This document shows positions 1 through 64,000 of a stretch of 64,000 nt of DNA, in pieces; the stretch's first letter is position 1; each line of letters starts with the position of its first letter. This DNA is from an uncultured Bacteroidota bacterium (GTDB taxonomy: Bacteria > Bacteroidota > Bacteroidia > Flavobacteriales_D > Crocinitomicaceae). A program made the position numbers and the translations under genes. The notes beneath the pieces are model-generated. The model worked only from the letters and a program-made list of their open reading frames with translations. It was not told the DNA's origin and searched no databases. Location: positions 463 to 64,462 of the forward strand of contig CALCCB010000083.1 of NCBI GenBank assembly GCA_937899625.1, written 5' to 3'.

Positions 1-261
1 ACCCCTGATGGAGATGGAGTTAATGACAATTTTGTAATCACTGGTATTGAGCAATTCCCTATGAACGAACTCATTATCTACAACAGATGGGGCAACATCG
101 TCTATCAAGCTTCTGATTACCAGAACAACTGGGACGGAATTTCAATCAGCAACTTCAATTTCGCTGGCGAAGCCCTTCCAAGTGGTACATACTATTACCT
201 GTTTGATACTAAAACAGAGGAATACAAAACGTTAAAAGGTTTCATTTATCTGCAGAGATAA
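1..261 (+). CDS. 3' end of a T9SS type-B sorting-domain (gliding-motility C-terminal domain) cargo protein; the 5' part lies outside the window
   Basis: Frame 1 is open from base 1 (TPDGDGVNDNFVITGIEQFP...). It ends ...YNRWGNIVYQASDYQNNWDG...LPSGTYYYLF...GFIYLQR. The same NGD-x-ND / NRWG / YQNNWDG / GTYYY motifs occur in the C-terminus of the ORF at 45070-46272. A PorP/SprF gene follows directly. Confidence 0.8.
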   Translation, partial: TPDGDGVNDNFVITGIEQFPMNELIIYNRWGNIVYQASDYQNNWDGISISNFNFAGEALPSGTYYYLFDTKTEEYKTLKGFIYLQR

Positions 262-279
262 TATTTAAAACATTGAGTT

Positions 280-1200
280 ATGAAAAATTGGAAATTAATA
301 ATTAGCGCAGTCCTTTGTTTGGTTATTGATCAAATGGCAATTGCGCAACAGGAGCCTCAATTCACACAGTATTTTGATAATACATTGTTTGTGAATCCAG
401 CATATGCTGGTAGTCGTGGAGTAATGAACATGACTGCAATTCATAGAGAACAATGGGCTGGCTTCGATGGACGCCCACGTTCTACGACTTTTAGTTTGCA
501 TTCACCACTAAAATATGAATCTGTTGGTATAGGTTTGACAATGGTTAATGATCAGTTAGGGCCAATCACTCAACGAATGGTATACGGTGATTTTTCTTAT
601 TCCTTGAAGTTTAAAAACGGGGATCGTAAATTATCGTTCGGACTTAAGGGAGGAGTCAATATGATTTCTGTAGGTACTTCTCAATTAGTAACAACAGTTG
701 ATAATGATCCGAAGTTGATCCAAAACATTAGAAATAGTGTCAATCCAAATTTTGGATTTGGAATGTACTATCATTCACCAAGATTTTTTGTTGGATTTAG
801 TTCACCTAGGATTCTGGAACAGAGTTATGGGGGAGTTAGTTCAACTAACATCGAGAGACGTCATTACTTCGGAATCATCGGAGGTGTTATTAAAATGAAT
901 CCAGATTGGAAGTTGAGGCCCACGGGGCAGATTAAAATAACCGAAGGAGCTCCAGTGAGTATTGATGCCAGTTTAACAGCAATTTTCAAAGATAAATTTT
1001 GGTTTGGTGGAATGTATCGATTAGATGCGGCTTATGGTATTTTCACACAATTCGTGGTGAACGATCAATTTAAGATAGGTATTGCGAGTGATTTTGGAAC
1101 TCAAGCCTTGAAAAATTATAACTCAGGGACTTTCGAAATGATGCTGTCATACGACTTCAATTTCAAGAAAAAGGGGATTCGTTCTCCTAGATATTTCTAA
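280..1200 (+). CDS. PorP/SprF-family type IX secretion system membrane protein
   Basis: 306 aa with a signal peptide, then QQEPQFTQYFDNTLFVNPAYAGS, the characteristic PorP/SprF N-terminus. The rest is beta-rich and ends in ...SPRYF. It lies 19 nt after a type-B CTD cargo gene. Confidence 0.85.
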   Translation: MKNWKLIISAVLCLVIDQMAIAQQEPQFTQYFDNTLFVNPAYAGSRGVMNMTAIHREQWAGFDGRPRSTTFSLHSPLKYESVGIGLTMVNDQLGPITQRMVYGDFSYSLKFKNGDRKLSFGLKGGVNMISVGTSQLVTTVDNDPKLIQNIRNSVNPNFGFGMYYHSPRFFVGFSSPRILEQSYGGVSSTNIERRHYFGIIGGVIKMNPDWKLRPTGQIKITEGAPVSIDASLTAIFKDKFWFGGMYRLDAAYGIFTQFVVNDQFKIGIASDFGTQALKNYNSGTFEMMLSYDFNFKKKGIRSPRYF

Positions 1201-1207
1201 TCTATTA

Positions 1208-3451
1208 ATGCGAAATCCTATGAGAATATCAATCATAACAATAGCACTTCTTGTTCTGGGACAAACGGTAAGTGCTCAGCAATCAAAGATCAATAGAGGC
1301 GATCAACTTTACAGCTTATTAGCTTATTCTGAAGCAATTCCGGAATATGAATCAGCCCTTTGGAAGAAAGGTTCAACTCAAGATGTATTATCTCTGAAAC
1401 TTGCCAAGAGTTATTACTATTACGGTAATCTTGAAAAAGCTAAAAATTATTTTTCCGATGCTGATGGACTGAAGGCTTCATTTTCTGCAGAAGATTGTTT
1501 CGTGTATTCTCAGTGTCTGAAACAACTGGGAGATTACTCTGGAGCAGATCTATGGATGAAGAAATACGACTCTATGATGCCTGGATCATTGTCTGTAGGT
1601 GATTTCAATAATCATCTTGATTATTTGGAGGCAATACGAAATGCCCAAAAACATTTTATAATCACAACAGTGAATTTCAATTCAAAAATGAATGATTTTG
1701 GAGGTTATGAATATAAAAAAGGTCAGGTTGTTTTCATTATTTCAGATCGAAATTCAACACCAGTGAAAAGAATATATGGCTGGAATAGCATGAACTTCCT
1801 TGATTTCCTTGTGGTAAGTAACCAAAACGGTTCCAAAACAAAAATCTCCAATCATTCAAGTGGTAATTCAAAATACCATGAAGGTCCACTTTGTTTTACC
1901 TCAGATGAGTCACGAGTTTATTACACAAGTAATAACCCTGCTAAAAGTACAGAATCTAGTGGTCAAAAAGGAATACAGAACTTGGTGCTTTATACAGCAA
2001 AAGTTTCTTCAAAAGGTAATTGGTATGAACAAAAAGCCTTGAAGATTAATTCGAAAGAATATTCTGTTGGCCACCCAACACTTTCACCGGATGGTCAGTG
2101 GTTGTACTTCGTTTCCGATATGCCTGGTGGTTTTGGGGGCTCAGACATCTACAAGGCACAAATCATGGCCGATGGAGAACTTGGAAGCCCTATTAATTTG
2201 GGACAAAAAGTAAATACAGAAAAACAAGAAGTGTTCCCATGGATTTCAACCGAAGGTCAACTTTTCTTTTCTTCCAATGGTTTAACAGGACTTGGAGGAC
2301 TTGACATATTCGTTGCAAATCTGGGTGAAGATGGAATGGTCAAGGCTGTAAAGCACACTGGGCCTGAAATAAACAGCGCAAAAGATGATTTCGGTGTGAT
2401 TTTCACTTCTGAAGGAAAGAAAGGCTACTTTTCTTCGAATCGTGAAGGTGGAAAAGGGAATGATGATATCTACGGGTTTGAATTAGTTCAGCCTTTCAAA
2501 TTTAGTATCAACTTGGCAGGAACTGTAACAGATCTTGCTACAGGAGACATCTTGAAAGAAACAGAAGTAAAGTTGATGGATGACAATGGTAATGTTGTAC
2601 AAACCGTGAAAAGCGACGAAAATGGAAATTATCATTTTGATTTAGAGCCAGGAAAGAATTATTCGATCTCTTTCGCTCAAAATGGTTTTACAGACCTGAA
2701 AAAAGAAGTAAATGTTGCTCCTCTAGAACAAGATTTAACTCTAAACGCCGCTCTTGCAAAAGTGCCTTCTTTCGGGTTATTGTGTAAAATAACTGAGGCT
2801 GAATCAGGTAAGGTTTTAGATGGAGTTGAGGTTAAAATCTTCGATCCTAAAACTGGAAATACAATAATGGATCAACTGACATCTCTTGAAGGACTGACTG
2901 AGACTGGTTTGGAAAATATCAAATTAGGCGATCAGTTGAATTTGAAAGTTACCATCTCTAAAGAAGGATACTTGTCGAAAACAGTAGACCTAAACCTCAA
3001 GATCATAAAAGAAGGAATATACAATGTTCACGACATGATCGATGCCACCATCGGTAAAATGGAGGTGGGTGTTGATCTGGCATCATTAATAGATATAAAG
3101 CCAATTTATTTCGATTTAGGCAAATACAATATCCGAAAAGATGCTACTATTGAACTAGACAAGATCGTTAAGATCATGAATGAATATCCAACTATGGAAA
3201 TAGAGCTTGGTTCACATACTGATTGTCGTGGGTCAATAGCTTCTAATGAGAAACTATCCTCTAATCGGGCAAATGCGTCTGCTGATTATATTAAAACAAG
3301 AATTAATAATCCTGAAAGGATTTATGGAAAGGGTTATGGTGAATCAAAATTGAAAGTGGATTGCCCTTGTGAAGGAGCAGTAAAATCAGATTGTCCGGAG
3401 TTGGAACATCAAAAAAACAGAAGAACTGAATTTGTGATAATTAAAATGTAA
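1208..3451 (+). CDS. PorE-like multidomain OmpA-family protein (TPR, TolB/WD40-like beta-propeller, carboxypeptidase-regulatory-like domains, OmpA_C peptidoglycan-binding domain)
   Basis: 747 aa. After a signal peptide comes a TPR-like N-terminus (YSEAIPEYESAL...GNLEKAKNYF). PD40-like repeats follow (HPTLSPDGQWLYFVSDMPGGFGGSDIY; FPWISTEGQLFFSSNG..GGLDIF; YFSSNREGGKGNDDIY). Next are CRD-like GTVTD...ENGNYHFDLEPGKNY modules. The C-terminus is OmpA-like (IYFDLGKYNIR...LGSHTDCRGS...NEKLSSNRANASADY...NRRTEFVI). Confidence 0.8.
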   Translation: MRNPMRISIITIALLVLGQTVSAQQSKINRGDQLYSLLAYSEAIPEYESALWKKGSTQDVLSLKLAKSYYYYGNLEKAKNYFSDADGLKASFSAEDCFVYSQCLKQLGDYSGADLWMKKYDSMMPGSLSVGDFNNHLDYLEAIRNAQKHFIITTVNFNSKMNDFGGYEYKKGQVVFIISDRNSTPVKRIYGWNSMNFLDFLVVSNQNGSKTKISNHSSGNSKYHEGPLCFTSDESRVYYTSNNPAKSTESSGQKGIQNLVLYTAKVSSKGNWYEQKALKINSKEYSVGHPTLSPDGQWLYFVSDMPGGFGGSDIYKAQIMADGELGSPINLGQKVNTEKQEVFPWISTEGQLFFSSNGLTGLGGLDIFVANLGEDGMVKAVKHTGPEINSAKDDFGVIFTSEGKKGYFSSNREGGKGNDDIYGFELVQPFKFSINLAGTVTDLATGDILKETEVKLMDDNGNVVQTVKSDENGNYHFDLEPGKNYSISFAQNGFTDLKKEVNVAPLEQDLTLNAALAKVPSFGLLCKITEAESGKVLDGVEVKIFDPKTGNTIMDQLTSLEGLTETGLENIKLGDQLNLKVTISKEGYLSKTVDLNLKIIKEGIYNVHDMIDATIGKMEVGVDLASLIDIKPIYFDLGKYNIRKDATIELDKIVKIMNEYPTMEIELGSHTDCRGSIASNEKLSSNRANASADYIKTRINNPERIYGKGYGESKLKVDCPCEGAVKSDCPELEHQKNRRTEFVIIKM

Positions 3452-3474
3452 ATCCATCCAAATAAAAATGGAAG

Positions 3475-3508
3475 GGTCGAATCAAATAGAAATTGATTCG
3501 ACCTTTTT
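3475..3508 (+). terminator. Rho-independent terminator after the PorE-like gene
   Basis: 11-bp perfect stem ggtcgaatcaa (3475-3485) / ttgattcgacc (3493-3503), 7-nt loop, T-run at 3504-3508. Confidence 0.85.
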
Positions 3509-3552
3509 GTTTATAAGGGTTTCTTGCTAATTTTACGTCGCAACAAAAAAAA

Positions 3553-5004
3553 ATGAATAGAACCAAGATTGCAGATTTATTAAATGATCCGAAGATCGGT
3601 CAGGAATACTTAGTGAAAGGCTGGGTACGTGCCTTCAGAAGTAATCGATTTATTCAACTGAACGATGGGTCTACCATCAAGACACTTCAAGGAGTAGTTG
3701 ATTTTGAAAAAATGGATGAACATACCTTGAAAAGGATCACTACCGGTTCGGCCATCAGTCTAACAGGGACATTGATAGAATCTCTAGGGTCAGGTCAATC
3801 AGTAGAGCTTCAGGTAAATGAAGTTGAGATCATTGGTGATGCAAATCCCGATGACGTTCAGAAGACGGTTATGCAGCCAAAGAAGCACAGTATGGAGTTT
3901 CTTCGCGAACAGGCTCACCTTCGATTCAGAACGAATACTTTCAGTTCTGTATTCAGGATCCGTCATGCAGTAGCATATGCGATCCACAAGTTTTTCAATG
4001 ACAGAGGATTTTATTACATCCATACTCCGATCATCACAGGTTCAGATGCTGAAGGTGCAGGAGAAATGTTCAGAGTTACGACTTTGGATCCTGTTATCCC
4101 GCCATTGAATGAGGATGGAACAGTTAATTTCAAAGAAGATTTTTTCGGGAAATCAGTTAACCTGACGGTCTCTGGACAATTAGAAGCTGAGCTTGCTGCT
4201 TTAGCTTTAGGACAAGTGTACACATTTGGGCCAACGTTCAGAGCAGAGAATTCAAACACGTCAAGACACCTTGCTGAATTCTGGATGATCGAACCTGAAG
4301 TGGCATTCAATGATATTCATGACAACATGGATCTCGCTGAGGACATGTTGAAATATATTTGTAGTTACGTAATGGAAAATTGTGCGGATGATCTTCAGTT
4401 CCTGAACGACCGTGAAGCTGCTGAACAACAATCTAAGCCACAAAATGAACGCAATGAGCTTTCTTTGATCGAACGATTGAAATTCGTCACTGAAAACAAT
4501 TTCGAAAGGATCACATACACGAAAGCGATTGATGTTCTTCGCAACTCCAACCACTACAAAAAGAAAAAATTCCAGTATGAAGTGGAATGGGGAACTGACC
4601 TTCAAAGTGAGCACGAAAGATATTTAGTAGAAAAAGAATACAAGCGTCCGGTGATAATTACGGATTATCCAGCTTCATTTAAGGCATTCTACATGCGCAG
4701 AAATGATCACAGTGAACCGGGTAAGGAAACCGTTGCAGCGATGGATATTCTATTCCCTGGCATTGGAGAAATGGTAGGAGGATCACAACGTGAAGAGCGA
4801 TTAGATATATTAAAAGAGAAATGTGCAGCATTCCATATCGAAGAGCAAGAATTGTGGTGGTATCTTGAAACCAGAAAATTCGGAACAGTGCCTCATGCAG
4901 GTTTTGGCCTCGGATTTGAAAGGATGATCATGTTCGTAACCGGAATGACCAACATCAGAGATGTGATCCCATTCCCTAGAACTCCATTGAATGCTGAATT
5001 CTAG
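3553..5004 (+). CDS. asnS: asparagine--tRNA ligase
   Basis: 483 aa with an N-terminal OB fold ([18 protein letters not shown]). Class II motifs are [29 protein letters not shown] and [11 protein letters not shown]. Confidence 0.95.
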
Positions 5005-5039
5005 ATGGAATTTTTGTATTTTTAACTGAAACCTGAACT

Positions 5040-6485
5040 ATGGCATTGAAACAACATCTGGCACAAAAACTTGAGCAAAGGCTCTCACCTCAGCAGATCC
5101 AGCTGATGAAACTTTTGCAGGTGCCTACTATGGAGTTGGATCAACGTGTCAAACAAGAGATCGAGGAAAATCCCGCATTGGAAGAAGGGGCTGATTTTGA
5201 AGAGGATGATTTCGGTGATCAGCAAGAGGATGATTATGACGATAACGATGATCTGGAGTTTGATATTTCAGAGTACATCGACGAAGAAGGATCTGACTAC
5301 AAAACAAGAGCCAACAATACCAGCAAAGATGATGAGGAAAGAGTCATTCCTTTATCCGGAGAACAATCTTTCCAGGATCGTTTAACTGAACAATTACATC
5401 TTCTTGATCTGAACGAAACGCAATTCATGATCACTGACACCATCATAGGAAACCTGGATGAGTCTGGCTATCTAAACAGGGAAATTGAAGCGATCGTTGA
5501 TGACCTTGCGTTTTCAGCAAATATTTCGACAACAGAGGAGGAAGTGCTTGAAATGCTTCAAGTGATACAGGAACTTGACCCGGCAGGTGTTGGAGCAAGA
5601 GATCTTCAGGAATGCCTATTGATCCAGATCAACAGAATGCAGGATGGAGACATCACAAAATATACTTCAAAGATCATTCTTGAACAGTGTTTTGAAGAAT
5701 TTACAAAGAAGCACTACGATAAGATCATAAAGAAGCTGGAGATCGAAGACAATGATCTGAAAGAGGCAATCGACATCATTCTAAGATTGAACCCGAAACC
5801 AGGAGGTTCAATGAAGGAAGCCTCTAAGAATCATCAGCAGATCATTCCTGACTTCATGATAACAGAATTTGAGGGCACCTTGGAACTTTCTCTTAACGGA
5901 AGAAATGCTCCTGAATTGAAGGTGAGTCGAGAATATGAACAGATGCTTCGTACATATGCAGAAGGAGCAAAAACATCTCGCTCTGATAAAGAAGCTCTAA
6001 TGTTCGTTAAGCAAAAACTGGACGGAGCAAAGTGGTTCATCGATGCTATCAAACAAAGACAAAATACATTGCTTACAACGATGCATGCGATCATGGAATA
6101 CCAGAGAGAATATTTCCTGACTGGTGATGAAGTGAATATGAAACCGATGATCCTTAAGGACATTGCTGAGATGGTTGGACTGGATATTTCTACCATCTCT
6201 CGGGTGGCGAATAGCAAATATGTACAAACGAATTTTGGGATTTTCGCTTTGAAGTATTTCTTCTCAGAAAGTTTGAGTACTGATTCAGGAGAAGAGGTAT
6301 CAACAAGAGAAGTGAAGAAGATCCTTACTGATGCGATTGAAGCGGAGAATAAGCGAAAGCCACTGACCGATGAAAAGCTTATGGAATTGCTAAAAGATAA
6401 AGGCTACAATATTGCACGTAGAACAGTGGCCAAATATCGCGAGCAATTGAATATCCCTGTTGCTAGATTGAGAAAGGAGCTGTAA
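5040..6485 (+). CDS. rpoN: RNA polymerase sigma-54 factor
   Basis: 481 aa. The N-terminus is LSPQQIQLMKLLQVPTMEL, followed by an acidic linker, with a C-terminal RpoN box ARRTVAKYREQL. The asnS-rpoN order is typical of Bacteroidota. Confidence 0.95.
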   Translation: MALKQHLAQKLEQRLSPQQIQLMKLLQVPTMELDQRVKQEIEENPALEEGADFEEDDFGDQQEDDYDDNDDLEFDISEYIDEEGSDYKTRANNTSKDDEERVIPLSGEQSFQDRLTEQLHLLDLNETQFMITDTIIGNLDESGYLNREIEAIVDDLAFSANISTTEEEVLEMLQVIQELDPAGVGARDLQECLLIQINRMQDGDITKYTSKIILEQCFEEFTKKHYDKIIKKLEIEDNDLKEAIDIILRLNPKPGGSMKEASKNHQQIIPDFMITEFEGTLELSLNGRNAPELKVSREYEQMLRTYAEGAKTSRSDKEALMFVKQKLDGAKWFIDAIKQRQNTLLTTMHAIMEYQREYFLTGDEVNMKPMILKDIAEMVGLDISTISRVANSKYVQTNFGIFALKYFFSESLSTDSGEEVSTREVKKILTDAIEAENKRKPLTDEKLMELLKDKGYNIARRTVAKYREQLNIPVARLRKEL

Positions 6486-7138
6486 TGAAACAATTGGCAG
6501 AAATAATTTCCTGGATCTTTATACCCTTGTTCATGCCCGTATATGGTTTATTACTGGCGATGTACATCCCAAATAATCAGGATTATTTATTCAACGAAGA
6601 CAATCTGTTCTTTCTGACCGATACGGCAAAGTATGCCATACTATACATGTTCTTTATCTTCAGTGTGCTTGCTCCATCTCTTTCCTTTATTGTCCTGAGA
6701 AGAATGAATGTTATTTCTACAATTGACATGGAAGATAAGAGAGAACGTGCAATACCAATGCTGATCATGTTGGTGTATTGTCTTCTTCTATACTTTTTAT
6801 TCATCTATAAGGCACAGAACAATATTTTACCCAAATACATCTACGCTTTGCCTCTGAGTGGAGTGTTTGTTACAGTAACATATGCGTTGATCAACCGATG
6901 GATCAAGATCAGTTTGCATGCAGGTGGTGCCGGAATATTATGCGGATTCCTACTTGCATACGGCATTGCTCAAGCGGAATTCAATGTTTGGACATTGATA
7001 TTTGCTGTGATCGCATCCGGTCTTACACTTTCGGCACGATTGTTTCTTCATAAACACAGTCCTTTGGAAGTGTATTCAGGTTGGGGACTGGCAATGATAT
7101 TGACCTTTATTATTAATTTTCTTTATCCAATTAATTAA
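6485..7138 (+). CDS. integral membrane protein of unknown function (weak PAP2-like motifs)
   Basis: 217 aa with about six hydrophobic helices. Its ATG overlaps the rpoN stop (TAATG). SLHAGGAG and SARLFLHKHSPLEV loosely resemble PAP2 motifs C2/C3, which is only a weak indication. Confidence 0.7.
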   Translation: MKQLAEIISWIFIPLFMPVYGLLLAMYIPNNQDYLFNEDNLFFLTDTAKYAILYMFFIFSVLAPSLSFIVLRRMNVISTIDMEDKRERAIPMLIMLVYCLLLYFLFIYKAQNNILPKYIYALPLSGVFVTVTYALINRWIKISLHAGGAGILCGFLLAYGIAQAEFNVWTLIFAVIASGLTLSARLFLHKHSPLEVYSGWGLAMILTFIINFLYPIN

Positions 7139-7139
7139 T

Positions 7140-7949
7140 ATGTTCTCCTTAAGATTCAAATTTTTCTCAGCAGTATCACTCGCCATTTTTTTGGCAGCAT
7201 GTGGTAACATGAAAGGTGGTTCCGGAAAAGGAATCAATTTGTTTACGATCCAGCAAGACAAGGAGCTTGGTGCTCAAGTTGCCGCTGAGATCGAGAATAA
7301 TCCTCAACAGTATCCGATCCTGGATTCAGCACAGAACAAGGCAGTTTACCAATATTTATACAAAGTCAGAGATAAGATCCTGAATTCAGGAAATGTTGAT
7401 TACAAGACTGAGTTCCCATGGAGACTGCGTGTCATAAAAGATGACACAACTCTTAATGCCTTCTGTACTCCTGGAGGATATATCTATATCTACACCGGAA
7501 TTTTAAAATTCCTGGATAATGAATCTCAGTTTGCTGGTGTTCTAGGACATGAAATGGGACATGCCGATATGAGACACTCAACTCGTCAAATGACCCAGAT
7601 GTTCGGTGTTCAGATCCTATTAGACGTACTTGCAGGAGATAGAGCAGCATTAAAGCAGGTAACTGGTGGATTGATCGGATTGAAATTCTCAAGGGGGCAT
7701 GAAACTGAGGCAGATGAGCGTTCAGTACTTTATTTGTGTCCAACCGATTACGATGCGGCTGGTGGTGCAGGATTTTTTGAAAAGATCCAGAATATGGGTG
7801 GAGGAAGACCACCAGAATTCCTAAGTACACACCCTGACCCAGGAAACAGAATTGAAGATTTTAAAGCCACCAAAGAACGCCTAGGTTGTAAAGGAGATAA
7901 GACCTTTGAAACCGAATACAAAGCAATGGTATCAAAATTACCGAACTGA
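7140..7949 (+). CDS. M48-family zinc metalloprotease, predicted lipoprotein
   Basis: 269 aa with a lipobox-like LAACG and an HEMGH zinc motif (VLGHEMGHADMRH). A downstream glutamate lies in GHETEADE. Confidence 0.85.
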   Translation: MFSLRFKFFSAVSLAIFLAACGNMKGGSGKGINLFTIQQDKELGAQVAAEIENNPQQYPILDSAQNKAVYQYLYKVRDKILNSGNVDYKTEFPWRLRVIKDDTTLNAFCTPGGYIYIYTGILKFLDNESQFAGVLGHEMGHADMRHSTRQMTQMFGVQILLDVLAGDRAALKQVTGGLIGLKFSRGHETEADERSVLYLCPTDYDAAGGAGFFEKIQNMGGGRPPEFLSTHPDPGNRIEDFKATKERLGCKGDKTFETEYKAMVSKLPN

Positions 7950-7952
7950 TCT

Positions 7953-8945
7953 ATGAAGGCTAAAAGAGTTTCACTTGACGATATTGCCAAAGCACTTGGA
8001 GTTTCCAAAGCCACTGTTTCTGTTGTACTTAACGGACGAGGTGACGAGTTTAATATCAGCAAGAAAAAGCAGGTGCTGATCCATGAGAAAGCAAAGGAAT
8101 TACAATATGTTCCCAACTTTTTCGCAAAAAGCCTTCGTCAGGGAGAAACAAAAACAATTGGATTAGTGCTTGCAGACATTTCCAATCCATTTTATGCGGA
8201 GATGTGTAAGATCATTCAAGAAACATTGTATTCCAAAGGATATAAAACATTTATCGTCAACACGAATGATGATAAAGAATTGGAGAAAACGTTGATGAGA
8301 GAGCTTATTCAGCGCTCTATTGATGGGATGATTATTTCGCCTTGTAATACGATAGATGCACTGATCCCAATCCTTCATGAAACACACATTCCTGTAGTTT
8401 TTTCCGACAGACCTGGGGATGAAAATGCTGACTTTGTTGGAATTGACAACATGAAGGAAGCTTCATTATTGATCGGCAAATTCAAGAATACACCCAAGAA
8501 GATCCTTGCAATCAGTCAGCATGATGCATCCATTCAAACGATCTCTGAGCGATTACAGGGACTAAATGAAGCTTCTAAAAAATCTGGGATTGAGTTAATG
8601 CATATCAATCTTTCTTCTGATCGAAAAGAAGCACTGGCACAAGTAAAAAATGAACTCTCCAATCATGTTGATGCGATCATATCATTGAATAATATGGTCG
8701 CTTTAGTTACATTGGGAATCCTTCAGGAGTTGAAGATAAATGTCCCTAATGACGTTAAATTGATCTCATTTGATGATCATGAAGTTTTCTCCTTTATGAC
8801 CCCTTCCGTTACTGCATTGAGACAGCCGGTCAACAAGATTGCGGCTTTTAGTGTAGAACGAATGATGGAGCGTCTTCAAGAATCAGAGGTTCCAGGAAAA
8901 CATCAGTTACTGGAGTGTGAATTCATAGAAAGGGGAAGCCATTAA
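7953..8945 (+). CDS. LacI-family transcriptional regulator
   Basis: 330 aa with an N-terminal HTH (VSLDDIAKALGVSKATVSVVLNG) and a periplasmic-binding-protein-like core (IGLVLADISNPFYAEM...). Confidence 0.9.
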   Translation: MKAKRVSLDDIAKALGVSKATVSVVLNGRGDEFNISKKKQVLIHEKAKELQYVPNFFAKSLRQGETKTIGLVLADISNPFYAEMCKIIQETLYSKGYKTFIVNTNDDKELEKTLMRELIQRSIDGMIISPCNTIDALIPILHETHIPVVFSDRPGDENADFVGIDNMKEASLLIGKFKNTPKKILAISQHDASIQTISERLQGLNEASKKSGIELMHINLSSDRKEALAQVKNELSNHVDAIISLNNMVALVTLGILQELKINVPNDVKLISFDDHEVFSFMTPSVTALRQPVNKIAAFSVERMMERLQESEVPGKHQLLECEFIERGSH

Positions 8946-9098
8946 TTTTTTATACCGGAAAGTTCTGTCGGTTTCATTCCTCCCATTAAAAGCCTAATTT
9001 TAAGAAGATACCAAACACCCATAGTTGCATTGCTTCTTTATTTGGTTTATGATTCTGTGATATAGTTTACAACAAATAGAATCATTAACTTTAGCAAT

Positions 9099-11999
9099 AT
9101 GAGAGTGTTGTTACTCATCCTATTGATCTATTCACAAAGTCAATTACTTTTTGGCCAATACCCTGCCTTTTTCAATTACACGATAGAAAACGGGGCTCCC
9201 TCTAATGAAATATACTGTTCCATTCAGGATTCCAAAGGATATATCTGGATCGGTTGCGATGCCGGGATATTCAGATACAATGGTGTAAGGTATGAGCAGT
9301 TTCAGTCACAAGATCTATCGGCTCGTTCAGCAACCGGGCTGATTGAAACGTTGGATGGTAAGATTTATGGCTATAATTTCAATAATCAGCTATTCTATAT
9401 TGAAAATGAAAAACTGATCGTTCATCACACCTGGAATACGTTGATCAATTCAATGGCTTACGATAAAAAAGGTTCCCTCTGGATCTCAACCCAAAAAGGA
9501 CCATTTATACTGGACGTAAAAAGTGGTAAATGGAAACAAGTTTCAACATCCCATCACACATTGGGTCCATTTGGAGAAACATTCACGAGCGGAATAAGAT
9601 CCGACCAGGAAGGCACCATTTATTACCACAATTACAACAAGATCATTACATATAAAGGCGACGAATTTAGTGGGTTTCAGATACCGGAAGAATTCTACGA
9701 CAAACCCATGATCATTTCCAATTCATCAGGAAAACCATGGTTATTTGATAGACATGGAGCCAGTGTTTATCGTGAGGATCTTGACAAATGGACTCCCTAT
9801 TCAAATGAAGAGCTAATCAAGCTTTTGAAAGGAAGAAAGATCACGAAGGTAAATGAAATAGAACCCGGAATCCTATGGATCTGCACCTATTCGGGAGTTA
9901 TCCGCTTGAATACCTCCAATGGTCAGGCCGAACTGATCTATGAGAAATTGTCCTTCTCGGATATTCTGAATGACAACGAAGGGAGCTTATGGTTAACTAC
10001 TCTAAGCAATGGTATTCTAAGAATTCCAAACATAAAAATTCGTGTTTGGGACCAGGAAAACTCTGGCTTGATCAATGACAACTATAAACAAGTTTTAAGT
10101 ACCACTGAAGGAGTCTTTTTATCAGGATCATCAAGTGAGATCATTCATCTAACAAATCAGAAAGAACTTCGTGTAATTACCAATTCAGCACGATCAGATG
10201 TAAATGGATTGTTCTTTGACGGAAAAAATAAGGTCCTTTATTATCACATATCAGGGAAATTATACGCTTTAAAAAATGACGAGATCTTATACTCTGTATC
10301 AATGCCTCGTCCAGTCAAATCTATTATTCAGTCAGATAATGGTTATTTTGTTTTGACCTCTCAGGGAATGTTTTTCAGCTCAGACCTTAGAACTGATCTG
10401 GAACTAAAAAACAAAGTGCTCAATGATTGGTGCAGACAAGGTGTCAAGATCCCCAATAATGAAAATTTTCTGATCGCAGGAAACAAAGGTATTCATGAGA
10501 TCCAGAAAAAGAAGAACCGATGGGTCTTTAAAAGGACCTTTCTTCCGGGAAAACAGATCATCTCTTTATGTGCTGACCATATCAACAACAATGTCTATTT
10601 CCTGAGCTACGATGGTGCCATCTACCAGAAAAGCGGAACTGGAAAGCCTTATCAGATCACGCGATTGAATGAAGAATGTAAAGGGAGTAAAATCTTTTTT
10701 TACCGAGACCAAATTTACATCGCATCAAACAAAGGGATCATCAGCTTCAACCCCGAAAATAAATCATCGATAACGATCAACAAATATTATGGCCTGAATT
10801 CAAACAACATCAGTGATCTAAGCTTCAAAGGTGATCGCTGCTGGGCTGCAACAGGAAAAGGGATTCATATGATACCAATCTCTGAATTCAAAAAAAGAAA
10901 ACCGGTTGGGAGTCTGCAGTTTCGATCAATTATTGTAAATGGCAAAAAGAAAGACTATTCGTCTCCAATGGTGCTTCAACACAACGATGAATTATCGATC
11001 ATTCTGGATGGATTGATCTACAGTTCTGAAGATAAGTTTCAGTTTTACTATCGATTCAAGAATGGGAGTAACAAATGGATAAGGGCCCCAGGTTCAACAC
11101 GAAGGATATCTATCTTACAATTGCCTTACGGTGAGGTAGACTTTGAGATCGTACTCCTTGACCATGAAGGAAACAAATGTGGAGTACCTTTAACTTATTC
11201 ATTTAAGGTAATCCCTCCGTTCTGGTATCGATGGTGGTTCTACCTTGCTTTGGGACTATTTGCTGCGTTAATCACTTTTTTGATCTTCAAATACCGAGAG
11301 ATCAAAATTCGAAAACAACAACAAGCCGAGCTTGCTAGGGTGAATCTTGAAAATGAGCTTCGACTTAGCCAGCAGAATGCACTGAAATCGCAAATGAATC
11401 CTCATTTTCTGTTTAATGTCCTGAATTCGATCAAAGGATACATTTATGAGAATGACAAGTCAAATGCTGTTCGCTATTTAAGTGATTTTTCGAATCTGGT
11501 ACGAATGATCCTTGAGCAAAGTTCATTATCGAATGTAACACTGGAGAAGGAATTGGAAACCCTCAAGATCTACATAGAGCTGGAGTCCATGCTTCTGGAC
11601 GGAGAGTTTAAATTAGAACTGGACATTGAAGATCAACTTGACATATCCAGTATTCAAATTCCCGCACTCTTATTACAGCCTTATGTTGAAAATGCTTTTA
11701 AACATGGGCTTAGACACCGTAAAGGAGAAAAATGGATCAAAATGAAGATCCGCATGAACGAGGACCTTCAAATGATCGAAGTGAAGATCACGGATAATGG
11801 AATTGGAAGAAAGGCATCCATGAAGCTAAACAATGAAACGCACAAGGATCATCAATCTTTTGCTACCAGCGCCAATGAAAAGCGCATAGAATTACTGAAT
11901 TTTGAAAAGGAAGGTGTTGTTGGAGTGATCTATAACGATAACTTTGACACCGGTGGAAGTCCTAACGGAACAACAGTAACGATTCGCGTCCATGTCTGA
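9099..11999 (+). CDS. sensor histidine kinase with a two-component-regulator propeller / Y_Y_Y-type extracytoplasmic domain and a LytS/YehU-type kinase core
   Basis: 966 aa. A long beta-propeller-like N-terminus (repeated G.IWIGC / LWISTQKG / LWLTTLSNGI motifs) precedes a single TM segment (WWFYLALGLFAALITFLIF). The His_kinase motif is NPHFLFNVLNSI, and an ATPase region follows (LLQPYVENAFKHG ... DNGIG). Confidence 0.85.
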   Translation: MRVLLLILLIYSQSQLLFGQYPAFFNYTIENGAPSNEIYCSIQDSKGYIWIGCDAGIFRYNGVRYEQFQSQDLSARSATGLIETLDGKIYGYNFNNQLFYIENEKLIVHHTWNTLINSMAYDKKGSLWISTQKGPFILDVKSGKWKQVSTSHHTLGPFGETFTSGIRSDQEGTIYYHNYNKIITYKGDEFSGFQIPEEFYDKPMIISNSSGKPWLFDRHGASVYREDLDKWTPYSNEELIKLLKGRKITKVNEIEPGILWICTYSGVIRLNTSNGQAELIYEKLSFSDILNDNEGSLWLTTLSNGILRIPNIKIRVWDQENSGLINDNYKQVLSTTEGVFLSGSSSEIIHLTNQKELRVITNSARSDVNGLFFDGKNKVLYYHISGKLYALKNDEILYSVSMPRPVKSIIQSDNGYFVLTSQGMFFSSDLRTDLELKNKVLNDWCRQGVKIPNNENFLIAGNKGIHEIQKKKNRWVFKRTFLPGKQIISLCADHINNNVYFLSYDGAIYQKSGTGKPYQITRLNEECKGSKIFFYRDQIYIASNKGIISFNPENKSSITINKYYGLNSNNISDLSFKGDRCWAATGKGIHMIPISEFKKRKPVGSLQFRSIIVNGKKKDYSSPMVLQHNDELSIILDGLIYSSEDKFQFYYRFKNGSNKWIRAPGSTRRISILQLPYGEVDFEIVLLDHEGNKCGVPLTYSFKVIPPFWYRWWFYLALGLFAALITFLIFKYREIKIRKQQQAELARVNLENELRLSQQNALKSQMNPHFLFNVLNSIKGYIYENDKSNAVRYLSDFSNLVRMILEQSSLSNVTLEKELETLKIYIELESMLLDGEFKLELDIEDQLDISSIQIPALLLQPYVENAFKHGLRHRKGEKWIKMKIRMNEDLQMIEVKITDNGIGRKASMKLNNETHKDHQSFATSANEKRIELLNFEKEGVVGVIYNDNFDTGGSPNGTTVTIRVHV

Positions 12000-12752
12000 A
12001 AAAAGCTCGATCAAAGCACTTATAATTGACGATTCAAAGCAAGCAAGGAAATTGCTTCGCTTGATGCTCATTGAACTTGCCAATGATTTTCAAGTGATCG
12101 GAGAAGCTGAGGACGCAGAAAAAGGACTTCGTTTGATCAAAAATGAACATCCCGATGTAGCATTTCTGGATATTGAAATGCCGGGGAAATCTGGAATTCA
12201 ACTCGCCGAGCAGATCTCACAGCTACAATTGAAAACCAAAATTGTGTTCACGACTGCATACAATGAATATGCGATCAAGGCATTTCGTCTTTCTGCCGTT
12301 GATTATTTATTGAAACCGATTCAGGAAAACCAACTGATAGAAGCGACGGAAAAGTAAGAAGTGAAGTGAATACAACTGATCAGATCAATCAGTTGATGGC
12401 CCTATCTCAGAACTTGCAAGAAGATAAAAATGACGTGCTTGCAATTCCGATACAGGGAGGATTTGAATATATTCCTTTGAATGAGATCGAATACCTGGAA
12501 GCGGATGGATCCTATGTACAGATCTATTGCAACAACAACAGTTGTAAGACAGTATCCAAGAATCTCAAGTACTTCGAAAACGCTTTGGCTGATAATTCCA
12601 ATTTCATTCGTCCTCACCGATCATTTCTGGTAAACCTGGATTATGTCACCAACTACTCCAAATCAGAAGGAGGGTATTTACTGCTTAAGCGCAATGTTCA
12701 GATCCCAATTTCAAGAGAGCGAAAACAGGCTATTCAAGAGATCTTAAAATAG
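11992..12752 (+). pseudogene. LytR/AlgR-family response regulator, interrupted: receiver domain at 11992-12357 (frame 1), LytTR DNA-binding domain at 12366-12752 (frame 3)
   Basis: The receiver ORF (ALIIDDS...FLDIEMPG...TTAYNEYA...DYLLKP) stops at TAA 12355-12357. The LytTR ORF (...EYLEADGSYVQIY...HRSFLVNLDYV) is open in frame 3 from 12303. One extra A in the run at 12350-12353 would give a single protein of about 253 aa reading ...ATEKVRSEVNTTDQ.... The start overlaps the kinase stop (ATGTCTGA). Confidence 0.7.
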
Positions 12753-12918
12753 ACTAAAACAATATCAAAAGGAACCATAATTTTGAAAACGGCGATGGTT
12801 TATTGTTGTTTAAAATGCTGTTCACAAACTCAAACCTACCATTCACAAATTCTGTACATACATTTCTTAGTATTCTGCCTACTCTTGAAATGTAGTTTGC
12901 GGAGTAGTACTAAACTAT

Positions 12919-12934
12919 AATGGTGTACACCATT
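12919..12934. promoter_or_regulatory. 16-bp perfect palindrome AATGGTGTACACCATT in a non-coding gap
   Basis: Read directly from the sequence, which equals its own reverse complement. It lies between the LytTR gene end (12752) and the lysS terminator. Confidence 0.3.
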
Positions 12935-12945
12935 GCTAGGTTAAG

Positions 12946-12975
12946 AAAAAAGGCGGTAAGTGATCACCGCCTTTT
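12946..12975. terminator. bidirectional Rho-independent terminator (lysS on the minus strand, LytTR gene on the plus strand)
   Basis: Stem ggcggt (12952-12957) / accgcc (12966-12971). It is flanked by an A-run (12946-12951) and a T-run (12972-12975). Confidence 0.7.
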
Positions 12976-12995
12976 GAATTTATTGTTTTCTATTC

Positions 12996-14699
12996 TTAAG
13001 CCAATTCTACTGTAAGCGCAGCATCCGTCTTTACCACTTTCAACGCTCCGTGCTTCGTCAGTGATTTAATACTAACATCCCATTGCTTGTTGCTCAATCC
13101 AGCTTTCGTTTTCAAATCATTCAGATCCATGGCTCCTTCCTTCTGAACCATTTCAAAGATCATCTTTTCATTTTCGGTTAGCTCCAGCTTGTGTGATTTT
13201 ACCTCAGGTCTCATCTGCGGGAAGAAAAGTACTTCCTGTATCGATTGATTATCCGTTAAGAACATGATCAGACGGTCCATACCGATTCCCAAGCCACTTG
13301 TTGGTGGCATCCCATATTCAAGTGCACGCAAGAAATCCTGATCGATGAACATCGCTTCATCATCTCCCCTTTCAGAAAGTCTCAACTGATCCTCAAAACG
13401 CTCGCGCTGATCGATCGGATCATTTAACTCAGAATATGCATTGGCGATCTCTTTTCCACACACCATTAACTCAAAGCGCTCTGTAAGCTCAGGGTCATTG
13501 CGATGTGTTTTACACAATGGAGACATCTCTTTCGGATAATCGGTAATGAATGTTGGTTGGATGTAATTTCCTTCGCACTTTTCACCAAAGATCTCATCGA
13601 TCAATTTCCCTTTCCCCATTGTATCATTCACATCAATCCCCATTCCTTTAGCAGCTGCAAAGATCTCTTCTTCCGTTTTCCCCTTGATGTCAAATCCGGT
13701 AAACTCAAGAATTGCATCGCGCATGGTTACACGCTTGTACGGTGCTTTGAAATCAATATCGTGTTCTCCAAAACGAGCTTTTGTCGTTCCATTCACAGCT
13801 AATGCACAGTGCTCCAACAATTGCTCAGTAAAGTCCATCATCCAGTTGTAATCCTTGTAAGCTACATAGATCTCCATAGCTGTGAACTCCGGATTGTGCG
13901 TTCTGTCCATCCCTTCATTTCTGAAGTTCTTCGAGAACTCATACACTCCATCAAATCCACCTACGATCAATCTTTTCAGGTACAATTCATTGGCAATACG
14001 CATGTACAAAGGAATATCCAGTGCATTGTGCTGAGTAACGAACGGTCTGGCAGATGCTCCACCCGGTATTGGTTGAAGGATCGGTGTTTCAACTTCCATA
14101 TAACCTGCATCGTTGAAGAACTGACGCATCGCATTGAACAACTTTGTTCGCTTGATGAAAACATCCTTCACGTGCTGATTTACCACAAGATCAGCATAAC
14201 GCTGACGATATCGCAATTCAGGATCTGTGAATGCATCATGGACTTTCCCTTCAGCATCTGTTTTTGGTAATGGAAGTGGTTTCAAAGACTTGCTCAACAA
14301 AGTAAATTCCTTCACATTGATCGAAGGCTCACCTACTTGCGTCGTGAACAATTCTCCCTTTACTCCGATGAAATCACCAAGATCAAGGAAACGTTTGAAA
14401 ACCTCATTGTAAAGTGTTTTGTCTTCTCCCGAACAGATTTCATCTCTGTTGAAATACACCTGGATTCGTCCAGTTGAATCCTGAAGCTCAGCAAAGGAAG
14501 CCTTTCCCATGATTCGCTGACTCATCATTCTACCTGCAATACATACCTCTTTACCCTCAACAAAGTCTTCTCTAATCCCTTGCGTCGTGTGACTTACAGG
14601 ATATAATGCTGCAGGATAAGGATCGATCCCGAATTCACGGATCTTATTCAACGTTTCTCTTCGCTGGATCTCTTGTTCAGATAGTTCAAAAACACTCAT
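12996..14699 (-). CDS. lysS: lysine--tRNA ligase (class II) with a C-terminal extension of about 69 aa
   Basis: Class II motifs are FRNEGMDRTHNPEFT and GLGIGMDRL. The start is chosen at MSVFELSEQEIQRRE (ATG at 14697-14699) rather than the track start at 14720. The extension reads EVKSHKLELTENEK...TVELA. Confidence 0.93.
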   Translation of the reverse strand: MSVFELSEQEIQRRETLNKIREFGIDPYPAALYPVSHTTQGIREDFVEGKEVCIAGRMMSQRIMGKASFAELQDSTGRIQVYFNRDEICSGEDKTLYNEVFKRFLDLGDFIGVKGELFTTQVGEPSINVKEFTLLSKSLKPLPLPKTDAEGKVHDAFTDPELRYRQRYADLVVNQHVKDVFIKRTKLFNAMRQFFNDAGYMEVETPILQPIPGGASARPFVTQHNALDIPLYMRIANELYLKRLIVGGFDGVYEFSKNFRNEGMDRTHNPEFTAMEIYVAYKDYNWMMDFTEQLLEHCALAVNGTTKARFGEHDIDFKAPYKRVTMRDAILEFTGFDIKGKTEEEIFAAAKGMGIDVNDTMGKGKLIDEIFGEKCEGNYIQPTFITDYPKEMSPLCKTHRNDPELTERFELMVCGKEIANAYSELNDPIDQRERFEDQLRLSERGDDEAMFIDQDFLRALEYGMPPTSGLGIGMDRLIMFLTDNQSIQEVLFFPQMRPEVKSHKLELTENEKMIFEMVQKEGAMDLNDLKTKAGLSNKQWDVSIKSLTKHGALKVVKTDAALTVELA

Positions 14700-14800
14700 T
14701 TTCTTACAATTGAGGTGCAAAGATACAGAAGGATTCGGAAATATACTTTAAGGTGGCTAAACGGTGATGGTAATCATGGTTAAATTCCTAACTTTACCCC

Positions 14801-15355
14801 ATGGACTACCTCGATATTAATGTATTGAAATCCCTCCACATCATCTTCGTTGTAAGTTGGTTTGCAGGCCTTTTCTATATCGTTCGTTTGTTCATTTATC
14901 ATACGGAGGCGCAGACCAGAACCAAAGAAGAGGCAGCGTTGTTGTCTTCTCAGTTCGAGATCATGGAGTGGAGGCTATGGTATATCATCACCACTCCGGC
15001 AATGGTTCTCACCATTCTGTTCGGAACGCTCATGATCCTTAAATATCCCGACCTGTATTTCTTTGGCGAACATGCACGTTGGATGCACATCAAGCTTGGA
15101 TTTGTGGGTATGCTGCTGGTGTATCATTTCGTTTGTCAGAAGATCATGAACGATCTGAAAAAAGGAAAATTCAACTGGACTTCAGGAAAGCTGCGACTCT
15201 GGAACGAAGTAGCTACGCTTGCGCTGGTTGCGATCGTATTTCTGGTCGTGATGAAAAACTCAATGGACTGGATCAAAGGCACAGTAGGTTTCTTTGCAGT
15301 TGCCATTTTGCTGATGATCCTCATTAAAATTTATAAACGTTTACGAAAATCATAA
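14801..15355 (+). CDS. HemJ-like / CopD-family membrane protein (putative protoporphyrinogen IX oxidase)
   Basis: 184 aa with four or five TM helices. The N-terminus LKSLHIIFVVSWFAGLFYIVRLFIYH resembles the UPF0093/HemJ family. Confidence 0.7.
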   Translation: MDYLDINVLKSLHIIFVVSWFAGLFYIVRLFIYHTEAQTRTKEEAALLSSQFEIMEWRLWYIITTPAMVLTILFGTLMILKYPDLYFFGEHARWMHIKLGFVGMLLVYHFVCQKIMNDLKKGKFNWTSGKLRLWNEVATLALVAIVFLVVMKNSMDWIKGTVGFFAVAILLMILIKIYKRLRKS

Positions 15356-15360
15356 TAGAC

Positions 15361-16137
15361 ATGTACAATAATCTGCTTGTTGAAAGAAAGGGAATGATCG
15401 AGATCATTACGATCAACAGACCAAGTCAATTGAATGCCTTGAACAAAGAAACCATCCAGGAATTGAATGCTGCTTTAACAGCTGCAAACGACGATAAAAA
15501 TGTAGGAGTGATCATCCTTACTGGTAGTGGTGAAAAGGCATTTGTTGCCGGAGCAGATATCAAGGAATTTGCACATTTCTCAATTGCCGAAGGTGGAAAA
15601 CTGGCAGCAAATGGGCAAGAATTATTGTTCGATTACGTTGAGAATTTAAACACTCCTGTCATCGCAGCAGTAAATGGATTTGCCCTTGGAGGTGGACTCG
15701 AATTAGCGATGGCATCCCATATTCGCATTGCATCATCCAATGCAAGAATGGGGCTTCCTGAAGTTTCTTTGGGTGTGATCCCTGGATACGGAGGAACTCA
15801 GCGCTTGGCTCAACTTGTTGGTAAAGGAAAAGCCAATGAAATGGTTTTCACAGCAGGGATGATCAAAGCAGAAGAAGCTCTTACCTGGGGATTGGTCAAT
15901 ACAGTTGTTGAACCTGAAAATTTGATGAATGCCGCGGAAGAAATGGCAGCCAAGATCCTGAACAATTCAGGAACGGCAATAGCATCAGCGATCCGTGCGG
16001 TCAATGCCGGTTTTAAAGATGGTGTCGATGGTTACCAGGCTGAAATCGAAGAATTCGGAAAGTGTTTTGGAACAGCTGATTTCAAAGAAGGAACAACTGC
16101 TTTCATTGAAAAAAGAAAAGCTAACTTCAGAGGTTAA
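15361..16137 (+). CDS. enoyl-CoA hydratase/isomerase (crotonase) family protein
   Basis: 258 aa. Motifs are ITINRPSQLNALN, GSGEKAFVAGADIKEF and the crotonase signature NGFALGGGLELAMASHIRIAS. Confidence 0.9.
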   Translation: MYNNLLVERKGMIEIITINRPSQLNALNKETIQELNAALTAANDDKNVGVIILTGSGEKAFVAGADIKEFAHFSIAEGGKLAANGQELLFDYVENLNTPVIAAVNGFALGGGLELAMASHIRIASSNARMGLPEVSLGVIPGYGGTQRLAQLVGKGKANEMVFTAGMIKAEEALTWGLVNTVVEPENLMNAAEEMAAKILNNSGTAIASAIRAVNAGFKDGVDGYQAEIEEFGKCFGTADFKEGTTAFIEKRKANFRG

Positions 16138-17594
16138 TGTCTAATCCTCTAAAGCGGTTATTTGGTCAAACGGCGATTTACGGTCTTTCGAGTATCGTTG
16201 GTCGTACTTTGAATTATTTACTTGTTCCGCTTTATACGCACGTCTTTGCAGATCCATCTGATTACGGCGTAGTGTCTGAGCTTTATGCCTGGGTAGCCTT
16301 TTTGATCGTCTTTCTGACCTTTGGAATGGAAACTACTTTTTTCAGATTCATTCAAGATCATGAAGGAGACAAGGAAACGGTCTTCCGAAACAGCTTCTTT
16401 TCAGTCATCGGGATCAATGCGATCTTCTTTCTGTTGCTGATCTATTTCAATGAGGATATTGCCGACTTGATGCTGTACTCTGGTCATAATGAATACATCA
16501 TTTTACTGGGAGCAATCGTTTGTATTGATGCCATTTCGGCACTACCATTGGCCAAATTACGCGCTGAAGAAAAGGCACTGAAATTTGCAGGTATACAGTT
16601 TGCAGCGATCGGGGTGAACATCCTGATCAACCTCGTTCTAATGCTCGGAGCATTCGATCCAGAACGACCTGAAGAAGGAGTTTTATTCATCCTTTTTGCT
16701 AACTTATTCTCTTCGTTGATGAAGCCTTTATTGCTTTACAAGGATTTCATGAACATCTCCTTCAGAGTAGATAAGGAAATGATCAAACGAATGTTATGGT
16801 ATGCATTACCGCTGGTTGTTGCCGGTTTTGCGGGGATCATCAACGAAACACTTGACAGAATCCTATTGAAGCATATGCTCTATGATGGGATGACTGCCGA
16901 ATCGCTGAAATATGCAGAAGGACAAGTGGGGATCTATAGTGCTTGCTACAAGCTTGCGATGCTCGTTTCCATCCTGCTACAGGCATATCGATATGCAGCT
17001 GAACCCTTCTTTTTTGCACAGCTTAAAAATGAGGACAAGAATAAGATCTATGCGAAGGTGATGAACTTTTTCATCGCCGCCGTTGCCCTTGTATTCCTGG
17101 TCGTTTCATTGAACATTGATATCTTCAAATTATTCATAAGAAACGAGTCGTACTATGTCGGATTGGGAGTGGTTCCAATTCTTTTATTAGCGAATGTCTT
17201 CCTGGGGATCTACTTCAATCAAAGTATCTGGTATAAGTTAAGCGGTCAAACCAAGTATGGTGCGTATATCGCAATCGTTGGGGCAACCCTTACCATTCTG
17301 ATCAATGTGATCTTCATACCTTACTTTGGATATTTCGCCAGTGCATGGGCAACCTTGATCGTTTATGCCAGCCAGATGGTCTTGTCATACTACCTTGGTC
17401 AAAAGCATTATCCAATCAAATACAACCTAAGAAAATTCGGACTTTACCTTGGTTCGGCATTACTGATCTACCTCATCGCTTCATTGGTTGATCTCGAAAA
17501 CGGGACACTCAAATTCGTCATCCATAATATCCTTATTCTGGGATATATTGGAATGATCTACTCTTTTGAAAAAAAGAATTTCCATCACGCTTGA
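16137..17594 (+). CDS. oligosaccharide/polysaccharide flippase (Wzx/MOP superfamily)
   Basis: 485 aa, polytopic (12 or more hydrophobic segments). The N-terminus is LFGQTAIYGLSSIVGRTLNYLLVPLYTHVF. The ATG overlaps the upstream stop (TAATG). Confidence 0.8.
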   Translation: MSNPLKRLFGQTAIYGLSSIVGRTLNYLLVPLYTHVFADPSDYGVVSELYAWVAFLIVFLTFGMETTFFRFIQDHEGDKETVFRNSFFSVIGINAIFFLLLIYFNEDIADLMLYSGHNEYIILLGAIVCIDAISALPLAKLRAEEKALKFAGIQFAAIGVNILINLVLMLGAFDPERPEEGVLFILFANLFSSLMKPLLLYKDFMNISFRVDKEMIKRMLWYALPLVVAGFAGIINETLDRILLKHMLYDGMTAESLKYAEGQVGIYSACYKLAMLVSILLQAYRYAAEPFFFAQLKNEDKNKIYAKVMNFFIAAVALVFLVVSLNIDIFKLFIRNESYYVGLGVVPILLLANVFLGIYFNQSIWYKLSGQTKYGAYIAIVGATLTILINVIFIPYFGYFASAWATLIVYASQMVLSYYLGQKHYPIKYNLRKFGLYLGSALLIYLIASLVDLENGTLKFVIHNILILGYIGMIYSFEKKNFHHA

Positions 17595-17686
17595 GTTATT
17601 CGCATTCCTTTGTTCATTAAAGTAGACGTTTTAACCCTCCTCACCCCTCAGTTTTGTTAACTTTGAAGGTTGAAAATTCGATCTGA

Positions 17687-18121
17687 ATGAAAGTTAGAAT
17701 TATAAACCAGTCAAAAAACCCGCTACCCGCATACGAAACAGGTCTTTCCGCAGGAATGGACGTTCGTGCAAATCTTGACGAACCTGTTATTTTAAAACCC
17801 CTCGAAAGAGCATTGATCAAAACCGGATTATTTTTGGAGATTCCGGAGGGATACGAGTGTCAGGTAAGACCGAGAAGTGGTTTAGCCTTCAAAAAGGGGG
17901 TCACCGTTTTGAATTCCCCGGGGACCATCGATGCTGACTACAGAGGTGAGGTTGGAGTAATTCTGGTTAATCTTTCATCAGAACCATTTACAGTAGAGCA
18001 TGGAGAACGCATTGCCCAGCTTGTTTTTGCAAAAGTAAAGCAGGCAAAATGGATCGAAGTTGAGGAACTTTCTGAGACTGAAAGAGGCGCAGGAGGTTTC
18101 GGTAGCACAGGTGTTAAATGA
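17687..18121 (+). CDS. dut: dUTP diphosphatase
   Basis: 144 aa with motifs [25 protein letters not shown] and GERIAQLV. Confidence 0.95.
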
Positions 18122-18137
18122 GACGATAGACAAGAAA

Positions 18138-19148
18138 ATGAAAGTTATAGTTCCTATGGCGGGACGTGGAAGCCGCCTTCGACCACATACATTAACCATC
18201 CCAAAACCATTGGTTCCCGTGGGAGGTAAACCGATTGTTCACCGATTGGTAGAAGATATTGCGTCCGTGTGCAGTGAGAAGATCGATGAAATCGCTTTTG
18301 TCGTTGGACAATTTGGAGATGAGGCTGAAAAGGAGCTGATCGAAGTTGCTGCCAGTCTTGGCGCTAAAGGGTCGATCCATTACCAGGATAAACCGCTGGG
18401 TACTGCGCATGCAGTGCTTTGCGCAAAAGAAAAATTGGAAGGACCGGTCGTTGTAGCTTTCGCTGACACCCTATTCAAGGCAAACTTTAAGATCGATCCG
18501 AATGACGATGGAATTCTCTGGGTCAAGCAGATCGACGATCCAAGTGCATTTGGCGTGATCAAAATGAATGAGCAGGGAGAGATCATCGACTTTGTAGAAA
18601 AACCGAAAGAATTTGTTTCTGACCTGGCAATGATCGGAATATACTATTTCAAGGATGGAGCGCGTCTTCGTCAGGAATTAGAATATCTGATCGATAACAA
18701 CATCATCAAAGGAGGAGAATATCAGCTTCCGGATGGTTTGCGCCGTTTGACTGAGGCTGGCTATAAGTTTAAACCAGGAGAGGTGATCGAATGGCTGGAT
18801 TGCGGGAACAAAGAAGTTACTGTGCATACCAATAAGCGAGTTCTTGAATACGATGCAGAAAGAAATCGTTCAACGGTATCACCTACTGCAAAAATTATCG
18901 ACAGTGTAATCATTCAACCTTGCTATATTGGCGAAAACGCTGTGCTCGAAAGGTCAGTGATCGGACCACATGTTTCGGTTGGCGACAACACCAAGATTAC
19001 CGATTCAAATATTAAAAATTCCATCATTCAGCATAACACGACAATCAAACAACTGGTTGCTAAGGACTCGATGATCGGATCACATGCTGAGTACAAGGGT
19101 TTGGCTCGGGATTTGAGTATTAGCGACTATTCACAAATTTCTGAATGA
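18138..19148 (+). CDS. sugar-phosphate nucleotidyltransferase with a C-terminal left-handed beta-helix
   Basis: The start is chosen at MKVIVPMAGRGSRLRPHTLTIPKPL (G-x-G-t-R-l motif), which avoids overlap with dut. The C-terminus has hexapeptide-like repeats (SVIGPHVSVGDNTKITDSNIKNSII). Confidence 0.85.
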   Translation: MKVIVPMAGRGSRLRPHTLTIPKPLVPVGGKPIVHRLVEDIASVCSEKIDEIAFVVGQFGDEAEKELIEVAASLGAKGSIHYQDKPLGTAHAVLCAKEKLEGPVVVAFADTLFKANFKIDPNDDGILWVKQIDDPSAFGVIKMNEQGEIIDFVEKPKEFVSDLAMIGIYYFKDGARLRQELEYLIDNNIIKGGEYQLPDGLRRLTEAGYKFKPGEVIEWLDCGNKEVTVHTNKRVLEYDAERNRSTVSPTAKIIDSVIIQPCYIGENAVLERSVIGPHVSVGDNTKITDSNIKNSIIQHNTTIKQLVAKDSMIGSHAEYKGLARDLSISDYSQISE

Positions 19149-20848
19149 GATTTATTCTAATCATATCATTCTTTTCAATACTTGTTTCATGTGGGACAAC
19201 AAAGGAGAAGGTAACTAAAGACAGCAAACCGATTGACCCTGCTTACATCACTGCCTTTCATGAGGCGGTGAGATTAAAGACCGTAGGACAGATCAACGAA
19301 GCGATTGCTGCTTTTGAAAAATGCCTGACCTTAAAAGAGGATGATGATGCAGTATATTACGCTCTGTCACAACTTTACCTCATCAAGAACGACAGACTAA
19401 CTTCTGCCAATCATATTCGAAAAGCAGCCGAACTGGATCCAGATAATATCTGGTACACCCAGGAGCTTGCCTACATGTATTTTGAGTCGAGCAATTATAA
19501 CGAAGCTGTTAAGAATTTTGCAAAACTGATCAAGAAAGAACCAAGGAATGTTGATTGGTTGTACGGCTATGCCGAAGCACTTGTAAAGGCCGGCAAATAT
19601 GATGAGGCAATCAGTGCCTATAATAAAATGGAAGATCAGCTGGGTGTGTATCCAGAATTAAGTATCCAGAAATTTCAATTGTATGTTCAATTAAAGCAGG
19701 ATGCGAAAGGGATAGTAGAGATCGAAAACGCCCGTAAGAAATTCCCGCAGGATTCTCAGCTCATTGCAACCTTAGTTGATTATTATTTTCAGCGCGGTAA
19801 GGAAACAGAAGCAATCCAAATGCTGGAAGAGTTGTCGATCGCAGATCCAAAAAACGGAAGAGCAAATCTGGCGTTGGCAGATATCTATCGACAAAAAGGA
19901 GATCAGAAAAAAGCCTACGTCTTTTTGAAGAAAGCGTTTGAGTGTCCGGATGTAACACTTGACAATAAAATGCAGATCCTGATCAACATTCATGAAACTT
20001 CGTACAAAGTCGACCCCGAAGTATATGAATTGGTGGAAATGGTGCTGCGTGATCATCCCACAGATGCAAAATCCTATTCAATTAAAGGTGATTTTCTATT
20101 GCGCCAGGAAAAGGAAGATGAAGCACTTGCCGCTTATAAAATGGCATTGAAATATGATAAGACACAGTATCCGATCTGGAATCAGGTTTTAATCATGGAA
20201 TATCAGGCTTCAGATTTCAATAGCTTGTACAAGGACGCCAATGAATGTCTTGAATATTTTCCGACAATCACTACAGTGTATTTATTAAGTGGAGTTGCTT
20301 CAGTTCAGTTAAAACAATACCAGGAGGCGATCACGGTTTTAGAATCAGGCATTGAATTAGTGGTCTCTGATAAGTCAATGGAAGCTGAATTCAATGGTCA
20401 ACTTGGTGAAGCCTATTTTGGAGTGAAGGATCACATAAAAGGTAAAGCGTTTTACGAGAAAGCCTTGAAGCTTGATCCGAATAGCTCATTGATCAAAAAC
20501 AATTATGCATTTCGTTTGGCAATGAGCAAAACTGATCTAGAACGGGCGCTTGACATCATCAATGAAGTGGTCGCTCTTAATTCTCAGTCTCCTCATTTCC
20601 TTGACACAAAAGGAGTTGTGCTTTTCCAGATGACTCTATTTGAAGAAGCAAAATTATTTTTTGATAAAGCATATAAATTGAATCCCAACGATAAATTAAT
20701 CGTTGAACATCAGGGCGACGCACTTTACAAAACCGGGCAGAAAACAGAGGCAGTTGAGCTGTGGATCAAAGCGAAGGAGCTTGGCTCAACCAATAAAATG
20801 ATCGATAAAAAGATCGACAAAAAAGAATTTTATGAACCAGTATATTAA
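19145..20848 (+). CDS. TPR-repeat lipoprotein
   Basis: 567 aa with a lipobox LVSCG. Many 34-residue TPR-like repeats are present (A..YY.LS.LY, G.YDEAISAYNK, A..F.KA..L.PN). Confidence 0.8.
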   Translation: MRFILIISFFSILVSCGTTKEKVTKDSKPIDPAYITAFHEAVRLKTVGQINEAIAAFEKCLTLKEDDDAVYYALSQLYLIKNDRLTSANHIRKAAELDPDNIWYTQELAYMYFESSNYNEAVKNFAKLIKKEPRNVDWLYGYAEALVKAGKYDEAISAYNKMEDQLGVYPELSIQKFQLYVQLKQDAKGIVEIENARKKFPQDSQLIATLVDYYFQRGKETEAIQMLEELSIADPKNGRANLALADIYRQKGDQKKAYVFLKKAFECPDVTLDNKMQILINIHETSYKVDPEVYELVEMVLRDHPTDAKSYSIKGDFLLRQEKEDEALAAYKMALKYDKTQYPIWNQVLIMEYQASDFNSLYKDANECLEYFPTITTVYLLSGVASVQLKQYQEAITVLESGIELVVSDKSMEAEFNGQLGEAYFGVKDHIKGKAFYEKALKLDPNSSLIKNNYAFRLAMSKTDLERALDIINEVVALNSQSPHFLDTKGVVLFQMTLFEEAKLFFDKAYKLNPNDKLIVEHQGDALYKTGQKTEAVELWIKAKELGSTNKMIDKKIDKKEFYEPVY

Positions 20849-21644
20849 AGGTTTTACTGCTGTTATTTTCGGTCTGGTGCTTCTTAGCTCCTGTGCTAAA
20901 AAATTAACGGAAACAGAAAGAGTGAAACTTCCTAAAAAGAAGGCGACTGAATTGGTCAATATTCTTGATAGTATTAGTCATATCAAACCGAAGTACTTCT
21001 ACACGAAGATCACTACTCACGTTGAGGACACCAATAGAAATGTCAATTTTAAAACGTCCGTAAGAATGACTGCGGACAGTGCGATGAATGCTTTGATCAC
21101 CTATGCTTCCATTCCCATCGTAAACGCGATGATCACTACGGATAGCGTCATTATCACTAACAAAAGGGAAAAGTGTTACATCCGTCAGTCACTGGATTAT
21201 ATAAAGGAAAACTTCGCTATCGATTTCAATTTTTCAAATCTTGAAGAATTGATCCTGGGAATGCCTCTGGATTTCGATAGCACCCAAAAATACTTTATGG
21301 TGCATGATCCGTATAATTATATCATTTCCAGTCACAAGAAAAGAGACTTCAAAAAACTTGACCGCAGCGATAAAGAGGATGTTTTGATCAAATATTACCT
21401 GACTGATTCTTTAATGGGATTGAAGGGTATGTACATTGAAAGTCCTTCAGATACAGCAAGCATTAAAGTCGATTATCTTGTTAGAGAGAACGTCGATGGG
21501 TATGACGTTCCTCGAGAAGTCTTTATTCAGATCATTTCAGCACGAAATAACATGAGGATCAACATGTCCTACGAAAAGATCGAAGTTGACATTCCAAAAG
21601 AAATGATCCTGGTAATTCCTGATACGTATGAGCAGTGTAAATAA
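20832..21644 (+). CDS. DUF4292-like lipoprotein
   Basis: 270 aa with a lipobox LSSCA. It sits after the TPR gene and before the M23 gene, matching the conserved Bacteroidota dut-neighbourhood arrangement. The family call is from memory. Confidence 0.6.
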   Translation: MNQYIKGFTAVIFGLVLLSSCAKKLTETERVKLPKKKATELVNILDSISHIKPKYFYTKITTHVEDTNRNVNFKTSVRMTADSAMNALITYASIPIVNAMITTDSVIITNKREKCYIRQSLDYIKENFAIDFNFSNLEELILGMPLDFDSTQKYFMVHDPYNYIISSHKKRDFKKLDRSDKEDVLIKYYLTDSLMGLKGMYIESPSDTASIKVDYLVRENVDGYDVPREVFIQIISARNNMRINMSYEKIEVDIPKEMILVIPDTYEQCK

Positions 21645-22914
21645 GTTCATATTATTTGTTTCAATTCTGATCAGTAGTTCTGTTCTGTACGGGCAGACCA
21701 GTGAGAAGCTGAAGAAGGAGCAACAGAAGCTCGAAAAGAAGATCTCCAATACCAAAAGTCTTCTGAGTAAAATGAAGAACAACACTGAAGCTTCGCTTAA
21801 TGAATTGAAAGTGATCGAAAATCAGATCACCTACCGAGAAGAATTGGTTCGGAATTTCGACAACCAGATCAGAGGCGCCCAGGTCAGGATAGCAGAAAAA
21901 GATCAGGAGATCGTTCAGATGAATGAGAAATTGACTCGATTGAAGGATCAATACAAACGTTTACTAATCTATGCTTACAAGCATCGCAACAAATACGGGC
22001 AGTTGATGTACATCTTTTCTTCTGATAATTATTACGAAGCTATTAAACGAAATAAGTATCTGGAAAGGGTTTCGGAAATGCAACAGAAACAATTTCTGAT
22101 CATTCGTCAGCATCAGAAAATGATCAAACAGGAAATTGAAAGTATTGAGAAGGAAAGAACCTTTAAAATGGCACTTCTGAATGAGAAAAAGGTAGAAAAA
22201 GAACAGATCTCTCAGGACAAGGTCCGTCAGGAAAAAGTCTATCAAAAATTCAAAAAGGAAGAAGAGAAATTATATGCTCAGCTAAAAGAGGATGAGCGCA
22301 AAAAGGAAGTACTCAAAGCTCAGATCTCTGCAGCTATTCAGAAGGAGATCGCTGAGGCTGAAGCGAAAAGAAGAAAAGCTGAGGAAGAAGCGCGAAAAAA
22401 GAGTAATTCCGCTTCCACGACAGGAACTTCTACTGCATCAACCAGTAAAACCATCGAGTTTTCAGAAACCAAAGAGAGCATTGCATTGGGCAAGAGTTTT
22501 GAAAGTAACAAAGGAAAACTCCCTTGGCCAGTTGAAAAAGGAAGTATTACAGAAGGATTCGGAAAGAACCCACACCCAACATTAGCCAATGTCGTAACGA
22601 ATAATAACGGGATCGATATCAGTACGTCCAAAAATTCTCAGGTACGTGCTGTGTTTGAAGGTGAAGTGACCAGCGTTCTGAATATTCCGGGTGCAGGTAA
22701 AGTGGTGATCATAAAACATGGTAGCTATCGTACTGTTTACAGTAATCTTCAGGACACCTACGTAAAATCAGGCTCCAAGGTAAGTACAAAGCAAGCGATT
22801 GGATCTGCTTTGGTGAAGGAAGGGAGTGCTGTATCTGTTGTCCATTTCGAAATACATCAGGTGGTAGGAACCGCGGTTCAATGTCTTAATCCAAGTCTAT
22901 GGGTAGCCAACTAA
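21628..22914 (+). CDS. M23-family peptidoglycan metalloendopeptidase with an N-terminal coiled coil (EnvC-like)
   Basis: 428 aa. A long K/E/Q-rich coiled-coil region is followed by an S/T linker (NSASTTGTSTASTS). The LytM-type C-terminus reads NNGIDIST...VFEGEVT...GAGKVVIIKHG.YRTVYSNL...VHFEIH. Confidence 0.85.
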   Translation: MSSVNKFILFVSILISSSVLYGQTSEKLKKEQQKLEKKISNTKSLLSKMKNNTEASLNELKVIENQITYREELVRNFDNQIRGAQVRIAEKDQEIVQMNEKLTRLKDQYKRLLIYAYKHRNKYGQLMYIFSSDNYYEAIKRNKYLERVSEMQQKQFLIIRQHQKMIKQEIESIEKERTFKMALLNEKKVEKEQISQDKVRQEKVYQKFKKEEEKLYAQLKEDERKKEVLKAQISAAIQKEIAEAEAKRRKAEEEARKKSNSASTTGTSTASTSKTIEFSETKESIALGKSFESNKGKLPWPVEKGSITEGFGKNPHPTLANVVTNNNGIDISTSKNSQVRAVFEGEVTSVLNIPGAGKVVIIKHGSYRTVYSNLQDTYVKSGSKVSTKQAIGSALVKEGSAVSVVHFEIHQVVGTAVQCLNPSLWVAN

Positions 22915-23855
22915 AAAGATCAACACTTTTTTGTTTTATCTTGTTCGTTGCATCCTTTTCAATAGCACAGGATACACTGAACATTTGTTCGTTCAACATT
23001 CAATTTCTTGGTCATTTTAAGGATAGAAATAATGAATTTCTGGCGGAGGTTCTTTCACCCTTTGACATCGTTGTGATCCAAGAAATGGTAGCTCCACCGA
23101 TAGATGGAGTTTACCCAAATGGATTAGCCTACAAACAAGATTTGGAGAGTGCTTCTTTCCTTAAGGAAATGACCGAGCAAGGATTCCAGTATTGGCTTTC
23201 TGAAGAAGATACAGGTCCTTCCCGAAATCATCTTGCGTCTACTGCCAGTGAATGGTGGATCTCCTTTTATCGACCGGATAAAGTAATTCCGGATTCGAGC
23301 AGAGCCTACGGATTTCTAAGTAAAATTAGGGCAGGGAATCCAACTTTCGAGCGTGTTCCTTATGCATTCCCTTTTTCCTCAATTGATGGAAGTTCAAACT
23401 TTACGTTGATCTCGACACACTTAAGACCGGGTGATGGTAGTGAGGATATCAAAAAGAGAAATCAGGAGATCAATGGTGTGGTTGACTGGATCAAAAGGCA
23501 AACTGAATCAAACCGAGATTACTATTTACTGGGTGATTGCAACATTTATACTCAGAGTGAATTAAAACCCTTTAGTGAAATTGAATTCAATTCATTGAAT
23601 AGCGATTTTCATAGCACAAATACGAAAATGTACGAGGACATCTCTAAAGGAAAAGCTTATGATCACGTGTTCCATACGAAACACTGTGCCGAAGATATCC
23701 TCCCGTCAAGTTTTACTGTGGTCGATCTTTTTGGTTTGGTGCAGAAAGCAGGTATGACATATACTCCCTACAACCATGATCAGTTCAGAACTGCGTTTTC
23801 TGATCATGTTCCGATATCTTATCAGATCGTCACCGGGAAGGATTCAGACCTTTGA
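22899..23855 (+). CDS. secreted endonuclease/exonuclease/phosphatase (EEP) family protein
   Basis: 318 aa with a signal peptide. Motifs are LNICSFNIQFLG, DIVVIQEM, GDCN and a C-terminal SDHVPI, which resemble EEP catalytic motifs. Confidence 0.75.
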   Translation: MGSQLKRSTLFCFILFVASFSIAQDTLNICSFNIQFLGHFKDRNNEFLAEVLSPFDIVVIQEMVAPPIDGVYPNGLAYKQDLESASFLKEMTEQGFQYWLSEEDTGPSRNHLASTASEWWISFYRPDKVIPDSSRAYGFLSKIRAGNPTFERVPYAFPFSSIDGSSNFTLISTHLRPGDGSEDIKKRNQEINGVVDWIKRQTESNRDYYLLGDCNIYTQSELKPFSEIEFNSLNSDFHSTNTKMYEDISKGKAYDHVFHTKHCAEDILPSSFTVVDLFGLVQKAGMTYTPYNHDQFRTAFSDHVPISYQIVTGKDSDL

Positions 23856-25274
23856 TCTATTTAAACGAAGCTCCAAAGCGATAAATGCCGCACACATTCC
23901 CCAAACCGGAATCGCAGCTTTATCCGTATCGAGAAAGTTGTTCAGAAACCCATGCACAAAATAAGTCACCAAAGAAAGGATCATTGACATGATGATTGTC
24001 TTGAACTCTATGTCTTCAGAAGGCCATGCATAATAAAGTGAAATTCCTTTGTAAAAGATCATCACCACAATGAGGATCATGGCAAGCATGCCTACCAATC
24101 CCATTTCGGCTAATGGTCCAAGATATTCACTGTGAGCATTCCCTAGATCACCGAAGTTGGTGGAGATGATCGTTAAATTCTCGGGTTCTTGAAACGGTGC
24201 GTATTCAAAGGCATAGGTTCCAGGACCATACCCAAACACAGGTCTTTCCTGAAACATAGCAATGGCGCAAGACCAGCGATTCAATCGCTCCAGGTTGGAG
24301 GCGTCTGTAGTTACATTGGTCGCACTCTGCAAACGCTCGCCAAAATCTTCAGTCGTATGCTCGTACTTGTTTCTGGCAAGCTCCATTTGAATATTATCCC
24401 AGGAAAAAAACAGGATCCCTCCTGCAACCATGGCTATTCCTACCACCCAAGAATAGTGAATTCTGATTTTGATCAGCACCCAAACTCCCAATGCAGCCAT
24501 CACACTTAACCAAGCTGCTCTTGTATAGGAGAAATACAAGCCCAGTAGAATGATTCCTATAAAGGCAATCAGCAGGGCCTGGATCAATGGATTATGCTTT
24601 TTCGAGAAATAAAGTCCGAAGACGATCGGTACGATCAAGGCTACAATTGCACCATAGATCGTATGGTCCTTAAAGAATGGCCACATCACCCAGTGCCCCT
24701 CTTTTTCTCCAAAACGGTACTGAGCGTGTACGACCAGTGTATAGGTGATCACAATGGTCATTCCAGCCGTGAACAGCCACAAAAAATACTTGATGTGTTC
24801 GGCTTTTCTGAAGAAATAAGTCCCCATCACTAAAACAGGAATAAAGAACCACAGACGCGAAACAAAGAACTTTAGAGAAACGACCGGGTGAGAACTCGTT
24901 ATTAAGGTAACAACCACCCAGAAGAGATAAAAGCCGGCCGCCAATATGATCGGATGATTCCAAACTTGAGGATCAATGATCGGCTTTCGGATCTGCAATA
25001 AAATGAACATTAATAGAAACCCAAAAAGGATTGGTTCTGTTGGAATGAATAATCCAAAACTATCCGTAAACTCTTCAATATTGACAGATAGCGGAGTCAA
25101 TGCTGCGAGGCCCAAAAACGCCCAATCTGTATAGTAAATGGCTAAATACATCGCCAGCAGTGCAATCGGGAAAAGACTCAGATAAGCCTGATCATTCCAT
25201 GTAAAATAAATGGAAAGAAAAATGTACAAAATGCCCGAAAAGAGCAGAAGGATATTTTCTCTCAGAAAAGTCAT
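23844..25274 (-). CDS. O-antigen ligase / Wzy-like polymerase family membrane protein
   Basis: 476 aa, polytopic. It has a YSYTRAAWLS motif and a periplasmic loop typical of the Wzy_C family. It overlaps the EEP gene 3' end by 12 bp (convergent). Confidence 0.75.
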   Translation of the reverse strand: MTFLRENILLLFSGILYIFLSIYFTWNDQAYLSLFPIALLAMYLAIYYTDWAFLGLAALTPLSVNIEEFTDSFGLFIPTEPILFGFLLMFILLQIRKPIIDPQVWNHPIILAAGFYLFWVVVTLITSSHPVVSLKFFVSRLWFFIPVLVMGTYFFRKAEHIKYFLWLFTAGMTIVITYTLVVHAQYRFGEKEGHWVMWPFFKDHTIYGAIVALIVPIVFGLYFSKKHNPLIQALLIAFIGIILLGLYFSYTRAAWLSVMAALGVWVLIKIRIHYSWVVGIAMVAGGILFFSWDNIQMELARNKYEHTTEDFGERLQSATNVTTDASNLERLNRWSCAIAMFQERPVFGYGPGTYAFEYAPFQEPENLTIISTNFGDLGNAHSEYLGPLAEMGLVGMLAMILIVVMIFYKGISLYYAWPSEDIEFKTIIMSMILSLVTYFVHGFLNNFLDTDKAAIPVWGMCAAFIALELRLNRSKV

Positions 25275-25277
25275 CGA

Positions 25278-26273
25278 TTAGGCTACCTGACGTAATTCGT
25301 CAATTTTCTCCTTGATCAAAAGACCGAATACCATGAACACCATTGCTCCTATTGTAGATAAAAGAACAATGATCATGCGCTTAGGCTTATCTTTTTTATC
25401 TGCAACAACAGCCCTTTCTACGACGAATTTGTGATTGAAGATGGTGTTCGCGTCTGATTCTGCTTGTTCGTAGGACTCCATGAAATCTTCCAGTTTTACG
25501 ATTTTCTCATTACGAATGTATTCCAGTCCGTCAAACTCTGCTCCGTGTTGCATATTGATATCGATCGCTTTTTTGATCTCTGCTTTTTCCTGTTGATTCT
25601 TCGCATCCACATAGGCCTGGTATAGGTTCGCACGACCATCCAAAGGAACTACTCCAAGGCTTGCTAATGAATCCAGTTTTCTCAAGACTTCAGTCCTGTC
25701 GATCTCCATTTGCTCTTTCTTTCTCTTATTGATCTCAAACGCAGGAAGAGTTCGCTCTGCAACCATGTTATTCTTCACTGTATCGATCAAATCAACAATC
25801 TTATTGGCCATGTCTGCAGCCATAACCGGATCTTCATCCAATACATCGATCTGAATAGAACCATATCGGGTTCTTACAAAGAAGAAGTGGTTTTCATATT
25901 CCTTAACCAGCTTATAATGTTTGTTTTTATCGTCTGGAGCGATGTCATAGTGAGCCATCAGATCGAACTGCTCCACGATCTTATCACGGATCCGTGAAGA
26001 TGAGAGGATCTGCACCAATTGCTCTGCTTGCTCTTCTTCTCCAAAATCCATCGACGCTGCTTTTGCATTTCTTTGCTCAGAAAAGGAAACGGTACTTGTT
26101 GCTGCAGGGAATACAACCGCCGTTGAACGATACAACGGGGTTAATAAAAATGATACGATCACTGAGATCACAGCAGCAACACCGGTAACAATTCCAATGA
26201 TCTTTCTTCTTTTCCAGATAAAAACCAATAGGTTTTGACGTTGCTCATCCAAAGGATTATTCTGTTCAGTCAT
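25278..26273 (-). CDS. Wzz-like polysaccharide chain-length determinant (PCP) protein
   Basis: 331 aa. An N-terminal TM segment is followed by PLYRSTAVVFP, then a coiled-coil periplasmic region, then a C-terminal TM segment (IIVLLSTIGAMVFMVFGLLI). Confidence 0.7.
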   Translation of the reverse strand: MTEQNNPLDEQRQNLLVFIWKRRKIIGIVTGVAAVISVIVSFLLTPLYRSTAVVFPAATSTVSFSEQRNAKAASMDFGEEEQAEQLVQILSSSRIRDKIVEQFDLMAHYDIAPDDKNKHYKLVKEYENHFFFVRTRYGSIQIDVLDEDPVMAADMANKIVDLIDTVKNNMVAERTLPAFEINKRKKEQMEIDRTEVLRKLDSLASLGVVPLDGRANLYQAYVDAKNQQEKAEIKKAIDINMQHGAEFDGLEYIRNEKIVKLEDFMESYEQAESDANTIFNHKFVVERAVVADKKDKPKRMIIVLLSTIGAMVFMVFGLLIKEKIDELRQVA

Positions 26274-26446
26274 TCTGTTCTCAATTTAAGCAGTGCGAAT
26301 TTACGTTTTTTGGGCGGAACCCGTTGCAATAACTGAAAACTGAGTCGTTTATTTTACTTCTGTGAAGAAGAGTGTTAACAGTTTGCAATCGTGTACCTGA
26401 AACCAATTCTCAGGAAAGACTTATTTTTGAGAACAAAGTCTTTTTT

Positions 26447-27325
26447 ATGCGCCACTTTCTATTAGCCATTATCTCTGTTATCTCATTTACTGGATTTTCA
26501 CAACAGGAACCTTTATTTTCTCAGTTCTGGAATGCAAAGACCTACTACAATCCGGCGACAACGGGTATGTACTACAAGCATTTAAGTACGACAATAGGGA
26601 GATGGCAGGATGTAGGAGTAGATGGCGCTCCGGTTACCCAATTGTTAGGATACGCTATTAACCTTAAAAAATTACATGGTGGACTAGGATTTACCTACAT
26701 GCATGATTACATCGGTAATTCAGTATTTAACAAGACTAAATTCAACTACAGCTATCACATTGCATTAAAGAATGGTGGAACTTTAAGCTTAGGTGCTGCT
26801 GCCGGATTCAACTCATTTCAATACGATGGAGAAATAATTCCTCCAACGACTTCTACAGATCCCACAATAAACATCGAAGATGGTATTGGTTTCACAGGTG
26901 ATCTTGGGATCGTTTACAGCTCTAAAAAAATGAATTTCGCGTTGAGCACAACTCAACTTACTTCATCGCGACTAGGTAGTTTTGAGGAATCACCTCATGT
27001 TGTTCTAATGACCGATTATATTTTTGGTAAAGAAGATGGACTGCAGTTAAAACCACAAGTCTTCGTTATCTCCGACTTAGTGAAGGTCAATGCAGATATT
27101 AATGCTCAACTACTTTGGAAGCAAAAGATAGGGGCAGGAATCACTTACAAAACCACAGAAAATATCAGTTTTTCAGTGAACTGGGATATTCTAAAGAAAT
27201 TCAGAGTGGGATATGCGTATGATTTCGCAGCAAGTGCTTTGTCTGGCATATCGAAGGGATCGCACACAGGATTTTTTGGACTAGTGTTTAAAGAAGCAAA
27301 AGAAAGAGTCCCTAAAAAGAAGTGA
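26447..27325 (+). CDS. PorP/SprF-family type IX secretion system membrane protein (no adjacent cargo gene)
   Basis: The start is chosen at MRHFLLAIISVISFTGFSQQEPLFSQFWNAKTYYNPATTG (ATG at 26447). This is the same signal-peptide + QQEP.F.Q...NPA layout as the ORFs at 280 and 46274. Confidence 0.8.
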   Translation: MRHFLLAIISVISFTGFSQQEPLFSQFWNAKTYYNPATTGMYYKHLSTTIGRWQDVGVDGAPVTQLLGYAINLKKLHGGLGFTYMHDYIGNSVFNKTKFNYSYHIALKNGGTLSLGAAAGFNSFQYDGEIIPPTTSTDPTINIEDGIGFTGDLGIVYSSKKMNFALSTTQLTSSRLGSFEESPHVVLMTDYIFGKEDGLQLKPQVFVISDLVKVNADINAQLLWKQKIGAGITYKTTENISFSVNWDILKKFRVGYAYDFAASALSGISKGSHTGFFGLVFKEAKERVPKKK

Positions 27326-28759
27326 TCACTTCTCCATTTTAAGCAGACCAATTAAAGATCGAACATCAAAGATCCTCAACAGCATGAGTAGGATCAAGCC
27401 TCCAAAGAATTGAATCAGCATAAACCAGTCATTTTCTTTAAAGACAATGATCATCAGGATCATTGCTGCTCCAAAAGTCAGATAAGAAAGTATAGTTTTC
27501 CAACTCAGGGTTACGCTGTACTTGAAATGTACAACTATGATCTGTGCAATCGCTACAGAAACCTGGGTAGCTAAAGTAGCAAGAGCTGCACCGTAGGCTC
27601 CTTTGGTTGGTATAAGGATCACATTGAGCACAATATTCACGGCAACACCAATACCAGATATTATATTCAAGGATCTCAGTTCACCTGCTGCCGTTAAAAA
27701 TGTGCCATAGATCAAGCTGATCGTCATTCCTGAAAAGACCCACATCAGGATCTTAAATGACGGGGCAGTCGCCTCAAGATCATTTCGGTAGATCATGGAG
27801 AGAATGTTTTCTCCTTGGCTAAAACAGAAGAATCCAATAAATAATGCCCCCCCAAGTAACATTTCGCGGGAAGTAGAGAACAGAGAAGTGATCTCTGATT
27901 CCTTCTGCTTCAGCATCCTCGCAAAAATGGGCAACAATAGGTTGGCAAAGATCATCCCGAACATGAACAACGCGTCCAGAAGTCTAAATCCCTGAGCGTA
28001 GATCCCAGCCTCATAAGCTCCATTCTCATGGATGCGTTCCAGCATCACTGAATCTGTTCTGGTATACACCATCATCAACAAAACCAAAAGTGCATACGGA
28101 AAGCTTTTCTTCAGAATTGCATATGAAAATGAAGGACTGAATGTAAACTTGGGGATACCTGTTCGCAATACCAACAGGATAACAGCAAGTACAAGGGTGA
28201 ATCCGTAACAAATGGTTTGAATCCATATGTACCATTCGATTTTGAAATCTCCACCTGCCACCTCTGTAAATAAGAGCGACCCGCAAATTATGATGAGCAA
28301 TAGCCTGTCCAGAACGGAAATCAACGCATCGGTGCGAAACAAGTGTAGTCCTCCGAAATGACTTCTGAAAAAAGCAATGAACGTGACCAATAGCTGGTTG
28401 AAAACCAAAATTCCTAGCATCAGAAATACCTGCAAATCGTATCCGGAAAGAGCCGCCACGCCGAACGTAATGATCGCGTAGAGGATAAACAGAATAAATC
28501 TCAAACCGACCAGACGACCCCAATAGTGATTAGCAACTTCAGGATTCTGGGCTATGTTTCGGGTCGTATAATTATTGATCCCCAGGTCAAGAACAATGTT
28601 GAATAAAAACGAAAGATTCAGCAAAGAAAAATAAAGCCCATAGGCTTCAGCTCCAACCCTGTTCTGCACCGTAGCATCGATCCCAAAGATCGCCACAGGT
28701 TTGACCAACAAGTTCAACAGGATGATCAAAAAAAGATTCGACAGGAATTTCTTTTGCAT
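27326..28759 (-). CDS. polysaccharide flippase (Wzx/MOP superfamily)
   Basis: 477 aa with about 12-14 TM segments and a typical MOP-flippase hydrophobic profile. It sits next to FkbM, Wzz and Wzy-like genes. Confidence 0.75.
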   Translation of the reverse strand: MQKKFLSNLFLIILLNLLVKPVAIFGIDATVQNRVGAEAYGLYFSLLNLSFLFNIVLDLGINNYTTRNIAQNPEVANHYWGRLVGLRFILFILYAIITFGVAALSGYDLQVFLMLGILVFNQLLVTFIAFFRSHFGGLHLFRTDALISVLDRLLLIIICGSLLFTEVAGGDFKIEWYIWIQTICYGFTLVLAVILLVLRTGIPKFTFSPSFSYAILKKSFPYALLVLLMMVYTRTDSVMLERIHENGAYEAGIYAQGFRLLDALFMFGMIFANLLLPIFARMLKQKESEITSLFSTSREMLLGGALFIGFFCFSQGENILSMIYRNDLEATAPSFKILMWVFSGMTISLIYGTFLTAAGELRSLNIISGIGVAVNIVLNVILIPTKGAYGAALATLATQVSVAIAQIIVVHFKYSVTLSWKTILSYLTFGAAMILMIIVFKENDWFMLIQFFGGLILLMLLRIFDVRSLIGLLKMEK

Positions 28760-28786
28760 GCGTCAAATTAACGCAATTCTTAAAGA

Positions 28787-29518
28787 TTAATTGGGAATGA
28801 AAATAAAATTCTGCTTGCAATGGGTTTCATTCTGATAGGGAACGATCTCATTATTCACCACCACATGCGCTTTGTATCCAATTGATTCAAGCAGATTGAA
28901 ACAATTCGAACGGTTTTCATTTTCCCACAGTTCGGCGTAGATCAAGGGATGATTGTTTTCAAGAATCCTCTTCCCTCCCTTAAGGGCGAAATATTCAAAA
29001 TTTTCAACGTCGATCTTAATTCCCTGTACCGCTTGTCCATTGATCAGCTCATCGATTGTGGTAAGAGGCACTTCAAATTCTTCTCCTTCGTTCCATTCTT
29101 TGATTGAATCATGCTTCACATGGGTCAGTCCTTGCATTCTTGCACCACTTTCTTTTGGTAGAATCAGGTTTACTTTCCCAGAGTTTTCGCCAACAGCCGT
29201 CTCATGAACAGTGATCTTTGACAGCGAATATCTCGAAATCACTTTTTTCAAGACCGAGATATTATCCGGTAAAGGCTCAATCGCATGAATATGGGTATTC
29301 GGAAGGTTCTTCGATAAATGTACTGTCATGATTCCCAGGTTTGCACCTACATCCAACACATCACCGTTACCATCTTTTAGGAGGGATAAAAAGTGAAAAA
29401 AGTCCTTTTCCTTTTCATCCGATCGCAATGTTCTGATCTTGAAAATTGCAAACACGTACAAGTAAGTCCGGAATCCCAGAATTTTTTGAAGAATGAATTT
29501 AAGCCGGCTTTTCATCAC
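28787..29518 (-). CDS. FkbM-family SAM-dependent methyltransferase
   Basis: 243 aa with a SAM-binding motif VLDVGANLGIMTV. Also present are ...AIEP...N, IDVEN.E..AL.G and HPLIYAELW. Confidence 0.8.
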   Translation of the reverse strand: MMKSRLKFILQKILGFRTYLYVFAIFKIRTLRSDEKEKDFFHFLSLLKDGNGDVLDVGANLGIMTVHLSKNLPNTHIHAIEPLPDNISVLKKVISRYSLSKITVHETAVGENSGKVNLILPKESGARMQGLTHVKHDSIKEWNEGEEFEVPLTTIDELINGQAVQGIKIDVENFEYFALKGGKRILENNHPLIYAELWENENRSNCFNLLESIGYKAHVVVNNEIVPYQNETHCKQNFIFIPN

Positions 29519-29629
29519 TTGTAAAACGCGGCAAAAGTAGGAAAAGTTGACGGATATCCTCCTTATAAATCGATGAGAACCTACAATTAAGGAAACAATT
29601 CTTTATCCTTCCAAGAAAAGACTTAGATT

Positions 29630-30319
29630 TTACTCCTTAACAACAAGCTTGAAGCCCTTTCCGTGGACATTCATGATCTCAATGTTCTCGTCTTCTTTCA
29701 ACAACTTTCTCAGCTTGGCAATGTACACATCCATGCTGCGTCCGTTGAAATAATTATCGTCTCCCCAAATTGCTCTCAACGTAGCTTGCCTATCAAGGAT
29801 CTCATTCTCATTTTTAACGAGCAGCTGAAGTAACTGATTCTCTTTGGTCGTCAGTTTTCGTTCACCATCAGTAAGATGAAGAACTCTCAATTCCGGAACA
29901 TACTTTATTTTTCCGATGCTGAATTCATTCTTCCCTTTTTCGACATTCTCTCCTACTCGTCTCATGATCGCTGTGATACGAGCAAGTAATTCTTCCATAG
30001 AAAATGGTTTGGTCAGATAATCATCGGCACCCACCTGAAACCCCATCAGCTTATCATCCTTCATTGACTTCGCTGTCAAAAACAAAATTGGAATCTGTTT
30101 GTCCGTTTCTCTGATCTCCTTTGCCAGCGTAAAACCATCCATTTCAGGCATCATTACATCCAGAATACAAAAATCATATTGGCCTGCAATGAATTTTTCA
30201 AAAGCGATCTTACCGTTTCTTGCTAGGTCGACATTAAAATTCTTGGATTGAAGAAATTTATTCAAAAGATCTCCAAGGTTCTCGTCATCTTCAGCGAGTA
30301 GAATGTTCAGTTTGCTCAT
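29630..30319 (-). CDS. OmpR/PhoB-family response regulator
   Basis: 229 aa. The receiver has ILLAEDDENL, ILDVMMPEMDG, LTAK and DDYLTKPF. A winged-helix C-terminus follows (LT.KE..LL..L......R......W). Confidence 0.9.
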   Translation of the reverse strand: MSKLNILLAEDDENLGDLLNKFLQSKNFNVDLARNGKIAFEKFIAGQYDFCILDVMMPEMDGFTLAKEIRETDKQIPILFLTAKSMKDDKLMGFQVGADDYLTKPFSMEELLARITAIMRRVGENVEKGKNEFSIGKIKYVPELRVLHLTDGERKLTTKENQLLQLLVKNENEILDRQATLRAIWGDDNYFNGRSMDVYIAKLRKLLKEDENIEIMNVHGKGFKLVVKE

Positions 30320-30321
30320 GG

Positions 30322-31938
30322 TTATTCCTTTATTTCAACGGTGAATTCTGAGCCTTCACCATATTTACTTTTCACAATTATGTTCCATCCGTGAGACTCG
30401 GCAATGGCCTTTACGTAGCTCAAACCTAAGCCAAATCCTTTCACATTATGCACATTCCCTGTCGGAACACGGTATAATTTATCAAAGATCTTGGAGATAT
30501 GCTCCTTTTTGATCCCGATTCCCTTGTCTTTAACGGACAACAGTACTTTCTTATTTTCCTTCCTGACAGAAATAGTAATATCCGGAGCTTCATTACTGTA
30601 CTTGATGGCATTGTCCACCAAATTGGTAATGATATTTGTCAAGTGCATCTTGTCTCCTTTCACCTCGATCAACTCATTCGGTAAATCAAGGTGGATCTTC
30701 CCAGATCTGGAGTTGATCCTCAATTGGGCATTATGAGTTACCTCATGGATAAGTTCATTTAAAACCAGCGTTTCTTCATTCAGATTCACCTCTCCTCTAT
30801 CCAGAACTGCGCTTTGAAGGATCCTTTCCACCAAAAGTCCCAACCGTTTGTTTTCGTCTTCGATCATTTTGATGTACGGACGGGTATCTTCAACACCATT
30901 TTTCGTAAGATCTTCATCATTCATGGCTTCACAAGCCAGGGAAATTGTGGATATGGGCGTTTTAAACTCGTGCGTCATGTTGGAAATGAAATCATTCTTC
31001 ATGACTGAAAGCTTTTCCTGAGTCAATATGGTTCTGAACATGTAGATCATGGCGCCAATGATCAGGATCATCAAGGCTAAACTTATTGTTAACGAAGCCC
31101 ACATTTCACTTAACAAGAAGGTTTTTTCACCCGGGAAATGGATATACAGGAATAAGTCATCATCCAAAACATTACTTGGGAATAAAAGCGAACGACCACT
31201 ATCAAGTGTATCCAGTTTCATGTTATAATTATCCGGGCTGTTCGCGAATTCGATCGGTAAACCGTATTGATCCATGACTACAAATTCATAGGTTGAAGGA
31301 AGATCATCATTCGCTATTTCAGTTTGTATCACTGAATCCAGAAAAACAACATCTACTCTCTTCGAAGGACTTTGATATACGTTGTCTCTGAAGGCCTGTA
31401 CCATCATGTCGTTGACGAACTTGGCCTTTTTGAAGATCTGCTGCATCACTCGCTGGTCCAATTGAATAGCCAGCTTAACAGAATCGTTTGTTGGGATCTT
31501 TTTGTGCTGCTTATCAAACAATTCCCTCAATTGTCGTACATCTCTGGCCAAAACCTTCTGCTCTGTGCTCACGCCTGAAATAGAATCAAAGGCTTTCCCC
31601 TTGATCACAAGGTAATTCTGTAATTCTCCTTTTTCAAAGATCGCCGTATCCTGTATCGAGATGGATTCCTGAGCAGATAACAATTGCTTGAATTCTTCCT
31701 TGAGAATGTCTTTGTATTGTCCACTAAAATCCCTGTCGACGATGTGCATGTATCGTCTGATATCTTCCGCTTTTTCGTGACGGATGGCGATACGCTCCAG
31801 CGAAGTATTCAGATTTGTCTTGAATTGTGTGGACTTACGGTCGTACAGCTGGGCAGTTTGAAATGCCTGGATCACAAGCAATGCGATCATTGCAAGTACT
31901 ACCATTACCCAGATTAAACTAACGCGTATTTTCAACAT
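30322..31938 (-). CDS. membrane sensor histidine kinase (HisKA/HATPase_c), partner of the RR at 29630
   Basis: 538 aa with two TM segments flanking a domain of about 260 aa. The H-box is FISNMTHEFKTPIS, the N-box is NLVDNAIKYS, and the G-boxes are DKGIGI and GFGLGLSYV. Confidence 0.9.
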   Translation of the reverse strand: MLKIRVSLIWVMVVLAMIALLVIQAFQTAQLYDRKSTQFKTNLNTSLERIAIRHEKAEDIRRYMHIVDRDFSGQYKDILKEEFKQLLSAQESISIQDTAIFEKGELQNYLVIKGKAFDSISGVSTEQKVLARDVRQLRELFDKQHKKIPTNDSVKLAIQLDQRVMQQIFKKAKFVNDMMVQAFRDNVYQSPSKRVDVVFLDSVIQTEIANDDLPSTYEFVVMDQYGLPIEFANSPDNYNMKLDTLDSGRSLLFPSNVLDDDLFLYIHFPGEKTFLLSEMWASLTISLALMILIIGAMIYMFRTILTQEKLSVMKNDFISNMTHEFKTPISTISLACEAMNDEDLTKNGVEDTRPYIKMIEDENKRLGLLVERILQSAVLDRGEVNLNEETLVLNELIHEVTHNAQLRINSRSGKIHLDLPNELIEVKGDKMHLTNIITNLVDNAIKYSNEAPDITISVRKENKKVLLSVKDKGIGIKKEHISKIFDKLYRVPTGNVHNVKGFGLGLSYVKAIAESHGWNIIVKSKYGEGSEFTVEIKE

Positions 31939-32021
31939 ATGTCACGAATGTAATTGTCACATGATTCGGTGGTATCGTACTTAACTTTTTTTAACAGCAG
32001 AAAACCCTCTGCAGACAACGT

Positions 32022-32060
32022 ACGTCTTATCAATGCGTACTTAATTCTAAAATAAGACGT
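32022..32060. promoter_or_regulatory. 9-bp perfect inverted repeat ACGTCTTAT-N21-ATAAGACGT directly upstream of the transglutaminase-like gene
   Basis: Arms lie at 32022-32030 and 32052-32060, and the right arm ends 9 nt before the ATG at 32070. The repeat sits in the divergent intergenic region shared with the two-component operon. Confidence 0.35.
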
Positions 32061-32069
32061 TATAGAGAA

Positions 32070-34043
32070 ATGAGACGGTCTGTTTTGGTCATATTGATCT
32101 TATTGGTCACCCTCTTCCCAAAAGCAGGTAGGACTCAGTCTTTCAGATTATTCAGCCGTGATAAGGAGCCCAAGACCTGGGAAGATATGGCTGTTAAGCT
32201 AAGCACTGGATCAACCTCAGATTCACTTAAAGTACTCTCTATTTATAAATGGATCACAGAAAACATTAGTTATGATTACTCCGCCTACATGAGTGGTCAA
32301 CCTATCCGTTATCAGTCACCTGAGCTTGTTTATGCAAGAAGAAAAACAACTTGTACGGGATACTCTAATCTGATGGTTTCAATGCTTGAAATAGTCGGTA
32401 TTCCTGCCATGGAAGTCGAGGGATTTACCCACGATTTTACATTAGGGCTCGATAGTACAAAACTTTCGGCTGACCATGCCTGGGTAGCTTTTAAGGCTGA
32501 CGGAAACTGGCATGTTGCCGACCCTACCTGGGATGCTGGAGTAACCGGTATCTATGCTGATTTCAAATCTACAGAAGAAAAAAAGTCCTTCTGGAAAAGG
32601 ATAAAGAGCTTCAGATTAAAACACCTTCGAAAAAAATATAGGAATTCAAAAACAGTTAAAAAGACCAAGGTAACCTATCGATATGGATTCATCCATAATC
32701 CAGGTTTGGATTACATCTTTCAGGATCCTGATCTTTTTTTAAAATCCCATTTACCCAATACTGCTCATTTTCAAATGCGAGGAACTCCTGTTTCTGTTGA
32801 ACAATTCTGTGATTCCGTTCATTCGATTGGAGAATACATATACAACGATGGTCATCGTAAAATGAATTTCAATGCACTCAACGATTTGTATTGTGGGCTT
32901 GAAAAACCCGACCGTTATCTCTGGATTGCTGATTCCAGCTTGAACTATCATCAACTCAATCACGGGGATAAAGCCATCAATGCACACAATTATCTCGCTT
33001 ACTATTATTCCGACAGAACGAAGCAACCAGCTATGCTGGAAAAATTCATTTCGATCTCTGACACTGTAATCCTTCATGCAGCCATAGCAACAAGAATTAA
33101 TAAATCAGAATTACTTAAAAAGAAAGCTGACTTCGGTAGTTCATTTCAAAGGGAGAAACAGGAGAATTCCATTCAATTGACACATCTGAACTTCATGAAA
33201 TCGCATATCTCAAGAAACCCTGAAATATTGAGAAAAGCGAAGGAGAGAATCACCCAGAAAGAGATCCCCTATCTCATAAGGGTAAGAGACAGAGGTAATT
33301 CAGCCTCTCGAGTCCACGAATTTCATTCTCCTCCGATTAGTACTCGAACCGACATCGATTCAATGATCAACAGGATTGTAGTTCTTTCTGATTCCGTTCG
33401 GAAACTTCAGGACGAAGAGCTGAAGATCGGGGTCGGTTACAGAGAAAAATTCACTGCATTGACATACTCTGTCCTTTTGAAACAACAAAAACAATTTGAG
33501 GCCATGTATCAGGGAGAATACCTCAACGAATGGGAAGTGCAACACAACGATCGTGAATTGAGCAGAGCGACTAAGATCCTGAATGACTTCGTCCGTGATA
33601 GCCTGAATACAATACTTGGGAATAGAAAAAGCTATCGATATCTTGTCCTTCTTGATAAAGAAATTAAAAAGCAACAGGTGTTGCTCGCTGACTGGCAGAA
33701 AAAGGACAGCTGTCTGAACATCGATCGATGGAAGGCATTTACTGGAACCATACTTCGAGACGCTGCTGATCATGAGTTTGAGATCATTGAAAACCGAACA
33801 AAAAAAATGGAGGGACTGCAATCCTTTTATCGTTATGAGTTAAACGCTCATGTTCAGATGCTTTCGAAGGAAGCAAAATCACTCAATGATCTTCGTAATT
33901 TAAGACAAGGGTATCTCTACAAAATGTTGAACAATAAGTTCAACCGATCAATGCTGGTTTATAAGGCCATCTCAACAAATGCGAAAAACTGGAAAAAGAG
34001 GTATCGATCCAGATTGAAAGAGATCGAAAAGAACACCGTTTAA
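32070..34043 (+). CDS. transglutaminase-like cysteine-protease-fold protein with a long helical C-terminal region
   Basis: 657 aa with a signal peptide. The Cys-His-Asp triad context is RRKTTCTGYSNLM / ADHAWVAF / VADPTWD. The C-terminal 400 aa or so are K/R/E/Q-rich and show no motif I recognise. Confidence 0.75.
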   Translation: MRRSVLVILILLVTLFPKAGRTQSFRLFSRDKEPKTWEDMAVKLSTGSTSDSLKVLSIYKWITENISYDYSAYMSGQPIRYQSPELVYARRKTTCTGYSNLMVSMLEIVGIPAMEVEGFTHDFTLGLDSTKLSADHAWVAFKADGNWHVADPTWDAGVTGIYADFKSTEEKKSFWKRIKSFRLKHLRKKYRNSKTVKKTKVTYRYGFIHNPGLDYIFQDPDLFLKSHLPNTAHFQMRGTPVSVEQFCDSVHSIGEYIYNDGHRKMNFNALNDLYCGLEKPDRYLWIADSSLNYHQLNHGDKAINAHNYLAYYYSDRTKQPAMLEKFISISDTVILHAAIATRINKSELLKKKADFGSSFQREKQENSIQLTHLNFMKSHISRNPEILRKAKERITQKEIPYLIRVRDRGNSASRVHEFHSPPISTRTDIDSMINRIVVLSDSVRKLQDEELKIGVGYREKFTALTYSVLLKQQKQFEAMYQGEYLNEWEVQHNDRELSRATKILNDFVRDSLNTILGNRKSYRYLVLLDKEIKKQQVLLADWQKKDSCLNIDRWKAFTGTILRDAADHEFEIIENRTKKMEGLQSFYRYELNAHVQMLSKEAKSLNDLRNLRQGYLYKMLNNKFNRSMLVYKAISTNAKNWKKRYRSRLKEIEKNTV

Positions 34044-34074
34044 AAGAAATTTCTCACTCTTACGTTGTACCTTC

Positions 34075-37000
34075 GTGAATATGCCGCTTTTTCTTCGGAC
34101 TGCAATATTAATTCCATTCCTTTTCATAGGGGTGATCGGTTATGGTCAGCATTCCGTGAACAGAGAAAAGCTTATTCCCTCAAACCAATCCGTGCGGATC
34201 GATACCCTCAGTATTTATCCCAATTCTTTTCAACTTTATTGCGGACCTGATATATTGGATAAATCGCACTACGAGCTCGATCATGCCTCATCCACCATTC
34301 ACGTTCATTTTGACTGCTCAGATTCTTTGATCGCGCAATACCAAGTTTTGCCGATGGACCTGTCAAAAGTTTATGCGGTTCGTGATACTTCCATCCTTTA
34401 TCAGAGTTATAAAGGAGATCGTGAAAAGTTCCTGATCACCAATAATTATGAGATCAATGATGTCTTCGGTGGTAGCTCCTTGAATAAATCAGGAAGTATC
34501 TCAAGAGGGATCAGCTTCGGAAACAATCAGGACCTGGGGATCAACTCATCCCTGAACCTGGAGCTTTCGGGAGAGATAAGTCCAAATTTAAAGATCCTTG
34601 CCTCATTGTCAGATGATAATTTGCCGATTCAACCCGATGGCAACACAGCGAAACTTCAGGAATTCGATCAGATCTATATTCAGATCTATAACGACCGTTT
34701 AAAGCTGGTGGCTGGTGATTTCTGGTTATACAAGCCAAAAGGCTATTTCATGAGCTATAAGAAAAGAGCACAAGGATTAAGTACCGAATATCAATGGTTA
34801 TCCGATACTGTTCGAACGTTCAAAACTCAGGTTAGCGGGGCCATTTCTAAAGGAAAATTCAATCGACAGATCATTCAGGGAATTGAAGGTAATCAGGGAC
34901 CCTACCGTTTGAAGGGCGCAGAAAATGAACCATTCATCACCATCCTTGCCGGAACGGAGCGCGTATACATTGATGGTCGTTTGCTTGATAGAGGACAGGA
35001 ATACGATTATGTGATCAACTACAATTCGTCTGAACTTGTCTTTACATCAAGGAACATGATCACGAAGGATTCCAGAATCGTTGTTGAATTTCAATATTCT
35101 GACCTGAATTATGCCCGTTCATTAATTCAGACATCCAATGTATATACCTCTAAAAAACTTGATGCCTGGATCAATATTTACTCAGAACAGGATGCTAAAA
35201 ATCAAACCATTCAGCAGGAATTGACCTCAGATCAGAAATTACTGCTGTCATCCATCGGTGACAGTCTTGAGCTCGCACGAACAAACAGCATTGATTCTGT
35301 AGGATGGTTTGAGAATCAGATCATGTACAGAATAGTAGACACTTTGGGATACGATTCTGTTCTTGTTTTTTCAGTTAATCCGGATATCGCTTATTACCGT
35401 GCTGTTTTCACCTACGTAGGAGCGAACAAAGGGGATTATATCCTGGAACAATACTCTGCTCTTGGAAAGGTATACAAATGGATCGAACCTGTGGCAGGAA
35501 TACCTCAAGGTGATTACGAACCATCAAGGCTCATCATTGCTCCGAAACAAAAACAAATGGTTTCAACGGGAGTCACCTACCGCTTCAATAAAAACCTACG
35601 GATCGAAAATGAAGTTGCCATTACAAACAATGACCTGAATACATTTTCCAATTTAGACAACAGCGATGATCAGGGTCTTTCGAACAGATTCAAGCTTACA
35701 GGTATTATTCCGTTATCACGAGACAGTATGTCGTCATGGAACCTTGAAACCAGTCTGGAATCAGAGTTCCTGAGCAGGAATTTCAGTACAATTGAGCAAT
35801 ACAGAACAGTTGAGTTTGATCGAGACTGGAATACCAGAAACAAAGGTTTTACCGGAGATCAGCTGAGCACCATTCTGGGAGCCAATTTCAAGCATCGAGA
35901 ATATGGTAATTTCAATCTGCAGGGACAACAATATGCCATCGGAAATGATTACGAAGGCTACAGGGGCGCAACGGATGGAAGTTGGAATCACAAAGGAGTA
36001 AAAGCCATTTGGGATGGTTCCTATTTGCGATCGGAGAGCAACGGGGCCAATGAATATGTGCGTCACCGTGCTGACATTTCAAAAGATCTGAAATGGTTCA
36101 GAATAGGGTACAAAGATGATCATGAATTGAACAGTTTCAGAGATACTTCAGGAAGCTTATCGACGACCAGCTATCAGTTCTTTGATTATCAATTTTACCT
36201 TCAGAATGGGGATAGTTTAAAGAATGGTTTTAAACTCTTCTACCGCGAACGATATGATGATCTTTCAAACGGACAAGCACTTTCCCGATCAGCAAAAGGA
36301 ACCACTGCCGGCGGAGAGATCCAGTTCAAAGAGCTAAGAAATCAAAACCTAACCATTCTTTCCAGCTATCGACAATTAAAAGTTCTGGATACCACTTTGA
36401 TGAAAATTGCACCGGAAAATACGTTGTTGGGTCGAGTTGAACATGATCTGAAAGTTTGGAAAGGTGCGCTGAGCATGAATACCTTCTACGAAGCAGGCTC
36501 AGGACTTGAACAGAAAAGGGAATTCCTCTATATCCAGGTAAATGACGGACAAGGTATCTATACCTGGATCGATTACAACGGTGACGGAGTAAAAGATCTG
36601 AATGAATTCGAGATTGCTCAGTTTGTTGACCAGGCAAGCTATATCCGGGTATTTACACCAAGTAGTGAATACACAAAAACGTATTCAAATGAATTAAACT
36701 ATTCCATTTACTGGCGACCTGAACGCATCTGGTCAAATAAAAAAGGAATCTTGAAATTTGCTTCACGCTTTTCAGATCAAGCCAGATTCAGGATACAGCG
36801 TAAAACAAGCGAATCCAATGAGGGAGATTCGTTCAATCCTTTCTCGTCGAACATCAGGGATACCAGCTTAATCTCAACTTCATCAAATATCAGAAACAGT
36901 ATCTTTTTCAATAGAACCTCATCCATCTTCAATGCGGAATACAACTATCAGGATTCCAAAAGCAAGACGCTCTTAGCCACAGGATTTGACTCAAGAGCAA

Positions 37001-37524
37001 CAACCTCACATGAATTGTTCTTTCGATTCAACATCAAGCGAAAATATTCGATCGAGACAAAAGGATTGAGCGGAGTGAAGATCAGCAATGCTGATTACAC
37101 TTCCGGCCGAAACTATGAAATCCAGTTCGTTTCCATACAAAAGAGTTTCATCTATCAGCCCAATACTGTTTTCAGAATTACACTTGATACCAAATATTCA
37201 GAGAAACGAAACGAGGAAACCCTCGGCAATGAATCTGCATTCCTAAGTGAACTAGGCAGTACCTTCAAGTACAATCAATCCGAAAAAGGAAGTTTCCAGG
37301 GGGGTATGAAATATGTGAAGATCAACTTTAACGGAAACTTTAATTCTGCGATCGGATTTGAAATGCTTGAAGCACTTCGACCGGGAAACAATATAACCTG
37401 GAATTTATCCTATCAACGATCTGTTTCAAGAAATTTACAGTTATCCATTCAATACCTTGGAAGAAGCTCAGAAACTTCACGCACCATTCACTCAGGAGGA
37501 ATGGAGTTAAGAGCGTTCTTCTGA
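34075..37524 (+). CDS. large (1149 aa) secreted protein, putative outer-membrane beta-barrel, function unknown
   Basis: It has a signal-like N-terminus (FLRTAILIPFLFIGVIGYGQ). Composition is alternating and rich in beta-strand residues (N/S/Y/G/T) throughout. The aromatic C-terminus ...GGMELRAFF resembles an OMP beta-signal. Confidence 0.6.
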   Translation: MNMPLFLRTAILIPFLFIGVIGYGQHSVNREKLIPSNQSVRIDTLSIYPNSFQLYCGPDILDKSHYELDHASSTIHVHFDCSDSLIAQYQVLPMDLSKVYAVRDTSILYQSYKGDREKFLITNNYEINDVFGGSSLNKSGSISRGISFGNNQDLGINSSLNLELSGEISPNLKILASLSDDNLPIQPDGNTAKLQEFDQIYIQIYNDRLKLVAGDFWLYKPKGYFMSYKKRAQGLSTEYQWLSDTVRTFKTQVSGAISKGKFNRQIIQGIEGNQGPYRLKGAENEPFITILAGTERVYIDGRLLDRGQEYDYVINYNSSELVFTSRNMITKDSRIVVEFQYSDLNYARSLIQTSNVYTSKKLDAWINIYSEQDAKNQTIQQELTSDQKLLLSSIGDSLELARTNSIDSVGWFENQIMYRIVDTLGYDSVLVFSVNPDIAYYRAVFTYVGANKGDYILEQYSALGKVYKWIEPVAGIPQGDYEPSRLIIAPKQKQMVSTGVTYRFNKNLRIENEVAITNNDLNTFSNLDNSDDQGLSNRFKLTGIIPLSRDSMSSWNLETSLESEFLSRNFSTIEQYRTVEFDRDWNTRNKGFTGDQLSTILGANFKHREYGNFNLQGQQYAIGNDYEGYRGATDGSWNHKGVKAIWDGSYLRSESNGANEYVRHRADISKDLKWFRIGYKDDHELNSFRDTSGSLSTTSYQFFDYQFYLQNGDSLKNGFKLFYRERYDDLSNGQALSRSAKGTTAGGEIQFKELRNQNLTILSSYRQLKVLDTTLMKIAPENTLLGRVEHDLKVWKGALSMNTFYEAGSGLEQKREFLYIQVNDGQGIYTWIDYNGDGVKDLNEFEIAQFVDQASYIRVFTPSSEYTKTYSNELNYSIYWRPERIWSNKKGILKFASRFSDQARFRIQRKTSESNEGDSFNPFSSNIRDTSLISTSSNIRNSIFFNRTSSIFNAEYNYQDSKSKTLLATGFDSRATTSHELFFRFNIKRKYSIETKGLSGVKISNADYTSGRNYEIQFVSIQKSFIYQPNTVFRITLDTKYSEKRNEETLGNESAFLSELGSTFKYNQSEKGSFQGGMKYVKINFNGNFNSAIGFEMLEALRPGNNITWNLSYQRSVSRNLQLSIQYLGRSSETSRTIHSGGMELRAFF

Positions 37525-39930
37525 TCAGAGCACTACGCTCAATGATATTTTTGGAATTATGTTCGACTTCCAGTCTGCAGAAGAATAGTACCCATAGTTA
37601 TAAAATACGCCGATACCGATACCGCTGAATCCTGAGACAAGGATATTATTCAAGATCAATCCTCCTTCAAAATAACCCTTGTCCATGGATCTGAATTGTG
37701 CTCCGTGGACGAACTTATTATTCAATTCACCATACCCAATACCATGATGAAGAGAGATCTGTGGTTCATTCCAAGGGGCTTTTGTTTTAAATGCCTTGAT
37801 ATCAAGTCGAGTAAACAATGAAACGAATTGATCATTATAGAACGTGGCTGGCGGCATTGTTTCAAAAGATCCAGAAACCGACAAATTCCAAGGCTTCCCA
37901 GTCGGGTTGGCGTTATGCATCAAAAATAGTGGCACATTCCCCCAGGTTTTACCCGCCTGAACATTGTAAGAGAATTTCCCAAAAGCCCTGATCGAGAGTG
38001 TTTGATCCAGCTGAAAATTCATTTTTACATAATCCAGTTGAGTGTTGAACATTCCGGGAAGACTCTTTGAGACCCTCAATTTAAGTTTTGGCCCTTTACC
38101 TCCCGTGGCTACGAGCTGATCTCCGAGTTTCATCATTTTTTCCCGAATATGCCAGTTGATCTCAATACCAGCTTCTGCATTTTCAGTTCCGTCCATGAAG
38201 TAGCTACCCTCATCTCCCCCAGCAACCTCGAAAAGATAACTATCTGTAAATGTCATTCTTGTGTAAGCACCAAAGATGGAATAATTAAAATTGGCCTTTA
38301 ACCTTCCTTTAAGGGCTACTTCAGCGAGCCTCTCTTTGTCCATTGAAGTAATGTAGAAATCTCGGTAAAGATCACTTCCAAATGAAAACACAGATGGTTG
38401 AAATCCGGTTCCGCCTCTTTCTCGAACATCCTCCTGATACCTGAATTGAAGCTTTAACCCTCTGGGTTCGTAAAGATTGATAGAGGAATAACCTCCATAT
38501 TTCCATGCCTGATCTTTAAATCCATAAGCAAAATATCCACCGATCATGAAGTGTTTTGAAAGTCGATTAGATGTTTCCAACCCGGCTCCCAATCTAACAC
38601 CTTCATATTGGTTATAATCCAATAACCTGGCAAGGTCAAGGTTCATTTTACCTATTGGAACTTTTCCAGTACCCAACACCTTCAGTAGCTGGAACTTCTT
38701 ATCTAGATCATTTGCTTTGGAAAGAGAATCGATCATGGTATAGGTTCTGTCCTCTCTCTTGTTTAGCTCATATTTCCGAAGTTTTTCCCACTCTTGATCG
38801 TCCTTCAGGTTCGCGTCGGAAGCGGTCGAGACGGTTATGTTGTCGAAGCCTTTAATTTTCAGATCTTTTGGGTCAATCTCTACGTTTTCGATATAGGCAA
38901 CTCCTTTCCCGATCAGATATCCATCCTTGATCTTTGGAGTAAGTACAATCCCCTTAAATCTCACCTCTGAGCTCAGTTTTTCAGGGAACCACTTTTTACC
39001 TTCTATAAAACGATATTCCTGTAGGATCTTGACCGCGACGCCAGCAGTATCTTCGTAAGGCATTGCACTCACCTTCTCAATTGCGTATCCATTCGTGTTA
39101 ATGTATAGTCTACCGGTTAAACCTTCAAAGTTCTTTCCTTTTCTGGGTCTGTAAAAAATGGTGAACGTGGTATCCTGATTTACTACAGTAGTATCCTCAA
39201 GAAGAAAAAGATATCTTCTCGTTCCCCCGAGTGCAATCGGATTTACATATTCTTTACCCATCAATTCCACCTGATTCTCGTAAAAGCTGAAGGATTGCAT
39301 TTCCCTGACAAAATTCGAGAACATAGGATCTGAAAATCCTGAAACTTTGTAAGCCGTTACCTCTTCTTTATCCCTTGAAGGAGGAATAAAAGTTCTCGTT
39401 GATGAGCTCTCCAACATAAACAGGTATTGCTCATTAAAAAATTTCTTGATCTCGATCAAGGTTGAATCTGCCGTGGAATCTGGGATTGCATCGATCGCAT
39501 CTCTGTTGGCATCCACATAAAACTTACTATAGCTTTTACATCGGAATGCATCATTTTCCATCGGATGATTTTTTTTCCGGTTTTCGATCACGAGGTCCAT
39601 GATCCGATGAGCAGGATTCTCGCCTGCTATTACTTTCACTTCCTGTATTTGTTGAAAGACAGGACGAAGAAAAATCAAGTTGTCTTGAATGGAAGTCAAG
39701 GTGCAAACCGTGTCAACATAACCGTACACCTTCAACTGTGCAGGAAATTTGTCATCCTCTAGAGAAAAGGCTCCATCGATATCTGCTAAAAATGGTTGAC
39801 CATTTTGAGGATAAACCTTCACGAAGGGAATAACCTCTAATGTTACTGCGTCTTTAATGAAATAGGTCGTTTGCGAATGCCCCAAAAAACTAAGGAAAAT
39901 AATTCCGGCCAGACAGATGATCCCTTTCAT
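37525..39930 (-). CDS. DUF5686-like protein with an N-terminal carboxypeptidase-regulatory-like domain (putative outer-membrane protein)
   Basis: The start is chosen at MKGIICLAGIIFLSFLGHSQ (ATG at 39928-39930). The N-terminus FIKDAVTLEVIPFVKVY...DIDGAF is CarboxypepD_reg-like. The C-terminal half is beta-rich. The family name is from memory. Confidence 0.65.
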   Translation of the reverse strand: MKGIICLAGIIFLSFLGHSQTTYFIKDAVTLEVIPFVKVYPQNGQPFLADIDGAFSLEDDKFPAQLKVYGYVDTVCTLTSIQDNLIFLRPVFQQIQEVKVIAGENPAHRIMDLVIENRKKNHPMENDAFRCKSYSKFYVDANRDAIDAIPDSTADSTLIEIKKFFNEQYLFMLESSSTRTFIPPSRDKEEVTAYKVSGFSDPMFSNFVREMQSFSFYENQVELMGKEYVNPIALGGTRRYLFLLEDTTVVNQDTTFTIFYRPRKGKNFEGLTGRLYINTNGYAIEKVSAMPYEDTAGVAVKILQEYRFIEGKKWFPEKLSSEVRFKGIVLTPKIKDGYLIGKGVAYIENVEIDPKDLKIKGFDNITVSTASDANLKDDQEWEKLRKYELNKREDRTYTMIDSLSKANDLDKKFQLLKVLGTGKVPIGKMNLDLARLLDYNQYEGVRLGAGLETSNRLSKHFMIGGYFAYGFKDQAWKYGGYSSINLYEPRGLKLQFRYQEDVRERGGTGFQPSVFSFGSDLYRDFYITSMDKERLAEVALKGRLKANFNYSIFGAYTRMTFTDSYLFEVAGGDEGSYFMDGTENAEAGIEINWHIREKMMKLGDQLVATGGKGPKLKLRVSKSLPGMFNTQLDYVKMNFQLDQTLSIRAFGKFSYNVQAGKTWGNVPLFLMHNANPTGKPWNLSVSGSFETMPPATFYNDQFVSLFTRLDIKAFKTKAPWNEPQISLHHGIGYGELNNKFVHGAQFRSMDKGYFEGGLILNNILVSGFSGIGIGVFYNYGYYSSADWKSNIIPKISLSVVL

Positions 39931-39975
39931 GATCCAAAAATAACGGAATAAACTGTCAAATAGTATCTTTGAGAA

Positions 39976-40995
39976 ATGTCGAAGAACCGAGATACGATTA
40001 ATATACTTAAGCATCTGAGTTTACCGAGGATGTTTAATTTGATTGGATTAGGTTCGAGTTATAAGCTCAGTAGACTCTCTACAGGGAAATTCCAATTTGG
40101 AAAACCTTTTTCACTTTCCATTGAACCAACCACAGCGTGTAATCTGGGTTGCCCGGAGTGTCCAAGCGGATTAAAGCAATTTTCAAGAGCAACGGGGAAA
40201 TTGAATATTGAATTGAACGCCAAAATTCTGCGTGAAGTGGCAGGACATGTTTTTTATATCAATTATTACTTTCAAGGAGAACCCTTTCTGCATCCTGATT
40301 TCCTTGAATTGATCAAACAAGCGAAGAAACATCGGATCTACACAGCCACTTCAACCAATGCTCATTTCATCGACGAGAAAAAAGCAGAAGAGATCGTAAA
40401 ATCAGGTCTGGACAGACTGATCATTTCAATTGATGGCATCACACAGAAGAACTATGAACAATACAGGGTTCACGGTGATCTTTCGAAAGTGATCTCAGGG
40501 ACTGAGCATCTGGTAAAAGCGAAAAAGAGACTGAATTCTTCTACTCCTCACTTGATCTTTCAATGCCTTGCCGTTAAACCGAATGAAGATGAAATTCCTG
40601 CAATAATTAACCTCGGTCATGAAATCGGTGTTGACGAAGTACGGATTAAGACAGCGCAGCTTTACGACTATAAACATGGTAATCCTTTGATGCCTTCTAA
40701 CGAAGAATATTCCAGGTATAAACTTCAAAAAGACGGCACGTATTCTTTAAAATACAAAACTGGAAATAATTGCTGGAGAATGTGGTCGGGAAGCGTGATC
40801 ACTTGGGATGGAAAGGTAGTTCCGTGTTGTTTTGACAAAGATGCTGTTCATCAATTAGGCGACCTTTCCACCTCAACATTCAGTGAGGTCTGGAAAAATA
40901 AAAAGTATCAAATATTCAGACAAAATGTTTTCACATCAAGAAACAGCGTAGACATCTGTCAGAATTGTTCCGAAGGTTCCAAAGTGTGGACCTGA
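39976..40995 (+). CDS. radical SAM / SPASM-domain protein
   Basis: The CxxxCxxC cluster is TTACNLGCPECPSG. The Cys-rich C-terminus is NCWRMW...GKVVPCCFD...VDICQNCSEG (SPASM/twitch-like). The start is uncertain, and ATG at 40030 is an alternative. Confidence 0.8.
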   Translation: MSKNRDTINILKHLSLPRMFNLIGLGSSYKLSRLSTGKFQFGKPFSLSIEPTTACNLGCPECPSGLKQFSRATGKLNIELNAKILREVAGHVFYINYYFQGEPFLHPDFLELIKQAKKHRIYTATSTNAHFIDEKKAEEIVKSGLDRLIISIDGITQKNYEQYRVHGDLSKVISGTEHLVKAKKRLNSSTPHLIFQCLAVKPNEDEIPAIINLGHEIGVDEVRIKTAQLYDYKHGNPLMPSNEEYSRYKLQKDGTYSLKYKTGNNCWRMWSGSVITWDGKVVPCCFDKDAVHQLGDLSTSTFSEVWKNKKYQIFRQNVFTSRNSVDICQNCSEGSKVWT

Positions 40996-41037
40996 ACCAA
41001 ATAGCATCCTACTTGTTCATCTCAAAAACTTACCTGT

Positions 41038-41964
41038 ATGTTAGGCACCATTTTATTACTCATTTTCACATTGATCGTCGTTCCCATTGTCAGCTTTTAT
41101 ATTGGGACACCTTTAAACGAAATCCAGTTGGATTTACTTCAGGACACTTCTTGGATTGTTGGTGGAGTAATCCTTTATTGTTTCATTGTTGGTGAGCTAT
41201 CCCGAAATAATTCACAGGTAGATAAGCTTTGGAGTGTCGTGCCCATTGTTTATACATGGTTCATGACCATTGAAGGCGGATTGGCACCCAGAATGATTCT
41301 GATGAGCACATTGGTGACTATATGGGGGGTACGTTTGACGTATAATTTCGCCAGAAGGGGTGCGTATCAATGGAAATTCTGGGCAGGAGAAGAAGATTAC
41401 CGCTGGGAGGAATTAAGAAAACGACCGGGGTTCAATAACAAATTCATTTGGGGACTTTTCAATTTCTTTTTCATTTCTCTCTATCAGAATGGATTGATCT
41501 TTCTGTTCACACTTCCAATTCTTACGAGTATAGGAGACAATGCAAACAAATCCATTGGAGCGATCGATATTGTTCTTGGGATTTTATTTGTCTCGGCAGT
41601 GGTGATCGAATTTATTGCGGATCAACAACAATATAATTTTCAGACAGAGAAATATAGAAGGATTAATAATAACGAGCCCCTTGATGAATATGCTCACGGT
41701 TTTGTGAAATCAGGTCTATGGTCTATGGTTCGTCATCCAAACTATGCAATGGAGCAAACTATCTGGATCATCTTTTATTTGTTTAGTGTCGTGGCCACAG
41801 GCGAATGGATCAACTGGTCAATAGCAGGAAGTTTGTTGCTGGTGATCCTTTTCAAAGGAAGCTCAGATTTTTCTGAAGAGCTTTCTGCAAATAAGTATCC
41901 TGAGTACAAAGAATATCAGAAAAACGTTCCACGCTTCATTCCATTCCTAAAGTTCAGGAAATAA
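41038..41964 (+). CDS. DUF1295 / steroid-5-alpha-reductase-like (ICMT-fold) membrane protein
   Basis: 308 aa, polytopic. The motifs WSMVRHPNYAMEQTIW and the C-terminal YPEYKEYQKNVPRFIP are typical of this family. Confidence 0.75.
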   Translation: MLGTILLLIFTLIVVPIVSFYIGTPLNEIQLDLLQDTSWIVGGVILYCFIVGELSRNNSQVDKLWSVVPIVYTWFMTIEGGLAPRMILMSTLVTIWGVRLTYNFARRGAYQWKFWAGEEDYRWEELRKRPGFNNKFIWGLFNFFFISLYQNGLIFLFTLPILTSIGDNANKSIGAIDIVLGILFVSAVVIEFIADQQQYNFQTEKYRRINNNEPLDEYAHGFVKSGLWSMVRHPNYAMEQTIWIIFYLFSVVATGEWINWSIAGSLLLVILFKGSSDFSEELSANKYPEYKEYQKNVPRFIPFLKFRK

Positions 41965-41969
41965 AAAAA

Positions 41970-41988
41970 GCCCTCCGAATTGGAAGGC
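41970..41988. terminator. possible bidirectional terminator hairpin
   Basis: gccCtcc (41970-41976) / ggaAggc (41982-41988) with one mismatch. An A7 run precedes it, which gives a T-run on the minus strand. It lies between convergent genes. Confidence 0.5.
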
Positions 41989-42008
41989 TTCAAATATCTA
42001 GGGAACAA

Positions 42009-42167
42009 TTAATGTTCTTCTTTCTCTTCGAAAATTCTTTTCGGACGCATTTGCTCAAATACACCCAATGTAATCCAGTAAGGAAGGATAAAGCCCATTA
42101 GAAAAACAAGCATCCAAAATGCCATTCCACCGATCAAAAGAAACAATACGATACCGAAAACACTCAT
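42009..42167 (-). CDS. small (52 aa) two-helix membrane protein, not in the supplied ORF track
   Basis: My translation is MSVFGIVLFLLIGGMAFWMLVFLMGFILPYWITLGVFEQMRPKRIFEEKEEH. It has two hydrophobic helices and a charged tail, and is bracketed by hairpins at 41970-41988 and 42246-42270. Confidence 0.4.
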   Translation of the reverse strand: MSVFGIVLFLLIGGMAFWMLVFLMGFILPYWITLGVFEQMRPKRIFEEKEEH

Positions 42168-42239
42168 CTTTTCTTCATTTATTACGTTGTAAAAGTAATA
42201 AAATATTTAAATGAAAATTCTTTTTTGAACGGTTCAAAT

Positions 42240-42270
42240 AAAAAAGCGGCTGAGCTAATGACTCAACCGC
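42240..42270 (-). terminator. Rho-independent terminator of the TonB-like gene
   Basis: Stem gcggCtgag (42246-42254) / ctcaAccgc (42262-42270) with one mismatch. The A-run at 42240-42245 gives a T-run downstream on the minus strand. Confidence 0.75.
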
Positions 42271-42294
42271 CCTTTTGCTATCGGAACAGATCCG

Positions 42295-43014
42295 TTATTC
42301 CAGAATGAAGTTGATCGGCAAACGAACTCTCGCTCTTACCTTTCCATAGGCCATTTCAGCCGGTTTCCATTCCGGGAACATACGAACCAGTCGCTCCGCT
42401 TCGCGATCAATCGATTTGGACACACCACGCTCTACCTGAACACTGGATACTGACCCATCTTTTTCAACGATAAAGGAGATGTATACACGTCCTTGTTCGT
42501 TCAATTCGATTGCTTCCTGAGGGTAATTCATGTTTTTCTGAATGAAGTTCATCATTGCAATGTACCCTCCAATGTATTCTGCATCCTTGTCAACGATCTC
42601 TAAAACTTCCCCTTTGACATCAACAATGTCTCCATCAGAAATTTTATCATCAAACTTGATCGTCAAGCCGTCTAGACCAACGTCAGAATCCGCTTTTTTC
42701 TTCTGATCATCTATTGTTTTGATGTCATCCGAAATTGTTTTCTGAATGTTGATCGTTGGATCAGAGGACTTATCATCTTGAGATTTTTGAGGAAGTTTCA
42801 CAATAGGTTGTTCCATTTTTGGAATTTCCTTTGGTTCCTCTACTTCAAAACTGATGGATCTTGCGGTGACCTTCTCCTTGTGATACATCATTTCTGTAGG
42901 AGAACGATAGGTAAAGGCTGCTAATGTGAAGGAGCCTGCTGTCAGAAGTCCTATCTGAAACAGGACAATTCTCTTGCGCTCGAGGTCGTACCTCGGATTT
43001 TTTTTCGCGATCAT
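42295..43014 (-). CDS. energy transducer TonB-family protein
   Basis: 239 aa. An N-terminal anchor (IVLFQIGLLTAGSFTLAAF) is followed by a charged linker. The TonB_C-like C-terminus reads YPQEAIELNEQGRVYISFIVEKDGSVSSVQVERG...W.PA...G..V. Confidence 0.8.
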   Translation of the reverse strand: MIAKKNPRYDLERKRIVLFQIGLLTAGSFTLAAFTYRSPTEMMYHKEKVTARSISFEVEEPKEIPKMEQPIVKLPQKSQDDKSSDPTINIQKTISDDIKTIDDQKKKADSDVGLDGLTIKFDDKISDGDIVDVKGEVLEIVDKDAEYIGGYIAMMNFIQKNMNYPQEAIELNEQGRVYISFIVEKDGSVSSVQVERGVSKSIDREAERLVRMFPEWKPAEMAYGKVRARVRLPINFILE

Positions 43015-43217
43015 AATTAAAAATTTAAAAGTTTACAGTTTCTGAATTTTCAAATGCTATGCCAAAATCGTATTTATCTGATTTACTGTTTATTACAGTA
43101 TTTAAAATTGTTATTTTTTTGTTAATCCAATTTTCATTTGAGATAGGAACATGAAGAAATCGTGAAGTTTTCATTCCATATTCGTTACCACTCATTTTTC
43201 CTTAAATTTGTAAGCAA

Positions 43218-43649
43218 ATGGCTAAACCTAAAAAGCACATTCTAACCTTTGAACAAGTCTATGATTTCGAATTGATCGGAATCTGCACTCATCATAGCGA
43301 TTATCGATTGGCATGGGGTTTAAATGAGTCTTTGCGAACTCAGCTTGTTAAAGCGGACAAAGATTTTGTGGTTCAAGGAAAAAAAGGCCAGGAGGAGACC
43401 AGTCATTCGACTTACCATTTTAAAGACGAGGAAAATACGCTTGAATATTATCTCGTCAAAAATAAATCAGCAGGAAAATACTTGATCCCGGAAAAACCGA
43501 CGATCGATTACTTCCTGTTTTTATACGAAAACCATATCTATGATGTCGCTGACATCGTCGATCGTTTAAGAACAATTCCAAGTGTAATTGGAGCATATCA
43601 GTTCGATCCGGAAGAATTCGGTTCAACTGAATACATAATATTTAATTAG
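43218..43649 (+). CDS. IPExxxVDY-family protein (function unknown)
   Basis: 143 aa containing LIPEKPTIDYFLF, which matches the family-naming IPExxxVDY motif. It ends 2 nt before pyk. Confidence 0.6.
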   Translation: MAKPKKHILTFEQVYDFELIGICTHHSDYRLAWGLNESLRTQLVKADKDFVVQGKKGQEETSHSTYHFKDEENTLEYYLVKNKSAGKYLIPEKPTIDYFLFLYENHIYDVADIVDRLRTIPSVIGAYQFDPEEFGSTEYIIFN

Positions 43650-43651
43650 AA

Positions 43652-45070
43652 ATGAAAAAAACAAAAATAGTAGCAACGCTTGGGCCTGCATCGACTGACA
43701 AAGACACCTTGAGAGAAATGTTCCTTGCGGGATTAAATGTTTGTCGTTTAAATTTCTCGCACGGTGCCTATGAGGATCATCAGGCAGCAATTGAAACTAT
43801 CCGCGAGCTCAATGAAGAAACAGGGTTGAATGTTGCAATACTTGCTGACCTTCAAGGACCAAAGATCAGAACCGATCTTATGACTGATAATGGAATTGAA
43901 TTGGTTACTGGAAAAGAAGTTGAAATTGTTACTGAAAAAGTGCTTGGAACCGCAGAACGCTTCTCCATCAATTATTCAAAATTACCACAAGACGTTCAGG
44001 CAGGGGAAAGAATTCTACTGGATGATGGGAAAATTGCTTTGGATATTGTTAGTACAAATGGCAAGGATCTCATCAGAGCAAGGGTGGCACATGGCGGAAT
44101 CCTTTCTTCTAAAAAAGGAGTGAATTTCCCGAACACAAAAATATCTATGCCTTCTCTAACTCCGAAGGATCTGGAAGACTTGAATTTTGCATTGGATCAG
44201 AATGTTGACTGGATCGGTCTTTCATTCGTACGTTCAGCAAGAGACATCATTGAACTTCGTCATATTATTGCTTCCAAAAAATGCAAGGCCAAGGTTATCG
44301 CCAAGATCGAGAAACCCGAAGCGATTGAAGAAATCGATGAGATCATCAAAGAAAGTGACGGACTTATGGTAGCAAGAGGGGATCTTGGTGTAGAAGTTCC
44401 CTACCAGAACGTACCACTAATCCAAAAAATGTTGATCAATAAGTGTATCCTAAATGCCAAACCGATCATTGTGGCTACACAGATGATGGAAAGCATGATC
44501 TCTAATATCACTCCGACGAGAGCAGAAGTGAATGACGTTGCAAATGCGGTGCTGGACGGTGCTGATGCAGTAATGCTTTCAGGTGAAACTTCTGTTGGTA
44601 AGTTCCCTGTTCAGGTCATTAAAACCATGAGCAATATCGTACATGAAATGGAGAACTTTGAAGGTATCTACAACAAAGAAGAGATCCCGGAAAAAAATCA
44701 AAACCGATTCATCACCGATTCCATCTGTTTCAACGCATGTCGTTTATCTCAAAGGGTTCAGTCTGATGCGATCATTACCATGACCTTTTCAGGATATACT
44801 GCCTATAAGATTGCATCCCAACGTCCGAAAGCTCCGATCTTCGTGTTTACAAGTAACCGTCAGATCTTAACCCAATTAAATCTTGTTTGGGGAGTAAGAG
44901 CATTCTACTACGATAAAAGAGTGAGTACCGATCACACTATCGCCGATATTAAATACCTTCTTAAGAAGGATGGCTTACTGAAATCAGGTGACCTGGTGAT
45001 CAATATTGCCTCAATTCCATTAGAGGATCTTGGAAATTCGAACATGCTTAAACTTAGTTATGTAGACTAG
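43652..45070 (+). CDS. pyk: pyruvate kinase
   Basis: 472 aa with motifs KTKIVATLGPAS, NFSHG, AKIEKPEA, MVARGDLGVE and MLSGETS. Confidence 0.95.
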   Translation: MKKTKIVATLGPASTDKDTLREMFLAGLNVCRLNFSHGAYEDHQAAIETIRELNEETGLNVAILADLQGPKIRTDLMTDNGIELVTGKEVEIVTEKVLGTAERFSINYSKLPQDVQAGERILLDDGKIALDIVSTNGKDLIRARVAHGGILSSKKGVNFPNTKISMPSLTPKDLEDLNFALDQNVDWIGLSFVRSARDIIELRHIIASKKCKAKVIAKIEKPEAIEEIDEIIKESDGLMVARGDLGVEVPYQNVPLIQKMLINKCILNAKPIIVATQMMESMISNITPTRAEVNDVANAVLDGADAVMLSGETSVGKFPVQVIKTMSNIVHEMENFEGIYNKEEIPEKNQNRFITDSICFNACRLSQRVQSDAIITMTFSGYTAYKIASQRPKAPIFVFTSNRQILTQLNLVWGVRAFYYDKRVSTDHTIADIKYLLKKDGLLKSGDLVINIASIPLEDLGNSNMLKLSYVD

Positions 45071-46272
45071 TGAAGACACTCGTTCAACTGATATCATTTC
45101 TTCTTCTATCAGGTTCGATATTAGCTTGTAATGTTGATGTTGTGATCAATGAAGGGACGAGTATCACCATTTGTCAGGGTTCAGGAACAACTATCAATGC
45201 ATCGGCAGGATATGTCAGCTACAGTTGGTCAGGACCATCGACAGGAACTTCTGCTTCACTAACACCGACTCAATCGGGAACATATACCGTGGATGCAGAG
45301 GATGCTTTAGGTTGTATTTCTTCAGCAAGTATCTCTGTAACGATTGCTCTGAATCCAACTCCAACGTTGATCTCCTCTGAAGGAAATGTGATCTGTAACG
45401 GTCTGTCAACTGCAATTTCAACCATCCAGGGCTATAATAGCTACTTGTGGTCTACGGGAAGTACTCAAGCTTTGATCACTGTGAATCAAGGAGGCGTATA
45501 TACTGTCGAAGTAGTCGATGCAAACGGATGTCTGGGAAATGCCGCAATCCTGATCAATGAACCCAATTTTTCTTTAACGACCATCACCACAACGGTTTGC
45601 CTTGGTGGAACAGCATTACTCACTGCAGGCGGAGGGGGAACTTACTCTTGGTCTACTGGAGAAACAGGAAGTAGTATTGTTGTAGGACCGACCCAAAATA
45701 CGACTTATTCAGTAACGATAACCAACGGATCCTGCACTGAAACACTTGATCAATTGATCTATGTGCAACAGATTCCATCAGCTTCAATTCAGGATACATT
45801 CTATGTACAACCCGGTGTTTCAATAGCGATCTCGGGGCCAGAAGGCTACGATGAATATTCGTGGTTTCCGTACGACAACTTATCCGCCATCAATATACAG
45901 AACACCAGTTTTTCAGGGAATCAATCTACTACTTATGCCGTAGTTTCAAGTCTGTCAGAAGGATGTCAACGGATCGATTCAATCTGGGTATTTGTCATCG
46001 ATCTTATCATACCAACAGGTTTTTCACCAAATGGTGATCAAACGAATGATCGATTTGTTATCCCTGAACTTGAATTTTATTCGGGTGACATCATAATCTG
46101 GAATCGATGGGGAGATAAAGTTTTTGAAAGTGACAATTATCAGAACAACTGGGATGGCACATGTAAAGAACCACTCTGTCTAACACAAGGCACATTACCT
46201 GAAGGCACATATTATTATCAGATTACAGTGAAGGACTTGGTGTATAATGGTTTTACAACTTTAAAGCGATAA
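45070..46272 (+). CDS. T9SS type-B sorting-domain cargo protein with four tandem Ig-like repeats
   Basis: 400 aa. The GTG start shares one base with the pyk stop (TAGTG). After a signal peptide come four repeats of about 70 aa. The C-terminal domain reads IPTGFSPNGDQTNDRFVIP...WNRWGDKVFESDNYQNNWDG...LPEGTYYYQI...GFTTLKR. Confidence 0.8.
   Translation: MKTLVQLISFLLLSGSILACNVDVVINEGTSITICQGSGTTINASAGYVSYSWSGPSTGTSASLTPTQSGTYTVDAEDALGCISSASISVTIALNPTPTLISSEGNVICNGLSTAISTIQGYNSYLWSTGSTQALITVNQGGVYTVEVVDANGCLGNAAILINEPNFSLTTITTTVCLGGTALLTAGGGGTYSWSTGETGSSIVVGPTQNTTYSVTITNGSCTETLDQLIYVQQIPSASIQDTFYVQPGVSIAISGPEGYDEYSWFPYDNLSAINIQNTSFSGNQSTTYAVVSSLSEGCQRIDSIWVFVIDLIIPTGFSPNGDQTNDRFVIPELEFYSGDIIIWNRWGDKVFESDNYQNNWDGTCKEPLCLTQGTLPEGTYYYQITVKDLVYNGFTTLKR
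45127..45996 (+). repeat. four tandem coding repeats of about 70 aa inside the cargo gene
   Basis: Repeat units span roughly aa 20-92, 93-164, 165-232 and 233-309. Each has (I/V)C.G...(Y.SY.WSTG)...(G.YTV.V.D..GC): ICQGSG..YSWSGP..GTYTVDAEDALGC; ICNGLS..YLWSTG..GVYTVEVVDANGC; VCLGGT..YSWSTG..TTYSVTITNGSC; the fourth is degenerate. Confidence 0.7.
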
Positions 46273-46273
46273 T

Positions 46274-47251
46274 ATGAGGACTCTGATCATCACTTCTTTT
46301 ATTTCGCTGTTGTCTACGTTAATTCTTGGACAAAATACAATCCGATTCTCGAATTTCAATTTCACGAAATCCATCTATAATCCTTCAGCTGTAGCGACGG
46401 ATGCTCAAGTGAGTGCAGACCTGGTTTATCGTACCCAATGGGTTGGACTTGAAGGAGCACCGACAACGATTGGATTCAATGGGGGTTACGAGATCAATGA
46501 GCTTATGGCCGTTGGTATCAACTTCTACAACGATAGGATAGGATTAAATCAAACAAATTCGATCTCGGCCATGTATGCTTATCGCTTGTTATTTGATGAT
46601 AAACAATATCTGAGCTTTGGTTTAGGTGTTGGAGTTGACAATATTGCCTGGAATCTGAACGAGGCAACTACCATTCAACCAAATGATGCCGCATTTTCGA
46701 CTGGGTATTCAACTTGGGCATTCAATTCATCCGTTGGATTGTATTATAAAACCAAAAAATTCTATGCTGGAATTTCTGTTCCTCAGATGTTTCAGAATAC
46801 GCTATTCGGACAAGACAAAGGAATGAAACTCATTCGATTCCATTACCATGCTTTGGCAGGTTACTATTTTTCAGTGAGTGAACGATTTGTTTTTCATCCT
46901 TCGTTACAACTGAAGTATACCTGGAATGCACCGATCCAGGAAGATGTGATCCTGAGAGGAATTTGGTCTGACTTAGGTTTTTCATTAGGATATCGATCCC
47001 AAAATTCATTGATCGCCGGATTTGATTATACGTTCAGCCAGAAGATTCGTGTTGGATACATGGCAAACTACGATCTTGGTCCTTTTGCAAGGTCAAAGGG
47101 ATGGTCGCACGAAGTATACTTGGGCTTGGGATTACCTTATTACAATTCCAATGTTGGAATTGACGGTCGTCTTTACGTGAATAAGAAAGGTGGATACAAG
47201 ACCAACTACAGAAGATCGGCACGCAGAAAACAGTCAAAAAGACCCTACTAA
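46274..47251 (+). CDS. PorP/SprF-family type IX secretion system membrane protein
   Basis: 325 aa with a signal peptide, then IRFSNFNFTKSIYNPSA...YRTQWVGLEGAPTT. It starts 1 nt after the cargo gene. Confidence 0.8.
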   Translation: MRTLIITSFISLLSTLILGQNTIRFSNFNFTKSIYNPSAVATDAQVSADLVYRTQWVGLEGAPTTIGFNGGYEINELMAVGINFYNDRIGLNQTNSISAMYAYRLLFDDKQYLSFGLGVGVDNIAWNLNEATTIQPNDAAFSTGYSTWAFNSSVGLYYKTKKFYAGISVPQMFQNTLFGQDKGMKLIRFHYHALAGYYFSVSERFVFHPSLQLKYTWNAPIQEDVILRGIWSDLGFSLGYRSQNSLIAGFDYTFSQKIRVGYMANYDLGPFARSKGWSHEVYLGLGLPYYNSNVGIDGRLYVNKKGGYKTNYRRSARRKQSKRPY

Positions 47252-47381
47252 TTCGAAAGCTGTTCATAAGTCTTTTCGTTGTTGAAAATTCAACAATTAA
47301 ACATATTTTAATTTGATTGGTTTTAGAAAGGAATAGCAAAGGCTAATGTATATTTGTAGCCTAATTTGAACAGAATTAAGA

Positions 47382-50237
47382 ATGAGCGTATTTTCTCAAC
47401 GTCACATTGGACCAAATCAGACAGAAAAGGCCGCAATGTTAGCAAAAGCGGGAGTCTCATCTATTGATGAACTAATCGACAAAACGATCCCAGCACACAT
47501 TCGTTTGAACAGAGAACTTGTTATTGATAATGCTTTATCAGAACAAGAGTATTTAAATCATATTCAGGAGCTGGGTAAAAAAAATAAGGTCTTTCGTTCA
47601 TTCATCGGAATGGGGTATAACGAAACCATTGTACCTTCAGTTATTCTGAGAAATGTTCTTGAAAATCCGGGATGGTATACAGCTTATACTCCTTATCAAG
47701 CTGAGATCTCTCAGGGAAGATTAGAGGCATTGTTGAATTTTCAGACGATGATCCTTGAGCTGACTGGCCTTGAAATCGCTAATGCATCTCTTCTTGATGA
47801 AGGAACTGCGGCTGCTGAAGCCATGATCATGTTCTGGAATTCACGTTCAAGAAATGATGTGAAGGAAGGGAAAAACAAATTCTTTATTTCAGATTCATGT
47901 TTTCCTCAAACCATTGATGTTGTTGTAGGTAGAGCAAAGAATCTCGGAATTGATCTAGTGATCGGAGATGCTCAATCTTTCCAGCCAGGAAATGAGTTTT
48001 TTGGAGCTTTGATCCAGTATCCTGATGCCAGAGGAGTTGTCACTGATCTGAAGCCTTTCATTTCAAGAATGAAAGAATCAGGAGTTCAGGTTGCCGTTGC
48101 AGCGGATATCCTTTCACTTGTGATCCTTAATTCACCTGGATCTATGGGGGCGGATGTTGTTTTCGGAACTTCTCAGCGCTTCGGTGTACCGATGGGCTAT
48201 GGTGGACCGCATGCAGCTTAATTCGCCGCGAGGGATGAATACAAGAGAACAATGCCGGGTAGAATCATCGGAGTCTCTAAAGATGCTGATGACAATCTTG
48301 CTTTGAGAATGGCTCTTCAAACAAGAGAGCAGCACATTAAAAGAGATAAAGCAACATCAAATATTTGTACTGCTCAGGCATTGTTAGCCGTTATGGCAAG
48401 TATGTACGCAGTATATCATGGTCCGACAGGAATGAGAGATATCGCTTTGCATTGTCATTCACTTGCTTCAAAATTGGCGGATGGATTAAAAGCACTTGAC
48501 ATTGAAGTTGCATCAGACAATTACTTTGATACAGTTTGGGTAAAAGGGGTTCAATGCTCAGCGATTCAGTCTTATGCTGAGGAATTAGAGATGAACTTTA
48601 ATTACATCAATGACAGTGAATTGACGATCAGCTTTGGAGAGCCACACACGACAGCAGACGTTGAAAATATCCTGGAGATCTTCGCGAAAATTGATGGAAA
48701 AGAAGCTACTGAGGTCACACATGAATTACATGCGAATCTAGTTGGAGCATTTTTAAGAACGGATGGTGTCTTGACCCACGCAACTTTTAACAGCTATCAT
48801 TCTGAATCAAAAATGATGCGTTACCTGAAGCGTTTGGAGAATAAAGATCTTTCATTGGTACACAGCATGATCCCACTTGGGTCATGTACCATGAAATTAA
48901 ATGCGGCAAGTGAGTTGATTCCAATCACGAATCCACAATTCGCCAATATGCATCCATTCGCACCGATCAATCAGGCAGAAGGATATCATGAAATGTTCCG
49001 TCAATTGGAGAAAGACCTTTGCGAATGCACCGGCTTTGCTGCCATGTCCTTACAACCTAACTCAGGTGCACAAGGAGAGTACGCGGGGTTGATGGTAATC
49101 AAAGCGTATCATGAATCCAGAGGTGATTTCCAACGAACTAAGATGATCATTCCTTCTTCAGCTCACGGTACGAATCCAGCATCTGCAGTGATGGCGGGGA
49201 TGGAAGTGGTTGTTACAGGATGTGATGAGAATGGAAACATTAACATCGATGAATTAAGACAAGTAGCCAATGAGCTAAAAGATACACTTGCTGGATTGAT
49301 GGTGACTTATCCATCTACTCACGGTGTTTATGAAGAAGGTATTCGTGAGATCACTTCGATCATCCATGAAAATGGGGGACAAGTATACATGGATGGTGCA
49401 AATATGAATGCTCAGGTAGGATTAACTAATCCTGGAAACATTGGAGCTGATGTTTGTCACCTGAACCTTCACAAAACATTTGCGATCCCTCATGGTGGTG
49501 GTGGACCTGGAATGGGGCCAATCGGAGTTGGTGCTCACCTTGCTCCTTTCCTACCCGGAAATCCTTTGGTAAAAGCAGGAGGAGATCAGGCAATCCATGC
49601 GGTTTCTGCCGCACCTTATGGTTCTGCTTTGATCCTTTTGATCTCTTATGGATACATCAAGATGCTTGGGGCAAAAGGATTACGTCATTCAACTGAAATT
49701 GCAATCTTGAATGCCAACTACATTGCAGCTTCTTTGAAAGGTCATTATGATGTACTGTATGCAGGTAAGAATGGAACAGTTGCTCACGAAATGATCCTTG
49801 ACTGCCGTGAATTCAAGAAAACAGCTGACGTTGAAGTTGCAGATATCGCGAAGCGTTTGATCGATTTCGGATTCCATGCTCCTACTGTTTCTTTCCCAGT
49901 TGCAGGTACTTTGATGATTGAACCAACCGAATCAGAAGATAAGGAAGAGCTGGACAGATTCATTGAAGCAATGATCAAGATCAGAACTGAGATCAGAGAG
50001 ATCGAAAATGGACATGCAGACAAAGAGAATAATTTGTTGAAAAATGCCCCACATACTGCAGATTGTATCATCAATAAAAACTGGAACTATCCGTATTCAC
50101 CTCAAGAAGCAGCCTACCCTGTTTCCTATTTGAAAGATTTCAAATACTGGGTACCGGTTCGAAGAGTGGACAATGCTTATGGTGATCGTAACTTAGTATG
50201 TGCATGCCCTAGTATTGAAAGCTACATGATGAGCTAA
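47382..50237 (+). pseudogene. gcvP: glycine dehydrogenase (aminomethyl-transferring) GcvP, single-chain type, interrupted by one in-frame TAA at 48219-48221
   Basis: ORFs 47382-48221 and 48252-50237 are in the same frame. Reading through gives ...[33 protein letters not shown]..., which is continuous with the conserved GcvP core. The PLP region is [18 protein letters not shown]. The total is about 950 codons, as in single-chain GcvP. Confidence 0.85.
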
Positions 50238-50261
50238 TTCTCATTATCATATAAAAATGAA

Positions 50262-50285
50262 AGCCTGTAAATACAGGCTTTTTTA
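50262..50285 (+). terminator. Rho-independent terminator after gcvP (may also act on the minus strand)
   Basis: agcctgt (50262-50268) / acaggct (50273-50279), followed by a T-run through 50284. Confidence 0.8.
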
Positions 50286-50339
50286 TTTTGATTAAGTAAA
50301 TGCTAAAGCATTTATACCATTTTGATCAACATGGATCAA

Positions 50340-50753
50340 TTAGTCGTTCACTTCTTTTTTAATTTTTAATATGAATGGCTCTATTTTTTCTACCAATCTT
50401 TTTTCTACCCATGGTTTTTCAATAAACTCAGTGAGCAAACCTGTTTCAATTAACTCACTGACTACAATGCTATTTGACTGACCAGAAAGCATAAAACAAA
50501 CCAATTCAGGATATTTTGATTTAATCTTTTTTATGAGGGTTGCTCCATTCATTTCAGGCATTTGATAATCAACAATCAAGAACAAAATGTCGACACCATA
50601 ACTCATTAACTCCTGAATGCATCCTTCAACTTCCATTGGATTAGTCAACGTCTCTATCAAAGTGGTAGACGGTGAAAAATACTTTTTTAATTGGTATGAA
50701 AGTACATCAACAATTGTACGATCATCATCAACACAGACAATAGCGTATTTCAT
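50340..50753 (-). CDS. single-domain (CheY-like) response regulator receiver protein
   Basis: 137 aa with VCVDDD, LFLIVDYQMPEMNG (phospho-acceptor Asp), MLSG and EKPW. It has no output domain and starts 2 nt after the kinase stop. Confidence 0.9.
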   Translation of the reverse strand: MKYAIVCVDDDRTIVDVLSYQLKKYFSPSTTLIETLTNPMEVEGCIQELMSYGVDILFLIVDYQMPEMNGATLIKKIKSKYPELVCFMLSGQSNSIVVSELIETGLLTEFIEKPWVEKRLVEKIEPFILKIKKEVND

Positions 50754-50755
50754 AA

Positions 50756-53700
50756 TTATCTAAATGGAAATTTAAATGTAAAAGTAGTTAAATCATCTGT
50801 AGAAATTACCTCAACCGCAGCATGATGTTCATCTAGGATTTCTTTTACAATGTTCAGACCTATTCCAGCACCTGATTTTTCTTTTTTTGTTGAAACAAAA
50901 CGGCTAAAAATATTGGGCAATACATCCTCAGGGATTTTAGGGCCATCATTTGAAATACTAATTTTGGCAAAACCATCTTCTTTGGTTAATCTAATCTGAA
51001 TGATACCTTTATGATCCATTGCGTCTATTCCGTTCTTTATTATATTCGACCATACCTGATATAGTTTCGCTTGAAATGCCATAATGACAATATCATTTTC
51101 GCCTTCATATTCGATCAGCACCCCTCTTTTTATCTCATATTGGAATATTTTAATTACGGTTTGAATTGATTGCTCAAGATTCACTTCCTCCTTAACTATA
51201 CTTTCGTCACCATCTCTTAAATAAAATCTTAAATTTCGGATTACTTCGGCCGCCCTGTTGACTGATAGTAAAATTGAATCATTGAAAGATCTCATTAAAA
51301 GAATTGAATACATTAAGTTAATATAAGGCAATGGATCTTCAATTTGAATGAATTCTTCGAGGTAATCAATATCGCTTATTTCTATTCTGGCATTAATTAG
51401 AGCGTTAATGATTTCATCAGATTTTAATGGTGCATATCGCTGATGATTAGAAATAAAATCATTCCATGTTTTTATTTCTTTTAAACGTTGTATCCCACCG
51501 ACATTAACACTGAAATCACCCTCTCTTTTGTATGCTTTCTTAATTTGATCACTTGAACATTGCAGTAATGATGAAACAAATAACTGTTCAACAGTTGAGT
51601 TAACTTGCTCTGCAGATGCTCTAATCGCCCCAATAGGTGTATTCAATTCATGAGTGATGTTTGCGGTCAACTCTCCTATCATGGCAGCTTTATCCAAATT
51701 GGAGAGCATTATTGTTAATTCCTGATTTTTGGCTGTTTGCTCAGCTATCTTGATTTCAAGGTTTTGATTCATTTTTGAAATGACCTCATTTTGATGATTA
51801 ATTTCATTCAAATAATTCACCGATGAAAACCCATTTCCAATAATTTGAGAAAATAATTCGAGTAACAAGGATTCTTTATCAGAGGGTTTTTTATATTCCT
51901 CAATAAAATCAATACCAACAAAACCTTGACAGACTTTACCTGACATGCAAGGATACGTGTAAAAAGATTTAATATTTATATTTAGGAGCTTGTCTTTATA
52001 CTCTCCATCAGGCAACTCACTGATGTTTTCCACATTGAATGGCTTCCCATCAAGATGCGTTAGTAATCTCTTCTTTGGTAAAACATTCATTGATACAATC
52101 CGAGAATTTTTTTGAACTTCATCATTTAATACCCATTCACTTTCAAGAATCATTTTTTCCTCATCAAAGTCGTAAGAATAAAAATAAGCTCGATCTGCCC
52201 CCATGAACTTGCCTATTTTACTGAGATTAGATCTAACTTTTTTGTTGAAGTCTTTTGGACCTACACCGACGAAGGATGATGCAACTTCTGAAAGTAGTTC
52301 CAAGAAAGATAGCTGAGTTGTTAACTCATTTTGAATGGCCTTTAAAGAAGTGATATCAACTCCATAACCGATGATATATTCCAACTTATTTTTTGTGCCT
52401 ATAATAGGCTCAAATGTTCTTTGAGTAATAATCTTAACCCCTTCTTGACTAATATGCTCATCCTCCCATTGTGCAAATGTTTTTCTCTTTTTTACTTTAT
52501 TAAAATTTTGACGTCTAAGTAATGCCGGAGTATTTGGAATTCCTTTCAGTTGATAATAATCAAAGTCTGTTTTACCGATAATCCAATTTCTGATTTCATC
52601 ATTTTTGATCCCTTTTTGGTTAACATAGATATATTCATGTTGTAAATTAAACACTGCGATATCCAAGGGGAATCCATCCAGAATACTTTCGTAAAAATTT
52701 TTTAATTTATTATTATTTTCTATGAATTCTGTGATTTCAGATGCATAAAGATTCACATAGTTTTTATCTACTATATTGGCAAGATCAATATTGTAAAATC
52801 GAGAGTTTCTCTCTAGTGTTAAGAAAGAATTTTGCCCATTTGATTGCACTAATTCATTAATCGCTGCCAAAAATTCAACGTCATTAATTTTACCCTCAAT
52901 AACAGAAAAATCTTTTAGAAAAGATTCTTGACTCGCTTTATTGAAATAAATGATTTCCTGATTTTCATTCAAACGAAGTATTGGATTCGGATTTTCATTC
53001 GGGAAACGTGCAATCACTTCTATTTCATCTCTAACCAGCTTTAATTCCTTGTTTTTTTGGACAAGATTTTTTTGTATTCTTTTTGAATCCGAGAGAGAGC
53101 TATCAGTTGTTTGCTTGAGAAAAATATATTCAATTATGTAATCGAGAGGAGAAAAATCAGAAATTTGAAGATTATAATTCTCTATTGGAAATTCATTGTT
53201 CAATACAGGCGAGCAAACTAAAAACTTAAAATCGTTTTTTGTAAAAACCGAGACTTTAAATTTGACTTTCAAGTTTTTGCCTAGGATAAATATCAATTTG
53301 TTCTTATAACTTTGAATAAAGTTATTTAGGTCACCGCTTAAAAATCTGTCATCCCAATCAAAATGGTAGTCGAAATGATCGTATAGATTGAGGGTGGGTA
53401 TTATTTTTTTAAAGCCCTCGCTGTATTTTAATAGTTGAAATTGTTCATTAAAAAGCAGAATAAATGGATTCGTTTTCCGCATCGTTTCATATTCTGATAA
53501 TATACTGATCAGATTTCCAGATGACTCAATTTTTAAATCAACTAATGCAGTTGAACTCTTTACTAAAGTAGATATTCCTGTTTTTTCAAACTTGGTTAAT
53601 TCTTGAACAGAATCTGAAAAAATATAAAATGTAAGAACAAATTCATTCCTGGACGAAAGAAGAGAACACTTGATGATAGAATTACATCCCGCTTTACTGA

Positions 53701-53983
53701 ATAATTGAGGTAAGTTTGTCGATGAGATTTCACATTCATCTGCTTTTTTAAAATTGCAATTTTTTAATTCATCGCTAATTTTTTGAGTTCTATTATTCGT
53801 AATAGATGCCAATTCAAAATTAGAAATGATTCTACGATCATTGTTTAATTCAATTTCAATACATGCTGAGAATCCATTGGTTAATTTTGAAGCCATATAG
53901 GCCATATCATCTAGCTCTGACAAAATTTCAGAATCATCAAATAATATGTCTAATGAGTAATCTTGATTATTCACCCAACTCAA
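50756..53983 (-). CDS. cytoplasmic multidomain sensor histidine kinase (N-terminal unknown region, HNOBA-like segment, 2 PAS, GAF, DHp, HATPase_c)
   Basis: 1075 aa with no TM segment seen. PAS-like regions are FPNENPNPILRLNENQEIIYFN and YESILDGFPLDIAVFN.... The GAF-like region is about aa 560-725. The H-box is ELTANITHELNTPIGAI (His778, codon 51650-51652). The N-box is WSNIIKNGIDAM, and the G-boxes are NDGPKI and GAGIGLNIV. Confidence 0.85.
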   Translation of the reverse strand: MSWVNNQDYSLDILFDDSEILSELDDMAYMASKLTNGFSACIEIELNNDRRIISNFELASITNNRTQKISDELKNCNFKKADECEISSTNLPQLFSKAGCNSIIKCSLLSSRNEFVLTFYIFSDSVQELTKFEKTGISTLVKSSTALVDLKIESSGNLISILSEYETMRKTNPFILLFNEQFQLLKYSEGFKKIIPTLNLYDHFDYHFDWDDRFLSGDLNNFIQSYKNKLIFILGKNLKVKFKVSVFTKNDFKFLVCSPVLNNEFPIENYNLQISDFSPLDYIIEYIFLKQTTDSSLSDSKRIQKNLVQKNKELKLVRDEIEVIARFPNENPNPILRLNENQEIIYFNKASQESFLKDFSVIEGKINDVEFLAAINELVQSNGQNSFLTLERNSRFYNIDLANIVDKNYVNLYASEITEFIENNNKLKNFYESILDGFPLDIAVFNLQHEYIYVNQKGIKNDEIRNWIIGKTDFDYYQLKGIPNTPALLRRQNFNKVKKRKTFAQWEDEHISQEGVKIITQRTFEPIIGTKNKLEYIIGYGVDITSLKAIQNELTTQLSFLELLSEVASSFVGVGPKDFNKKVRSNLSKIGKFMGADRAYFYSYDFDEEKMILESEWVLNDEVQKNSRIVSMNVLPKKRLLTHLDGKPFNVENISELPDGEYKDKLLNINIKSFYTYPCMSGKVCQGFVGIDFIEEYKKPSDKESLLLELFSQIIGNGFSSVNYLNEINHQNEVISKMNQNLEIKIAEQTAKNQELTIMLSNLDKAAMIGELTANITHELNTPIGAIRASAEQVNSTVEQLFVSSLLQCSSDQIKKAYKREGDFSVNVGGIQRLKEIKTWNDFISNHQRYAPLKSDEIINALINARIEISDIDYLEEFIQIEDPLPYINLMYSILLMRSFNDSILLSVNRAAEVIRNLRFYLRDGDESIVKEEVNLEQSIQTVIKIFQYEIKRGVLIEYEGENDIVIMAFQAKLYQVWSNIIKNGIDAMDHKGIIQIRLTKEDGFAKISISNDGPKIPEDVLPNIFSRFVSTKKEKSGAGIGLNIVKEILDEHHAAVEVISTDDLTTFTFKFPFR

Positions 53984-54000
53984 AATTCAATCGTTTTAAT

Positions 54001-54543
54001 TTACCACTTGACAAGAAACACATGGCTATCTTCTGGTAAATCACCTCTGTCTATTTCAACCATAGTTGTTTCAATATTGAATCTTTTTCCAAGCCCCCTT
54101 ACTAAACCAAACAACATTGGCGTTAACCCTTTTCTATGTGATGTGTAAATTAGCTCTAATGAATTTTCAGCTTTATTACGAACCTGAAACTTTGGTGCCT
54201 GAAGATGTGGCATAATATTGTTCATTCTGTAATGAAGCATGTCCAAGTTTTCCAAGAAATCAACAAAGTTGCTTCCTGTTATATTCATAAGGTCATTGTA
54301 TCCTTCATCTGCTGTATATAAGATCCAGTATTCACCAAAAGCATCTAAAACTACAGAGGCGTCTGCTTTTAAAACGATTGAGGCATTCTTTACAAGAGTA
54401 TATGTCAATTCATCTGGATATGAATCCATTGCAACAAAATCTCCTTCATCAAAATCACTCAAATCACAGATTACTTCCCATTTATCTTCCCCAAACTTTT
54501 CAGTCACTAAATCTTTGATTGCTTTATTTACTAAACCGTACAT
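54001..54543 (-). CDS. H-NOX (heme nitric oxide/oxygen-binding, HNOB) domain protein
   Basis: 180 aa. The N-terminus is MYGLVNKAIKDLV..FGEDKWE. The proximal His is in FLENLDMLHYRM (His104). The YxSxR motif is in LIYTSHRKGL (Y133, S135, R137). From memory these align with sGC beta1 MYGFVNHAL / FLQNLDALHDHL / HYYSEREGL. Confidence 0.85.
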   Translation of the reverse strand: MYGLVNKAIKDLVTEKFGEDKWEVICDLSDFDEGDFVAMDSYPDELTYTLVKNASIVLKADASVVLDAFGEYWILYTADEGYNDLMNITGSNFVDFLENLDMLHYRMNNIMPHLQAPKFQVRNKAENSLELIYTSHRKGLTPMLFGLVRGLGKRFNIETTMVEIDRGDLPEDSHVFLVKW

Positions 54544-54611
54544 TTTACACTTATTTTATATATTTGTTATAAAGTACTAATTTACTACCTAAAATTGATA
54601 ATATACAAATC

Positions 54612-55094
54612 ATGACGAATAAAGAATTTTTCAAAACAATACTTTCTACGGAATTAAAGGCAACGGCAGATATAATTGCTTCAATACCGAATGATCAAAT
54701 GGGTTATAGGCCGCATGAAAGAAGTAGAAGCGCATACGAGATTGCAGAACATATTATTGCCCATGCTTATGACTTTTCGGTAATCTTAGAGAATGATAAA
54801 TGTGACGAATGTCTTGTTTATCCATTTTCAAGTGCTGAAGAGGGTTCCGCAAAACTGACAAAGCTTTGGAACGATGCGATAGGTAAGTTGGATACATATG
54901 ATGAGAATAAATGGTCGAATGAGATGGTAGAACTTTTGGTAGAGGGTAACGTTTTTGGAAGTATGCCCAGAACCAATATGATGTGGTTCTTCCTTTTCGA
55001 TATTATTCATCATAGAGGTCAATTGTCTTCGTACATTAGACCAATGGGAGGTAAGAATCCTGCAGTATACGGTTACTCCGCTGATACTATTTAA
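54612..55094 (+). CDS. DinB-family protein
   Basis: 160 aa with four-helix-bundle-type motifs (IAEHIIAH ... FDIIHHRGQLSSY). Confidence 0.8.
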   Translation: MTNKEFFKTILSTELKATADIIASIPNDQMGYRPHERSRSAYEIAEHIIAHAYDFSVILENDKCDECLVYPFSSAEEGSAKLTKLWNDAIGKLDTYDENKWSNEMVELLVEGNVFGSMPRTNMMWFFLFDIIHHRGQLSSYIRPMGGKNPAVYGYSADTI

Positions 55095-55115
55095 CGATTT
55101 CCATTATTCAGATTC

Positions 55116-55141
55116 GGGATCACATTGTGATCCCTTTTTTT
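55116..55141 (+). terminator. Rho-independent terminator after the DinB-family gene
   Basis: gggatcac (55116-55123) / gtgatccc (55127-55134), 3-nt loop, T7 run at 55135-55141. Confidence 0.85.
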
Positions 55142-55171
55142 GTTTATTATATCTTTACTCAAACCGCTGAA

Positions 55172-55576
55172 ATGAGACTCTATCTTTTAACTGTTTTTGC
55201 TTCGTTATTGACCCGTATTGGGTACTCGCAGGATTTTTTTCAGCTGAAGGCTTTTCAACCTCCTTCTGATTTTGAAAACATCCACGTGCAGAAAATTGCA
55301 GAAGATTCTCTTCAAAGCTCATTTCTGATCTGGATCAAAAAAGACGTAAAGGGACATTTTCATCAGAAACATACCGAAAATATTGTAGTTCTTGAAGGGA
55401 AGGCAGAAATGTTTTTTAATGGAGAAAAGATCATCATTGAAAAAGGAGATTATCTCAATGTCCCAGAAGGAACTCATCACTCTGTAGTAAGAGTTTTATC
55501 TAAAAACCCACTTAAAGTTTTGTCTATCCAGTCCCCATATTTCGATGGAAAGGATAGAGAATTTATCACTCAATAA
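55172..55576 (+). CDS. cupin-domain protein with signal peptide
   Basis: The start is moved to MRLYLLTVFASLL (ATG at 55172), because the track start at 55127 lies inside the terminator hairpin. The cupin motifs are GHFHQKHTENIVVLEG and PEGTHHSV. Confidence 0.75.
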   Translation: MRLYLLTVFASLLTRIGYSQDFFQLKAFQPPSDFENIHVQKIAEDSLQSSFLIWIKKDVKGHFHQKHTENIVVLEGKAEMFFNGEKIIIEKGDYLNVPEGTHHSVVRVLSKNPLKVLSIQSPYFDGKDREFITQ

Positions 55577-55578
55577 TT

Positions 55579-57030
55579 ATGAATAATTTATTCAGCCTGT
55601 TTCTTTTTATGCCAACTCATTTGCTCTTAGCACAAAGTCCAACTGTCTTCTGGGAACCGGAAATTCCAGTTTCTGATGGGTCAATATATGGAAACATAAG
55701 ACCTAGAATTGTTGTTGCCGCCGATAATGTGCCAATGGTCGTGTATGGCAAAGCAGGAGGTGCACTGAATGCATCCCGATGGAACGGAACCGGATTCGAT
55801 ACTCCGGTTTCCCTGTTACCAGCAAACATGAGCTCTTATCTTGCGTCATGGACGGGTCCAGATGCTGCTTCAAAAGGAGATACAGTGGTTATCGTTTTCA
55901 AAGCGCAACCCATTGAAGTAGGGAATGTTTATTCTGTTCGATCATTTGATGGCGGGATCACTTTTTCAGACACGATAAGAGTAGATGATCACAATCTGGG
56001 GGTTGCCTGGTTACCTTCACTTGATATGGATGAGAATGGTAATCCAAGTGTGATATACATGGCACACGATCCGGTTTGGGTACATCCTCGCTATGTAGTC
56101 ACCCATTCGACAGATCAGGGTGCAACCTATCAAGGCGAAATGGAGATCGCGTTATCTATTCCTGATGAAGCTTGCGATTGCTGTCCAGCTGAATATGTAA
56201 TCAATGGAAACCAGCACGCACTGTTGTATCGAAACAATGAATCAAATATCCGAGACATCTATGCAGTTTATTCTACCGATGACGGAATGACTTATCCTTC
56301 TTTTGAAAATATAGATCAGCTGTCCTGGGCAGTGACTTCTTGTCCTTCGACCGGGCCTCATGGGATCTTCTCCAATGATAAGCTGATCAGCGTTTATGCA
56401 AGCAGAGCAGGTGGAACATACCGTACCTATATATCAGAAACGGATGCTACAACTGGATTGTCGTACGTTTCAACGACCATGATGACACCTCCTGCAAGTG
56501 GAGCCGGAAGTCAGAATTACCCAAGAATAGCCGGACAAGGAGATACGCTATTTGTCGCGTGGCAAGAAGCTGAAACTTCCAACAATGAGATCATGTTTGC
56601 CTGGACGACGACAGGAAGTATCAGTGAATTATTGTCTTCCAAGCAAATGGTAAATACGACCACGACCAGTGCTCAAACGAATCCTGACATTGCCTACAAG
56701 GATGGCTTTATTCATTTGGTATACCAAGATGCATCTGCGGGAGACGTGATCTATCGAAGAGGGATTCTGGGAACTTTATCTGTTGAAGATGAGATGTTAA
56801 GTTCCGTTCAAATTTCTCCCAACCCGAGCGTGAACAGTAAATTCTTCCTTAACGCCAGCGACTATTCTTCTATCGAATTGATAGACATCCAGGGAAATAT
56901 AGTACCTGTAAACATCATTCACCACTCATCCCAAACAGAGATCGATCTGGGGACAAATTACGGTACATTTATTCTAAAAGTCTCCAATGAGAAGGGAGAC
57001 CAAACGATCAGAATTCAAAATTCAAAATAA
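55579..57030 (+). CDS. BNR/Asp-box repeat protein with a T9SS type-A C-terminal sorting domain
   Basis: 483 aa. The Asp-boxes are SFDGGITFS, STDQGATYQ and STDDGMTYP. The C-terminus VQISPNPSVNSKFFLN...GTFILKVSNEKGDQTIRIQ is typical of type-A (Por) CTDs. Confidence 0.75.
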   Translation: MNNLFSLFLFMPTHLLLAQSPTVFWEPEIPVSDGSIYGNIRPRIVVAADNVPMVVYGKAGGALNASRWNGTGFDTPVSLLPANMSSYLASWTGPDAASKGDTVVIVFKAQPIEVGNVYSVRSFDGGITFSDTIRVDDHNLGVAWLPSLDMDENGNPSVIYMAHDPVWVHPRYVVTHSTDQGATYQGEMEIALSIPDEACDCCPAEYVINGNQHALLYRNNESNIRDIYAVYSTDDGMTYPSFENIDQLSWAVTSCPSTGPHGIFSNDKLISVYASRAGGTYRTYISETDATTGLSYVSTTMMTPPASGAGSQNYPRIAGQGDTLFVAWQEAETSNNEIMFAWTTTGSISELLSSKQMVNTTTTSAQTNPDIAYKDGFIHLVYQDASAGDVIYRRGILGTLSVEDEMLSSVQISPNPSVNSKFFLNASDYSSIELIDIQGNIVPVNIIHHSSQTEIDLGTNYGTFILKVSNEKGDQTIRIQNSK

Positions 57031-57036
57031 AACGCC

Positions 57037-57351
57037 ATGATCTTAACCACAACTGAAACCGTTCCAAACAAAGAGATCGACCAGATCCTTGGAGTTGCAA
57101 GAGGAAGTACTGTACGCGCCCGAAATGTTGGCCGTGATATCCTTGCAGGATTGAAAAACATCGTCGGAGGGGAAATCGAAGAATACACAAAACTTCAAGC
57201 TGATTCCAGAGAACAAGCGATGAAACGAATGATCCAGGAGGCAGAAAGACTAGGCGCCGATGCGATCGTAAATATTCGATTCAGCACCAGTATGATTGCT
57301 CAGGGAGCAGCAGAGATCCTTGCGTATGGAACCGCAGTAAAATTCAAGTAA
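57037..57351 (+). CDS. YbjQ/UPF0145-family protein
   Basis: 104 aa: MILTTTETVPNKEI...GEIEEYTKL...AMKRMIQEAERLGADAIVNIRF. Confidence 0.85.
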   Translation: MILTTTETVPNKEIDQILGVARGSTVRARNVGRDILAGLKNIVGGEIEEYTKLQADSREQAMKRMIQEAERLGADAIVNIRFSTSMIAQGAAEILAYGTAVKFK

Positions 57352-57352
57352 G

Positions 57353-57481
57353 ATGCCTTTCATTGCAGGACTTATCATTGCAGGCGAAGTATTGTTCTTT
57401 GCTGCTTGTGCGGTGATCATTGTGTATTTGATCGTGAAACGATACAACCAAAAAGAAGATTTCGATAAACGAGATAACTAG
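57353..57481 (+). CDS. small (42 aa) single-pass membrane peptide, not in the ORF track
   Basis: My translation is MPFIAGLIIAGEVLFFAACAVIIVYLIVKRYNQKEDFDKRDN. The ATG lies 1 nt after the YbjQ stop, and a terminator hairpin follows. Confidence 0.45.
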   Translation: MPFIAGLIIAGEVLFFAACAVIIVYLIVKRYNQKEDFDKRDN

Positions 57482-57486
57482 ATATC

Positions 57487-57513
57487 AAAAAAATCCCCGC
57501 TTCTAGCGGGGAT
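57487..57513 (-). terminator. Rho-independent terminator (minus-strand BNR gene; hairpin also follows the plus-strand genes)
   Basis: atccccgc (57493-57500) / gcggggat (57506-57513). The A7 run at 57487-57493 gives a T-run on the minus strand. Confidence 0.8.
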
Positions 57514-57550
57514 TAATCAGTATTTCAGTTCTTCATCCGGATCGTTCGAA

Positions 57551-60500
57551 TCAGTCCTTTTTGACAAACTCTTCAAATGATTTTAATTCGATGAACTTAA
57601 TTCCAGCCTTTTCTGTTGCGGTCTTGTACTTCGTTACCTGAGCACTTTTGATTGCACTAAAACTCTTTTTCGCTTCTTGCAATTGTTTCTCCAGCATTGC
57701 CAGATTTTCCAATTGAGTTTTAGAAGGAGCCCCATAATATGAACCCACGGTACTGTATAGGTCACTCAGTTTTTCTCTTAATTGCTTTTCTCCGGCACCC
57801 ACATAGTTATCACCTTTAGTGATAACCAATCCGTCCTTGAGTGCATTAAGCTCAGTATTCAACTTTAATGCCTGTTTTTTCAGAGAAGCATTTGTTTTTA
57901 GGGTGTTATCTGTATGTGCAATCAGCTCATCAATTTCATACACCATATATGCCAGATCTTCCGTCATTGAAAACATTTTCATTGTCGTTTCATGCTGAAG
58001 CTTTCTTTCTTCAGCCGAATACATTGAGTTCTCTGGGTATTTCACATCGATGAATGATTCGAACGTTTCTTTCCCTTTCGTGATCACAATTTTGTATCTA
58101 CCTTCAACTACTCTTGGTGCGAAGAAACCTCCTGCATCGATCGTTTTACCTGATGCTACTTTTGGAGCCATAGAGACATAATTCCATTCCACAATGTTTA
58201 TCCCTTTTTGCTTCCCCGGAGATACATTTGAAATTTTATTCGCGTTGTTGTCGAAAATTTCCAGTGTCATTTTGCCAAAAGTATGTCGCTTTGATAGGTA
58301 ATAGCTGATCTTCGCACTTGTAGATGGATTAGACCCAACAAATTGAGTTTCGCCACTGGCTCCTCCAAAAGAGCTGGTTTCATCCATGTAAACCGTTTGA
58401 GGAGTGAAGAAATGAAGTGTTTTGCTCATCACTTCCGTATTCAACTCTCTTAATGGACTAACGTCATCGATGATAATGATCCCTCTACCATGTGTCCCTA
58501 AAATCAGATCGTTTGTTTTCGGATGCATCTCGATATAATGCACCGCTGCTGCTGGCACTCCATTGGTGAATTTATACCAGTGTGCACCACCGTCAACAGT
58601 TACGTATAAACCAAATTCTGTTCCCAAGTATAGTAATTCAGGGTTTTTATAGTCTTCCTGAATGTTTCTTGTAAATCCTGACACATCAGCAGTGATGATT
58701 GATTTCCAGGTCTTTCCGAAATCTGCAGTTTTAAGCACGTACGTCGATTTATCATTGCGTGTGTGTCCATCAAAAACGGCATATGCTGTTCCCTTATTAA
58801 ATACGCTTGCTTCAATGTGGTAGCACCATGTATTTTTTGGAATCCCTGTCAGATTGGCTGTTACGTTTGCCCAGGTCTTCCCTCCGTCAGTCGTTAGCTG
58901 AACATTACCATCATCAGTTCCAATCCATATGACGTTTTGGTCAAGAGGCGACTCTGCAATGGTGAAAATGGTACAATGATTTTCAGCACCTGAATTATCT
59001 GCTGAGAGTCCACCGGACTCCACCTGATTTTGCTTAGATGCATCGTTCGTCGTAAGATCCGGAGAGATCTTCGTCCAGTTATCCCCCTTGTCATCGGAAC
59101 GATGCAAGAATTGACTCCCCATATAAAGTCTGTCAGGAGCATGTTTACTAGTCGTGATGGCAGCATTCCAGTTGAAGCGAAGTTTTGGATCTCCCTGGAC
59201 CGGCCAAGGTTTAATCACCTTCATTTGCTTCTTTTCCTGGTCGTATCTCCAAACCCCTTCTGCTCCCTGCATTTCTGAGTAAACAATACTAGGATTAGTT
59301 GGGTGAGAATACACTCTGAAACCATCTCCCATTCCTACAGATTCCCAATCACGCGCTTCTATTCCACCTGGACTTGCAGATGGGCCGAACCAAGAACCAT
59401 TATCCTGCAGACCACCATAAATATTGTACGGCGTATGGTTGTCAACACTTACATGATAGAATTGACAGATCGGTAGGTTTTCAATGATCTCCATTGTAGT
59501 TCCTCCATTCAAAGAACGATACAAACCACCATCTGTCGCCACGAACATCTTATCTGAATCTTTGATGTCAAACCAGATATCATGAATGTCTGAGTGCATT
59601 GATCCGAGATTTTTGAAGGTCTTCCCGCCATCGTGGCTTATTGAACCCCCGAGTCCTGCTTTTGCAACCGTTTCAGGATCTTTCGGATCAACAACAATTC
59701 TTGAGAAATAAAACGGACGCACAGTCAATTCAAAATCACTATTCAAATGTTTCCAGGTTTTACCTGCATCATCAGATCGATATAGTCCTTTCTCATTCGC
59801 TTTTTCAGCCTCTACAACTGCATAAAGGATCTGCGAGTTTGATGGCGCAACCGTCACGGCAATTCTTCCCAGTTTTCCTGTCGGGAAACCATTGTGGATC
59901 TTTGCCCAGGTTTTACCACCATCTGTGGATTTGTACAAAGAGCTATTCATTCCACCGGAATTGAAAGAATAAGCAGTCCTCCTGAATTCCCAAAAGGACG
60001 CATAAAGCGTATTTGGGTCATTAGGGTCCATGATCAGATCAGAACATCCAGTAGCAGCATTCACAAATAGAATTTTAGTCCATGTTTGTCCACCATCAGT
60101 AGTTTTAAAAACACCTCGATCTTCGCTATCTCCCCACAGTGCGCCAAGTGCACCCACGTAAATTGTATTTTGATCTCTCGGATCTATTTCGATCGCACTG
60201 ATGCGTTCTGTTTTTTCCAGTCCGAATTTTTTCCAGTTGTTTCCTCCATCATTTGAACGATAGATCCCATCACCGATAGATACACTATTTCTGGTCCAAA
60301 CCTCTCCTGTCCCAACCCAAAGCGTGTTGTCCGGATCTGATGGATCAATCGCTACAGCACCAATGGATTGTGGAAGATCGTCAAAGATCGAGTTAAATCG
60401 AACACCGCCATCTTGAGACTTCCAAACGCCACCTCCGGCAGTTCCAATGTAAATTACTTTATTGTTCGTCGGATGACCTTCAATATCCGAAACTCTACCT

Positions 60501-60631
60501 GACATCAATGCCGGACCAATTTGACGAGCCTTTAAATCTCCAAAAATTTCTTTTCCAGCAATGACAGACGCCTCCTGTGCATTCACAGAAAATGCAGTCC
60601 ATAAGATTCCTATAGATACTAATTTCTTCAT
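57551..60631 (-). CDS. sortilin/VPS10-type BNR-repeat beta-propeller protein (often annotated as glycosyl hydrolase, BNR repeat)
   Basis: 1026 aa with a signal peptide. About ten Asp-boxes are present (SQDGGVRF, SNDGGNNW, TTDGGQTW, STDGGKTW, SDDAGKTW, SHDGGKTF, SDDKGDNW, TTDGGKTW, TADFGKTW, TVDGGAHW). The C-terminal tail is helical. Confidence 0.8.
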   Translation of the reverse strand: MKKLVSIGILWTAFSVNAQEASVIAGKEIFGDLKARQIGPALMSGRVSDIEGHPTNNKVIYIGTAGGGVWKSQDGGVRFNSIFDDLPQSIGAVAIDPSDPDNTLWVGTGEVWTRNSVSIGDGIYRSNDGGNNWKKFGLEKTERISAIEIDPRDQNTIYVGALGALWGDSEDRGVFKTTDGGQTWTKILFVNAATGCSDLIMDPNDPNTLYASFWEFRRTAYSFNSGGMNSSLYKSTDGGKTWAKIHNGFPTGKLGRIAVTVAPSNSQILYAVVEAEKANEKGLYRSDDAGKTWKHLNSDFELTVRPFYFSRIVVDPKDPETVAKAGLGGSISHDGGKTFKNLGSMHSDIHDIWFDIKDSDKMFVATDGGLYRSLNGGTTMEIIENLPICQFYHVSVDNHTPYNIYGGLQDNGSWFGPSASPGGIEARDWESVGMGDGFRVYSHPTNPSIVYSEMQGAEGVWRYDQEKKQMKVIKPWPVQGDPKLRFNWNAAITTSKHAPDRLYMGSQFLHRSDDKGDNWTKISPDLTTNDASKQNQVESGGLSADNSGAENHCTIFTIAESPLDQNVIWIGTDDGNVQLTTDGGKTWANVTANLTGIPKNTWCYHIEASVFNKGTAYAVFDGHTRNDKSTYVLKTADFGKTWKSIITADVSGFTRNIQEDYKNPELLYLGTEFGLYVTVDGGAHWYKFTNGVPAAAVHYIEMHPKTNDLILGTHGRGIIIIDDVSPLRELNTEVMSKTLHFFTPQTVYMDETSSFGGASGETQFVGSNPSTSAKISYYLSKRHTFGKMTLEIFDNNANKISNVSPGKQKGINIVEWNYVSMAPKVASGKTIDAGGFFAPRVVEGRYKIVITKGKETFESFIDVKYPENSMYSAEERKLQHETTMKMFSMTEDLAYMVYEIDELIAHTDNTLKTNASLKKQALKLNTELNALKDGLVITKGDNYVGAGEKQLREKLSDLYSTVGSYYGAPSKTQLENLAMLEKQLQEAKKSFSAIKSAQVTKYKTATEKAGIKFIELKSFEEFVKKD

Positions 60632-60652
60632 GGTGTTTAATTGAATTACCGC

Positions 60653-61396
60653 TTACTCTGCAGGGAAGGCGAACATACTTTCCTCGTAGTTCTTGTTTAG
60701 CTCAATAGAATCAATCACGATCGTTTGACCCATGCCATCCTTAATTCTTTGTGTAATTGAAAAGGCAAAATAAGCTCCATCTACTTCCTGATAATCAGAA
60801 AATACCGTTTGTGAGATCTGCCCTTTCATTTCACCTTGATTGATCTCCTGCTCTACGACAATTGGCACGTAATTATCCTTATCAATATAATAGAATTCTA
60901 CATTTGGAACTCCCTCTCCATCCACCAAAAGTGGCTTCTTTGTCAATTTTAATTTAAAGCAATCAACTCCTTCGATCGTCTCATTTGGAAGAAGTTCAAC
61001 AGAATAACCTTTATCGTTATAATTCAAAAAAGGAGATACTAAATCGCCCACAGAACGCTTTATATTCTCTGTGGATTCGGCGTCTTCCTTTTCCGCTTTC
61101 ATCGTCATGAAATTAGTCCCCCAGGCCGTTGTACCATCATAAGCTCCTTGGGTAATTTCTTTTCCCTGAAAATTAATTTTGGTAAACTGACGACCATCCT
61201 TCATACTTACGATCTGTAAAGGAATGGACATCCCTCCATAGTCAACTTTAGCCTTCATTTCTACACTTGAAATGGTATTTAATTTTTCCAAACCACCAAT
61301 GGTTTCAAAGTACTGGTTGATGATTTCATCTGCAGTTTGTCCTAATGACAATACTGACATACCTATAAAAGCAATTAACAAAAAAGATCTTTTCAT
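60653..61396 (-). CDS. LolA-fold / outer-membrane lipoprotein-sorting-like periplasmic protein
   Basis: The start is chosen at MKRSFLLIAFIGMSVLSLGQ (ATG at 61394-61396). The start TADEIINQYFETIGG and the beta-rich body resemble LolA-like DUF proteins. This is a weak call. Confidence 0.5.
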   Translation of the reverse strand: MKRSFLLIAFIGMSVLSLGQTADEIINQYFETIGGLEKLNTISSVEMKAKVDYGGMSIPLQIVSMKDGRQFTKINFQGKEITQGAYDGTTAWGTNFMTMKAEKEDAESTENIKRSVGDLVSPFLNYNDKGYSVELLPNETIEGVDCFKLKLTKKPLLVDGEGVPNVEFYYIDKDNYVPIVVEQEINQGEMKGQISQTVFSDYQEVDGAYFAFSITQRIKDGMGQTIVIDSIELNKNYEESMFAFPAE

Positions 61397-61510
61397 GTGA
61401 TGTATTTTAAATAAAGATAGAAATCTTGAATGATGACCAATTAAAAGATTGATAAGCGGTTCAGACAGACCATAAAATAAGAAATTAGCCATTTGTCCGA
61501 AAAACGCTTC

Positions 61511-61538
61511 AAAAAAAATCCCCGCTTGTGGCGGGGAT
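61511..61538 (-). terminator. Rho-independent terminator of metK
   Basis: atccccgc (61518-61525) / gcggggat (61531-61538). The A8 run at 61511-61518 gives a T-run on the minus strand. The stem is identical to the one at 57493-57513. Confidence 0.85.
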
Positions 61539-61560
61539 CCTTAATTATCTGATAGGATGA

Positions 61561-62817
61561 TTATAATCCGAATGCTTTTTTGATATTATCAACGTAATCT
61601 AATTTTTCCCAAGTAAACAATTCTACATCGCGAACTTCTTTTCTTCCGTCCGGAGCAGTAAATGTTTTCTTCACTACTTCATTTTTACGACCCATGTGTC
61701 CATAAGCCGCAGTTTCAGCATACATTGGGTTTCTTAATTTCAATCGCTGTTCGATGAAATAAGGTCTCATGTCAAAGATCTCTTCGATCTTCTTCGCGAT
61801 CTCACCATCCGCCATGTTTACTTTTGAAGTACCGTACGTATTGATGAATAAACCACAAGGTTTCGCAACACCAATTGCATATGAAACCTGCACCAATACC
61901 TCATCACATAAACCTGCAGCCACCATGTTCTTCGCGATATGACGAGTTGCATAAGCAGCTGAACGGTCAACCTTAGATGGATCTTTTCCTGAAAACGCGC
62001 CACCACCGTGAGCACCCTTACCTCCGTAAGTATCAACGATGATCTTACGACCTGTCAATCCTGTATCTCCGTGTGGTCCACCGATCACGAATTTACCTGT
62101 TGGGTTAATGTGGTATTGGATATCATCAGTAAATAACTTCTGAGTTTCTGGTTTCAATTTCGCCTTTACACGAGGGATCACGATATTGATCATATCTTCC
62201 TTGATCTTCGCCAACATCTTCTCCTCAGTATCAAAATCATCATGCTGCGTAGAAACTACGATCGTGTCAATACGCTGTGGAACGTTGTCATCTGAATACT
62301 CGATCGTCACCTGTGACTTTGCATCCGGTCTTAAATAACCGATCACCTGTGGCTCATTATTTCTGATATGAGATAGCTCCTGAAGGATCTTGTGCGCGAT
62401 ATCCAATGCCAAAGGCATGTAGTTTTCTGTCTCCTTGGTTGCATAACCAAACATCATTCCCTGGTCACCAGCGCCTTGATCTTCTGGATTAGTTCTCTCC
62501 ACTCCCTGATTGATATCAGAAGACTGCTCATGAAGAGCAGAAAGAATACCACATGAATTCGCATCGAACATGTACTCAGACTTCGTATACCCGATCTTTT
62601 TGATCGTTTCACGAGCAATGTGCTGAACATCCAAATAGGTATTTGTCTTGATCTCACCTGCCAAAACCACCTGCCCTGTTGTAACAAGTGTTTCACAAGC
62701 CACCTTAGATTGTGGATCGAAGGCCATGAAATGGTCGATCAATGCGTCAGAGATCTGATCTGCTACTTTATCCGGATGTCCTTCGGATACGGATTCTGAT
62801 GTAAATAAATATGACAT
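61561..62817 (-). CDS. metK: S-adenosylmethionine synthase
   Basis: 418 aa with motifs [32 protein letters not shown] and [19 protein letters not shown]. Confidence 0.96.
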
Positions 62818-62896
62818 TTCTTACTGTTAATTACGTAATTGGACTGCGAAAATAATAAAAAGCTATGGCATGCAAAAACGAAAAACGGACATAAAC

Positions 62897-62926
62897 AAAA
62901 AACGCTCTTTCGAGCGTTCCTTTTTC
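62897..62926 (-). terminator. Rho-independent terminator after the HMA-domain gene
   Basis: aacgctc (62901-62907) / gagcgtt (62912-62918). It is flanked by an A-run (62897-62902) and a T-run (62921-62925). Confidence 0.75.
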
Positions 62927-62934
62927 TTTCTTGA

Positions 62935-63285
62935 TTAACGATTTTTCATCCCACCAGGTTGACAACACAATGGTAATTTTTTAACTGCTTCCGGAATAGC
63001 TTTTACCTCGTCAGCATCGTAGCCTAACTCACTGATCTTGGTCTTGATCTCGGCTAACGAGATCTTTGAAGGTTTGAATTTTACTGTCAATTTCTTGGTT
63101 TCAAGGTCTAACTCAGCAAATGAAACCCCTTTGGTATAGTTCATTAAGTCTTCCAAACGATCTTTACAATCTCCACATTCTGCGGATGTCTGGATCATAA
63201 CTGTTTTATACTTTGACTTTTTTTCCTGTGCTGATACGTTGAAAGTAAACATTACTAGCATCAGTAAAAACATTGCATTTTTCAT
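62935..63285 (-). CDS. secreted heavy-metal-associated (HMA) domain protein
   Basis: The start is chosen at MKNAMFLLMLVMFTFNVSAQ (ATG at 63283-63285). The CxxC motif is in TSAECGDCKDRLE, with a ferredoxin-like HMA pattern. An extra C-terminal CC is present (LPLCCQPGG). Confidence 0.75.
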   Translation of the reverse strand: MKNAMFLLMLVMFTFNVSAQEKKSKYKTVMIQTSAECGDCKDRLEDLMNYTKGVSFAELDLETKKLTVKFKPSKISLAEIKTKISELGYDADEVKAIPEAVKKLPLCCQPGGMKNR

Positions 63286-63307
63286 TTTTCTTTGTTTTAA
63301 GGTTAAT

Positions 63308-64000
63308 TTATTTTTTTCTTTTAATTGCGTATCTGACTCCTGCATAAACATTGATCCCCATCACTGGTCCCCAGATCTGTGTAGCATCGAAATTCGAGCC
63401 AAAAGGGTTGGCAGCATCAATGATCGCATCATTCTGACGGTAATTGGTCAGGTTCTCTATACCTAAGTAAAAGTCCCATTTTTTTAAAACATGAGTGATC
63501 TGTGTATTAGCTAAGATATATGCTTTTGAAAAATACAGACCATCCGTTGGACCGATCCCCGGTAATCGGGAAACCCCCATCATGGTCACCGTGAGATCAT
63601 ACTCCCATCGCTTGTTTCTGCTGATATAGCCAAGATTGAAGAAGCCTCTGTTTCTCGGAATCATCACTTGTTGTGTAATTCCTTCCACGAATTCAGCTCG
63701 CACATCCAGGAACTTATACGCAAATCTTAATTCCAGCACTTTTGACGGTTTGATACTGGCTTCTGCCTGGAAACTATTTGAATAGGATCCTCCCTGCTGG
63801 TTCATGAAACGAATGAAACTTCCATCACGGTTAACGATCAGCTGATTTTCAAATAAGGTATGATAGAAATCCACTGACAAGGTCGCTTTTTGCTTGAACA
63901 ATTTGTACTCATGAACAATTGATCCTCCGACATTCCACGAAATTTCAGGCTTTAATTCATCTAGCATCCACCAAGGAGACGAAGTCGCCAACAGTGAAAT
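63308..64000 (-). CDS. TonB-dependent receptor, C-terminal beta-barrel part (5' end outside the window)
   Basis: The frame stays open to base 64000, and the track start is only a TTG. Beta-barrel-type alternating sequence is present (LRFAYKFLDVRAEF, FFNLGY, WDFYLGIENLTNYRQ, GINVYAGVRY). Confidence 0.7.
   Translation of the reverse strand: MSLLATSSPWWMLDELKPEISWNVGGSIVHEYKLFKQKATLSVDFYHTLFENQLIVNRDGSFIRFMNQQGGSYSNSFQAEASIKPSKVLELRFAYKFLDVRAEFVEGITQQVMIPRNRGFFNLGYISRNKRWEYDLTVTMMGVSRLPGIGPTDGLYFSKAYILANTQITHVLKKWDFYLGIENLTNYRQNDAIIDAANPFGSNFDATQIWGPVMGINVYAGVRYAIKRKK

Follow-up and report, generated by a model that had tools for sequence, protein, structure and literature searches.

A Bacteroidota operon of H-NOX, multi-sensor histidine kinase and receiver as a variant of the H-NOX/HNOBA-kinase two-component system

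Introduction

Characterised H-NOX proteins regulate adjoining kinases or c-di-GMP enzymes (PMC8738867). Within the 64-kb stretch of Bacteroidota DNA analysed here (the window), an H-NOX gene is followed by genes for a very large kinase and a small receiver. Do these three genes form a signalling system, what would it sense, and is it of a new kind, as a preliminary description of the locus had proposed?

Results

The layout given in the preliminary description, three minus-strand genes with gaps of 17 and 2 nt between gcvP and a DinB-like gene, was reproduced by the ORF calls, the annotation check and our reading of the sequence.

54001-54543, minus strand: H-NOX ORF, 180 aa, ATG start
53984-54000, minus strand: 17-nt spacer between the H-NOX stop and the kinase TTG
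50756-53983, minus strand: ORF of the cytoplasmic multi-sensor kinase, 1075 aa, TTG start (domain matches, AlphaFold, no transmembrane segment)
50754-50755, minus strand: 2-nt gap between kinase and receiver
50340-50753, minus strand: receiver ORF, 137 aa
50259-50282, no strand assigned: GC-rich hairpin with T-runs on both strands (terminator-like match on both strands; sequence read)

A GTG three codons downstream of the kinase TTG is an alternative start, and gives the 1072-aa product called by JGI. The hairpin is flanked by the stop codons of the receiver gene and of the convergent gcvP; it probably marks the 3' end of the operon, as a terminator common to the three genes. Neither an Hpt protein nor a c-di-GMP enzyme nor any other effector was found in the 64-kb window, in keeping with the preliminary description, and the same holds for genes of NO production or NO detoxification.

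The 180-aa protein proved to be the stand-alone H-NOX that had been claimed. It matches Pfam HNOB over residues 2-161 (1.4e-45, 155.6 bits; cut-off 25.5), aligns full-length with Nostoc Alr2278 (3e-45), and matches the beta1 chain of animal soluble guanylate cyclase (sGC) at 2e-26 and more distant solved H-NOX proteins at 2.5e-8 to 1e-5. Both motifs named earlier are present, and alignment with the solved Nostoc H-NOX places their residues on the haem ligands: the proximal ligand His104, within LDMLHYRM, falls on His105, and the propionate-binding Y133, S135 and R137, within IYTSHRKGL, fall on Y134, S136 and R138. Pro117 is a further key residue. The distal pocket holds Trp73 and Met143; the latter aligns with Ns Met144, and thus there is no distal Tyr. 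All seven residues are invariant among 33 relatives. Because the proximal His and the YxSxR motif are invariant, haem binding is expected. The distal Tyr needed for O2 stabilisation is missing and the protein would accordingly be NO-selective; the gas sensed is most likely nitric oxide.

The same three proteins could cooperate in response to a different signal (CO, O2, haem redox state or haem availability), in which case the kinase would answer to redox or oxidative stress in general. CO is another ligand of Ns-type H-NOX, and members of the DinB-like superfamily, one of which is the divergent neighbour of the operon in 7 related loci, include thiol transferases. The absence of NO-metabolism genes nearby points the same way. 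Moreover, some H-NOX proteins sense oxidants in the haem-free state, and other clades are devoid of the proximal His (PMC8738867). In contrast, the ligand residues of the present protein are invariant, its Met143/Trp73 pocket resembles that of the NO-selective Ns and sGC class, and a Cys/zinc redox site of the Vibrio type cannot form, since C26 is the only Cys in the sequence. We regard a signal other than NO as quite improbable.

The kinase has no transmembrane segment, as had been stated (highest 19-residue Kyte-Doolittle mean, 1.2). The AlphaFold model gives the order GAF, HNOBA, PAS, PAS, GAF, histidine-phosphotransfer (DHp) hairpin with a helical insert, and ATPase domain. The proposal of at least five sensory modules holds in this model and is backed by Pfam matches in full-length homologues.

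53594-53956, minus strand: N-terminal GAF-like domain, degenerate, residues ~10-130 (AlphaFold, block pLDDT mostly 67-89)
53006-53470, minus strand: HNOBA/H-NOXA domain, residues ~172-326 (family profile, Pfam in relatives, AlphaFold and Foldseek)
52724-52996, minus strand: PAS-like domain, residues ~330-420 (AlphaFold secondary structure; weak Pfam PAS_4 at 332-366)
52355-52705, minus strand: PAS domain of PAS_4 type, residues ~427-543 (AlphaFold pLDDT 83-92)
51905-52249, minus strand: second GAF domain, residues ~579-693 (AlphaFold; homologues with two Pfam GAF stretches)
51572-51880, minus strand: coiled-coil linker and first DHp helix, residues ~702-804 (partial HisKA match, invariant H-box residues)
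51332-51571, minus strand: four-helix insert inside the DHp hairpin, residues ~805-884 (AlphaFold)
50759-51331, minus strand: second DHp helix (885-923) and catalytic ATP-binding domain, residues 885-1075 (HATPase_c, 2e-20)

The preliminary description had overlooked the HNOBA domain. The window kinase scores 0.013 (15.4 bits) with Pfam HNOBA, below the gathering threshold of 23.4, and the assignment therefore rests on family profiles and predicted structure. An exhaustive phmmer search with kinase residues 1-330 returned 104 relatives. All except the two closest match from about residue 90 onward only, most of them from ~165 to 325, and Pfam HNOBA is significant in 56/59 and 19/42 of the distant relatives. 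A profile built from 30 segments matches the H-NOXA domain of the N. punctiforme kinase (PDB 2P08/2P04) at 2.6e-12, and sGC alpha1 and beta1 at 1e-5 to 2e-5. A Foldseek search with residues 1-335 as modelled by AlphaFold (pLDDT 76.8) placed sGC chains first (6JT2_A, 165 columns, rmsd 4.2 Å). It also retrieved 2P08 (TM-score on the target, TMt, 0.78), 2P04 (TMt 0.77, rmsd 2.2 Å), the Manduca sGC PAS domain 4GJ4, and GAF and phytochrome structures. Judged by these profiles and the model, a divergent HNOBA/H-NOXA domain occupies residues ~172-326, with a PAS-like fold (172-260) and a signalling helix (279-326), and H-NOX is predicted to dock there and have its signal transduced. With HNOBA in its kinase, the operon is therefore the Bacteroidota counterpart of the cyanobacterial pairing of H-NOX with an HNOBA-kinase. 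The searchable literature yielded no report of a physical H-NOX-HNOBA contact in any bacterial pair.

H-NOXA denotes the PAS domain found in sGC and in bacterial homologues (PMC2904703). As a module of PAS and signalling helix, HNOBA/H-NOXA follows H-NOX in animal sGC, and it occurs also in a Nostoc punctiforme histidine kinase.

For the other sensory modules, Pfam matches to GAF, HNOBA and PAS_4 are significant in full-length homologues; the window kinase itself gives PAS_4 and HNOBA only below threshold. Its N-terminal GAF has no Pfam match of its own, and homologues aligned across the region match Pfam GAF at 2.8e-20. A long helix (131-171) follows this domain. The PAS-like domain opens with a conserved FPxENPNPI motif, in which F327, P328, E330, N331, P332 and P334 are nearly invariant. 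The PAS domain at ~427-543 is the most conserved sensory module, with many invariant columns between 430 and 545, and homologues aligned there match PAS_4 at 3.7e-7 and 7.2e-8. The second GAF segment is found again in kinases of related loci.

The catalytic core carries all of the H, N, G1, F and G2 boxes. The phospho-acceptor His778 (codon 51650-51652) lies in the H-box ITHELNTP, where H778, L780, N781, T782 and P783 are invariant in the homologue alignment; the Pfam HisKA match covers profile positions 3-29 only. The ATP-binding motifs are WSNIIKNGIDA (N-box), NDGPKI (G1), IFSRF (F-box) and GAGIGL (G2), and this region matches kinases in the PDB, 3A0R for example, at 5.5e-16. Between the DHp helices lies a conserved insert of ~80-90 residues, modeled as helices 811-819, 830-845, 852-864 and 872-880. 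Among kinases of the related loci, 52 with HNOBA and 13 others, the H-box and N-box lie a constant 201-205 residues apart. No Pfam family covers the insert in the window kinase or its homologues, and no solved structure matches it significantly, the matches of the profile to canonical kinases being confined to the H-box helix and the segment next to it.

The 137-aa protein is a receiver without an output domain, as first described (Pfam Response_reg, 4.3e-14), and its active site is complete: D10/D11, the phospho-acceptor D62, S90 and K113. Its best NCBIfam match is to NosR-family c-di-GMP phosphodiesterases (1.7e-16, receiver part only) and the PDB entry it matches best is 2RJN (2.4e-10), the receiver from a REC-HD protein. 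Lacking an output domain, it must act by binding another protein or as a phosphate sink.

We surveyed 80 Bacteroidota genomes or loci, 78 of which had enough DNA to be informative. An HNOBA gene directly follows H-NOX in 75/78, with a gap of mostly -10 to +12 nt, and all complete copies (61/61) are histidine kinases. A receiver-only gene comes immediately after 49 of the 54 kinases that share the window kinase core. No neighbour family beyond H-NOX, kinase and receiver is conserved across the 80 loci. The expectation that the three genes are conserved together is thereby borne out, and the recurrence of this order in dozens of Bacteroidota species means that the arrangement is not due to chance. 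The three intact genes are a real operon for a haem-based gas sensor, a large cytoplasmic kinase and a small receiver.

An incidental adjacency, or a decaying, laterally acquired remnant without working signalling, might be suspected from the base composition of the operon (GC 0.31-0.35; GC3, at the third codon position, 0.26-0.30), the lowest in the window, from the degenerate N-terminal GAF, and from the fast evolution of the kinase and the identity to the related locus L009, 69% for H-NOX and 88% for gcvP. Yet all three ORFs are intact, as is the operon on six near-identical metagenome contigs; catalytic and ligand residues are conserved, the DinB and gcvP synteny is common to the nearest species, and the trio is conserved across the phylum. 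This explanation is extremely improbable.

The survey bears also on how much H-NOX matters to the kinase. H-NOX may be a minor modulator, with PAS and GAF ligands driving the kinase, the receiver a phosphate sink or part of a feedback, and the true output regulator encoded elsewhere in the genome. In favour of this, the kinase has four further sensory modules in addition to HNOBA, the receiver lacks an output domain, and two receivers stand in tandem in 8 loci. The kinase core, with its DHp insert, and a receiver-only partner also occur in related loci without HNOBA or H-NOX, and the kinase-receiver pair is thus a generic module. However, adjacency of H-NOX and HNOBA-kinase is nearly universal, and is kept across kinases of 509-1497 aa in which PAS and GAF modules differ or are missing altogether, which makes HNOBA the constant input; the regular receiver-only gene after kinases with the same core likewise argues against an output elsewhere. 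A minor role for H-NOX is unlikely, though not far-fetched.

Discussion

The operon probably encodes an NO-responsive two-component phosphorelay with sensor and kinase on separate proteins. His104 would ligate a ferrous b-type haem, its propionates held by Y133, S135 and R137, and H-NOX would bind NO selectively, perhaps CO too. The HNOBA domain of the dimeric cytoplasmic kinase would provide a non-covalent docking site, mirroring how H-NOX packs against the PAS domain and the coiled coil in sGC. Once bound, NO would strain the Fe-His bond or break it, and the H-NOX surface would shift. The change would pass through the signalling helix, the two PAS domains and the GAF to the DHp hairpin, and alter autophosphorylation of His778. 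By analogy with HnoK and HqsK, which are characterised but distantly related proteobacterial kinases, NO-bound H-NOX most likely acts as an inhibitor of the kinase. Further cytoplasmic inputs may be integrated by the additional GAF and PAS modules. The phosphoryl group would be transferred to Asp62 of the co-transcribed receiver, which would then engage a downstream partner or serve as a sink.

Among the closest known systems is the cyanobacterial one. Alr2278 of Nostoc sp. PCC 7120 (Ns H-NOX, PDB 2O09) has identical haem-ligand residues, the N. punctiforme H-NOXA is alike in profile and predicted fold, and both systems pair a stand-alone H-NOX with a cytoplasmic kinase. In Nostoc the two genes are reportedly adjacent (Iyer et al. 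2003; Ma et al. 2008). The window operon differs in its phylum (Bacteroidota, mainly Crocinitomicaceae and Flavobacteriales), in the GAF before and the PAS-PAS-GAF after HNOBA, in the DHp insert without solved counterpart, and in its receiver-only output. Our search of the literature found no published pathway biochemistry for an H-NOX/HNOBA-kinase system of cyanobacteria or Bacteroidota.

The sensor half of animal sGC (H-NOX, PAS/H-NOXA and coiled coil; PDB 6JT0-6JT2, 6PAS, 9P2R) likely follows the same logic, a haem event relayed via a PAS domain and signalling helix; H-NOX matches beta1, and the kinase PAS and helix match both chains. In the window, however, sensor and transducer reside on separate polypeptides, a histidine kinase takes the place of the cyclase as output, there is no alpha/beta heterodimer, and the kinase has GAF and PAS modules in addition.

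In the proteobacterial pairs (Shewanella HnoX-HnoK, Vibrio H-NOX-HqsK, Pseudoalteromonas H-NOX-HahK), a stand-alone H-NOX gene also adjoins a cytoplasmic kinase gene (Table 1, PMC8738867). Their H-NOX proteins are only distantly related to that of the window, their kinases are far smaller, and their outputs are EAL/HD-GYP regulators, a transcription factor or LuxU, whereas here the receiver stands alone. Among the relatives of the window HNOBA are short kinases (350-450 aa) that carry HNOBA at the N-terminus, one of them assigned by its source to Arenicella sp. In its described domains and gene order, the uncharacterised Hnox2 locus of Legionella pneumophila (lpg2459 H-NOX, lpg2458 kinase, lpg2457 CheY-like receiver only; PMC8738867) has the same three-gene logic and receiver-only output, in a gammaproteobacterium rather than in Bacteroidota.

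To call this an undescribed signalling system was too strong, because H-NOX relatives occur in at least 532 species genomes and a similar trio had been noted in L. pneumophila. The operon is a variant, in Bacteroidota, of the H-NOX/HNOBA-kinase two-component system already known, and not a new kind; uncharacterised in this phylum, the H-NOX/HNOBA-kinase/receiver operon is widely conserved within it.

Organization of the operon

The H-NOX, kinase and receiver genes follow one another on the minus strand, separated by 17 nt (H-NOX/kinase) and 2 nt (kinase/receiver) according to ORF calling and direct reading of the sequence. All three ORFs were found exactly as a preliminary description of this DNA had placed them, in strand and spacing as well as position. 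A GC-rich hairpin beyond the receiver gene is probably the end of the operon.

Features of the operon
54001-54543, minus strand, H-NOX gene (180 aa)
50756-53983, minus strand, kinase gene (1075 aa, TTG start)
50340-50753, minus strand, receiver gene (137 aa)
50259-50282, hairpin rich in GC, with T-runs on either strand; it separates the receiver stop from that of the convergent gcvP

A sigma-70 promoter scan, which is ill-suited to Bacteroidota promoters, returned 19 matches, compared to 23.9 in shuffled controls. The same locus occurs on six metagenome contigs (JGI and ENA samples) at 99.95-99.995% identity and without indels, hence the organism is real and recurrent. The operon (50340-54543) shows the lowest GC (0.31-0.35) and GC3 (0.26-0.30) of the 28 window genes measured, the others having a GC of 0.37-0.44. 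As an explanation of this low GC, recent lateral transfer was rejected: the nearest species (locus L009 among 80 related Bacteroidota loci) has the same flanking genes, so that any acquisition would be older than that split and not a recent insertion in this strain.

The H-NOX protein

The 180-aa protein matched the Pfam HNOB family (PF07700) at 1.4e-45 and 155.6 bits (cut-off 25.5), with residues 2-161 covering profile positions 1-161 of 163, which bears out its proposed identity over the whole domain. Its closest solved relative is Alr2278 of Nostoc sp. PCC 7120 (Ns H-NOX), to which it aligns end to end at about 3e-45, followed by the beta1 chain of animal soluble guanylate cyclase (sGC) at 2e-26. 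Several further H-NOX structures match much less closely, among them the 6BDE/6BDD chains (about 1e-7 to 1e-8) and those of Tt H-NOX (about 1e-5). The haem ligands that the preliminary description had predicted fall where they should in the alignment: His104 on the proximal His105 of Alr2278 (His105 in sGC beta1 as well), and Y133/S135/R137, the YxSxR motif for the haem propionates, on Y134/S136/R138. Met143 aligns with Ns Met144 and with Ile145 of sGC, a position equivalent to the distal Tyr140 of the O2-binding Tt H-NOX; absence of the distal tyrosine there is the mark of the NO-selective class. His104, Y133/S135/R137, Met143, Pro117 and Trp73 are all invariant in 33 relatives of 58-74% identity. 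On these alignments, the protein is predicted to bind haem and to select NO over O2. A signal other than NO for the H-NOX is an improbable reading. A search of the 64-kb window for NO-metabolism genes found none. The sequence contains a single cysteine, and therefore the Cys/zinc redox site known from the Vibrio H-NOX (PMC8738867) cannot form.

Architecture of the kinase

Pfam matched the kinase with HATPase_c at 2e-20 and, more weakly, with a partial HisKA (profile positions 3-29 of 66 only), PAS_4 at residues 332-366 and HNOBA at 236-313. Full-length homologues (32-34% identity) gave significant matches to GAF (residues 30-153), HNOBA (257-332), PAS_4 (452-565), a second GAF, HisKA and HATPase_c. 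An AlphaFold model of the full kinase, computed from a 20-sequence alignment (pLDDT 74.5), has the layout given below, in which the at least five sensory modules of the preliminary description are recovered.

Predicted layout of the kinase (residues, AlphaFold model)
~10-130, GAF-like module
131-171, long helix
172-260, PAS-like module
279-325, helix
330-420, PAS
427-543, PAS
579-693, GAF
702-804, long helix with His778
811-880, four short helices
885-923, helix
932-1075, ATP-binding domain

The kinase is cytoplasmic, as had also been proposed, the highest 19-residue Kyte-Doolittle mean being 1.2 with no hydrophobic segment. Its catalytic boxes are present (H778 in ITHELNTP; N980/N984; G1 NDGPKI; F IFSRF; G2 GAGIGL), and Pfam found no cyclase domain in it; the output is a histidine-phosphotransfer (DHp) hairpin with a catalytic ATP-binding domain. 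Foldseek with the full-length model returned only generic PAS/GAF/kinase and phytochrome matches.

An HNOBA domain in the kinase

Residues ~172-326 of the kinase are an HNOBA (H-NOXA) domain, a PAS-like fold with a signalling helix, which the preliminary description had overlooked. The kinase's own Pfam match is sub-threshold (0.013, 15.4 bits, residues 236-313), and the identity is assigned because of the Pfam matches of its relatives, a profile search and the predicted fold. With kinase residues 1-330 as the query, a word-indexed search for homologues gave no match at all, missing even the query protein itself. An exhaustive phmmer search of the same segment against 1.84 billion representatives gave 104 relatives. 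In all of them except the closest two, the alignment starts no earlier than about residue 90; most are aligned from about 165 to 325 of the kinase, often at their own N-termini. Pfam HNOBA was significant in 56 of 59 and in 19 of 42 scanned relatives, with a best E-value of 4.5e-35. Hybrid HNOBA-REC-Hpt kinases (for example P0182) were set aside as relatives, as they do not lie beside an H-NOX gene and only one PAS region matched.

Used as a single sequence, the HNOBA region had no match in the PDB, whereas the family profile did. Built from 30 of the relatives' segments, it matched the H-NOXA PAS domain of a Nostoc punctiforme signal-transduction histidine kinase (PDB 2P08/2P04) at 2.6e-12, and the PAS and coiled-coil regions of human sGC alpha1 (1.2e-5) and beta1 (2.2e-5). 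We computed a second AlphaFold model for kinase residues 1-335 (pLDDT 76.8) and searched it with Foldseek. The top matches were sGC chains (9P2R_B and 6JT0_B at 5e-6; 6JT2_A over 165 columns, rmsd 4.2 A), and 2P08 (TMt 0.78), 2P04 (TMt 0.77, rmsd 2.2 A) and the Manduca sGC PAS 4GJ4 (TMt 0.68) were matched as well. GAF and phytochrome structures came next in the list, matching the N-terminal GAF of the kinase. H-NOXA is the PAS domain that lies between H-NOX and the coiled coil in sGC, and it is present in bacterial homologues too (PMC2904703, PMC2828450). Between them, the H-NOX and kinase genes therefore reproduce the H-NOX/PAS/helix sensor half of sGC, divided over two polypeptides.

An insert in the DHp hairpin

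In canonical HisKA kinases (EnvZ, HK853), about 105-115 residues separate the H-box histidine from the N-box. In 52 HNOBA kinases and 13 kinases without HNOBA from the related loci, the spacing between the H-box His and the N-box Asn holds constant at 201-205 residues, and the kinase described here does not have the canonical two-helix DHp hairpin. The extra ~80-90 residues are predicted by AlphaFold to form four helices within the hairpin (residues 805-884, window 51332-51571), with conserved C809, R820, G829-G830, E836 and R866. No Pfam family covers the insert in the window kinase or in the homologues scanned, and a profile of the insert gave no significant match to a solved structure that extends over it. 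Kinases of this type are paired with a receiver-only gene (49 of 54 for the HNOBA kinases of the related loci). This pairing, seen for kinases with and without HNOBA, suggests that HNOBA and H-NOX were additions to a Bacteroidota kinase/receiver module.

A few kb downstream, many Crocinitomicaceae loci encode a second kinase with the insert, which has GAF and no HNOBA and is followed by its own receiver-only gene (for example L011 at 7265-10715, L012 at 13823-17277, L014 at 16903-20359 and L029 at 15603-19465). In L008, L024 and probably L050 the second kinase lies between the HNOBA kinase and the receiver.

The receiver and its surroundings

The 137-aa protein matched Pfam Response_reg at 4.3e-14 and retains all of the active-site residues (D10/D11, the phospho-acceptor D62, S90 and K113). 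Its nearest named relatives are the receivers of HD-GYP-type regulators (NCBIfam NosR family at 1.7e-16 over the receiver part only, and PDB 2RJN at 2.4e-10), and the protein stops after the receiver fold, the HD-GYP domain being absent. The preliminary description was thus correct in assigning it no output domain, and likewise in noting no effector, Hpt protein or c-di-GMP enzyme nearby: EAL, GGDEF, HD-GYP and Hpt domains are missing from the 64-kb window, and no such partner or DNA-binding protein is linked to the trio, either here or in the 80 related loci.

Conservation across Bacteroidota

We scanned one genome per GTDB species and found at least 532 genomes with a relative of the H-NOX, of which the best 80 were examined as loci. 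The record titles of these 80 all name Bacteroidota or clearly Bacteroidota-like organisms, for the most part Crocinitomicaceae and Flavobacteriales. Their H-NOX identity is 56-69%, and with 69% as the maximum, the species of the window has no representative in this set. Some records of close relatives (L009, L017, L022, L082 and others) bear unlikely names ('uncultured Akkermansia sp.', 'Chryseobacterium gleum' or 'Chitinophaga pinensis', for example); in gene content they agree with the Crocinitomicaceae/Flavobacteriales loci, and the labels therefore look unreliable.

The three genes are conserved together, as an operon of this kind should be if the preliminary description was right. An HNOBA gene directly follows H-NOX in 75 of the 78 loci with at least 300 nt downstream, the three exceptions having less than 600 nt of sequence. 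All 61 complete HNOBA genes encode histidine kinases, 54 with the kinase core of the window and seven with H-box-like motifs of other kinase types. The seven were considered as candidates for other outputs and, on motifs recognized by eye (for example SHELRTPL, HHRVKNN and LHDGVNQ), were counted as kinases. A receiver-only gene directly follows 49 of the 54 core kinases (104-144 aa, two being cut by contig ends; complete ones 127-144 aa), and eight loci have two tandem receivers. Alongside this retained gene order and the invariant haem-site residues, a non-functional locus is exceedingly improbable.

Clustering of the ORFs in the 80 loci gave only the H-NOX, HNOBA kinase and receiver families as conserved across loci (80, 76 and 52 loci, respectively). 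It revealed no conserved effector beside the trio, the next clusters being clade-specific housekeeping genes (saccharopine dehydrogenase, aldo-keto reductase, pyridine-nucleotide oxidoreductase and glycosyltransferase). The kinases of the related loci range from 509 to 1497 aa; their PAS/GAF modules vary and HNOBA is constant. H-NOX might be a minor modulator, the true output regulator lying elsewhere. This reading is partly compatible with our principal model and, given the constancy of HNOBA, we regard it as unlikely, if still credible.

Flanking genes and population variants

A DinB-like gene (54612-55094, plus strand) diverges from the H-NOX gene, 68 nt apart. It occupies the same position in seven of the 80 related loci (L009, L012, L013, L014, L052, L069 and L084) at 60-68% identity, and is a possible candidate for a tie to nitrosative or thiol stress. 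On the other side lies the glycine dehydrogenase gene gcvP (47382-50237, plus strand). Position 48221 within it is A here and C in all six near-identical metagenome contigs, which turns TAC (Tyr) into a TAA stop and splits the gene into ORFs of 279 and 661 aa; it is intact at 951 aa on the other contigs. The stop reflects either an error in sequencing or assembly, or a nonsense mutation specific to this strain. Population variants are clustered at 51784-51939 (kinase residues 682-734), where the window differs from most of the metagenome contigs at 4-5 positions within ~155 bp; G682V, Y697C and V734L are among these, close to where the second GAF domain ends. A further variant lies at 50615 (receiver residue 47), and the remainder of the 20 kb is nearly invariant.

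Two PorP/SprF genes and a CHU_C-type protein, components of the type IX secretion system, are encoded at 280-1200 and 45070-47251, as expected for a Bacteroidota host; of these, one pair is found just past gcvP as seen from the operon, and likewise in L009. An ORF of 1149 aa (34075-37524, plus strand) has no Pfam match at E <= 1e-5 and adjoins transglutaminase-like and DUF5686 proteins.

Relation to known systems and proposed mechanism

The closest known system is the cyanobacterial pairing of H-NOX with an HNOBA kinase, of which both domains have been crystallized; we found no published pathway biochemistry for it in the literature. As in the Nostoc type, the kinase here carries HNOBA and is encoded 17 nt from a stand-alone H-NOX gene. 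The sensor logic is also that of sGC, but sGC has H-NOX, PAS, coiled coil and a class III cyclase on one chain, whereas here the H-NOX is separate and the output is a histidine kinase. Every characterized H-NOX pathway is from Proteobacteria; the kinases there are small, and the outputs run through c-di-GMP, transcription or LuxU (PMC8738867). Unlike the c-di-GMP and quorum-sensing circuits among these pathways (HnoB/HnoD, HaCE and LuxU routes), the operon and its surroundings have no EAL, GGDEF, HD-GYP or Hpt component. The same trio with a CheY-like output was noted, unexplained, in Legionella pneumophila (lpg2459-2457; PMC8738867). Bacteroidota are merely named among the phyla with H-NOX genes (PMC9510103), and no study of an H-NOX pathway from members of this phylum came up in our literature search. 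The preliminary description had proposed an undescribed signalling system. Its functional reading is supported, but its novelty was overstated: the locus represents, in Bacteroidota, an as yet uncharacterized form of the H-NOX/HNOBA-kinase two-component system already known, and its output is receiver-only.

In the most likely mechanism, haem-bound H-NOX would dock on the HNOBA PAS/helix of the kinase dimer. Binding of NO would alter this contact, and the change would pass through the signalling helix, the PAS-PAS-GAF array and the coiled coil to the DHp hairpin, where autophosphorylation of His778 would change, the likely direction being inhibition by analogy with the characterized proteobacterial kinases. 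The phosphoryl group would be transferred to Asp62 of the receiver, which may act by protein binding or as a phosphate sink. We put forward a more specific version only tentatively. The trio might be a naturally split sGC sensor, with free H-NOX docking on HNOBA and readout by a distinct kinase lineage with the four-helix DHp insert, the insert perhaps being the docking platform for the receiver or H-NOX. The phospho-receiver could then control a Bacteroidota-specific behaviour (gliding, surface attachment) by direct protein binding, rather than by c-di-GMP or transcription.

What has been established about H-NOX signalling comes almost entirely from Proteobacteria, in which it acts on c-di-GMP or quorum-sensing circuits. 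The present class, sGC-like and Nostoc-like, is carried by abundant freshwater and estuarine Bacteroidota, mainly Crocinitomicaceae and Flavobacteriales, with relatives in the genomes of at least 532 species, and in the genomes of those Bacteroidota an HNOBA-bearing kinase and a receiver-only output are linked with the H-NOX gene. Structure determination of the kinase core, with its conserved DHp insert, would be worthwhile in itself. The trio offers a two-protein bacterial model for the communication from H-NOX to the PAS/signalling helix, the central step of sGC activation, and it points to an NO response in environmental Bacteroidota.

Follow-up and report, generated by a model that had tools for sequence, protein, structure and literature searches.

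The window, a stretch of 64,000 nucleotides of Bacteroidota DNA, contained a three-gene operon on its minus strand, encoding a stand-alone H-NOX protein, a sensor histidine kinase and a receiver-only response regulator (Table 1), with a gap of 17 nt between the H-NOX stop codon and the kinase start and of 2 nt between the kinase stop codon and the receiver start. A scan for sigma-70 promoters was uninformative, returning 19 sites where 23.8 were expected. The kinase belongs to the two-component sensor histidine kinases, having a HisKA domain with the phospho-acceptor His778, a HATPase_c domain and a receiver gene immediately downstream, and its domains follow the order GAF-like, H-NOXA, signalling helix, PAS, PAS, GAF-like, HisKA, insertion and HATPase_c. 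The top NCBIfam match of the receiver was NF053512 (the receiver domain in a family of NO-linked regulators; E=1.7e-16), at a score far below the cutoff of that family.

Table 1. Features of the operon and of the kinase encoded by it. Residue numbers refer to the kinase, in which residue n starts at position 53983-3(n-1) of the window.
Feature	Position	Strand	Evidence or remark
Stand-alone H-NOX gene, predicted haem NO sensor, 180 aa, operon gene 1	54001..54543	-	PF07700, E=1.4e-45
Sensor histidine kinase, 1075 aa, TTG start	50756..53983	-	ORF and Pfam
Predicted degenerate GAF-like domain, N-terminal, residues ~10-155	53519..53956	-	hhalign and AF2/Foldseek
H-NOXA/HNOBA PAS domain (N-cap helix and PAS core), residues ~152-282	53138..53530	-	PF07701, E=5.2e-5
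Signalling helix/coiled coil continuing H-NOXA, residues ~283-330, starting at hinge motif SDFSPLDYIIEYIFLKQ	52994..53137	-	AF2 models and profile alignment
PAS domain with RFPNENPNPILR N-cap, residues 331-440	52664..52993	-	PAS_4, 22.8 bits (cutoff 23.1), E=1e-4
Second PAS domain, residues 447-545	52349..52645	-	PAS_9, E=0.014, profile positions 9-102 of 103
GAF-like domain ahead of kinase core, residues 587-716	51836..52225	-	GAF PF01590, E=0.036, profile positions 10-130 of 133
HisKA H-box, phospho-acceptor His778 (ITHELNTP)	51596..51676	-	PF00512, E=6.6e-5
Stretch of ~160 aa from H-box helix to ATPase domain	51104..51586	-	Matches no Pfam family
HATPase_c catalytic domain, residues 972-1074	50762..51070	-	PF02518, E=2e-20
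Receiver-only response regulator, 137 aa, final operon gene	50340..50753	-	PF00072, E=4.3e-14
Terminator-like hairpin at operon end	50260..50281	-	Bidirectional, common to convergent gcvP-like gene

The first gene of the operon encodes a canonical H-NOX, closest to the Nostoc/sGC beta1 type (sGC, soluble guanylate cyclase). The match to PF07700 covered profile positions 1-161 of 163, and the closest solved relatives were Nostoc Alr2278 (E=3e-45) and then sGC beta1 (E ~1e-26), with proteobacterial types at E 1e-7 to 1e-5 and Thermoanaerobacter types likewise far. His104 aligned with the proximal His105 of Alr2278, and the haem-propionate motif Y-x-S-x-R was present as YTSHR, aligned with YQSTR of Alr2278.

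The original prediction placed a domain resembling the H-NOXA (HNOBA) domain of animal sGC at positions 53491-53024 of the minus strand, corresponding to kinase residues 165-320. The quoted motifs were found there, TNPFILLFNEQFQLLKYSEGFKKIIPTL being followed by FKFLVCSPVLNNEFPIENYNLQISDFSPLDYIIEYIFLKQTTDSSLSDSKRIQKNLVQKNKELKLVRDEIE, and the sGC beta1 landmarks with which they had been compared proved essentially correct when aligned to PDB chain 6jt0_B. The outcome of the proposed PF07701 profile check depended on what was searched. For the window protein alone the profile fell short, the isolated segment reaching 23.3 bits (E=5.2e-5) against a gathering score of 23.4 and the full-length kinase 15.4 bits (E=0.013), although PF07701 was the only Pfam family that the segment matched. 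Close relatives fell on either side of the cutoff (17-31.6 bits). At the level of the family the similarity held: 44 of the 48 aligned members matched PF07701 (best E=5.8e-36), and a profile of the family searched against the PDB matched eight chains, all of which contain H-NOXA (E 1e-24 to 2e-11), and nothing besides these. These comprised 2p04/2p08 from Nostoc NpSTHK (1e-24), sGC beta1/alpha1 (1e-17 to 1e-13) and 4gj4, which together with the sGC chains spanned 1e-17 to 2e-11. The anticipated alignment to sGC alpha1/beta1 H-NOXA was thereby obtained with the profile, pairwise identity to solved H-NOXA domains being only ~15% (16/109 for NpSTHK and 22/146 for human beta1). The profile alignment reached into the coiled coil of sGC beta1, to residue 392, and a sub-alignment restricted to Bacteroidota still placed 2p08/2p04 first in the PDB (E=0.017).

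Searching 1.84 billion proteins with the segment, phmmer gave 195 matches at E<=1e-3, and a continuous chain of homologues links the window protein to canonical HNOBA proteins. A word-indexed homologue search with the profile (A1) recovered 13 proteins only, all cyanobacterial or animal-type HNOBA with a precomputed PF07701 call, and zero Bacteroidota relatives, and the word-indexed search with kinase residues 1-400 gave no match. No relative was obtained when genome contigs were scanned with the single sequence; the pattern search of genome contigs was built on a closer alignment (A2), as A1 was too diverse for pattern design.

The AF2 model of the segment (pLDDT 90.2, pTM 0.75) comprised a PAS core and a 44-residue helix, which was continuous over residues 134-177 of the segment model and over residues 282-330 in a model of kinase residues 1-345. 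Foldseek ranks 1-22 were occupied exclusively by PAS chains of sGC, NpSTHK or Manduca, with generic PAS domains first appearing at E>=3e-3, and superposition on 2p04/2p08 gave a target-normalised TM-score of 0.74-0.78 and an rmsd of 1.9-3.2 Å. The predicted structure is thus a PAS fold nearest to H-NOXA domains and running straight into a signalling helix, in agreement with the sGC H-NOXA fold and long helix that had been proposed, with the proviso that the model may be drawn to the HNOBA fold because its alignment includes clear HNOBA members.

A generic PAS domain, similar to sGC H-NOXA by convergence or chance, could also produce a pairwise identity this low and a Pfam score under the gathering threshold, and phmmer with the N-terminal 340 residues of the kinase found nothing relevant among PDB sequences, its one match being a chance match to Myc. 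This explanation is effectively refuted by the fact that the segment matched no other PAS family, that the family profile selected H-NOXA chains in 8/8 cases and no other PDB PAS chain, that all 22 of the best structural neighbours were H-NOXA chains, and that the chain of homologues to canonical HNOBA is unbroken and the linkage to H-NOX strict. Chance similarity was ruled out on the family-profile matches in the PDB, PF07701 as the sole Pfam match and the Foldseek ranking, and the likeness to sGC H-NOXA exceeds chance despite the ~15% pairwise identity.

Upstream of H-NOXA, a GAF-like fold is suggested for the kinase N-terminus by profile-profile comparison and a structure model. This region gave no match in Pfam, and HMM and phmmer searches did not link it to the GAF domain of relatives, whereas hhalign aligned it collinearly with their N-terminal GAF (probability 76%, E=2e-5). 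When residues 1-345 were modelled with AF2 (pLDDT 80), the top Foldseek match was the GAF-PAS structure of E. coli DhaR(N), and phytochrome and PDE2A GAF chains were also listed; the arrangement of domains within this model is undefined because its pTM was only 0.53. Downstream of the signalling helix, the RFPNENPNPILR N-cap motif of the first PAS domain is kept in relatives, which have clear PAS domains at the position of residues 447-545 and a significant GAF at the position of residues 587-716. The spacing between H-box and ATPase domain is also the same in relatives, for example in locus L015 (HisKA 780-803, HATPase_c 981-1083). The precomputed Pfam calls for the kinase consist of HATPase_c alone, and standard annotation therefore misses H-NOXA.

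The gene order of the window recurred across genomes. In all 65 testable Bacteroidota species-representative genomes, a set picked by the H-NOXA domain, H-NOX lay directly upstream on the same strand (65/65), and in the reciprocal set of metagenome loci, picked by H-NOX, the next gene carried an H-NOXA domain at every testable locus (72/72). As all of these loci come from a single clade of Bacteroidota, both counts mostly reflect inheritance and not independent events. A receiver gene followed the kinase immediately at 56 of 66 related loci. Kinase length varied from 509 to 1666 aa across loci and the N-terminal GAF was present, short or absent, while H-NOXA was constant. Fused bacterial H-NOX/H-NOXA proteins were also considered, and no H-NOX occurred within the 150 best family representatives. 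With an H-NOX of Nostoc/sGC type and linkage complete in both sets, the claim that the locus divides the sGC sensor logic between two polypeptides and has a kinase for its output is supported.

The operon shares features with three known systems. In the proteobacterial H-NOX/HnoK (HqsK) systems of Shewanella and Vibrio a stand-alone H-NOX gene also lies beside a histidine kinase gene, with phosphotransfer to response regulators. The H-NOX proteins of these systems are distant from that of the window (1e-7 to 1e-5, against 1e-45 for Nostoc), and the HnoK-type kinases under their control lack H-NOXA, indicating that H-NOXA is not needed for coupling between H-NOX and kinase in general.

In animal sGC alpha1/beta1 (PDB 6JT0-2, 6PAS/6PAT, 8HBH), H-NOX, PAS/H-NOXA and coiled coil occur in the same order as in the window, and the landmarks PF(H), CSP and L-x-x-SD-x-x-x-D running into the helix are common to both. 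Chains of sGC were the top structural neighbours of the window model, aligned over PAS and coiled coil. Unlike in sGC, H-NOX is a separate polypeptide in the window, additional PAS and GAF domains lie between helix and output, and the kinase is presumably a homodimer in place of the alpha/beta heterodimer. No cyclase family matched the kinase, which ends in HisKA and HATPase_c; it resembles the sensor half of sGC, yet it is not an sGC.

A stand-alone sGC-like H-NOX and an H-NOXA-bearing kinase are likewise represented in Nostoc by Alr2278 (Nostoc sp., PDB 2O09) and NpSTHK (Nostoc punctiforme, PDB 2P04/2P08), an arrangement for which background is available (PMC2576301, PMC2828450, PMC8196705), and in cyanobacteria the stand-alone sGC-like H-NOX is encoded within a histidine-kinase operon (PMC2576301). 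The split design is therefore not new, being already established in Nostoc (PDB 2P04/2P08; PMC2576301, PMC8196705), and the window locus is a new and poorly annotated Bacteroidota member. It differs from NpSTHK in phylum (Bacteroidota, not Cyanobacteria), in the much greater divergence of its H-NOXA (~15% identity and a Pfam score below threshold), in the predicted degenerate GAF-like domain preceding H-NOXA, where the crystallised NpSTHK domain begins near residue 1, in having Leu where the hinge motif (HD) has its conserved His, and in its output through a separate receiver-only protein.

Domain identity, predicted fold, gene order and strict linkage, as observed in this analysis, lead to the reading that kinase residues ~152-330 form a divergent yet genuine H-NOXA domain continuing into a signalling helix, and that the operon corresponds in Bacteroidota to the H-NOX/STHK pair of cyanobacteria, with H-NOX presumably acting in trans; we put the probability of this reading at roughly 80%. 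The H-NOXA/helix module of the kinase is the one that connects H-NOX to the cyclase domain in animal sGC and that forms the N-terminus of NpSTHK. Where H-NOX contacts this module, whether it activates or inhibits, and what output follows are the parts of the reading that we infer. NO would bind the ferrous haem of H-NOX, which would associate in trans with the H-NOXA/helix dimer of the kinase; an NO-dependent change could then travel down the signalling helix and, by way of the two PAS domains and the GAF-like domain, reach the DHp helix, altering autophosphorylation of His778 and, in turn, phosphorylation of the single-domain receiver. In cryo-EM structures of sGC, the beta H-NOX is packed on both PAS and coiled coil, and the helices straighten as it moves (PMC6839917, PMC8196705).

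The H-NOXA of the kinase may also be genuine and serve for dimerisation and transmission only, with H-NOX docking elsewhere, either on the DHp/catalytic core or on the N-terminal GAF-like domain. Docking on the DHp/catalytic core has been proposed for the proteobacterial HnoK-type kinases, and the existence of such H-NOX-regulated kinases lacking H-NOXA fits this explanation, as does the undefined domain arrangement of the 1-345 model. The PAS domains of sGC, moreover, have been described chiefly as serving parallel dimerisation, with little change when the enzyme is activated (PMC8196705). It is H-NOXA, however, that is constant beside H-NOX while the N-terminal GAF comes and goes, the sGC-like H-NOX subtype goes with H-NOXA-bearing partners, and the beta H-NOX of sGC touches both PAS and coiled coil (PMC6839917). 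Docking elsewhere is thus a serious but minority possibility.

It is rather unlikely, on the other hand, that the cassette goes so far as to be a true two-polypeptide sGC sensor, in which H-NOX would dock in trans, with the geometry seen in sGC, on the module of H-NOXA and signalling helix, while the cis GAF-like domain, occupying the sequence position that H-NOX has in sGC, would supply a second input. This would let the kinase combine NO with a further signal, and the locus would offer a small, soluble and genetically separable system for studying signal transfer from H-NOX to PAS and coiled coil.

The H-NOXA PAS domain could itself sense a small molecule, which the kinase would integrate with a GAF ligand independently of H-NOX, leaving H-NOX to act on another target or as an NO buffer. 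Many PAS domains bind ligands, the kinase has five further sensor-type domains, and a possible cavity has been noted in the PAS domain of Manduca sGC (PMC3901396). This explanation is improbable, as H-NOXA domains are without any known ligand (PMC8196705), and the tight operon, with its gaps of 17 and 2 nt, and the complete linkage argue for H-NOX and kinase acting in a common pathway.

The pairing of sGC-type H-NOX with an H-NOXA/helix module extends beyond cyanobacteria and animals, being strictly conserved as a cassette across many Bacteroidota. The route of the NO signal from H-NOX to its effector is still argued, and structures of bacterial H-NOX bound to partners are missing according to reviews (PMC8196705). 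The value of the cassette is practical, in better annotation of such kinases and in diverse natural H-NOX/H-NOXA pairs for coevolution analysis or biochemistry, and does not lie in a new principle. The cassette is widespread in freshwater and estuarine Bacteroidota.

The putative sensor lies in a compact operon on the minus strand of the window, which runs from an H-NOX gene through a histidine kinase to a response regulator. The gene upstream of the kinase encodes a canonical H-NOX (PF07700, E=1.4e-45). Its closest solved relatives are Nostoc Alr2278 (E=3e-45) and next the H-NOX domain of soluble guanylate cyclase (sGC) beta1 (~1e-26), with Proteobacterial and Thermoanaerobacter H-NOX proteins reaching only 1e-7 to 1e-5. 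Its His104 pairs with the proximal His105 and its YTSHR with the Y-x-S-x-R motif. The response regulator itself has no output domain, and its best NCBIfam match is the receiver domain of NF053512 (E=1.7e-16, 60 bits vs a cutoff of 400), an NO-linked c-di-GMP phosphodiesterase regulator family. The kinase start (53975-53983) differs between gene callers, giving 1075 or 1072 aa.

Features of the H-NOX/kinase operon and its surroundings (window coordinates)
Feature	Position	Strand	Details
H-NOX gene	54001-54543	minus	180 aa
Sensor histidine kinase	50756-53983	minus	1075 aa; TTG start, 17 nt past H-NOX stop codon
H-NOXA-like segment	53024-53491	minus	within kinase
Hinge motif	53138-53155	minus	kinase residues ~277-282
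Segment between H-box helix and HATPase_c	51104-51586	minus	kinase residues ~800-960
Receiver-only response regulator	50340-50753	minus	137 aa; start 2 nt past kinase stop codon
Bidirectional terminator-like hairpin	50260-50281 (or 50259-50282)		between convergent gcvP-like gene (end 50237) and response regulator (end 50340)
ORF	55579-57030		483 aa

The original prediction had likened part of the kinase to the H-NOXA (HNOBA) domain of sGC. Kinase residue n begins at 53983-3(n-1), so the segment is exactly residues 165-320; all of the strings quoted from it are found there, and the sGC beta1 strings given for comparison match the human beta1 chain in the PDB profile alignment. Taken as a single sequence, the segment is in the twilight zone: phmmer with kinase residues 1-340 gave no relevant match among all PDB sequences, and identity in the profile-guided alignment is 16/109 to the Nostoc punctiforme histidine kinase NpSTHK and 22/146 to human beta1. 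The HNOBA profile PF07701 scores 15.4 bits (E=0.013, Pfam) on the full-length kinase and is the sole Pfam match of isolated residues 150-345 (23.3 bits), where it is significant (E=5.2e-5) but remains 0.1 bit below the gathering score.

The decisive sequence evidence for the predicted H-NOXA identity comes from the family. phmmer, run exhaustively against 1.84 billion representative proteins, recovered 195 homologues at E<=1e-3, ranging from a 71%-identical orthologue (P0001), through kinases with GAF plus this domain (30-40% identical), to canonical FPFH...CSPW...DFxxHD proteins. PF07701 matches 44/48 members of an alignment of these relatives (A1; best 5.8e-36). The A1 profile matched exactly eight distinct PDB sequences, every one containing H-NOXA: NpSTHK (2p04/2p08, ~1e-24), sGC beta1 (6jt0_B, 6pas_B and 9oxn_B, ~1e-17), sGC alpha1 (5e-15, 2e-13) and 4gj4, the Manduca alpha PAS domain (2e-11). 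PAS proteins other than these gave no match in the PDB. A profile from the 14 closest Bacteroidota sequences alone also ranks 2p08/2p04 first, weakly (E=0.017). The hinge-motif His is replaced by Leu in the kinase and P0001 (SDFSPLDY); the family has DFxxHDY as its consensus, and the sGC beta1 sequence is SDIPLHD.

AlphaFold2 modelling on A1 (pLDDT 90.2, pTM 0.75) predicted an N-cap helix and a PAS core of five strands, then a helix of 44 residues (kinase residues 283-326); this is the sGC H-NOXA PAS fold followed by a long helix. In the Foldseek search of the PDB, ranks 1-22 were occupied by sGC alpha/beta chains, NpSTHK 2p04/2p08 and Manduca 4gj4 (E=2e-6 to 2e-4), generic PAS domains (phytochromes, PpsR, Cycle, EcDOS) appearing only from E>=3e-3; the target-normalised TM-score against 2p04/2p08 was 0.74-0.78 (rmsd 1.9-3.2 A). 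The model depends partly on the sequence evidence, because clear HNOBA proteins are present in A1. The resemblance itself was confirmed and its interpretation supported.

Kinase residues 10-155 have no Pfam match, and are collinear with the N-terminal GAF of relatives (76% probability and E=2e-5 in hhalign). Residues 1-345, when modelled (pLDDT 80.4, pTM 0.53), gave E. coli DhaR(N) GAF-PAS as the best Foldseek match, followed by sGC chains, 2p08, phytochromes and PDE2A GAF. The helix is followed by a PAS domain whose RFPNENPNPILR cap is conserved (PAS_4, 22.8 vs 23.1 bits), a second PAS domain (PAS_9, E=0.014), a GAF-like domain covering nearly the whole profile (E=0.036) and the kinase core, consisting of an H-box with His778, ~160 residues that match no Pfam family, and HATPase_c. 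This long spacing is kept in relatives, such as locus L015 (HisKA 780-803, HATPase_c 981-1083). All sensor domains of the kinase score below curated Pfam thresholds, which explains the precomputed annotation in public metagenomes, where HATPase_c is the only domain listed for the identical gene.

A scan for the conserved motif DYI[ASI]E[YF][LI]FL in one genome per GTDB species found 72 loci, Bacteroidota throughout and for the most part MAGs of freshwater Crocinitomicaceae, Lishizhenia and Flavobacteriales. In 65 loci the gene directly upstream on the same strand encodes an H-NOX (47-69% identity to that of the window); the remaining 7 have the match at the end of a contig, which makes the score 65/65 among testable loci. 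In the reverse test, 80 metagenome loci were picked by H-NOX similarity, and the A1 profile found H-NOXA in the gene after H-NOX in all 72 with enough downstream DNA, although 65/65 and 72/72 were both obtained within a single clade and do not count independent events. These counts show that H-NOX, H-NOXA and the helix are the conserved core of the cassette. Around this core, kinase length varies from 509 to 1666 aa, and the distance from the H-NOX stop codon to the start of H-NOXA is 18-50, 170-343 or 435-533 nt in kinases that lack an N-terminal domain, have a short one or have a ~170-aa GAF, respectively. A receiver gene comes next in 56/66 loci in which the 3' end of the kinase is complete; several loci, including L033, L043 and L065, carry a tandem pair. 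The titles of several MAG records with this cassette of Bacteroidota type read 'uncultured Akkermansia sp.', 'Chitinophaga pinensis' or 'Chryseobacterium gleum' (L015, L018, L011, L025 and others), labels that look like mis-binning or placeholder taxonomy.

HNOBA/H-NOXA was defined as a domain that bacterial signalling proteins have in common with the sGC of animals (Iyer et al. 2003, as cited in PMC8196705), and its crystal structure is from NpSTHK (2P04/2P08; Ma et al. 2008, as cited in PMC2828450 and PMC2576301). According to PMC2576301, the Nostoc H-NOX belongs to a histidine-kinase operon. With this precedent, and with Bacteroidota relatives above the Pfam threshold (L015, 31.6 bits; L007, 27.5 bits), the architecture was already known. 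New here are the divergence, the GAF-like domain in front, and the wide and strictly linked Bacteroidota distribution, missed by annotation. Lacking a cyclase domain, the kinase is not itself an sGC.

The components established here are an sGC/Nostoc-type H-NOX, a genuine H-NOXA PAS domain that runs on into a signalling helix, a complete kinase core and a cognate receiver, together with their operon and strict linkage. As the H-NOX is nearest to Alr2278 and sGC beta1, both halves are of sGC/cyanobacterial type. This and the linkage support the proposal that sGC sensor logic is split over two polypeptides with a kinase output. By analogy, the separately encoded H-NOX would dock in trans on the H-NOXA/helix dimer, a shift in helix register would follow from NO binding, and this change would pass through the PAS-PAS-GAF array to alter autophosphorylation of His778. 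The main rival is that H-NOXA merely dimerises and transmits, H-NOX docking elsewhere; in its favour, H-NOX regulates the HnoK-type kinases of Proteobacteria, which lack an H-NOXA domain.

The three-gene operon (50340-54543) is markedly AT-rich (GC 31-35%, GC3 26-30%), most flanking genes having a GC of 40-42%; this may stem from horizontal acquisition or from relaxed, fast evolution. Contigs of at least 43 collection blocks carry identical H-NOX proteins flanked by the same set of genes: YbjQ, a 473/483-aa protein without assignment, a cupin and DinB. The 483-aa ORF has no precomputed Pfam match; judged by eye from its sequence, it ends in what looks like a type IX secretion sorting domain of Bacteroidota, which, if correct, fits a Bacteroidota origin of the window.
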